DNA of 64,000 nt, from assembly GCA_963924565.1 (NCBI GenBank), contig OZ004612.1:26846001-26910000 (forward strand), read 5' to 3'. A model generated the notes under the pieces. It did no database searches. It was not told the DNA's origin and was given only the letters and a program-made list of their open reading frames with translations. Position numbers and translations under genes: made by a program. Positions within the stretch are counted from its first letter, which is position 1. The number at the start of each line of letters is the position of its first letter. This stretch comes from Ascidiella aspersa. Taxonomy: Eukaryota. This document shows positions 1 through 64,000 of the stretch, one piece after another.

Positions 1-93
1 CTTGTAGGATTTTAAAATGATTTACAACGCTGCTGGTGACTTATTAAAGAATAAAATAAATATAGAATATGTTTGGGGGCCATATTTACGAAC

Positions 94-243
94 TTGGATA
101 GCAGTTAGCGGCGGCGTAAGCCATAAAACCAAAGTGACAAGCCACGACCGCAGTTTTCGCTCCAACCTCTTGGATCACAACTGGAGTTCCATTCACTGTG
201 AATAAACCGCTCAACACATTAGCAGTGGCAGAGGCTGTCATTC
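94..243 (-). CDS. Exon of an inverted UNC-93-like paralog (equivalent to exon 2 of the + strand gene); the gene continues off the left edge and may be truncated or a pseudogene
   Basis: 150-bp exon bounded by cag| and |gttcgt. It encodes GMTASATANVLSGLFTVNGTPVVIQEVGAKTAVVACHFGFMAYAAANCYP, with the same length, phase and donor as 4119-4268 (GTAASATIYVVSSLFTLIGTPVVIKEVGAKTAIVACHFGYLANAIANFYP). Confidence 0.75.
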
Positions 244-1448
244 CTGCGATGCAACGTAATGATTCGCCATGTAAATTTACTCCAATCGATGACACTTATT
301 TAGTACCCCTGTGCTATTACCTCGCCTTAGTAGTTTTGTGGCTTATCGTTGGCGCATGACTTGCCTTTTTGGACTTACATTTCACGGTCAATTACGTCGG
401 ACAAGGGCAACCAGCCAGAGGTAGTTCGAGTAGTCATTACTGAGTAACACTACAAGGTTTACAAAAGCGACCAGGACTCGGCAACCTACACCCGCCAATG
501 TAATTCAATCGGCCCGCCGCTTCGCGCGAATGATCTTTGTACAACCCGTTTGTTTACGTTTTGATGCTGTCTTTTGAACTATAGATCTGCGCTCTTTACC
601 GTTGTGGCGAGGAAGGCTGAAATATTTTTTATTTTTGAAAATGTCATAAAAACTTGTTAGACACTTCAGCAAATAGAGAAACGGCTATAATATGTTTACA
701 TCTATTTAGTAGCCTATATTTGCGTTTTGATGTCATACAACCCAAGTGTATTACAGCTGTTTATCACGCAATATGCAAGGGAAGCAAAAACCGCACACGT
801 TTTCGAAATATGTTAAGAAGCAAAAGTAGTTCAATAGGTTTTAGAGTTTTATGACAGTTGATATTATGATAGGTACTTATCTAGTAAGAGTAAGGCAATT
901 GTGTTTTTGTTTGTTACAGGGGTCGGCAACCATTTTCTTGTCGCGGGCCAAAACCAAATTTAAAAAGGTCTCGGTGGGCCGTAGCATATTTCAACTGACA
1001 ATTTCGTTGTTCAAATATTTTTTAAAGAACTACTACGGAATAAGTCGATTATTAGGTTGGAATTTAAAAGACGCAATGGGTTCAAACAGAGTGCAATAAA
1101 ATTCAATTATAGTTTGTACTCAGTAGGCGCAACTTTTGTTAATCGACAGTACCATGGTATGAACGGTAGATCTTGGCTGAAATAAAACTGATGACTAAGT
1201 AAGATTCACGCTAACCGCAACATGTTTGAATTTGCGTAAGCCACCAACCTGCCCAGTTTGTAAAACATGCGTTTCCGGTGAGATGATTTATGCTGGCATA
1301 CCGCGGGCCGTACGTTGCCCAGTTTTACTACATACGCGTCAGATATACATATAAAGCTCCGCCGAATGAAATATTTACCTTAAAAAAACATTTTAAGATG
1401 ATATTAAACAGATTGCATGCAGTTATGACTTCAGGTTTTGGATATTCG

Positions 1449-1592
1449 CAGTGTTGTAATGACTTAAGTCAATGACTTGGACTGGGACTTGACTTGTTAT
1501 TTATTCAAAAACACTTGACTTGGTCTTAAGTTGTTTTACAAATTACTCAACTGGGATTTAAGTCAATTTAAAACGACTTGTTTACAACACTG
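1449..1592. mobile_element. hAT-type MITE (GACTT-rich family)
   Basis: TIR cagtgttgtaa/ttacaacactg; perfect 8-bp TSD gatattcg. Confidence 0.85.
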
Positions 1593-1989
1593 GATATTCG
1601 TATCCAATCGAAATGAAATACTCAATATTATTGATTTCCGATGATATCGGATCGGCAGCATACCCGATGCCAAGTTGTAGTATCGGTAGTCGTCCGATAC
1701 TATTGGGTGTTATCGGTGCCGTTCCGATACCAAATTAGCATAGAAAGTTTATCCTGGATTTGCGATCCAACCAGCGAATTTATCTTAAAACACAAATTTA
1801 TAAAATAATATTAGGTGAACAACTAGAGGTAACCAACCTTATATCGATTAAGAAATTTTTGTCAATTTAACCTTAAAAACATTAAGCCTGTCTAAAAATG
1901 TTTTTTCATTTATTTATATAATGAAAAGCAAAAAAGGTATAAAGTTTATATGTGAAACAAAGTTGCTTTTCTCAAGAAAAAACACTACA

Positions 1990-4900
1990 ATGGATGAATA
2001 CGCAGAGTCAGAAAAGCGAAGTCTTTTAATTCAGTACTTTGCCTTTATTTTGGGTGCAGCACTTACTTACGGATCGTATTCCAGCTTGATATTTTTCATG
2101 TCAAGCATCCATATAAAAAGCGGTGTTGGTAAGTACTAAGAAGCTATATTAATGTCCCAGCAACTGTTTCCATAGCCTAAATAATCTCAATGTAAAATTG
2201 ATAAATTTAAGTGAACTTTAGTTTGTAGTTAATTTACTTATTAATTATAGGATAGGGCAGTGTTTCTCAATCTTTTATGGCTATCGGCAGCCCTCAGAAA
2301 TATTAAATCGATTGCGGCAACCCTATAAGATATTTCCGTAGGTAATGTTACGTGCTTAATTAGCACTACAAAATTATCACCGGTTGCTAATTACGCCGAC
2401 TGTAAATTCTAACATTCATTATTAATTTAGCGCCTTGGTTTTTAAATGTAGGGCTAGGAATTAGGTTTTCGCATTTCGAGACATGTATAATCGTATTTTA
2501 ATGTAATATTCTTGTGCGCTGTGGTGTTCGCCGTTAATTGGACTTTAGACATGTTTTTTCCTGTCTCCAAACATTTCTGCAAATCTCACAATCATTTATC
2601 GCTTGTTTTCCGGCGCCGTTTAACTTCTCACTAAAAGGTCCGCCCAATGTTATCTTTCCACGAAACGGCCGCCCTGTAAGGCGGGCCTGGGGTTTCCGGG
2701 AGCGCGTCGGTTCCCGTGAAAAGGAGTTTTGTTTTAGCGTATATTACGAGCGGCTCACCGCCTACAGCGAAGATAGACGTCTGGGTGTAGCCTTGTGAAA
2801 TTAGCGAGTAAAACCTTAAGCTTCATTATGCTCTGTCTGTCGCTTTTGTAAGTAATTGTGTGTGTCTAAGTGTCATTATTGTTTGTGGTGTGGTAATATT
2901 CTACTCTTGCAACCAATACATCTGTACATTGGGTTTTCTTGCTGTGGTCTTTAATATAAGTTCTCTTTGGTAGGTTATTTATTGCCCGAAAATAAGAACT
3001 CACAGCGACTTAACAGGAGGCCTAGGTAAATTTCTAGAATTACTAGTAAAGTCGTAACACGTAATACACTAGAATGACACAATAAACGGAACTATGGAAC
3101 AACACACATCAACTCAAAACCACGTATAAAGTTATAATTTGATTTTTTCCACTCTAATCTTACACAATAATTTGTAAGAGTTGAGCAAAAATCATATTCT
3201 TGAAGATAGCCAAATATGTCGCGGCACCTTTGATGATTAGAAATGGCACACTAGGGTGCCGCGGCACCCCGGGTGAGAACCGCTGGGTTAGGGCCTACTA
3301 CTGTGATCGTCCATCCCTTTTAAATATACAAAAATTACATAACTTTAAAATGTTTATTTCATATGTTTGTCGGACTTGGGTTTTTTATGTTGTTATTGCG
3401 TCATTTATAAATAAGTCAAAGCCGAGTCAATTTAAACCAGGAGCGGGCAACTTCTCGATATGGAAAAATGAAAAACTTTGCGGGCTGGATTCCTGATCGA
3501 TATTTTAGTTGTACTGCCAGAGTCTACATCCTTTGTCGCATATTGGCAGCTATTGTTGTACTCTTCTTTCATTGCACAGCAGACCTACTGCTTTCTTGCC
3601 TACTTGAGTGAAAACGTACTTGGGCATTCAATCCTTGTTAAATTCGTGACACTCCTTGTCAACTTTACGTTTTTAGGCAAAATCCTTAGGAAAATATTTA
3701 TAGTAAATTCTAAATCTAATTTAAACGTTTAGCCCAAATTAAAAAATCACAAAGAAAATAAAGAAGTAAAGAATATTTAACAGTCACCCGTTCTGGCCGG
3801 CGGGCCGTATGTTGCCCGACCCTGATTTAAACAAATGTAATAACCTAGACATTATCATAGAAAGCCAAACGCAAGTAACAGCATTGGAATGTATATGTTA
3901 ACTTACAATAACAGATTTCATTCTTACCAATATGTGTGAACTCTTTCACAAGTTAATTTACGACGTTTATAATATACTTTAATGTTTTTGTCCTTCAAAG
4001 ACACATTATTATTATTATAATTAATTACTGGTGAGGCAATAAGGGAGTGTACAAGTAGCCTTTAATGTGATATATTGTAATCAAATTGGAAGATACTTAT
4101 AAATAAACTGTATTTAAGGAACCGCAGCATCTGCAACAATATACGTGGTGAGCAGTTTATTCACATTGATTGGAACTCCAGTTGTGATAAAAGAGGTTGG
4201 AGCGAAAACTGCGATCGTGGCTTGTCACTTTGGATATCTTGCTAACGCCATCGCTAACTTCTATCCAGGTTCGTATTTATAATTCCTTACGAAGGCTTAC
4301 GTTTATCTGTAAAGCATACACCACCTAATTTTCCCATTTGTTTTGTTGCAGGGTTTTACACGTTGATTCCAGCAGCTTTTTTGGCTGGTGCGGGTGAAGC
4401 GGTGATGTTGCCCTTGATGTGTGACTTTAGCGTTCATTTCGCAAGATGCTACTCCCGATTGCAAAACAAGCACCGAGATTACTACCAGGCAAAGTTCTTG
4501 GGCTGGATGTGGTTTGTATACAAAATGGCCGTGGTAAAACATACTCTTAACAATTTTTCGAACTTGCAAAATTAAGTGATACACTATAAACTAACATTAC
4601 ATTGCCAGGTTATATGTAACCTTATCAACTATGGAATCTTGTTCGCGGGGAAAGTCCCTGATGCGAGCGTTGGGTTCAACGACACTCGGTCGCAGCGTTT
4701 ACTGCGCGTCTGCGGTATCAACGACTGCCAGGATTCGAACTTTACCGCCCTGAACATCGATCAGTACGCACCTGACCCGCGCACCACTTACATCGTTATC
4801 GGCGTCATCGTGGCTTTGACGCTAGGCGGCGCTATTGATCACGGCTTGGTTTTAAAACAACTTGATCGAAGTCTGGAAACAAAACCATGCTTGAAAAAAA

Positions 4901-6940
4901 GTAAGTTGTCGATTATTGCCGTAGTCTAATATTGGAATTATGATTTGTGATATGGTACATGTTTTTCTTGGATCACCAGTGTTAATTTGGCAGATTTAAA
5001 AATATGAGCAAACGTTGTATAGTTTGAGCTTTTGCAACATTTTCTCCAACTCACTAGAAAGTCGATCATTGAGCGCGGATTCTTTTCGGGACAACATGTT
5101 GCTTAAGTCTGATCCCATTTCATGTGAAGACAATCAAGCAACTGCCGAAATATCTGAAACAAATACAGTACGTTTAATTTCAAACAGATGTAAAAAGGGA
5201 AGATATTAGTAATCGAAATACAATAAACAAATTTACTTAGGTTTTTAAATGTACGTTTCGAAATCCAATAAATTAAGACGTGTAATCATCTAGTTTACAA
5301 CATTTCAGATATCATAAGTGCCGGAAATTAAATAATTGATTCAGACTTGTGTCCAAACTTTTCAGCTGAATCTGCAAATGCATTAACTCACGTTTTTGAA
5401 TATACCTTTGTAGACTGAAAGTTTTATGACGAAAGTGTTAAAATTCCTTCGATTGATTTTCAAAACGTTCAAGTCTACTCTGCGTCTCTTAATCCAACCT
5501 CGTCAGTTGCTCATCACACCTTTGGCCATCTTAAGCGGATTACTTCCAGGTTTTGTCTTTTCCGAACTTACAAGAGCTTTTGCATCCTGCTTACTTGGAG
5601 TAGACAAGGTAATTTTAGTCGGCTAATTTGGTGTGTTTAATTGAGACGGGGTAAAGTTTAACTTTTTTTAAATTTAATTGTTCACAATTATTTTAGTTTA
5701 AATCGCAATTTTATCTCAAAGGAATGAAAATGTCGAATATTCCTCATGCAATTTTTATATAGTAAAATGAAAGGCTATGCTTTTCAGACTGTAAAAAGAC
5801 ACTCGCAAGTCATTTCCACTAATGTAAATTCTTTGTTTTGACTGAGAAAATAAAATGCCGTAGAACAAAGTAGCATTTTTGGTAAAATCCGAATTGAAAT
5901 AGACGACAGAAGCAATTCTGAAATTACATTGGAATTATAACTAGACACACTTTGCTCTAATATGTTGAACTACAAAACCAAAATTAGCTTGTTCCAAGTC
6001 TGTCTATAACACAATTTGAAAAATATTCATAATATTTGTAATGCCTGTCTTGTCTCTCAAATATACTGTTGTTAGGTTGGACTTTCTGCAGGCTTATACA
6101 ACATGGTTGTTGCTCTTGGCTGTCTTATAACGGGCAAACTCATATCGAGGTTCGGACGAATCAAACCCCAGATATTCTCCGTTGCTTTATGCCTCATCAT
6201 CTACACTTTACTATTGACCTGGACGCCGACTGCTGGCAACACCTGGATGGTTTATTGCTTTTTTGCTTTATTTGGTGTGGCCGATTCTATAAGAAACGTC
6301 GCAACAACAGGTTTGGAATAATGGGGTGGACAACATTGCGTCGATTTCAAAATCCATCTTAGTGTTTGATCATAATTGAGTCATTGTAGTTTGAATCCAT
6401 CTTAGTGTTTGATCATATTTGAGTCATTGTAGTTTAAATTCATCTTAGTGTTTTTTATCATTTTTAAATCGGTCTACGTGTTTCTTTACATGAAGATTTA
6501 TACGCCGCCTTCTTTTCAAACGACCAAGATACAGCTTACTCGTTATGGTCGCTATGGTATTTCCTCGGATATGCAATCCAGTTTGCTTGGAGCACCAGCA
6601 TTTGTGTACGGGAGAAGATCTACATTCAAATCGCGCTTCTACTATTTGCAACTGCTTGCTACCGTAAGTAAAATGACCCAGTGGAATTTGGCCTTAAAAT
6701 GCACATACCGGTACGCTTGATTTATGCACAATGTTAGGCTTATCACATCTATATAATGTTACCATAAATAATAACTTAATAACTAAGTAAAAATAACCTT
6801 TATAATAATAGTTGCTTTGACATAATAAACAACGTTAACTTTAAGCTTTCTTTTTTGCAGTGTATGCGGAATTCCGAAAGAAAAGAAACATAAGCGGAAA
6901 ATTGAAATCCACAAAAGCTCAAACTGGAGTCAACACTTGA
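1990..6940 (+). CDS. UNC-93-like (UNC93A-family) MFS membrane protein, 9 exons, ~516 aa
   Basis: join(1990..2128,4119..4268,4352..4533,4609..4900,5058..5167,5414..5608,6076..6310,6496..6663,6861..6940). All introns are GT-AG, phases are consistent, total 1551 nt ending TGA. Family hallmarks: ANFYPGFYTLIPAAFLAGAG, lumenal CGINDC motif, SELTRAFASCLLGV, DLYAAFFSNDQDTAYSLWSLWYFLGYAIQFAWSTSICVREKIYI, and many hydrophobic segments. Confidence 0.88.
2258..3285. mobile_element. Non-autonomous hAT-type element in UNC-93-like intron 1
   Basis: Ends cagtgtttctca / tgagaaccgctg; TSD ggataggg/ggttaggg; gcggcacc subterminal repeats. Related ends at ~47110-47349 and ~59355-59596. Confidence 0.7.
2648..3015 (+). 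mobile_element. Possible solo LTR nested in the hAT element
   Basis: 368 bp bounded by TGTTA...TAACA, with a GC-rich 5' part and an AATACA signal. No TSD match. Confidence 0.35.
3438..3824. mobile_element. hAT-type MITE
   Basis: Ends caggagcgggcaac / gttgcccgaccctg; perfect TSD atttaaac. Related pieces at ~472-520 and 917-1325. Confidence 0.8.
6351..6450. repeat. 43-bp tandem repeat, ~2.3 copies, in UNC-93-like intron 7
   Basis: aatccatcttagtgtttgatcataattgagtcattgtagtttg at 6351 and 6394, partial at 6437. Confidence 0.85.
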
Positions 6941-6956
6941 GAACTGAATGGTTCAT

Positions 6957-6962
6957 AATAAA
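6957..6962 (+). terminator. Putative polyadenylation signal of the UNC-93-like gene
   Basis: AATAAA 16 nt downstream of the TGA at 6940. Confidence 0.5.
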
Positions 6963-7489
6963 CTTGCCATTTTAGGTGACATAAACTTAATCTTTGCAAA
7001 TACATGTGTTTGGGGTTTCTGTTCACATAGTTGCAAGTTGTTTTGCGATATAATAAATTTGTATATGTTTTACCTACATGTATATTTTTTTGTGGAGAAG
7101 GGAAGGTGACTTTTACATATGCAAAGATGGTCAGGCTGCCCATAAAGTCACCATCGAAGCAGACATGTGAACAGCCTAAAAAGTGATTTTAATCGTATGA
7201 TTCCAGACGAATTAAGAAAGATCTTAAATTCGATTACAAATCAAATCTCGAGATTTCTACCAGGCAAAGTTCCTGGGCTCTCGAAGGTTTTCATTAACTG
7301 AAGTCATTAAAACACTGCTGGCAGGCGTACTGTATATCCTCCCCCTGCACAGAAATCTTTTTCATGACGTAAACTGCATCAAACACGAAGATTCGTTACA
7401 TTTGGCTCATACGACTAAACTACTAACGCTGTTTGTCGTTTTTTTTTATTCCTTACTTTTAACTGGTCTTGTCAAACAGGCGTACGGCC

Positions 7490-7862
7490 TGTCTCAAGTT
7501 CAAGTCATGTTCATACAAAAAACAACTTAAACAAGTAATTTTCCATACATACCTAGTAAAGTCTCAGTCCAAGTCGATGCTACAACAAGCCTAATGCAAG
7601 TCAACAAGTCATTGCCGTTAAAAAGCGAAGGTTAAAACTATACAAGCAACAAAGAAAATGATTTACGCCTGAATATCAATGTGTGAATAACACACTTTTC
7701 AAGATTTTTTTTAACTACTTAAGATTAATGTAGTCATTTGCCTAAATGACTTAACACCAAGTCAAGTCGTTGGCCAAATGACTTGTAATTTGGTTTAAGA
7801 TACTTAAGTTAGGTCAAGTTATTTAAAAGTAGTGACTTAAGTCAAGTCATTGTGCAACACTC
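7490..7862. mobile_element. Degenerate GACTT-rich MITE copy
   Basis: Multiple aagtcaagtc/gacttaag motifs, ending gcaacact; left end uncertain. Confidence 0.5.
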
Positions 7863-8184
7863 CTATCTATTATTGTGCGTAAACTGCTCTCCAACATCTA
7901 TTCACCGATAATTCGACAAGTAATTTTGCTTTGTGAAAATTTTAAGTACCTTCGCGTTTTGCGCTTCACTCTAGTCTAAAATATCAGCCACCTCAAGGAA
8001 AAAGTACGAATTTTATAAATTTAAACGTATTTTCTATTGGCAAAGCAAAATCCCAATTAGCACATATACAAAAATTTAAAGAAAAAACACCCAGAAAGCA
8101 GTGTTTTTCATCACTTACAGCACAAAAACTCCATCATGGAAATAAGGCAGTGTTAACACGATGTCATAAGGAGCCATCATAATT

Positions 8185-8276
8185 ATGACGTCATCAAACA
8201 TTGAATAAATGACGTCATCAAACATTGAGTATATGACGTCATCAAACATTGAGTATATGACGTCATCAAACACTGA
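8185..8276. repeat. 24-bp minisatellite x4 with a TGACGTCA core, downstream of the Nup155 stop (3' UTR region)
   Basis: atgacgtcatcaaacattgagtat-type units at 8185, 8209, 8233 and 8257. Confidence 0.9.
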
Positions 8277-8425
8277 ACTCACGTCAGATGCAACAAAGTT
8301 GTCATCAGAATAGCGTGAAAAAACTCACGTCAGCACTCAAGAAAGGATGACCTCACAAACTTCCGCAGCCGTGACGTAACAAACGTTCGGGTTCGTCGGA
8401 GTGACGTCACAATGATGACGAGGCT

Positions 8426-11400
8426 TCATCCTGGTCCGCGTTCTTGCATTGCTTCCAAGCTGGCCTGTGACCTTCTCAGCTGGGCGATCAAGTGACGTAG
8501 TTGCTCGTTCGGTGACGTCACAGACCTGAGCTCGACCAGATGGAGCGCCAGAGAGTCGAGGGAACGGTTGAGCAAAGTTCGTCTATTTGTTGGTTTGAGT
8601 AAGGGGGTTTATTACTTGAGGTAACACACTTGATAAAATACGAATCCTATAGTGCAGGGGTTCTTAACCAGGTGTACGTGTACCCCTTGGTGGTACGAAG
8701 CACCTAAGCACGGGTACGACATACAGTGTGAAAATATGCGCGATTTAGGCATAATTGTGTATTTAGGCATATAAGAATGCGTGATTTACGAAAAGCAACA
8801 ACAAAAAAGCCATTAGTAAATTGAGTGATTGTTTGTGTGTTGTAAATATTGTTGAACTTACAAGACTGTATTTAATGCATGCATTCAACACGTAAATTAT
8901 AAGTACACTGTGTTTAATTCCTATTACTACAATTTTATTTACTTCCGTCGGCCATTGTAGACAGGGGGTGAGAAAATTTCATGAAAGCTCAAAGGGTACG
9001 AGCGCTTAAAAGGTTAAGAAACTCTGTTATGGTGTGTTAGGCGATAAAGGAATTTTGATTTAAAATACTAAACAGATATATATGTTTTTGGAGTTTTTTT
9101 AGCGGTGGAATGTTACAGTCTCGGGACCATTTTTAAAGCCACTAACATTTTTGCTTTGATTTTTAGCCTAAACAAACTTTATTAATGTACCTAAAACTCC
9201 TCGAAAAACTATATTTTTTGCTGAGATATGCTACAAAGTACAGTAGTTGTTTTAGGGTGATTTAGTTGTCAGCTACACTTTCCAAATTAAGAACAGCCGC
9301 TGAATAACTCGATAGTAACACTATTTTTAAATTGTCAGTCACATTAACTGAAGATGACGCAAGTTCGTATCGAAACGTCTCAATCAAGATGATGTCGATA
9401 TACTCGACCTTTTTGGCTTTGCAATTCATTATCAAGCTAGTTTTAGTTAAGTTTATTTTATTTTTTGTTTTTGTTTTGCGTTCCACCTCTTATAGCGGAG
9501 GTCTGAATAGCTCGACCTTTTTTTGGCGTTGAAATTTGATTCCCACCTTTTAATAAGTGATGCTTCGATTTACTTCTTAGTCACATTAAATGAAGATGAT
9601 GTCGATCTACTCGATCTTTTTGGCTTTGAAACTCAGAATCAAGCTACATTACAGATCCGTGCATAGTATTTCTTAATTTTACGCACCTTTGATGTCCAGA
9701 TTGAACATACTTAAGCGGGTCGTCAAGAAACACGGACAGCATTTCGTTGATGACGTAGATCAGGTGATGGGGATTCCCAAAACTTCCCCAGCACGGCAAC
9801 TGTGGCGTCATAAAGAGGTTTTGAAGCAGGTCATTAGCGTCAAAAGCCGACACAATGTGGAATAAGTGTATTAAGCAGTTTTAATAATTTGTAAAATTGT
9901 TCTTCCGGAAAATCTTTTTTACTGAACGCGTTCTTCGAATTGAGCATTATTCAGCATTTCACAATGTACGAAAACGATTTTCAGCTTTTGTGGAAAATAA
10001 TTTGTCAAAAAACAACCAGCAAATTTTTCCATGTCAGTGGAGGCTATAGCTGTACATGAAATCGCCAACGGCATAAAAAGTATATTTTTATCCGCACTCA
10101 TTTAACACATAACTTAAGGCTTCACATAAAAACAATTTAAAGAGTTTAAAAAAACGCAGTTCAGTCAATTACGCTACAACTATTGCAAAACTTGGATACT
10201 TGTAACATTTGTAAAATTGAAAACAGCTGTTAATCAATTAAATATGTTTCCCAAGCTAACTTAAAAAGCAAATGTAGTTACAGGAATATAATATGTATAC
10301 AACAGACGAACTAAAATGTATCTCATTAACTATATGTTTTTCGTTAGCTGAACTATTTGATTTGATTGTCATAAAAAATAAGACCAACTGTCTGAAAAAA
10401 AAAACCACATAATAAACAAACAACGGTGCCAATACCAGCCAGAGTTTACCAAATTAACAAGAAACAGTTAAAGTTTACCTTTTGGGCGTGAATGGCGCCG
10501 TACTGAGCGAGAAGTTCGGAGATTGGGACTCCGATTTCGAGCATTGCGCTGAAAGTCCAGTTCAAATCCCATCCGCGTCCACACGAGATCTTCTCCAGAA
10601 ACGTAACCAGGAAATCTGGCAAAGACGAAAGCAGAATGTACGGCGGGAATATTAGAATATAACAAGTAAAAAAACTCATAGTTAAAAACATGAGTAAAAA
10701 CAGGATCAGACGTTTTGTTTAAAAGGAAAATAAATTCGCCAAGTGGCATCGTCAGTTCCTTAATTCGAATGAATCTAAAACCTGCCGCCGATGGTTTTGG
10801 ATTCTATAAAGATACATCCTATTGTATGGCAATACATACATATTCGAGTGCGCGTTACATATACATCGCAATAAAAAGCACGCGTTACCATAAATTGCAC
10901 TACCATGTATACAAGTCTGTAAAGTAGTGAGAGATGTTCTTCTCCTTCCACGGCCGCCAGCTCAGCTCGCAGACGCGCTGTTGCAGAGATTATTAATTTG
11001 ATCGCGACTTGCGCTCTCTGCTTGATCTTCGGGCTACGGTTTTCAGGTGCTCAGCCCACAAGCACCGCGCGTACAGTGCTTAGCCGGGAGTTGAGCCCCG
11101 GATCTAAGGATTGCTGGACAGTGGCGCTAACCAATTCGCCAACGCGCCCGCGTGGCAATATAAAGTTTGTATGTAAGGCTGGTGCTCTGTGGTTTATTCA
11201 CACAGACTACTACAGGGTTGGCACACAATTTTTTTTGACATTTCCAAGGAGATTTGATTTGTAGGTTTTCAAAATACCTAAAATTCGATCACTCGACGTT
11301 TTTTAAATACAATTCGAAAACAAACAGTATAAATGTCATGCAACACAATTACATTTTTTGCAATTGTTTTTTGAAACTGCACTTTCAAAACACATAAAAG

Positions 11401-14400
11401 ATTTTTGAAATAAAATATATAGGATTTAAAAAATCTAAAATCTACAAAACCTAGAATAGTATAAATTTCATGGTCAGCACAGTATCATTTTTTGTAAAAA
11501 ATTGTTCACGGTCCTTTAAAAAGCATTAAAATTTCGGAAAAACACAGGGTTTTTCAAAGACTTTCCAATACGTAAATCAATCCAAAGACTTTGTGTCAAC
11601 CCAAAGTAGTTTGTTTAAAACAAATGTTTTGGGGCGGGTTTTGGTTGGGCTTGTCATAAACAATTTTTTTAACTAACCTTAGTTAGATTTAAGTTAGGTT
11701 TACTGTGGACGCGTTTGCCTACAATGGAAACCTCGACTCGCAACAAAACACCTTTTTAGAACGATTTACTGCAGCGTTTTTGAACTTTTTTTCGCGACGA
11801 GCCAAAAACTAAAGCGTTAGTACAACAGCGACCATTTGGCGGCCCAATTCTCTTTACTGAACTTTTTAAAAGCAATATTTGTGCGGATTGTAATTTGGTC
11901 TATATCGGCGAGACTGGAAGGTCTTTCAAGACTCGCCGTAAAGAATACCAAAGGGACGTGGCAAATAACGACGAAAATTGATTTTGGTGGCGCTTCAATA
12001 ATAGCACGAGAATCAGACTACAGGAAAATATTATTTTTGGAATCGTGGAATATTCATAGGAAGGGTAACACCATGAACGTCAAAACTGACGTGATGCTTT
12101 CTGCATGCTACAAGCACCTGTTGAAGGACTAGAGGCAGTCGCTAATTACTTTCTTATCGTTTTGTTGCTCGCGTTTATTTCTGTTTTTTTCTTTTTTTCC
12201 TTTCCATTTATTGTACGAGCGTTCAGTGTCAATCACCCTGACGAAGGCGGGTTGTATAGGTTGCCGAAACGTTGGTTAACAATTACAATTACCAGAGGAG
12301 CTGTTTTTGATTTATATTACAATGCCTGGTAGCAACAGTTTATATATTTTTAAAAGCAAATTAAACAAAACAATTTAGCCTTATTCAGTGTAAAATTAAT
12401 TAATATGAGCTATTTCTTCGAATTGCTTACGCAAGATTCTCAAATTTTGGGAAAACATTTCTCAGAACCAATTCTAATAAATCTAACCGATCCACATGTT
12501 GAGAAACATGAGGTACGCTTTGTCTGACTTGGGAGAAATAAACATAGATGAAACGTACCGAGTGGGAAATATCTCCTGGTTGATACGTATCTCCTTCCAA
12601 GTTCTACGATCTTGTGCCCAACTATGCTGGACTGGTTCGAGTTGTTGCTTCCCGGCTTGGACAACTCTGTATTGAAAAACACGGAAGTTAGTCGATTGTG
12701 ATTACACTTGAGTGATAATTTGAAGTTCTTAATGTGTTGAAAGCTAAAGTCTATATCAGTGTGCAGGAATTTATTAACAACACAAATGCTTACACAAGTG
12801 GATTCATATGTTAATTAGAATGAATACAAAACAGTTTTATTAAAACAGAAACAGCATCAGTAAGTTGAACATCATTGCCAAACACCAACATGTAACTAAC
12901 AAGGCAAGCTCCTACCGCGACAAGGTAGTACCACCAACTGCCGTACGGACAATTACAATGTCAAGGCGTCATGTGCTTACTGCTCAGTGACCTTGACCAA
13001 TTGACCGCGGGACATACAATGCTTACACAATTAAATGAAATGCGCAATGTTAACCGAAAAAGCACAATGTTGCACCGCATGAAATTACAAAAGCAGTGTC
13101 GCCTTTCCAATGACTAAAATTTAACTCTAAGACATTGATCAAAAGAAGTAACCATAATAGTGCTGTTCTAAACAAGCTTAAACATTATAACAAGGGTAAG
13201 CAGTTACCGTGTTCGATAATGTTCTGCCACAGAGCTTCGACCAGTGAAGGATCGTGCAATCCGGCGCAATGGACGATGGCAAGCTTGCACTCGGCCAACT
13301 GGTAGGGTTCGGCGAATTCACGATACAGCTGTGGAAAACATACGGTCAGTGTTTTCTCATGTACTGCTTATTCTCTTCTGCAGTTACAGAATTAGGCTAC
13401 ATTTACAACTGTGACCTAGCCCTTCTGGTAAATATTTTTGGTAACAGACCTCTGAAGAAATTTAGGAAACAATTTCGGATTCCCAAAACCCGTAAAATAC
13501 CCTACAAACATGCTGTATTTTGCATTGTTGTAAACAAGACTTTTTTAAAGTCCTCAGTCATTTGCCAAATAATAAGCAAAAAAATACAAGTCAAGTCCCA
13601 GAGTAAATCAACTTCAAGTAATTTGAAATGACATAAAACCTTTATCTAAGTTATTATGAGCAATAACTAAACTAAAATCAACAGGAACGCAACATGTAGA
13701 AAGCAACTAGTTTGACTTACAAAGGTAAGTTAAATAAATCCAACTCTATTAAAAACACCTGATGTCAACTCAAGCAATTTTTCCAAAAAGATTTAAGTCA
13801 AGTAAATTCATTTGTAAAAAGTGACTCAAGTGCATTTTTGTCAACTTAAGTTATTACAACACTGGTATTTTGCTTTATATTTATATTTGCTCATGATCAA
13901 GGACAACTGATCATTTCTTGTTTTCTTGCTGTTGTATTTTTTATTGAACTGGGCTTTCTAATATATTTAGCGAACTCATTTAATTGGATTATTCTGTGAG
14001 GTCAGATTAACAGAACGAAAAGCCAAAGAAACGATTAAAAACAAAGTGGTTTCTGCTACATTCCAAGATGCAATTTTTATGGTAAAATTCAACATACAAA
14101 ATATATTTATATACATTTATTTTGTTTCAATGCGCAGTAATTTGTTTGTATATCAAGCTAAATTTAACAATCCTTTTAGAATCAAAATCAATAAACAATA
14201 ATTTGAAGTAATTTCACCATTTAAAACGTTTGCACATTCACATAGATTATTATTTACTAAGATTCAGAAAAGCTTTAAATGATAATAAGAAAAATCCCAC
14301 TAATAATAAGCGATATCTGATGATATCGGATTTGACATCTTATAGTACCGCTATTCGTTTAAATTAGGGTGGTATCAGTTTGAATTCTATTGCTCCAAAG

Positions 14401-17400
14401 CTTTAATTAATTATAACCAAGATAAACATGCACTGCATAATTGCATATGTAGCAATAACTAATACCAACACAAGATCGATGGATCCCTAACGTTTTCTCG
14501 TCAGCATTATTCAAAAACTCACAGTTGTGACGTCGACAAGCTGGGAGTTTAGTCTCGCAGCAGCCTCGTCATGATGCAGGTACTGAAGTTGCTGTAATGT
14601 TTGTAGTTGGATCTCGGCAACCTGCCAATACGATGATAAAGAAAGTGAAGCCAATTTCCCAACTATTTTTACCGTGTAAACTGTAAACCAATTAACTTAA
14701 CTAAGTTTCAAACGACAATTTACTTATATTTATTTGGTTCTTTGCCGAAATAGAAGATAGTTTAAAAATATACGTTGAACTTTTGTGATTTTCAACATGG
14801 GCTGTTTTTTTTTAATAAACACAACTTTCACTAGCGATATTAAATTGTGCAATCACTTAGCGACATTTTTTTACAAAACTACGTCACTTTTGCAAGAATC
14901 GATGACTTCACTCACCTCCAGTTTTTCTTCGAGCTCGTGCAGCAGTTGACCTCCAGTTGACCCCTGATCGGCGGTTACTGACGTCACACTTCGGGCGTTG
15001 ATCTTGGCACGTGACAAGTGCTCGATACGTTTGGATAGGTCGCGATCGTGTCTGAAATAAAACAAATTGGAAAAAGGGTAAATATTAAAATGGCTGTTTG
15101 TAGCAGTGTAGTACATATAAGTGAAGTTTCAAATAATTGTTTTGGCATTTTTAGGTAAGGTTTTCGTCATTTCGAATAAATTTGTTTTTTTAATGACCCT
15201 TTTACCATAAGAAAAAATGCTTTGGGTTGCCAAATTTTCATTGAGTCCACAAAGACATCTTTTTTCAGGTTTTTAGATTGGAATTATTTTTATTTTTTAA
15301 GTTATTGTCTTAGATGAGTGTTGCCCAACCTGGGAGTCGTTATCTCAAAGGGTTGTCTGAAGAAATAAGCAATATAAACTAAAAGTTTAGCATTATAAAA
15401 GGAGTAAAAGCAGTCGACACTCAGCTTAGATTTGTGTTATGTGGCTTTTGCTGCAGTGAACCTTCAACTAATGAATCAATCCTAGTTTCAGTCAAACAAT
15501 GTCTAATAAAGTAAATAGATGTTCAAACCGTAACTTTACCTTGTTGTGCCTCTACTTGAATCCGGACATTTAAGCCAAATTTTGATACAATCCGTCCAGA
15601 TTTATTCACAACTTAAATTTTACCAATTTCAAAATGTTTTTTTATTGACTTTCGTTTATGTATCATACACTATCATTGGGGGGTCGCGAGAACAAAAAGG
15701 TTGGAAACCACTGGTTTAGAAATGTGGTCAGTTAAACTTGTATACAGGGGTGTTATAAAAAAACATACACATAAATGCAGTTTTAGGGTTACTCAAAGTT
15801 AACTTGTAAGGTGAAAAGCGGTGTGATAATTCAAGTAAGGAAACAGTTGCTTTAGCATCAGTAGAACCCTACCCGGGTTTTTCGGCCAGGTTGGCGAGGA
15901 TTTTTGCCGCCTCCGAGTGTTGACCGCAACGCTCGTAATACTGCCACAAGAGGTCGCTACCGGTAGCGCCGATAGCGCTTGGGTTTTCGTCTTGGCTGGC
16001 GGCGACTTGGCGAAGAAATGATTCGACGAAAGGCGATGAGACCTGCAAAGCAAATGAAACAGAGTCGTTTAAATATAACTAGGGCGGACTTTAAGCGGGT
16101 GGCAATTTTTTTAGTTGATTTTAATCCTGGGCTAAATAAATAAGCATTAGAGGTCCTGGAGATAAATTCGTTCAATTTCAAAAAAACAACGAGCATCCTT
16201 TTTACTACAAACAAAACAGGGTTGTCACGCAATTTTGGAGAATAAATTCAAAGACACAAGAAAATATTTCTAAGAAAATTTACAGTTTTTTAAAGACTGG
16301 AATAAATCACTCGTCATGTTTTAAATATAATGAAAAAAACAAAAACAAAAAAACATCAGAGTTTTTAAATTTATAAGGTTTTTAATGTGCAGATCAAAAG
16401 ATATGCAAAGACTCAAAAAGATGAAGACTATATAGCAAACCTGGAACAATATTTCCAGACTGGGTAACGGGAGAAATATCGGCCGAGATATTTCTAATTT
16501 TACAGGTTTAATAAGGCATAGAGAGCTCAGAAAAACAAAAAGATTCTTACCCTGAGCAATTGACCGGTCAGTCCCTTTCCTATCATCCATTCGTATATGG
16601 TCACGTGTAGCAGCTCGTCGGATGAGGCCAACGCTCGCTGGAGACAACTTTCAGCCTGAAAAATCGACAACATCTTTGTAATACATTTCTATACCTGCTT
16701 GTATCCCTATCAGTTAACGTGTTAACTGATAAAACAATTGTGTCTCAGCTTTTGTAAGTGAGGTTTGAATAGATTTCAGTCACTTTAACTGCTGATGCTG
16801 CTGATGCAAGTTCGTAATGAAACGTCTTAATAATCAAGATGATGTCGATTTACTCAACCTTTTTGACTTTGAAATTCATTGTTAAGCTACATTACAGATT
16901 AGTGCATAGTGTAACCTAATAAAAATAGGTACTTTTGAAGTGGCCTAACACCAGGTGATATCCAAGATATAGTTATCAGACAGGTATAGCATCACTACGA
17001 CCGTTTTTTAAAGAAATTACTTAGTTAAAGATTTTCAACAGACACATGTAGTTTGGGTACATCTGGTATAGCCAGGTGGAATATGTGAACGTGTCGAATA
17101 TGTGTTAGGTCAATACAATAGATGTCGCACACATGACCAATTGATGTCTGGACAAGCCTAATAAAGCGTTTTTTGAACAAATCAATCTCGATCGCTGGCT
17201 TGGAATGCAATTAATGCTCCAAATGTATAATAAGTGCTCTTGTGATTTTTTTACTGAACCAGTAGGTCTCTAAAAAATATTTCATTCGATCGCAACCAAA
17301 CATAAGCTGGCTATAATTGGTATTTACGATTGCCAATGTGGCACAGTTAGAATATACTGTCACCGCAAAATTTTATACGTACCAACGTTTCGACCACCTA

Positions 17401-20400
17401 TTCAGGCAATCTTCTTCAGGGCATAATTTAAAGTAAGAAATTTATATCGTGTATATGGCTGCCCTGGCATAGGCACAAAAATCGCTTTAAAAAACGACTG
17501 GCGTTTTACGAGTGGAACGTACAGTGTGTTCACATGATGCATTATATTCTTTCCTGGTGCATTATATTCTTGATTTTACAACTCATGTTAAAACACTCAC
17601 GAATTGTTGGGCTTCTTCTGGTTGAAGGGGCGCTGAAAACACCCCCAGGCCGTCCTGACTGGGGGTGCTTTTGGGGGGTCCTGGCTGCGTGGGAACACTT
17701 GGCGCCGCAGGGTGGCTCTGTCCGGCCGCCATTAGTTCCTCAAGCATTTCAATGATGCACTTGTAACACTCCTGTCTGTTGAGTCATAAAGAAAAGAGAA
17801 GATTAGGCGAAATTGAGGTTGAATGTTTTTTTTACGATCGACAAATAAAAATAGTATTTTTCATAAGCCATAAAAAAGCACTTGTTAATACAACACACAC
17901 AAAGTACGGTTTTGACCATTTAGGTTTTATTCCGATATATACCGTTTTACAACTGTTGGGTATTAGTCCAATTTTTGATTTTTTTTCAAAATTGATTTTG
18001 GTCTGATTTCGATCTTTGAGAGTTTGATTATAACAGGTTAAATACTAAAACAGTATATGAACAATACCGTTCTCGCCGTATTGCGATTAGTCTTATCGGT
18101 AAGTAACATCATACAATAATATTGTCGGTATTAAGCGGATAATCTGGCCTTCGAATCAAATTGGTTGTAACTTTCTATCGAATTGGTAACCGTAATTAAT
18201 TGAAAAAAATATTGTTTTATGCGTTTTCCACATACTGCTTCGCCCAGTTGAACTTACCTGGCTAAGTAGGCCTTCCTAAAGTCGGGGTCCACCTCAGGGT
18301 CACTGGCTCCATGTGGTGAATGGTAAAGCTTAAGAGCAAGCCCTTCCTCGTCACGCTTGAGGGCAGCAGAGAGACACAGGTCCACTGCTCCGGTGTAAGA
18401 TCGCACTAAACAAAAGGGTGGGGTAATATACAAAAAATAAATAAAATAAAGGAAAAGTAACTTTCAAAAAAATCGAATTAATCAAGTGATATGAAACCTG
18501 AACACACACATGTGTGTTTACAACTGAAATCTAGCCCTTCTGAAGATGCTTTTTGACCAACGATTACGGCTTACATATCATTAGTACACCGAAAGCCATT
18601 GCAGACTATTCACCGAATCTGTCGATCAATGATGCAAGCAGGGCAGACTAGAAAAACAACTGGCCTGTTGTGAGATTCGAACTCACGATCTCCGGTCAAG
18701 CCAGGACCGTCGCTCTACCAACTAGCTATGCAGGCTCAGAGAGGCCTTTTTTTCTTTCTATTTGATATGTAGAGTTGCGCTAAACGCTTTTAGTGGTTTA
18801 CTTTAGATCGGGTGGTATTGTGCGTTCTCTAATGAGTAATCAGAAAATGTGTTTAGCGTGTGTACCTGCTTGGAACTGCTGCACCACCAATGGTAAATTG
18901 ACCGAGTGGGCGATTTGCTTGAAAAGATGCGAAGCTTCCTGGAGCAGTTCTTGTCGCTGGGTGGCGGTACTGGTGCGTGCCGCTCCGAGCAATTCACTCG
19001 CCTGAAAATATTAGGGTAAAACATTCAGTTCGGCAGATTAATCTGGCTTGTGGCTCATTTTCCAAAAAATATTTTTTTCCTTTTTTTAACATTGTTTTAA
19101 ATAAATCGAACTTGTAAGGCATCCTCACCTATATTCCCACTGTTACCAGCTTGTCTAAACAACAACTCGGTTTTTAACATTTGACTAGGGATATTCGATA
19201 ATACCAAATGTGGATGTGATAGCATCGTTACTGGTCGGATACTGAAATTAATTTTTCAATGAAAGTTTGTCTATAGAATTTTCTAATTTCTAATTTTATT
19301 AGAAAACAGCATAAACAATTGAACTAAAAAGAAAGGTAAATTGATGTCGTGACAAAAATCTAAATTCTGCTTCATAACCTTCAACAATCCGATTTTTAAG
19401 CTCAACTTGATTAAGTCCGACTGCATTAAGTGATATTAGAGCAAGGGCTGCGGAGTCGGTTAAAATAACTCGAGACGAAAAACTAGAAATGCGGGAGTCG
19501 GTGAAAGTTGTAGCTTTGGCAGCAGTAGTCGTCCGACATTCAAATTACAGTTTATGCATTACAGAAGCGTTTCTTAACCAGGGGTATATGTACCCCTTGG
19601 TGGTACGAAGCACCAAATCAGGGGGTACGACAAGCAGTGTGAAATTATGCGTTATTTAGGCATATTTGTGAAGAATGCGTACTAACGAAAAGCAACAACT
19701 AAGAAGTCATTTAGTAAATTGACTGATTGTTTGTTTGTTGTAAATATTGTTGAACTTGCAAGACTGTTTTTAATCCATGCATTCAACACGTAAAACGTAA
19801 ATTATAAGTAAACTGTGTTTAATTCCTATTACTACAATTTTATTTACTTCCGTCGGCCATTGTAGACAGGGGGTGAGAAAATTTCATGAAAGCTCAAAGG
19901 GTACGAGCGCTTAAAAGGTTAAGAAACACTGCATTACAGCTTTGTTTTGCGATCCAACATAAATTTTCAGCAAAGTTTAGAAAAACATTGCAATAACGAT
20001 AAAGATAAAAAGCTTTCTAACAGAAAAGCAAATTTTGTTAAATAACCCCAAAAAACAATAACAAAGCACGGCTAATATTTCAGTTCGATATTCATACTAT
20101 ATATTTTAGGAAATATTACTGGGTACGATTCTATACTTAAATAATGTCAATAAATTGTCAAATAAGCAGATCAGAACAAATAAAGCCAAAAATTGCGTCA
20201 ACGTAGTAAACTTGATTTATCTTGAATTCTTAAAGTAAAATTTTCTTGGAATTGGAAATACCTTTTTCTAGAGTGAAATCCACTGCATTTAATCGCTAGG
20301 CAAGTAGGCATGGCTAAATATCTTATATAATGATTTGGTATCGGATGAGCACCGATACCACCCTAGTATCAGACGAGTAACGATACTACCACTTGGCATC

Positions 20401-23400
20401 GGTATCGGCTGGCTCAGGTCCGATAATAATCTACTCTGTAGTGTACACCAGCGGTTGCAAAGCTTTTCTAAAAATTTTGCAAGGATCCGTTGATCCATGT
20501 TTCTTGTAGTACACTAGTGGAGTCACAATTATTTCTAATGTAACAACTTCCTAACTAATGCGAACGATTCGCTGATAGCAGATAGTACGGCACAATAGAT
20601 GCTTTATGATGTCACAAGAGACAACACGCTATATGATCGAATAATAATAAAGTAACTAAAGACAATAGCAATATCAGATAATGTTTAGAACATAGAGTAA
20701 TATTTAAAAACATTCGCTAAAGCCTAATGTTATAAAACTTAAATACTCATTCTCACTGCGGACCCTTTGAAACTGTTGTACGGACCCCAGTTTGGGAACC
20801 GCTGGTGTACAGTCCTAATAACGAGGTCAAAACAATTGCAACAAAAAGTAACCTTTGAACAGACAGCGTCATCTAGCGAGTAAAGTGAGGGGCAAACCTC
20901 CCTCAGCTGTGCGCTCAGGGCGTCCACGGTTGAGTGATCATCGATGTACTTCGTCACCAGCGTCGAAATAAGGGCGCCACAGACCTGAGTTTTTAAAGAA
21001 CAAAAAATTATCTACTTGACAATCACAGAAACATCTCTCGACCAATCCGCCTCAAAGTCTCCCCCGCAACCCCCAAAAGCCAATTTTAGACTACACATTA
21101 GTTACATATTGGCGTAAGAGTTACCGACAACAAGATCTTAAGTCTGTTTGTTTTATGACGTCATTCCTTGGACCACGCAATCCAAAAATATATTTTAGGA
21201 GGCCGTGTTAAAAAAAGTTTAAGAACCCCTGCTTAAACAGATTAATATGGAAATATTTACTACCTTGTTTATTAGTAAAAAAACACAGTAAAATCAAATA
21301 AATTTCATAAAAAACATGAACCGATATATCGGATTTCGGATATTTCGAACTATTTGTATAAACGTAGGTTCATTTTACGTGTTAAGACAGATTTTTGACT
21401 TACGTTTTCGCCTCCCAAAACCAGATCTTGGAAGACGATGGACTTTAGGGAAACTTGGTGTGGCTAAAAACACAGCAACAATATATTAATGATCTCAGTA
21501 TTTAGAAATAAAAAGGATTTTTAGTACTTAAAAAAAACAAATCATTAGAAAGTTTTGTTCTTTGACGTTTCTAGTCTGTCTTCCGGAAATTGACGACTAC
21601 ATAGTAATAAGAAACACGTAAAATTGCACCTAAATCTAAGCAATTTAAATTAAACCGAAGTATACGAGACTTTGAATTTACACGAATACTTGATTTCCTT
21701 AAAAAGTCAAAAAGCATTTGTCCGAAAAAACATTAAAAAAAACATTCAAATTAAAAGACTTTTCAAAATGTAAATCAATTTAAATTTTGCACAGACTTTG
21801 TGGCAACCCTATATCTTTTCTCATTGATTTGTCTTTTTTCGCTATCCCCTGTAAGCCAACGAAAAATAGCTTACCTTGTCTAGTGAGTCGTAGAGCACGT
21901 GGATTTGATGATGAAGCAGAAGTCTCCACAACCCTAGCACCTGGACACTTCGCTGAACCAGCTCGGATAGAAACTGCATCGACACAAGTTCGGCAGCCAC
22001 TGCGTCCGCTTGGGGAGGTAGAGGGCATTAGTAAGGTTCGAAGATTTTGGTAAATTCGATTAGAGCATGTCGATTCAAAGACAGATCCTTGGCGTTAAAA
22101 TAGAATAGAACGTGTAACAATAAAAAATGCTAAATTCGCGCGATTATGAGCGATAACTCGAGTAACGTAAACGCAATTTTTATGTGTAAAAACCGAAGAT
22201 AAATAATCCAATTTTATAAAAAAAATTAGGTCATTTAAAAACAGTGACTCAGGTGTTAAGTCGTTGCAACATTGTTACACACAGTTTTTCACTCCCCCTC
22301 TCGCCAATACGAGTTTCATTTGCTCCGAGCGAGTACCAATTGACACCGAAAGCAAAAATTAATTGTTGTTGACCTACTACTGGATTTAACTCGTTGATCT
22401 GCGACAAATTATTGGGTAAACGCCAAAGCATGAAGCCAAATAATGCGTAAATCGCTAACGATACACGATTTCGGAACTACAAAAATAGGTCCTACAAGTA
22501 ATAGTCAGGTCTAAAATCTTACTAAATGACAACTATGTATGGTACGCACCTAAATTGAAGGGTTTAATTGTTGGAAACAAACATAGAGTTAGAAAGAAAA
22601 ACAGACAGCGTGTCGTTGTTTTGTTATGATATTTCGTCCGGGCGAGTGCTGATTGGTAGCAGGGTTGCCAGATAGAAAAAATAAAAAAAGCCAAAATTAC
22701 TCTAAAAAAAGGCCAAAAAAAGCCAAATCTACTACAAACTCTAACAAGTCTATGTTTTTCCCTAAATAAATAAAAAATGCAATAAATGGTCATGCTGGTA
22801 CATTGAATTTCTCTTTTTGTGGCATTTTTTTTTTTTTTTTCTTTTTTTGAAAAAATAAAATCCAAAGAGGTTCAAAACAAGCCTAAATTTTCAAATTTGG
22901 CTTTAAAAAATCCTAACTGGCAACCCTGATTGGTAGACGGTCGCCCGATTGGCAAGTGCACATTTCAAATTAATGTCACCACTGTAGGCAAGGTTTTACA
23001 AGGTCATTAACCAGGGCCATCGGTCACATATAAACGCGGAGTTTGGGGTAACTAGGGTGAGCCAACTTAGCAGAAATTTGGAGTGCTCAGCCCACCTTAA
23101 ACAATGACAAATCTTACTGTAAATACTGTGAATTTCGCGCTTTGAGACTCTGGCAGCTATTTAGCACTATTTTCCATGACGCAATTCAGCAAAATACTTT
23201 CCTAACAAATAAACTATTAGTTTTGAGTAGTTGAGGTTATTAATACGAACGTTTAGTTATTTTTATTCGTTATTAAGGCGCATACCCTAAAAAGCGAGGC
23301 ACAACCTAGTATTGTATCCCAAAAGTTAAACACATACACTCCAAAATCGAACGCATGAGTCTTGAAAAGCGGCTCACCAAGGTTTCTCCTGTGCATCTCG

Positions 23401-35303: not shown

Positions 35304-35926
35304 CTCTTCCTAATGGACTTTGAATTCGTTGAATAAACACTAACCAAATAATAGTAGGGTATAAATTAAAACTTTTATTGTTTAAATGTATATTACAACT
35401 GCAACAAGTGGATACAGGTTTATTAGAGTAAACTTTGCCTGGTATAGCTATAGCAATAAGATCAATTATAGGGCTGATGTTAGCCCGTCTGGAATGTATG
35501 GAAGATCTCGTCAAGAGTTTGCATATGCACAACAGAAAAAATCTGGGTGAAAGGGTGCACCAACATTCAAAAGTGCATGTTGTTTAACACTGCACACTCA
35601 GTTAAAAATAACCAGAGACAGAACCCAGCATAAATTGATATTCATCAATCCGCTTATAGGGGTGTTATATAATTCCACATAACATGGTAATTTGCTATTC
35701 CACTTTTACAATTTAAAGTTTGGGGCCTTATTAATTGACAAAGATCTTGCGGGTGCACGGCGGAAAAAAATGGGGTGACTGGATGAAACTGGGGTCAAAA
35801 GTGCACCACGCTACTATAAAATAACAAAATTTATCCACTGCATACATGTAATGTTATTACAGCTGGATGATTGAAGTAGCTTTACCACAGTTCAAAATAT
35901 TAAGCTAGTCGAATGAGAGAGAAATA

Positions 35927-36199
35927 GGTGCTCTTTTACTTATGTACGTGAAAAGTTATGCAAAAAACAAAACAAAATAATACCGCATACCACAACGCAT
36001 ATTGTTTGGGTTAGGGTGCGGGTTAGCATTTGGGTGAGGGTGGGTCAAGTAATATTATGTTTATTATTAATAATAACTTGACTTACCCTCAACCAAACGC
36101 TAACCCGCACCCTAACCCAAACAATATGCGTTGTGGTACGCGGCATTTGAAGAAAGCTTTTTTTTTATTGATTTTCACGTACATAAGTAGAACAGCACC
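35927..36199. mobile_element. Foldback-type palindromic MITE
   Basis: ~125-bp inverted arms (ggtgc...tacttatgtacgtgaaaa...gggttagggtgcgggttagc) around an AT-rich spacer; TSD gagaaata on both sides. Confidence 0.85.
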
Positions 36200-37485
36200 G
36201 AGAAATAGATATAATAATAATACTTGGCCCACCAGTTGGGATAACCCAAATAATGTTAGCCATTCTCACAAACTCTCCGGACAAAAGATTATTTTATGCC
36301 CACAAGAGTTTGACCTTATCCCCAGCACAGCGTTAAAAAAAATTATATCAGTGGCTTTCAGTGCACATTATTTGGGGTATGGTGCGGGTAAGGTTTGGGT
36401 GGTACCGTGATTCAAGTATCTCAGTTTGCTTTAGGTGGTGGCCAATGTGGAAAGTATAGCAAGTGCACCCGCGAGTTGTTTTCAACCTTTGAAACGTACA
36501 CCCCGAAAAAAATCTGAACCTTTTTTGCACTTGATAACTTGGACTTTTTCGGCCGTGCTCTCGACAAGATCTGCCATACTTTCCAGACTGGGATGGTGGT
36601 AGTATTATATTTAAGTTACCGAGTTTTGCATAACTTGCATTATCAAAAATCATGTTTAATTAATTATGTTATCCTCCGAGTAAATAGCCTCAAGAAGTGC
36701 ACGATGGGTTTTTGACTGATTGCTCTTTTTCGCTTGTAACCGTTAATGACTTGAGTCGAATTGTACTACTTGTGTTTTGGGTAAATTTCGAGAAGCTACG
36801 ATAAAGAATTAACTGAAAACATTAAACATGCGCATTGAGCACTTTAGGTAAGAATTAATAAAATGCAAAAACTATATAGCACAGGCGAGAATTTCCGATT
36901 AGAAATCACAGTAATATTAGCTTAGCTTAAACCTTATTACATTTTTTGGGGGTACAAAACGAAGCTTTCCAAATACATAAGACAGAACTGAACAACCTAA
37001 ATTAAAAAAAACTACACAAGTTACGCTTGACTCATCCATTTGGTATAAATTTTGACTCCCGCCAAAATGCAATTTTTTATAAAGGGGTGTGTTTTCTTGC
37101 TTGACAAACGATAACCTCATATTATATTGTTTTTTTTTTACTAAAAGGCTTGAAGGGAAATATATTTTGGAGGTTTACTTGGCCAAATCAAGATTTGTTT
37201 GGTTAATAAAACTTTATTGAGTTGATATGACCCATTTGCACTACAGTTTTAAATATTATATTAAGCAAAATAAAAGCAACTAACTAGGCCGCTACAGATA
37301 TCTGGGCATCACAGACCTTCCATATAGAGGTCAAAAAACAATATCAATCACAGTCATCAAGCCTAACATTCTTCTTCTTGATTCTTAGCAGAAATACAAT
37401 CTATTTATTAACATGCGTTTGTACCTACTGGATAAATATAGACTTTAGCTTAATAGTAAACAACTAACACTTCAAAATACCTTAC

Positions 37486-37620
37486 CTTGCTGCCTAATCC
37501 TTTGATCATAGTGAAGTTATTATGGGCCTACTCTTTCGGTTGCACACTCCAGACAGAATGTTATCGTTATACTTGGTGGCGTGATTGTAGGAAATTTTCG
37601 TGACAACGCCAAATTAAAAA
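37486..37620 (-). other. Putative non-coding first exon / promoter-proximal region of Nup155
   Basis: Strong donor GCAAG|GTAAGG at 37485, and a CpG-richer segment upstream. The 5' end is a guess. Confidence 0.35.
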
Positions 37621-38062
37621 TCCAGCATCCGGCCCTGCGGATTGTTTTTCGTTTTACGTCTTACGCTATTGACCAGTACCGCCTTTAAATTGATATAATC
37701 TATATCTGGTTAAATATTCATGGGTAGAACTACACCGCACTGAAATAGCTCTTGATACTTGAGTTATCTCAACTAACTTTAATTTATTATGCCGCTAGGC
37801 AGTGCATCGGATGAAAGTCTGTTAAGAGGCCTCCCTAACTCATATTGAAAGAAAGGGTATTTGGTCTCTCTGTTTTAGCAAATATTATTGTTGTTCCAAT
37901 TACTGCATTCATGCATTCTCTATTTGATACAATTATCATTTTTTTTAGTCTGAAAGCCAAAGCGAACACTTTTATTTAACACAATTTGAAGAAAAACAGA
38001 AAACGAAGGAACTCGATTGGCAAGAAATAAAGGAGCCTAAAAATGACTCGCCATTCAGAAAA

Positions 38063-41000
38063 TCAAGCGACATTGTTCAACGAGAATATGTCGGAAATGC
38101 GAACGGAGCATGAATTGATTGTTACGTCACGAGGGGCGCATTGTCGAGGAACAATGGGCGACGGCTGCAACGAGTCGAGGTAGCTCCTGTAGACGAGGTC
38201 GAGGCGTGGCGCGCGGCAAGAACCGGCCCTCATCGACGCCCTTTTCCGTTTCCGTAATTCCGAATCATCGTTCCGTTTCGCCGCTTTTCCGTAATTAAGT
38301 CCAACTAGGTCGGGACAAGTAGGTATCGCCGAAGTGACAGTTTCGTCGTCAAGCACGGCCTTGACGTCATCGTGCTCAGATATGACGTCATCGTTCTCGG
38401 ATATGACGTCATCGTGTTCAAATCTGACGTCAACTAGATCAGCTCTGACGTCATCCTGATCGGGTATGACATCAGGCCAGTTGGTTTTAGTAACGAGGTG
38501 CTGGTCGTAATCGAGGTCAACGCGTTCTAGTTTGACGAAAACGTTGTCGGTTGTGGCGTCATCGCGTTCAGATATGACGTCATCATTATTGGTTGCGGAA
38601 CTCGTCTTGCTTTTGCCAGTTTCGGAGAAGAGAGGGAAATGTTTATCAACACAATCTTGAAGTTTCGCGTTTAACGACGATTCGTCAATAATTATGACGT
38701 CACTTAAGGCGCTTCTCGAGTCGACGTCGATTCCGCGCGACTTCCGCTTTCGCCAGAAGCGGTTCAGGGTGGGCAGCTCGGAGTCGCCACGCGATCGCTT
38801 CGTCATCACTTTCCGCAAATCCGGTTTGCCGGCGTTGAGCAGCGCCTCGACCTCTTTGCGGATCCGCGTCATCTTCTCTTCTTCGCTCTCGATAGAACAA
38901 GATGGCGGCGCAGATTGATTGACAGGTGAGGACAAGTGAGCTTGGTCTTCACTTTGCTCCGCTGCTTTCTCTTGTGTCGTTTGATTAACAGGTGAGGGCT
39001 GGGAAGGCTGATCTGATGTTTTCTCTTGTATAGAGTTGTTCAGCTGGTGTTCGACATGTGATGGGCGTACAGGAGGTGTTTCACTGATGGAAACCTTCAC
39101 CTTTAAGCCTTGATCTCCTACTTCTTCAAGCGTTGGACTCTTTTGCTTTTGATTGAAATTGGATCGGCGTGTTAAGTGCATTTCCGTGCTTGAAACGACT
39201 GAGGAGTTAATAGTTTGTTTTGCTGGTTGTGAGACAGAGCTGTTTTGTAGAAGCTGTGCCAGAATTGGCGATTTGCGTTCCTTCGTAGCGGATGTAGCTA
39301 AATCAACTATAGGGACTTGTCTAGTCTGTTGTACTCTTCTTTCGACGTGTTGGCTTAGCCTGGATATAACCAGCACCATCCGTACACTGGTGCATGGGAA
39401 ATAGGCCACAATGCGTGAAACGTCACCCGCGTTCTTTACAAGGAAGTAGCTCTTCTTGGCTTCACGAGCGCCGCCGCTCCAAGGACTCCTGGGCGGGAAT
39501 TCGACGCACACGAACATCTTGGTGCTTTCGTGGAGATGCGCAGCTATGGCGGCCTCGGCGACGCGCGGGTCGTCTGACAGTGCGTACATGACGTAATCGC
39601 GTGACCTCACGTCACTGACGTCCTTGCCTAGGAACCGACCGACAATTTGCGGCAGAACCCAGTCGTGGTGTATCGGCTTTCTTTGCGCAGTTTTCGAACA
39701 CGAGAGCAGAAAAGTCGCGTCGTCAGCGTCTTGAGGCTCTACGACCCGCGAATGCGGCGGCCACTGCTTATTGTTCCTTACCGTCTTTGCGACGGAATCT
39801 CCGGTCTTCGAAACCGGTGCTTGTAACTGGCCCCGCTTAATGTTCCTTGCCTTCATTGTAATTGATTCCTGTGGCGTTGAATGGTTGCCTCTGATCGAAT
39901 CGACCTTGCCCTGCAGTGAGAAGCAGTTGACGATTTGAATGTCGTCGCAGTTCTCGTTGTTCGGCGTCTTCTTTTGGTTGAAAGGGGACAACCGGTTGGT
40001 GGTTGTCTGCTGATGCTGAGACTTGTCTTCCATCTTTCTTCTGGTTTTGCTAAGACTCTTCACTTCCAAAAGGAGGTCGTCAAGAGTCAACTCGTTGCTT
40101 GGTGCTGTGCTGGGCACATCACCCTCTGAAAAACGACCCAACAAAGTTAGGATACGGTACCTATAGACTTTCACAACACGAGTTCATCCTGAAATTTCTA
40201 GAACTTGGGCGTCACTTAGATGCGCTAAAATTTTATCAAGTTGGAGGTTATATTTAAAAAATCGCGTCCCTGTTAAGAAGTAGTCAATCAATCTAGTAGT
40301 TAAATTTAACTTAAATCTTGCGACACAAAAATCGTTATTTTTTATTCCAATGCCAATTAATTTTAATGGAATTTTAAAATGCATGCTTTTAAAATTAAGT
40401 AATTTTTAATGCATGCTTTTTAAAAATAACTTTTTCCTGTTGGATTTAGTTAACTAAAGTAATAAGTATTTCGTCAAGTCATTAAAGTGTATATATGAAA
40501 TAAGCATTTGTAGAGTGTTGTTACTTTACAAGTTCGTAATTCTTATAGGAAAATTCAAATTTTATAAAAAATGTAAATTAGAATAAATGTCAAATATCGG
40601 CCAATGAAGGGTTTTAAACAACCAAGTTAACTTACCTGAAGTCACAACACGTATCAGCTTCTCTCCAAGTGATGGTTGTTGTAGTTGAGGGGAAGATTGA
40701 GGTGGATTGGGAGCTTGATGAGATAATTGCTGAATCTGAGGGGATTTTCGTTGATTTTGGGGAGACAATTGTTGGGTTTGTTGGGGGGAGACTCTTTCAG
40801 TTTGTTGTGACTGCTGAGTGCATTGCATCTGGTTTTCTAGGTTTGCAAGCTCTCTAGTCCGCCGCTGATTTAAAGACTGCAGTTGAACCTCGAAGGGAAT
40901 TTGTTGACTCTGCGTTGGTATTGCGGCATGTTGGTTGGGAGTTTGTTGGTATTGTGTTGAAATAGCTGATGAAAAATGGCCGTATTGTTGATTTGGTGGC

Positions 41001-41782
41001 GACGAGCGTTGACGCTGCTCTTTATGATTGGCTGTAGTTTGTCCTTTGGCGACATTCACAAACGGCTCAGGCGTCGTGGATGGCAAGTTGAGGTATTTAT
41101 CGGTCTCGGCATGGACCTGAGCATTGCTTTTGTAAGCGACGGGATTCATATGCTGGTTCTGGTTCAGGTGGTTTTCAAGCGACAATTCAGCGCTGTTGCT
41201 GCGAAAGTACTGCTTGGTACTGAGGGATCCTAGCTGAACATCGACCAATGTTCGCCTCACGACGTACTGCTGAGTGTTTTGAGGCATCAGCTTTGGGTTG
41301 TAGGCGCTAGACGGATGCTGTCCTTTCAGCATTCCACTCTGTTGCAACTGCATAGGAGTTAAATTGGGATGTTCATGGGATGGCTGTTTTTGTAAGGCTA
41401 CCAACTGGTTCACGTGGGTTTGCGGTTCGGGCAAGTTGCCCACGTTGATGTTGTACTGGATCACCTGCTGGTTAACGTTGCAGCCTGCCTGCTGATTAAG
41501 TTGGGTTTGCTCGGCGAAAGTCTGACCTTGGTTGTTCTGCATCTGACATTGATAAGCCCCAGCGGTCGCCGGCTGCTTCTTGTAATCTTCTCTTTTTGTG
41601 TTGTAAGAAGAGCTGTTGTGTTCAGGATGTTGATACGAGCGAACAGAGCTCCTTGGAAAGGCCACGTTCTGAGAAAAGACGATGGTCTGGTTGCTTTGTA
41701 CGCCGTGATTCACCTGACCTTTACCGTTGCTGTGGCTGTTGTTGGCCAAATGTTGCCAATGATTAGTCGCGTTTACGTCCAT
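38063..41782 (-). CDS. Uncharacterised Q-rich, low-complexity, putatively nuclear protein, paralog A (~1069 aa, 2 coding exons)
   Basis: join(complement(40636..41782),complement(38063..40125)). Phase-1 GT-AG intron (TCAG|gtaagt ... ttcag|AG); ORFs of 406 and 703 aa; colinear with paralog B; AATAAA at 37976-37971. Confidence 0.85.
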
Positions 41783-43099
41783 TTGGACGAATCTTTATGA
41801 GCAAAAATTGCTAGTTGATTTACAGTGTATTTTGTTTGCCTTACGATGACCTTCAGTTACAATAACAAAATTGGGAATGTTGAATAAACAAAGAATTATT
41901 TATAGTTAACGTAACTAAACAGGTAATTTTACTAATAAAACAAGTTGATTACATATGAGGCTTCTTTAAGTAAACAAAACTGAAGACTCACAAAAATAGC
42001 CATTCGCGATAAAACACAATAAAACCAATACCAAAAACACTGTCTAAGCTAATGTCAACTAAATATTTCCTTCCCTGATATTATCTGAAAACAATTCACA
42101 GCAAAAATTGTTAAAAAATCAAAATATAAAACACAGGTAGCTAGTACCAGTAAAAAAAATCCAGTAACAAAGAAAAACAAATAATTGAAACGACCATATA
42201 AGCTTAAATTTCATCTATATCTCGCATATGTAGTACCAGGGCAAAACATAAACAAGTTGTTTCTCATAACAGAGCGTATAGCAGCGAAATATAATAGACC
42301 AGTGATGTTGTGCAGTATGCTATACAGGAAACTGTTTCTAGTGTTTCGTGTAGTCCGGAAATACCTTGCATCGCACGACTTTTTGCTGCAGTACCCTGCC
42401 TTACAAATCCCCTTCTATATCGCTACACAGTCCCGCGGAATAAACATGTTCTTCTGTCCAAAGTAGTGAAACACAAACTGTATGCCGCGGTACACTAAAG
42501 TGCTTCGAGAGATTTTGTTAAGTGTGCTGTGAAACTTAGTGTAATTTAGGATTAAATAAGTTATTTGAATAAAATAGGCACACACGCAGACATTTCAGAC
42601 TTGAATACGCCTTATCCATTGATAACAATAAGACATTACACTTAGTTTGTCGTGTGTCATATCTAACCTTCAGTCTAATACAGCAAAACACCAGTAATTA
42701 ATGGAACAAAATCGGTGGCATTAGAAGTTTACTGCTACGTTTTATGCAATCGCATCTAAACTAGTCATTCAAGATAGGATTATCATTCCAAATAAATAAC
42801 TATATTTCTTTAAAGTTTTGCAAAATACTAACTAAAGTTTTTGCTAAATACTAACACTTACTCGTTTATATTTACTGGCCAAGATTTAACAATATAGCTT
42901 TGTTGCTGAATAGTGACGAAGAAACAAGAAACTTTCTACGAATCGCATTAGCAGAACTGCAAAGTTTGCAGAGGAGTACAACTTAACAGCAACAGCTTTT
43001 GCTAAAGCCTTTTTCGCTGAACCTGACTGCACTGCTGGACTGAAGCAGGTTGCATAAACTTAACTATCGAATCAGACCGACCTAAAAGTCACGGTTGCC

Positions 43100-43260
43100 T
43101 TTGTACTGGGCGCCTTTTTCTGTTTGACCTACTTAAAAGCTAGACCTTTCTAGCGCTGTAATGGGTAGCAAACTATCCCCAGTAAATATTATCATATTGA
43201 TTACTTGTCCAGCCGTGCGCCACGAATTCTAAAGAGGAAAAAATATCACAACGGAAATTT
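43100..43260 (-). promoter_or_regulatory. Conserved putative promoter block of paralog A, containing a RORE-like TTAAGTAGGTCA
   Basis: Non-coding conservation with 60220-60520. Lies just upstream of the inferred non-coding first exon (donor at 42861). Motif at 43136-43125. Confidence 0.5.
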
Positions 43261-43484
43261 GCCAGGCGTTAGGGGTCGGAAACGATTAATCGTGAAGCTA
43301 CACTTTGCTGAGCGCTCTGCAGTTGCTAAGATATCGTTTAAACTACTGTACACAAGATGTAGGCTCCGTGTAAATGCTTAACATGTGTACAACGCATGTG
43401 ACAAAGATCATATCGAACGGTAGCACGTCTTTATTAGCAGCGCACGCCAGAAAATAAACCAGACTAAGTCATGGCGCGAACGTC

Positions 43485-43883
43485 TAGTGTTGTTATCACT
43501 CAAGTCAATGAGTGTGACTTGACTTAAGTCACTGTTTTTTTTTTTGGCCTAAGTATTTTGGGTAGGAATGACTTGCCTTGACTTGAGTCTTTTGGAAAAT
43601 GACTTGGATTGAAATAACTGGTTTTACTTAAAGATTTTTTTTTGTAAAATTGAGCTTTTTGTTTTTGTTTTTATGACGAGAACACCAAATTATGACTTGA
43701 CTTGACTTGGCTGGGACTTAACTTGTTATTTATTCAAAAATACTTGACTTTGACTTAAGTTATTTTACAAATGACTTGACTTGGACTTAAATCATTTAAA
43801 AATGACTTGACTTGGACTTATATCATTTAAAAATGACTTGACTTGGACTTACATCATTTAAAAAAGACTTTAATACAGCACTG
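43485..43883. mobile_element. GACTT-rich MITE inserted upstream of paralog A (absent at the equivalent site of B)
   Basis: Ends tagtgttgtta / tacagcactg; degenerate TSD cgaacgtc/cgaactta; internal ~32-bp tandem x3; the flanks are contiguous in copy B (~60960-61000). Confidence 0.75.
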
Positions 43884-44619
43884 CGAACTTAAAAAATGAA
43901 CTGCTGGCAACAAACGACACAAATAATGGCTGGGTTTCTACGACCGCGAAGCAATAAACAATACAGTGACGCGCCAAGGCATTTTCCGAAGACGAAAGAA
44001 AAAAACAGGCCTGCCTACAAACCCTCACGGGCCGGTCAGACGGTCTCCGCAGCTAATCCCTTTTACAGCAGTAGTTCTTAACCTATCCAGGAAACTTTTA
44101 ACCAGTGGTCTTCTACTGTAGTTGTGTGACAATAGCAGGTTTAAACTATGTTGCATATAATTCGTTATGTTAAACAAGGCTAAAAAAGTATTGAAAAAAC
44201 TCTCCCCAATAGCGCCAACCACCCTTAATTACAGAATGTTTTATTGTGGCAGAGACAGAATATAACTAGTGACAATGATATGACATCTCTAGTATAGTCT
44301 AACAGCCTTGGTCGGGCAGTAATACGTGTACTACTGGTTGAGAACCACTGGCTCTACAGACTTAAACATAGCAGTAGGCTACACAAGACCGAAAAAGTTA
44401 ACGACCTTTGACAAACAATTTAAGCTTAGGTGATCGACAGTTTCGATTAGGTATTGGGCGAATTGCGGCTTGTTTGCTTTAACTGCGATCGCGAAAATCT
44501 GATGATATTATTTCCAATGGTTTGCTGTACAACTTGTAAGATAAACGCGTATAATCGACTTCTTGTTGGTTAAAAACAAATAAGGCATGTTTGTCAAACC
44601 TGATCCCATATAAATTTCC

Positions 44620-45232
44620 GGCGCTGGTCTAGAATCTTACCTTAGCGATTAAACTTTTTTTTTTTCGCAGTAACGAAACGAGTTGTCACAATTAAAATTG
44701 CAAGGAAGAAATAAATATGGGCAAATAAATCTAATACTTGACCCCGGGAGGGTATCCAGAAATCCAAAAAGGGGGAGTCACGAATTTTTAATTTAAGGAA
44801 TTCCCCGTTTTTCCGCCTGACGTTATTGACGTCATAAAATAGTGACGGGTATTACGTCATAAAATAGTGATTGTCATGACGACATAAATAAATAAAAAAA
44901 AAATAATCAGAAACCGTCTATTAACGTCCAGCAAAAGCGAAACTTTAGACCCAAAGCAAACACGTGCGTCGTCAACAATCCTGCCAGGCGCCAGCTGCAA
45001 AACCGCTTGGTGTGCAATCGTTAACTTTAGGGGAGGAACTAAACCAAGACCGTGAAATATGTGTGATTGAGATCCATGTACGGGAGTAGGCTACGCTAAA
45101 TTGCAAGTACGTTTCTCTCCACCTGCTATACTAAACGAAGAACGTTTTCACGGGTGTTATTCGATTAGCGCAACATCTGCGCCGGGCAATAAACCCCAGG
45201 ACTAAAATTTGTAAGGATTCTAGACCAGCGCC
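44620..45232. mobile_element. Non-autonomous TIR element
   Basis: 21-bp TIR ggcgctggtctagaatcttac / gtaaggattctagaccagcgcc; degenerate TSD aaatttcc/aaataccc. Confidence 0.75.
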
Positions 45233-46027
45233 AAATACCCACGCCTTAAAGAACTGCTTTGTCTACTTTCTCCCAAAATGTGGCTGAAAATGTGACAAAC
45301 CTTCTTTCAAATTTGTTTGCCTTGTCTTACACAGTAAATATGAACAGTGCTGACTTATTTTCTGTTTGCAATATGCCACATTCTATCGTATAGCACTGTT
45401 CATATTTACTGTGTTGTTAATACCGCAAAGGATATTAAATGTGTTTTCAAGCTTTAAATGGAACCAGAGAAGGCAGGGTTCTTTAACGCCCTGCGCAATA
45501 TCACGCGGGAACCTACATCGCCATAATTCTAATTTCATTTTAATGAAAACAGTCACGTGGTAGAAAACTGCAGTGTTGCCCTATTCGCTTAATAATTATT
45601 GCGCCTATCTGGAACATTGACCAGCAAAATTCCGGACATAAATAGTAGATAATCACAACAATAACAAAAACGGCCCCAATTTTTACCTTTATCTTCATGC
45701 TCGGCGTAGTCAAGTGATATTGGTTTCCGCCAAAGACAGTTAATTTATGTGATTCGAGATTTCATTCAATGGAATGCCAAAAAACGGCATTTAAGGCTTG
45801 CTCATGACTGCATGGTTAGCTGGTTTTAGTTCGCGGTTTAGATTTTTCTATTGTTGTCTACCGCGGTCAAAGGTCAACTTCGGTATTGACTTGGCTGGTT
45901 AATCGTCTGAAAAGTCCAAACCTCGTAGTCGTGCCGCAAGTGGTTAGCGTAGATTTGAATTGTCACCGGGTTAATCTTTAAATATGCGTTCGGCAGAATT
46001 TAATTTCGCGCAATAATTACAGCCATG

Positions 46028-46266
46028 AAGAGGCGTAGCCAGGGTATTTTGCGCCCTGGGGCAAACTATAAAATTAGCGCCCCCTCCTCCATGTTTAATC
46101 ACACTTTCTATTACATTTGCATAATAAACCTTACTTTATGCGAAAAAACGATTCAAATCTTAATAGAACATTGTATTTAAAGAAGAAGCAGCCTCATTTT
46201 GGCGCCCCTGTACCTTGGCGCCCGGGAACATATGTACCCCACCGCACCCCCCTAGCTACGCCTCTG
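46028..46266. mobile_element. hAT-type MITE (GGCGTAGC family)
   Basis: Ends agaggcgtagc / gctacgcctctg; gcgccc subterminal motifs; partial TSD cagcca. Confidence 0.7.
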
Positions 46267-47871
46267 CAGCCAGTATCCCGTTATATTAAAAATGAGGAAC
46301 ATTACAGGCTTAGACGTATTACAGGTGCTGCTACAGGCCGCTGGTAATATAACTGGTTGAAAATGTGAGAGACCAAGAGCTGGTTTCTTAACTTGGTTAA
46401 TCAGAAAGCGCCACAACTTACACCAATACATTTGCTCAACTATATTTATTGTAAATGTATCTCAATAACTTTCCGAGTAAACTCCTTTAATTGTTTTTTG
46501 TTTTCACTGTGGGATTTTTTTAAATCTATGCTATCACTATGTCAAAGCCTTTGAACTTTATTGACTTTATTATTGGACTTGAGTTGTTACAGTATGTCAA
46601 CAAAAATTTCAACAGGATTTGGCCACTATAGATAATTTTCAACACAACTCAAGATAGAAAAAGACGTAATGAAGTATCACGTCAAAAACAGGGATTTTTA
46701 CGCAACATGGTTTCAATAGCCACAAAGACAAGACTGGCGGTACACAATTATTCAAGATTCCACTACTGATTAATCACATGATTTAGCCTACCATACCTTG
46801 GTAAACCGCATCCCACACAAATGAATCGTTTACTGGTCATGACAGCGTGCACAGTTTTTCCTAATAGAAAAATTATGATACCGTGTCCAGGGTGCGCTTT
46901 GTCACTGAGCACTCTTAAAGAGTTTTAAGGTATTTTTGTGTAAATTCCATGTTCATACTCTGGCGTAAGCATTTCAACATCTCATAGATAATGTTCAAAT
47001 GCAAACCGAATATTTGAAAAAGAAGATATCAAAATAATGTTCAAAATTCCATTTTTGTAACGCGTTAAAACACTGACTTGAAATGTGTACATAACAGTCA
47101 CTGGCACGAAAAATAGATTTTCGGAGTATTTGAGTATTTTACTGAAATGTCACAATAAATGGAACTGAAACATCACAATCAACTTTAAACATGTAGGAAA
47201 ATGTAATTTGATGTAATACTCTCTAATCGTATACAAATAGTTGTATCATGAAGCTTACCAATTGAAAAAAAAATCAGACTCTTAAAACTTCTCAACTATC
47301 TCGCGGCACCTTTTAACATTGGAAGCGGCACCCCGGTTGAGAGCCACTGGTGTAAACGATAAAGAAAGGGCCCGTTATATACCCTTATGCCTAGGCCTAT
47401 AGGTGTAAATGATATCACTTTTCGGTAACATAATAAAATAAATGTGGCTCTTGGTTTCTGCTGACATTCCTGGCCTACAGAAAATGCGGACAAACTTTTC
47501 GGCGGAGATTATTCACTAGTAGGCCATACGCGCCAATTTCTTCTCGCTTCGAAAAGATCGTTTCTGCGGAAACAGGCTGTCTGTAATTCGGAGTGGACGG
47601 CGGACAAAACAATCAGCTACACAACTATTCGCCAATCAGATGAATTGAGGATTTCTACGGAAATCACGCAATATGGCCGTAGACTGTTAGCAGGCCTTGA
47701 GTTACTTACTGTATGCATTTGTATAGCACAATGGTTCCTAATGTTGTATGGCTAACGGCAGCGTTACTAGCATTTTTGCCAAGTGGTTAACTGTGATATC
47801 ACAATATATATAAATATACTTTTATTTTGAACGTTTCAAATAACTCTTTATTCATTTTTAACATCTTAAGC

Positions 47872-48203
47872 CAGTGCTTCTCAACCTTTTTTCGCGGCGA
47901 CCCAAATATTAAGGGTAAGTAAGACGACTGAGATTTGGCGACCCAATTGTTTTTTCTTGTAAGCGAACTACAAAAGCTAGCTTCTTATAGGCGAACAAAA
48001 AATAGGCATTAGCATAAAGAATTTCGTATTTTATTAATTATTATAAGACATTATTGTATTGCTTCCTTAGTTTTCTTAATTGATAAATTTTGCTCAGAAC
48101 CAATCTCAATTAGTATAAACATGTGAGCTACTGCGGTCGGCGACCCAACCAAATCAAACAGCGACCCAATTTTGGGTCGCGACCCATAGGTTGAGAAGCA
48201 CTG
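47872..48203. mobile_element. hAT-type MITE; a related degenerate copy abuts it at 48211-48475
   Basis: Perfect 15-bp TIR cagtgcttctcaacc; TSD tcttaagc/acttaagc; gcgaccca repeats. Confidence 0.85.
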
Positions 48204-51200
48204 ACTTAAGCAGTGCTCATGAGGTGCGACCCAAATTTGGGTAAACGTTTGATTTGGTTGGGTCACCCACTGCACGAATTAGATTTTTTGTAATTTATAC
48301 TGGGCAAAATATATCCAAAATTGCGACAACTGGGTAAAAGAGATGCCCCATATCAATTAAATTCGATTTTATTTATGATAATGGTGTTTCAACGTTGACT
48401 TACAAAAAGTTAATTTCAAAAAAATGGGTCGCCAAAGCTACGTTATTATACTTCACAAAAGGTTGAGAAACACTGACAAAGTGTGTCGTTTTTCGTTGTA
48501 CGGTTTTTATCAGCTATTAAATATCATACTAAATGTTAAAAATAAAGCAAAACAAACACACACGCATTTCCTGTCTTATACCCAACCTCTTATTTGGCAT
48601 ATAGGCCGTGTGCATATAAATCGCGTTGGTATGAGTAATACTAGTACGACACTATGCCGGTTTAGGTTTTTTGGGCTTTAATTCTTTAATCCTTTTGTTT
48701 TAGGTTAAATGTCAGACAATTTAGCAGTTATGACTTGCTTATTAAATACAAAGTGTTCTTGCAAGGCGTTTACTTTATTTAGGCCAGCTGTATTTTGGCA
48801 TGAGAAACGTATTTTTTAAAGGTAACTGTGTACAGGGCGGGTAAAGCATTTACGTTTGCGAATAACCTTTTTTCATAAATGACGTCATAACGTACATCAT
48901 AAACATCTAATTCTAAAAACACCCAATGTTTTCGAACGAGCTTATCCGCAAATATTTTTTAAATTGCGTATACTTTTGGTTTTAAATGAGACGTGATCAT
49001 TGGACACATGAGGATTTACATGTTTTTTCAAATGAAAGCAATTATATAATTAATTTGGCAGAATTTACACTTTGTACAGCTCATGAGTTCACACGGCGCA
49101 AAATGCCATAGTGTGGATGTCGCCTTTGAGCGGCAAAAATATATTTTTTGCTTCAAAGACCCATGGATATATCAAGCGCTTGTTACCAACATAGACCAAC
49201 TTTTATTGATAATTGTCCGTAGTTTAGTTTACAACCGAACAACGCACAGGGTAAAAAGAAGTCGAGTTGAGTAATTTAGTGTGCAGCTAAACGCGACACT
49301 TACAGGATATAAGTGGGGTGGAATTTAAGAACTGCGGCCTCGTTTTGCCGTTACAAATTACTCTTCTAAATACAATTCAATCACACACTGACAAATGGCT
49401 TCCTGCATAATGTGCACTGTGTACAGCAGTTGGCGGTGTACACTATACGGCGACTCCGTATAACTTCGTAATTAATCGGTTAATGCGAGTGTAAAAATTG
49501 AACACTTATTGGAACCTTAAATCGCGTTTTAATTGTTTTGCCATTATCTGGCGTGATGGAGTCAAAACAAGATTTACAATCTCATCCAGCGCATTTTTCC
49601 GGTGACAAGCCGCCATGTGGATAAAATATATTCAAAACAATTATGTTTTATCAATTGTAACAATCTCTTTCGGCTTAAAAAAATCTGAAATATAGCTCGA
49701 CCATGATTTCAAACTAATAAGTTGTCTGCGAAAGAAATAAGTCCTTAACTAGTTGCCAAGACCGTATAAAAAATGGCGTACAAGTCTAAACGGAGTGAAT
49801 TAGCACAACCGTGTAATCTTTTACTTGAGATTATTTTTATGTAATATATCCAACACGTGTTTTATGCACGTAAAATTTATTCTGGGCTCAAAATATTCGA
49901 TTGCGCCGCTTGTAACAAATTCGGTTCAAGCTCGGCGCTAATGCGACGCCATAGTCTGTTTGTGATGGTGCATGGTAGGAATTTAAAAGACGGATGCACA
50001 TACGTATGCTATTTAATCTTTGCCGAGCGCTTTGTGGTCCTATGCTTTACGACCGCCCGCTCCTTTTTTGTCTGAAAAAATGTTTATACATACAATTTCA
50101 TGACAAGCATCGACGATGACAAATGAAGAAACTTACACTTTTAAGTCAAGGTTTAGGCTTGCTTGACCACTAACGCTCGTTGCATAACTCCCGTTCAAGC
50201 CAAGGAAATTTAATTCATACACATTGACTTTTTCGGTTCCCTTTCCTATACAAAACAGGTGAAAATGTGATTCGCCGCGATGCCACGTATAGCATTATAA
50301 CTATGGTAATACAACAACAGGTGCTATTATTATCGTTGGTAAGTATATCACAAAAATACACGTGTGTGTGAATCCCACATTATTTGTCTCTGTATTAGTT
50401 ACAAAAGCTCTTGACCAAATGTGATGTCGATTTACTTGGCTTTTGGCCTTCATTAGCCTATTAGGCTACATGCAGATCCGTACCTACATAGGTTTGATCG
50501 GAAATATCCACAATAAAAAAACAAAACGTCAAATAGTTTATTAGCAGTAACCTTTCAAACTGGGGTCTGTTGACAAACTGGGTCCATACAACAGTCTTGG
50601 GAAGTCTGCGAAAATACTTTTTATATTTACACCAGTTTGTAGTAGTGACTGAATTAGTTACAAAAGTCTTTGACAAAACGACTTAATGACAGAATATCGG
50701 TTTGATTTAACGTCCTAACAAAGATTACCTCTAAGGAGTAAAGCAACAGGCGTGACATACAGATAAAAAGTAGGCCCCTCGTTAAGGCCCCGCGAGGCGA
50801 GATGCATAATGTTTCCCCCTTTGGGCGCCAGGCGTGCTTATCTTGTCACTTTATTTGCTAAAGATCGTCGACTACAACGTGTGGTAAACCAGGCAACTGA
50901 TAAATCTCTACTCAAGTCGGCCGGAATATTTTGTGCTGGACCTCTTAGTTAGCTTAGAATTACTACAACAATCGTTTTAAAAAGATCGGTTGTATCGCGC
51001 AGCCTTCGTATGCTCACGCGAGAAAGGTTTACTACATGAAATGTGAGAATGACGCACAGCTTCAAGCCTTCTAACACTTTTTTTCCCAACTAAACGCATA
51101 GTCGGTTGTACTTAGAAAATTATCACCGATATTGAAGCGGATAATAACTTAATTGATCCTCAAATATATTTTCCACTTTTTAAAAAAAAAATTCCCAACT

Positions 51201-51252
51201 AATATAATTCCTTTCAGGGCTCGAAACACCATATATATGTTTTGTTAGCTAT

Positions 51253-51319
51253 GTAGGAAATCGAACGCACGACCCGGGGATAACGTGACCACTATTGTAC
51301 CTACTGAGCTATCGGGTAT
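51253..51319 (-). mobile_element. Degenerate tRNA-derived SINE head
   Basis: A-box-like TAGCTCAGTAGG and B-box-like GTTCGATT at tRNA-like spacing; no intact cloverleaf. Confidence 0.4.
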
Positions 51320-54051
51320 CTAAAGAGCTTGGGAAAATTATGTATGTCAATTCAAGCCTATAATTTCTGCACAACTATTTATTAACCACGGCAGCGTCAC
51401 GCGCAAGTAGATTCGATGCAGAATGTTGGGAGCAAAGCGTCTCTATTTGATGTGCAAATATTTGCTACAAGGTATAAAAAGCACACAACAAACATTGGTT
51501 GTGTTAAAACGGGGTTTCTCTGTAAACATGGACTTTGCGCTGATATTCAAACTGGTTTAGGTGTAGCCTATCTATGCCAAAGTTTATTAAATATTATGTC
51601 TCAACCTTGCCTAACCTATAAATGTTAGAAAGGATTACTTCGGGACACAACTTGAAAAAAGTTGCCCAACCTAGGCTTAAGCTTACCAATACTTTTTCAA
51701 TCAAGGTATTTTTACCACAGTTTGCTTCGTCTTACCTATATTTATCGACGGTTCCTAAACTTGATTTATCATTAGACCTAAGCAACACGTGATGAAGAAT
51801 TTAGATTTTTTAAAGGCAACAAATGCGGATCTGCGACCGTTAAAATATAAAAAACACAAAACCTAGCGAAATATTTTCATCACATTTTTATTTCTGATAA
51901 CAAAATTGAAGGAAATTACATTACAGGAGACGGCCTGGTAAAACGGAGCATTTATTTTACCGAAACGATATAACTGCAAAATTATTTTTACCAGGACCCA
52001 GTTCTGGAAATTTACAGCTTACTTCCACCAATGGTGTAAACTCTTACATTTAGCAAGCAGATTCGTCTCTCAAAATGTTTATTAAATTTAACGAATTGTC
52101 AAAGCACATAATGACTCCGGGTAAGAACCAGACAAAACGAGCTGTATACTTGGCACTTGACGTTGCGGCTTAAAGCAGACGGTTAAAAACGATTTCTGAC
52201 AACTGTCTGGCAGAAGGCATGACTTTTGAGCTTACTCCGTGCGTTGTAGCAACAAGCGAGTTTTTCTTTTCTAAATCGTAATGCCTTTTCACTTTACATT
52301 TTTTGTCTTTTTGCGACATTTGTACTTATCAATTAGTTATACTACTTGAAGGCCAATCGTGATGCTTCGTTTTCTCGACATAATATTTTAGAACTTTTAG
52401 AATCGTTTAATCTTGGTTAAACAGAAAAATAAAAATAAAACTGACCCGCTGTGGCCACATAATACGTTTGACACAAAGTCACAAAAGCGTTAGATTGTGA
52501 ATGCTCCCGAAGTTAATCCATTGAAACTCGCGACGTAGCTGACAAAACACACAACCTCGGGGTGCCATTTAAAATGGTCAAACATAGATTCAGTAGTTGG
52601 AATCCTAGGAATTTCGTTTTTATTAGATTTAAAATCTGACAGCTATTTCGTTATTTTGCTCATCATCATTATGTTTTTTCTCTGGGCAAATCCTGATCAG
52701 GCCCACTGATTGCGGTGAGACTTTTCGAAAAACAGCCAGTATAGTACTAAATAATGTGTGCCAATTGTAAAATTGTTCTGAATCAATGCCTGGCAGCAAC
52801 AATTAATTAAAAATGTGTGCTGTTATTGTTGCTGTTATTGCTTGAATGTGTGCTGTTATTGATTACTTGAAATTCGTTATTGTTGCGGCAAAATCATTTC
52901 TTTGTTACGCCACAGTGACTAACCATTGTTACATGAGGTCGGTGTGGCTTGGCACCAAGTATTACAATTGTTGTGTCCAGACTTCGACTAACATACAAGC
53001 AAAAAAATTAAACCATGCATTTTGTTGTCTGCGTGTTGCTGTTTATACTTCTTTGTTGTGCTAGAACAGGATATTAAGATGATATTTAAGGGTGCGGCGA
53101 TGGATTTATTTTGTTAGATACTGTAAATGGTTGGGTACAACCAAATTAATCCATTAACGCGACACCAATATTTTAAAACGCGCTCTCGAGTAAATCAAAA
53201 CTTCGAAAGAAGCTTGAAAAGGGTCAATTATTGTCGTCAGTGTGTGACGTGTTATATTAAAAACAACTTCTAATTCAAATCGGCCAAAAGCCTTAAAAAC
53301 TTATTTGGTTCAAATTGTTTATCTAAACTTTATTTGCCCCTGTTTTTACTACAAAAATGTAAACAATTTTTGCGCCTCGCACGATCTTCTAGCCTATGTC
53401 TTAGCTAATATTAATGGAAATTTATTAGCTCTGTGGCGTCGTGGCTATGTCTTATCTTCCATTTGGCGCTATATCTAAGTTAGGCGACTGTTAATCGGAC
53501 TGCAGCTCAATTAGTCATATTTGTGGTTATGGCATTACCGATCGGTTCGTAATTATTCGACAACAATTGAAATTTTCGGTTTAAAAATGGAATAGACTTT
53601 TTACTGACTTGATAACTTGTAGTTCGAATACCTCTAACAGGGAATTTACTTTTTGACATCTTTTTGTCAATCTTATTTCGCCTTGGGAATAAATCTCATG
53701 CCTTACCCTACTTTTCAATGGTCTCGCTCGTATGGTGGGTACAATTACATTGCACTCCTCACCCTACGTATCTCAACCAAATACTGTAAATCCAAATGAA
53801 AGGTTTTACACTAAAGTCTTTTCGACTCTGCGTTTCTATGGAATTATAAATTAGAAGTGAATTAGATCGGTTTTAAGTAGTGCACTGGTGGGTTTTCACG
53901 CAACTCCATTTAGTCCATCCAGGGACTGAACAACAGTCAGCCAAAAAGAAATTTTGTGAGAAAACGTTTTTATTAAGAAATGAAAAGAAGTCGAAGGAAC
54001 AACATTTGGCAAAAAATCAGGGCGCCTAAAAATTGTTAGCGATTCACAGAA

Positions 54052-57000
54052 TTAAGCGACATTGTTCAACGAAAAAACATCGAAAATGCGAATTGAGCAT
54101 GGAGTGATTGTTACGTCACGAGGCACGCATTGTCGAGGAACAATGGGCGACGGCTGCAACGAGTCAAGGTAGCTCCTGTAGACGAGGTCGAGGCGTGGCG
54201 CGCGGCAAGAACCGGCCCTCATTGACGCCCTTTTCCGTTTCCGCAAGTTCCCGTTTTCCGCATCTTCGCTCCGTTTCGCCGCTTTTTCGCAATTGAGCGA
54301 GGTCTTTTCGGGATTCAACCGCTTCGTTGAAGCGACAGTTTCATCATCGCGTCGTGCCGTAAGATCATCGTGATCGTGTCTGACGTCATCGTGATCGGCT
54401 TCGACGTCATCGTGATCGCTTTTGACGTCACCACGACCAGATTTGACGTCAACTTGATTGACATTGGTGTCGCGTTGAAGGTTGTAGTCGAGATTATCGG
54501 GTTCCACCTTGATTACGACATTTTTAATTGTGACGTCATCTCGTTTGGATGTGACGTCATCATTTATTTTTGGGGAACTCGACTGGCCTTTTGGATTTGC
54601 GGAAGCGGAAAGGACACGTTTCTTAACACATTCTTGTAGTTTTGCGGTTGACTTAGTTTCGTCCCGCATTGTGATGTCACTTACGGTGCTTCTCGAGTCG
54701 ACGTCGATTCCGCGCGACTTCCGCTTCCGCCGGATGCGGTCCAGGGTGGGCAGCTCAGGGTCGCCACGCGATCGCTTCGCCGCCGCTTTCCGCAAATCCG
54801 GTTTGCCGGCGTTGAGCAGCGCCTCGACCTCTTTGCGGATCCGCGTCATCTTCTCTTCTTCGCTCTCGATAGAACAAGATTGCGACCGAGTTTGCTTGAC
54901 AGGTGAGGAAAAGGGAGCTTGGTCTTCTCTTTCCTCGGTTGTTCTTTCTTGCACAGAGCTAGTTAGCTGCTGTTTTGTTGGCGAGAGGCGTGTAGGGGGA
55001 TGTTCTGCGCTTGAAACATTCACATTTGAACCTTGTCCTTTTATTTCGTGAGGAGTTGGACTGCTTTGCTGTTGATTGACAGGACCTGGGCGTGTAGGGG
55101 GCGTTTTTGCGCCAAGATCCATGAGCTTTGAACCTTGGCTTGCTTGTTCTGCTGTGTTTTCCCGGGCTGGACTCTTGGTTTGCTGGTTGGTGGAGAAGGG
55201 GCGTGTAGGGGGCGTATTCGCCCCTGAAACGGCTGATACGTTTTCAACTTGCTCAGCTGGTGGATTTGAGATTGGGCTGTGCTGTAGAAGCCCTGATAGA
55301 ATTGGAGAATGGCGGTCATTGCTTGCATTTGTAGTCAAATTCACTTCAGGGAATGATCTAGTCTGTTGTACTCTTCGTTCGGCATGTTGACTCATCCTAC
55401 AAACGACCAGCACCATACGTACGCTGGTGCATGGGTAGAAGTTGACGATGCACAAGACATCGCGAGCGCTCTTTACAAGGAAGTAGCTCTTCTTGGCCTC
55501 TCTCATTCCGCTCCAAGGACTCATGGGCGGGAATTCGACGCACACGAACATCTTGGTGCGTTCTTGGAGATGCGCAGCTATGGCGGCCTCGGCGACGCGC
55601 GGGTCGTCTGACAGCGCGTACATGACGAAATCGCGTGACCTCACGTCACTGACGTCCTTGCCTAGGAACCGGGCGACGATTCGCGGCAACAAGCGGTCGT
55701 CACTAGTTGTCGAGCATGTACGCAGGAATTTCGCGTCGGCGGAATCTCCTGTCTCCAAAGCCGGCGCTTGTAACTGGCCCTGCTCGATGTTCCTCGCCTT
55801 CATTGTAATGGCTTCGTGCGACGTTAATCTGGTGCCCCTGTTCGAATCGACCTTGCCTTGCAGCGAGAAGCAGTTGACGATCTGGATGTCGTCGCAGATC
55901 TCGTTGTTCGGCGACTTTCTTTGGTTGAAAGGTGACAATCGTTTGGAGGTTGTCTTCTGATGCTGAGACCTTTCCTCCAGGTTCATCCTGGCCTTGTTTA
56001 GGCTCTCCACTTCCTTTATTAGGTTGTCCAGTGTCAAGTCGCAAGGAAAGTCACGACCTGTTGTTGCGCTGCGAACTTTGCTGTCTGAAAAACGAACCCA
56101 GAAAAGTTAGAAAACAGTTCCGAGCCGCGAGCTCTAAACCAGGTCCGTGGACCCCTCGGTACGTTTACTAATTTTGGGGGGTTAATATAAGTCTAATCTA
56201 AATTTAGGAGTATACCTTTTGAAAAAGAATCGTTTTTTTCAATTACTGTAACCAAGTTAAATGGTTTAAATGTAATTTTGCGTTGCCTTTATCAAGAGAG
56301 GCTATTAATACATCAAGTGGAGAAATTCCACAACTGTAGATGTTAGGTCAAATAAATCTGCATTTTTTCTATTCAGATGTACAAACAAAAATTAATTTAC
56401 CTAAATACTAAACATAAAACGTTATCGTTCGGATTTCATAGCATAGCGTACTGCTGTTTACTAAAACTTACCAGATGAAACTGCACGTGTTCTCTGCTCT
56501 CCAAGTGATGGCTGTTGAAGTTGAGGGAATGATTGTGGACGTTGATTGGGAACGTGGGGAGTTACTTGCTGGATGTGAGGGGATTCCTGTTGAATTGGAG
56601 GGGAACATTGTTGGTTTTGTTGGGGAGAAACTCTTTCAGTTTGTTGTGATTGCTGCGGTATAGATGAACGCGGTTTGGTTTGTTGATGTTGCAGTTCTAT
56701 GAACATCTGCTGCCCTGGAGACTGCAATGGAACATGGCAGGGAAGTTGCTGGCCTGAAGCTGGTATCGTTGAGTACATTTGGGGTTGCTGTTCGAACGAC
56801 GTTGCTATCGTTGAGTAAGCAGGTGGCAGTGGTCGATTCTGCGTTGGTATTGCTGCGTGTTGGTGCGGAGTTTGTTGGTATTGTGTTGCAACAGCTGATG
56901 GATGGTAGAAAGTGTAGGGCTGTTGATTTGGTGGCGACGAGCGTTGACGCTGCACTTTCTGTTTAGCTGGAGCTTTTCCTTTGATGACATTTACAAAGGG

Positions 57001-57711
57001 TGCAGGTGTTTTAGAAGGATAGTTGCTGTATTTGTCGGCTTGGGTTTTGGCGCTGCTGTTGGGTTTCATTTGTTGCTGTTTTGATTTTGGAAAGCTTTGG
57101 TCCGCGCTGTTGCTGCGAAAGTACTGCTGGGTGCTGAGGGATCCCTGCTGTACATCGGCTAACGTTCGCCGCACACCACCGACGTACTGTTGTGCGTTTT
57201 GGGTCGACATCTTTGGGTTGCAGGCTCCAGACTGCTGCAGCTGCAGCGGGGTAGTAGTGTGATGTCCAACTTGTTGTTGCTGTTGCTGATGTAAGGCTAC
57301 CAACTGGTTCACGTGGGTTTGCGTATCGGGCAAGTTGCCCACGTTGATGTTGTACTGGATTACCTGCTGGTTAACGTTGCAGCCTGCCTGCTGATTAAGT
57401 TGGGTTTGCTCGGCGAAGGTCTGGCCTTGGTTGTTCTGTATCTGACAGTGATAAGCACCAGCATTAGCCTGCAGCTTGTAATGTTGGAGCGCGCTCTTAG
57501 AAATTCGAACTCCGGCGTTGTGGTTTTTGCTGGAGTTTTGTGATTGGGCTTCGGCATGTTGATTCGAGCGAACAGAGCTCCTTGAGAAACCCACGTTCTG
57601 AGAAAAGACGATGGTCTGTTTGCTTTGTGCGCCGTGATGTGCCTGAACGCCGACTTTGTTGTTGCTGTTGTTCGCTGACTGCTGTAACTGGTGTACGGCG
57701 TGTACGTCCAT
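54052..57711 (-). CDS. Uncharacterised Q-rich, low-complexity, putatively nuclear protein, paralog B (~1090 aa, 2 coding exons)
   Basis: join(complement(56472..57711),complement(54052..56084)). Same intron position and phase as paralog A; the frame is preserved across many indels; AATAAA at 53974-53969. Confidence 0.85.
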
Positions 57712-58490
57712 TACGACCACTTTTTATGAGGTAACTGGTCGAGTAACAGTGGGTTATGTTTGCTTAATTATGACCTGTAACAAAAACAGTTGCATTGGTG
57801 GGTAGCCTGCCTTATGTTGAATTAAGGGACATTTAAGATAACAACCAGGGTCACGTAATGACAACGATAGGCAATGGCATGTCATACTCTACATAATCCA
57901 AAATATCCAGCCAACGACAGATAAATATTTGATCAACAAATACAGTAAAAAAGTAGTAGCTGTAATGAACTAGCATTGCCAACTAAATAAAATATAGTCT
58001 CTAATGTCACTCGAAAATGAGCTTGCGGTTAATAGAAAATAGGGGAAATGACTTATTTAAATATGTTTTACTATTTTTTTGCATACATAAATTGATGATG
58101 CCGTTCATTTATATGGCGAAATGTATATCCTTTAAACGTCTTTGACCTTGCTAATTGATTTTCGACTCGGTGCGGTGAAGCTATTAAACTGAATCGCTGA
58201 ATCGAGTTACAATAAGAAATACAAGCAAACGAAATAAATATTATGCAAATACACCTCCATTCAGAATTGCTTTCAAACAACTTTTCTTAACTTTAAACTT
58301 TTCCGAATAAATTATCGTTGTACTAAGCGTCTGAATCACAAACAAAATATTCGTCAAATAAGCCATGCTGTAAAGATTACAGGCGATTCGTAAGCGTGCA
58401 CGCCCGTAAACAAAACACTTCCGCCGTTATCGTGACTCACTTCTAATGCACGCGCAAGGCATAAACAACTAGTTTCCTGGGCCCAAACGT

Positions 58491-58891
58491 CAGTGTTGTA
58501 ATAACCTAAACAACTAGACTTAAGCGTACTTAGGTATATTGAGTAAAAACACTTGGGTTAAAAAATATATTTATTTAACAATTTTTTTATAAATTTGAGC
58601 TTTATTTTAGGTTTTGCAAAAATGAGATTGCTATTTTTTGGTGTTTTTGTTTTGTTGTTAGTTGATTTATTGCTCATAATAAACGGACGAATTTAACAAT
58701 TTTATCAATTTATTGCTATATTTTGATATTAGTGATTTGACTTGAACATGACTTGCTTAAAATAATGACTTGACTCATGACTGGGACAACTGATGACTTG
58801 ACTTGTTATTTGTTCCAACAAAATACTCGACTTGGGTTATTTAACCAATGACTTGACTGCGACACAAAATACTGACTAGTGTACAACACAA
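58491..58891. mobile_element. GACTT-rich MITE in the 5' UTR intron of paralog B
   Basis: Ends cagtgttgtaa / gtacaacacaa; partial TSD ccaaac. Confidence 0.65.
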
Positions 58892-60219
58892 CCAAACTGA
58901 CAGAAGAACACAGAGCACTATTTTCGTTTTACAGGAAGTTGTTGTTAATTGATGCGACGTGTGGGAAGTGATTTCAATTGTCCGGACATTGTTCATCAAT
59001 TAATACTGTTCGGCTGTGCTACTTTAGCACAATTCCCACATAACAAAAAAAACGTGTATTTCCTTTTAAAGAGACGACTTACCGGTGCCTTGGCAGGTAA
59101 TAATTATTGAAACTGGGCTTGTACATTTTAGAAAATTGTTTTTTAATATTTATTTAACTTATTAAGATTTAATTGTTCACCTAACAGCATCACACGATCA
59201 AGCGTCTGCCATGGACTAACCAGCACTATAGATTACCTTACTGTACTTGATTGTTAGAATACTCCAATCAGGAAATCAGGGGAGGGGTTAAGTCAGTGAT
59301 TATCTACCTTTATGGCTAACGACACCACTCGAAACTAATAAAGAGATTTTCAGGACCCGACTGGAATTTCAAGTATTTCACTGAAATGTCACTATAAATG
59401 AAACAGGAACATCACAAAATCAACTTACAACATGTACAAGGAAATGGCATTTGATATAATGGTCTCTAATCGTACACAAATATTTCAAAAAGCTTATGAA
59501 ATTGAACAAAAATCAGACTCCCAAATAACTTTTAGCACCCTAGTGCGTTAAAAATGGCACACCAGGGCGCCGCGGCACCCCGACTGAGAACCACTTGGTT
59601 AAGTAGTGGTGACAGTTAGCGCTTGGAACGAACCTAACTTTAATTGAGTTTTACATCGAATAGGCAAGAGTCCGCAATAATTATGGCTTTACTGACAAGG
59701 CCGACATCTAATTATGCTGATACAGTCGCCCGGGGCTCATGATAGTTATCGCAAGTTTTCGACCTAAAGCTGTACAGCCCGCCACAAGCAACGTTTACTG
59801 ATGTAAAACCGTTTTAATGTCGGCCGACAAGAGGGAACATTTAGGTTTACACTTGCTGGATTAAAAACTTCTAGTGATAGTTTTATTTGTTACTGTTCTT
59901 TAACTCACGACCCTAGCCTTTGATGTGCCTTCTATAGCCATCTATCATGCCTACAAATTACAAAACTTGCAGAGTGAAAGACAACCACAGAGACTTACTC
60001 GCCAAAATACACACCTGAACTATATTGTCACCGTAAACAAACTCAAAAACACATTGCCAATAGTACTACTTTCTTGTCAAGTTTACTGATTGTAATACCA
60101 GAACTTTGTCAGTCACTGCAATGTTTAAACGATAAGACTGCAACCACAAAACAAAAACCTGGTAAAGCACGCTGACTAAACGCTAGCCTGTCGAATCAGC
60201 ACTACATAAGGAACTCGTG

Positions 60220-60520
60220 CGTTTTGTACTGGGTGCCTTTTTCTTTTTGACCTACTTAAAAGGTTCAGGGCGCTGCTGGCAAAAGAGAGAAAACGCAAAT
60301 TAGAGCCACATTTTTGCCGCCCGCACACCGTGACCAAACAAACAGGCTGGAAGGGCAAGGGAAAAAGGCAAAGTTCTAAGCTATCCTGTCTGGATTCGTG
60401 TTTATCGACTTTCTGGCACCTTTTGTGGAAAGCAAACATTCCTCGATAACCCTGTCTGCTTGATTTCTTCTCCAGCCGTTTGCCACGAATTCCAGAGAGG
60501 AAAAAGGCGCACACGAAATG
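60220..60520 (-). promoter_or_regulatory. Conserved putative promoter block of paralog B, containing a RORE-like TTAAGTAGGTCA
   Basis: Identical ttgacctacttaaaag core (60247-60262) and a conserved ccagccgt..gccacgaattc block. Confidence 0.5.
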
Positions 60521-62793
60521 TGGTTTAAACATAGTTCGTAGAACTGAACTTAAAAAAAAATAAGAACATCGCAACATATACAAAGCAAATTGTTTTATGT
60601 GCAAAAATTAGGATAAATGACTCAATCTTATAACAAATACTTAACGAAAACACTTTATTTCAACTCAAGTCATATATCTAATAAACTTATGTCAAGTAAT
60701 TTGTCATAATGACTTAAGCCAAGTCAAGTCATTTGTCTTAAAGGGTTGAGTCAAGTAGTCGTCCAAAAACAGTGATTAAAGTGTACATAAATCAAGTCGG
60801 TGACGTAAGTTATTACAGCGTCCTTCCGAACGAGAAGATGGCAGTTAAGCTAATGTACAAAAAAAGGGTGTACCTCGCGTGTGGCAAATGCATTTCGTTC
60901 AAAAACAATAAGACACCTTTTTACTTCATTAGCAGCTCACGTCAGTAAACGAACCGAGCCTAAGTCATGGCGAACGCGCGTCACAATGAACTGCTGGTAG
61001 TACAGAACTTGGCAGATCACGGTGAGGCAATGAGACGCAGTGACGCGCTGAAGCATTTCCCCAAGGCGAAAGAAAAATACGCCTGCTGAAAACGCCACTC
61101 AAGCAGTTCTAGAGGTCATCGCCGCTCAGTACATTCTGCAGCAAGCTGTCACAGCAAAACATATGCTTTCAATGAAATGCTTAAATTTTTGGATACAGGG
61201 CTATATAATGAATTGTAAAACGTCGCCCCAAGTGCTGGTCGCAGGTTTTAAATTGTATTTGATTTAGTGCTGGAACGTGAGAACATAATTTACGACAGAA
61301 AAAAATATGGCACTTGCGTTTGTTTTAGTTTAGACTCTGCTTCATAAAGCTGAAAGCTACATGCGTACGATTTGAAAGCTTTGCTTACCTCTAGGCTACT
61401 CTGACACATGAGCACAAGCTAAACGTACTACATGATTAAGCATTGTGGCTATGGGTGGGTAACATTGTAAAGTGACAAAGAGCGAATATAACCGATGGTA
61501 GACGCTATAATAAGTCATTTCATTCTTTAGCTGCTGACAATTCCGGAAAGCTGTTCTCTAGAATAACCTAGAGCCTTTGCCGAGCAGATATAAGTGTACT
61601 ACTGGTTAAGGACCACTGATATACAGACTTAGCAAAACGCCAAGAAATGTCGATTACCTTTGGCAAACAAACCAAACAATGGTAGCATTATAAGCAATTT
61701 TCGGGATTTTCTTTTGCGAATAGCGTGACCTTTGTTTCAACTATTGCGTAAATGCTGTAATGATTATACTCTAGGTACAACAATTTCATTCCACTATCAA
61801 ATAAATACGGAATTTGATAAGCTTAATCGCTGTTTTGAGTGTTGGATATAAAATATTCCCAAATAAGGTTTTGAATTTAAAGATGCAAGTAACGCGTCGG
61901 CCAAAACAAGTTGAAAATTCACGAAGCTCTTGATTGCGTTTGCATTGTCTTATCTTACACCCGAATAGAGACGGTTCGAAGACTATCAGGGTCATGTGGA
62001 ACAACTGTACGACCTCCAAAAAATCTGTACGGTATCATTTCTTATTGTTTGTGATATTTATCGAAATATACGGGAAGTTTTTCCGTCATAAGTGGACATT
62101 GCTTTTTCTGCTTTTAGAATGAAAAATTTTAATGACGCAAACAAACTTTAAACCGTGACTTTAGTAACTTGTATATGCTTTTGGAGCAAGTGTGGTTCTT
62201 GCCAATTTTTAAACATTCAGTATAGAAATATTAAAATTTTACCAAGTGGCACATGATTGAAATGTGGCTTTTTGTTATGTGCAATAAACCGCCCTTCAAA
62301 AAAAAAAAGGTTGTGAACCACTAGTATAGGTCATCAGCTGAAACGTGATGCTACCGGAAATCCCTATAGTTGGTTGCACTGGCATATGTCGGCGACCATA
62401 CGTTGCTTACAGCAATACAAGTCACGACTCCAGTCCAACGGCTGCTCTGTGACTTCAAGCGACATGACAAGCTGGTTTAAAAAAAAACAACTAAACAGCA
62501 CTTAACTCAAATAATCTTCTGAAAGCAAGTAGATTGGATAATACCAACACTTAAGCAAAACACATAAATTTCTGTTCACTGCGTATTTGACGTTTTGCCT
62601 TCAGTGGTTTGTCGAATATATTTAAACTATCCTAAAACACTCCTAAGCAACGAGCAGTTATCGAACTTTTTTAGATGAGCAAAGTTATGTGTGTGAGTGA
62701 GGAAATAACACATTTTTGCAACGTGTTGTTCATTGCGGTTAGTTAAGTAAAAAATGCGGCTCTTGGGCCATGACTGGTTTCCTGGTGTCTCGG

Positions 62794-63195
62794 CAGTGGC
62801 GTAGCCAGCCGAAAATTGGGGGGGGGGGGGGCAAAAAGTTTGGACTTATATGTTTAGCTTTTGTCATTGTAGTAACTCCTGTAACGAACACAAAAACAAT
62901 GCTAGCAAACCTTTTCGAGCAGCAACTGAATGAGTGTTAAACGCAATACCCAAAACTATTAAAAGAGCAAAAACTGTCTAAAAGTAGTAAAACTACATTA
63001 ATGTATAGCAAACGTAATATTAACTATAACGTTTGCGACGTTGCAATGCATGGCAATTAAAGGTGTTGTATGTCTGTGATCGAATGTTATGGTACTGCTC
63101 ATAAATGCTAAAAAAAAACAAATTATTAGGAATAAATTTGGGGGGGGGGGGGTGGAGCATGGCCCCTCAGTCAGCCCCCCCTGGCTACGCCTATG
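62794..63195. mobile_element. hAT-type MITE (GGCGTAGC family)
   Basis: Ends cagtggcgtagccag / ctggctacgcctatg; perfect TSD tgtctcgg; internal poly-G runs. Confidence 0.88.
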
Positions 63196-64000
63196 TGTCT
63201 CGGTGGCAATTAGTCACTCAGCCATATTCTCGAAAGTTTTTCTAGCTTTACCAGAGCGTACTTTCGGAAACGGGCTGCTTGTAAATCAACAAGGATGGCG
63301 GGTAAAACAAGTAACTACAATACTCGTCGCGCCAATCATATGACGGTCGCCTGTTAGCAGGCTTTAAGTTACCGCGACAACAATTATCAAAAGTATACGC
63401 CATAGCCACTGTAATAAATAGTTGACTAAATAAATAAAAATGAAGCAATGTGATACACGCCAAACTATTCACTACAGCATTTAAACGCTTTGCCTAAACC
63501 AAATTTGTTCAATCCTTTTTTATAGTTTGTTTTCATGAAACGTTTTAAACTAATGCAGGCGATTAACATAGTAGCAGCTAATTTACGGCGAGGTATAGTT
63601 AGGTAATTAGTCGATTTGTGTGTCGCAGACTAGATCGGGACACAATCCCCAAAGTAGCTGCTAAGGATAGGAATGACTTTACTTTCTCGAGCAAGACGTT
63701 TATTGGTCAGAACGATAATCAGTATACGGCAAATAGTGCTCGCATAAGGCTACAGCTTGTCTCTAACCAACGAGATTACAAATTGTGCTCAAAATACGTT
63801 CGATTCTCTAGGTATCCACCCGACGAATCCTGATGCAACACAACGCTATCCAAAACGAAATCGCACACAAAGATATCAGGCAGCGCTGAGAAAGGGGGGC
63901 TACGAAATTTATGATGTCAAGTTACTCGACCTTTTCAGCTTTAAGAATCATTACGTCACAAATTTAATTATTGTAGCCCTTTTGTGCCAAACGATTGAGC

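Follow-up and report, generated by a model that had tools for sequence, protein, structure and literature searches.

The RRM has the element order beta-alpha-beta-beta-alpha-beta, and RRM proteins with prion-like Q/N regions form a well-known class. In the ATP-grasp lid and the little finger of Y-family polymerases, the strand order is the reversed-ferredoxin one, a mirror image of that of the RRM; a literature search for the label 'reversed ferredoxin' found no paper. Among partners of HP1, fly ATRX carries a CxVxL variant that binds HP1 (PMC2324200), and the fly HP1-binding consensus has three to six basic residues between positions -4 and +4 (PMC12526061). In the fugu clustered protocadherins, a signature like the one described below has been taken as regional gene conversion (PMC1852091). 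The evolutionary pattern of the cluster that we describe is already known from other tandem arrays.

Here, we focus on two genes, A and B, in a window of 64,000 nucleotides from Ascidiella aspersa (C6:26846001-26910000; feature positions count from its first letter). We read A and B as two of six tandem paralogs encoding proteins that are predicted to be disordered with one small alpha/beta domain, that may act as nuclear scaffolds or as transcriptional or chromatin co-regulators, and in which patches would be kept alike by gene conversion; the probability of this reading is, in our estimate, about 0.5. A and B are intact two-exon genes built from four long minus-strand frames. An earlier, sequence-only reading of this DNA had described two intact paralogs with the same exon structure, and both genes are indeed open with a phase-1 intron in common; the domain, helix and tail motifs that it quoted are likewise all present where it had placed them in A and in B. 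The splice of both genes is inferred from the open frames and from a phase-1 GT..AG intron at one shared position in six of six genes; an acceptor-like site is also present upstream of the ATG. In gene A, Q and N make up 28% of residues 1-380, and two of its short sites are what we take to be motifs of the SUMO-consensus (hydrophobic-K-x-E) and SIM classes. The features are as follows.

41782 (ATG) to 38063 (stop), minus strand: gene A, 1069 aa, internal stop absent
40636..41782, minus strand: gene A exon 1, Q/N-rich low-complexity N-terminus, residues 1-382, with stranded RNA reads
41399..41536, minus strand: gene A conserved Q/N block, residues 83-128 (ratio 0.26, p 2e-4)
40126..40635, minus strand: gene A intron, phase-1, 510 nt, GT..AG
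38063..40125, minus strand: gene A exon 2 including the stop codon, from open frame and RNA
39929..39946, minus strand: gene A SIM-like motif DDIQIV, from the sequence
39326..39655, minus strand: gene A conserved domain, residues 540-649, net charge +5, predicted beta-alpha-beta-beta-alpha-beta plus flanking helices
38810..38899, minus strand: gene A amphipathic charged helix, identical in 6/6 proteins, with four silent and no replacement changes
38735..38800, minus strand: gene A putative bipartite-NLS-like basic stretch, called on sequence only
38525..38536, minus strand: gene A SUMO-consensus-type site (hydrophobic-K-x-E), within an acidic repeat region and in 5/6 paralogs
38066..38254, minus strand: gene A C-terminal tail with RKRKR basic cluster, short helix and CSVRI motif (ratio 0.25, p 1e-4)
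57711 (ATG) to 54052 (stop), minus strand: gene B, 1090 aa
56472..57711, minus strand: gene B exon 1, from open frame and RNA
56085..56471, minus strand: gene B intron, phase-1, 387 nt
54052..56084, minus strand: gene B exon 2 including the stop codon, from open frame and RNA
55363..55689, minus strand: gene B conserved domain, residues 546-654
54787..54876, minus strand: gene B charged helix, from the sequence
54055..54243, minus strand: gene B C-terminal tail, from the sequence

The duplicated family noticed at first consists of real paralogs, and they number six genes with seven domain copies, not two, all in one 120-kb cluster with four more paralogs just outside the window. With the A domain as query, gene B is found at E 3.8e-57 and 81% identity, a likeness well past what chance would give. 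A domain search of the 308.6-Mb genome gave seven matches, all between 26.88 and 27.00 Mb, and the helix, tail, N-terminus and helix-block DNA as queries each gave at least six matches in the same cluster, all of these counts being lower bounds; a seventh copy of the helix-block DNA was not found in that genome search. The six proteins are 991-1259 aa long and the phase-1 intron lies at the same place in all of them, two genes being oriented one way and four the opposite way. The paralog g5 has the domain twice, and g6 lacks about 90 internal residues, and with them the SUMO site and half of one putative NLS, as well as its final 15 residues. Between paralogs, most of the introns and far flanks cannot be aligned, and likeness stops near the exons. 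The same genome holds one match over the cut-off to the GH6 domain (E 2.2e-4, weak on its own), which reportedly belongs to the tunicate cellulose system (PMC7464555; PMC6523144).

Searches for relatives outside the cluster were negative throughout. Against Pfam, the four exons and the domain gave only two matches, both under the cut-off (E 0.1 and 0.58), and with HMMER filters on and E allowed up to 10, no family was matched by any of the seven domain copies. PDB sequences gave no usable match (best E 0.56 and 1.2), the ESM Atlas gave a best E of 0.76 in one search and nothing in another, and neither phage tblastn (best E 0.3) nor word-based protein searches with the domain and with C-terminal and N-terminal alignments, which are a weak method, gave a usable match. 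The sole match of a profile search of 1.84 billion representatives, P0001, is a tandem-repeat protein and was rejected as spurious. A literature search of papers without their supplements found none on the family; an annotated gene for it could exist in a tunicate database. At the level of sequence, domain and family match nothing in any collection searched, the source genome being the tunicate genome covered. The blocks that had gone unrecognised from the letters stay without a known family in Pfam, PDB sequences, the ESM Atlas and the 1.84 billion representatives; the family is real, the domain has no assigned family, and the description as lineage-restricted holds within the collections searched and reaches only as far as they do. 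It is uncommon for a new folded eukaryotic domain to have no relative in a set of 1.84 billion representatives.

The sampled RNA, one run of the same species label of which about 6% of reads were taken, shows low transcription of the family. Strand-specific reads cover the exons of both genes at a depth to which paralog reads may add, since these can cross-map at 85-92% likeness. Gene A drew 16 reads at 92% likeness, only 5/16 of them at least 99% alike, and all run as reads of a minus-strand transcript should in the usual stranded library; reads are absent from the two bins that lie wholly in its intron and present in two bins past the stop. Gene B has a depth of 1.0-3.9 in the coding orientation against 0 on the other strand (85% likeness), and depth in its mapping is 0 over 48670-52671. 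Among the RNA matches listed from this run, read to about 6%, there is no splice-junction read for the A or B intron.

Much of the likeness among the paralogs is seen at the DNA level. Silent divergence is 0.06-0.10 in three near-identical blocks against 0.33-0.44 in linkers, and fourfold columns are invariant in 46 of 58 cases inside the blocks and in 43 of 97 elsewhere, the blocks having been picked after the alignment was seen. Constraint on the protein cannot account for such low silent divergence in the blocks. RNA structure as a cause is not supported either, the low-divergence blocks giving no structure signal (z +0.2 to +1.3) and no Rfam match. Silent divergence drops as fourfold-site GC climbs (rho -0.64, 35 windows), and this GC goes up to 0.84-0.86, compared with 0.41-0.49 for neighbouring genes. 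The genes g1 and g6 are 2% different in the first 130 codons and 28% different in the second linker. When trees are built along the gene, three of eight segments decide between two main topologies and they disagree: the first 130 codons reject the later-linker tree (AU p 0.0125) and the linkers reject theirs (p 0.003 and 1e-4). Silent-site near-identity, GC-richness and conflicting segment trees together therefore indicate regional gene conversion, which is likely to have kept the shared patches alike. The cluster is a compact example of patchwise conversion within one exon, and it carries a warning that identical paralog blocks alone are no evidence of function: block identity overstates functional constraint because conversion homogenises the blocks at the DNA level. 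Of the variants seen in two DNA-like runs, many among the 40 of 122 listed are paralog letters.

The domain is under purifying selection, with a nonsynonymous/synonymous ratio of 0.37 (p 3e-8), counted from distinct replacement and silent changes among the six genes with binomial tests that ignore mutation bias and conversion. Its 3' half has a silent divergence of 1.37 per site and the ratio there is still 0.32 (p 7e-8); the charged helix has 0 replacement against 4 silent changes (p 0.002), and ratios are 0.25 in the tail and 0.26 in the N block. Within the domain, the 5' half (residues 555-600), where the copies are most alike, has a ratio of 0.62 (p 0.21) without a significant replacement deficit, and the basic stretch behind the helix has a ratio of 1.07 without a deficit; both are homogenised, and constraint there is not significant. 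The linkers, at 0.64-0.77, may be near neutral because the tests ignore mutation bias. The sequence-only reading had taken block conservation as evidence of function; block by block (domain 0.37, tail 0.25, N block 0.26, helix 0/4) that stands in part, and in part what it saw is DNA-level homogenisation. A family without transcripts and with a ratio near 1 in the conserved block is not what was found.

The domain comprises about 110 aa and has a net charge of +2 to +9 in 7/7 copies. A first AlphaFold2 run, on seven copies, gave a core of four strands and two helices, arranged beta-alpha-beta-beta-alpha-beta and flanked by further helices (best model pLDDT 70.9, the other four 57-60). A second run (gene B first, 558 residues) gave the identical element order, with core pLDDT of 60-84 over both models; outside the domain it predicted disorder save for two isolated helices. 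In the tail, where packing of helix or tail against the domain was looked for, pLDDT is below 50. The strand order may be wrong because the domain alignment is shallow (Neff 1.5) and only one of the five first-run models lies above pLDDT 60. A compact alpha/beta domain set in a disordered chain, as had been proposed from the letters, is nonetheless predicted in both runs. Fold searches with both models rank a designed protein, 9bk5, at the top (Z 6.0 and 6.3), with nothing above Z 6.3; the nearest natural neighbours of both are the ATP-grasp lid (B) and the Y-family little finger (Z 3.6-5.8, rmsd 2-6 Å, 3-17% identity), the little-finger (IMS_C) matches having Z 3.7-4.6 and rmsd 3.6-6.4 Å over 70-88 aligned residues. 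The search tool labels Z below 8 a common arrangement and every domain match is below 8; for these models, the fold matches are generic and of a common arrangement only. No RRM entry is among the best 50 fold matches listed. A full ATP-grasp enzyme was considered and rejected, the match being lid-sized (about 80 residues, Z up to 5.8) with no three-part fold and no Pfam hit. Foldseek against PDB and viral models gave nothing at E 0.001; Y-family polymerases recur among its matches, the best being polymerase kappa at E 4e-3. In hhalign, the domain against a little-finger profile reached a probability of 0.42% and a score of 14.0, with 4/30 column shuffles higher, a weak test at Neff 1.5 and 3.5. 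There is no Pfam hit to a polymerase core beside the domain in the exons of A and B, and the rest of exon 2 is predicted to be disordered.

Short motifs complete the picture. RKRKR is present in 6/6 proteins and a SUMO-type site in 5/6. CSVRI is present in 4/6 tails and CSIRI is its counterpart in a fifth, g6 stopping at this motif; an alternating hydrophobic pentamer with a central Val/Ile is conserved in the predicted-disordered tail of 5/6, and by loose regex the CSVRI-type pattern occurs 2-4 times per protein. The 9-mer around CSVRI has one basic and one acidic residue, short of the 3-6 basic residues of the fly rule. The genome holds an HP1 chromoshadow match, in which an intron interrupts the chromoshadow domain. 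The proteins carry two basic import-type signals, SUMO-type motifs and two amphipathic helices, which suggests a role as nuclear scaffold or co-regulator. Against a nuclear role it counts that motifs of the NLS, SUMO and SIM kinds are short and turn up often in disordered sequence; the nuclear regulator proposed from the letters likewise depends on such short motifs. Were the proteins such scaffolds, the two basic clusters would import them into the nucleus, the basic domain would dock on nucleic acid or on an acidic chromatin partner, and the Q/N-rich first third could give weak multivalent contacts that serve activation or condensate formation. Conserved partners would be recruited by both amphipathic helices and by the motifs of SUMO/SIM type, and patchwise DNA exchange would keep these partner-binding pieces interchangeable among copies as the linkers drift.

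The same features can be accounted for in other ways. The proteins might be RNA binders that serve nuclear RNA processing or germ granules, their domain being RRM-like but degenerate and their N-terminus prion-like: the predicted element order is that of the RRM, strands 1 and 3 of the basic domain carry aromatic residues, and Q+N reach 25-29% of the first 380 residues across the family. We consider this unlikely, as none of the seven copies matches a Pfam family even with E allowed up to 10 and both models ranked beside ATP-grasp lid and Y-family little-finger domains. The Y-family polymerases that Foldseek repeatedly gives (best E 4e-3) would suit a gene of mobile-element origin, domesticated or selfish, that spread locally and is ORF1/gag-like or carries a little-finger-like DNA-binding module; orphan status and copies in mixed orientation agree with it. 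Against it, 6/6 copies lie in one cluster with a common intron, likeness ends near the exons, and the profile comparison with nine little-finger sequences gave a probability of 0.4%, within the shuffled range, so that a mobile origin seems to us very improbable.

Two further accounts appear distinctly improbable. In one, the blocks are alike mainly at the DNA level, by conversion or as a nucleotide element, in weakly constrained young genes of minor function; the basic stretch and half of the domain are as homogenised at silent as at replacement sites, the linker ratio is 0.64-0.77, expression is low and g6 is truncated. It is opposed by the 3' half of the domain, where silent sites have diverged at 1.37 per site yet the ratio is 0.32 (p 7e-8), by the survival of six long frames while introns are unalignable, and by blocks that lack RNA structure (z +0.2 to +1.3), an Rfam match or a seventh helix-block copy. 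In the other, the proteins are heterochromatin or transposon-silencing adaptors that reach HP1 via C-terminal CSVRI and act with the SUMO system, amplified in germline conflict. CSVRI in 4/6 tails, CSIRI in a fifth, the binding of HP1 by CxVxL in fly ATRX (PMC2324200), the SUMO-type and SIM-like motifs and the chromoshadow match in the genome all fit; however, one basic residue lies near the motif where the fly consensus has 3-6 (PMC12526061), the pattern occurs 2-4 times per protein, g6 stops at the motif, and no block has a replacement excess beyond 1.07-1.17, at few sites.

Nuclear scaffolding or co-regulation by a converted tandem family remains the reading that we prefer. A bolder form of it, rather unlikely in our judgement, would make the domain an undescribed nucleic-acid- or chromatin-binding module of little-finger-like, non-RRM strand order that founds a tunicate-only set of HP1/SUMO-linked chromatin regulators, six copies of which share docking pieces by conversion and vary their linkers; if true, this would be a paralog code for a nuclear protein, as protocadherins provide at the cell surface. 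The domain is small, basic and easy to express; should it prove to bind DNA or chromatin, the closest invertebrate relatives of the vertebrates would have a regulatory module made within their own lineage.

Compared with known systems, the family resembles RRM proteins with prion-like Q/N regions in its predicted element order, low-complexity Q/N region and basic domain, but 0/7 domain copies match Pfam and the strand order comes from predicted models. The ATP-grasp lid (B) and the IMS_C little finger are the nearest natural fold neighbours of both models, whereas the family is without a catalytic domain, the designed 9bk5 outranks both, and all Z lie below 8. With HP1 partners such as fly ATRX (PMC2324200) it shares a C-x-V-x-[L/I]-type pentamer, here in a disordered tail; the family pentamer lacks the fly-type basic flanks (PMC12526061) and is lost in g6, and the likeness is one of sequence only. 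The fugu clustered protocadherins have unrelated sequences, and several short patches in a disordered, probably intracellular protein are peculiar to the family described here; what is common to both is the evolutionary mode, in which tandem paralogs carry silent-site-homogenised patches with raised third-position GC beside divergent patches (PMC1852091).

Two of the six paralogs in the 120-kb cluster, both lying beyond the window, depart from the common layout:

G000:C6:26947420-26951856, paralog g5, with two copies of the conserved, predicted alpha/beta domain separated by about 190 residues
G000:C6:26999155-27002626, paralog g6, with about 90 residues lost in frame and a stop 15 residues early

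Despite its internal loss and early stop, g6 shares 98% identity with gene A across the initial 130 codons. In genes A and B, near-palindromic DNA units encode acidic heptad-like repeats (window 38300-38700 and 54350-54560); this part folds better than its shuffles (z -3.9), which is probably an effect of the repeats.

An acceptor-like AG lies at window 41851-41852 in gene A and at the equivalent position in all six paralogs, about 63-75 nt 5′ of the ATG, and is followed by 20 nt that are similar among all six. This AG may mark an intron within the 5′ UTR or else a site of trans-splicing.

The cluster and its surroundings contain repeats and other genes, listed below (L-numbered stretches carry their own coordinates):

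Window 44668-45334, 46002-48669, 59342-61342 and 62677-64000, dispersed repeats covered by RNA reads in both orientations
G000:C6:27039941-27050000, array of units of about 2 kb, 85-97% identical
Window about 14900-34030, minus-strand exons belonging to a nucleoporin gene of the Nup133/Nup155 type
Window 6076-6318, L022:7207-7458, L024:9561-9812 and L025, upstream, MFS transporter exons in tandem, along with two short-chain dehydrogenase frames and one galactose-3-O-sulfotransferase exon
L016:4787-7822, minus strand, uninterrupted 1012-codon open frame with TPR repeats
L014:1644-1931, L014:7065-7286, L015:4931-5158 and L016:770-1039, four matches to phospholipase A2 exons, lying between paralogs g5 and g6

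The both-strand reads on the dispersed repeats originate from other repeat copies. The TPR frame, which is head to head with g6, also matches the nucleotidyltransferase-like DUF294 weakly, at E 0.005, without reaching the cut-off. The phospholipase A2 matches make up another tandem family within the paralog cluster.
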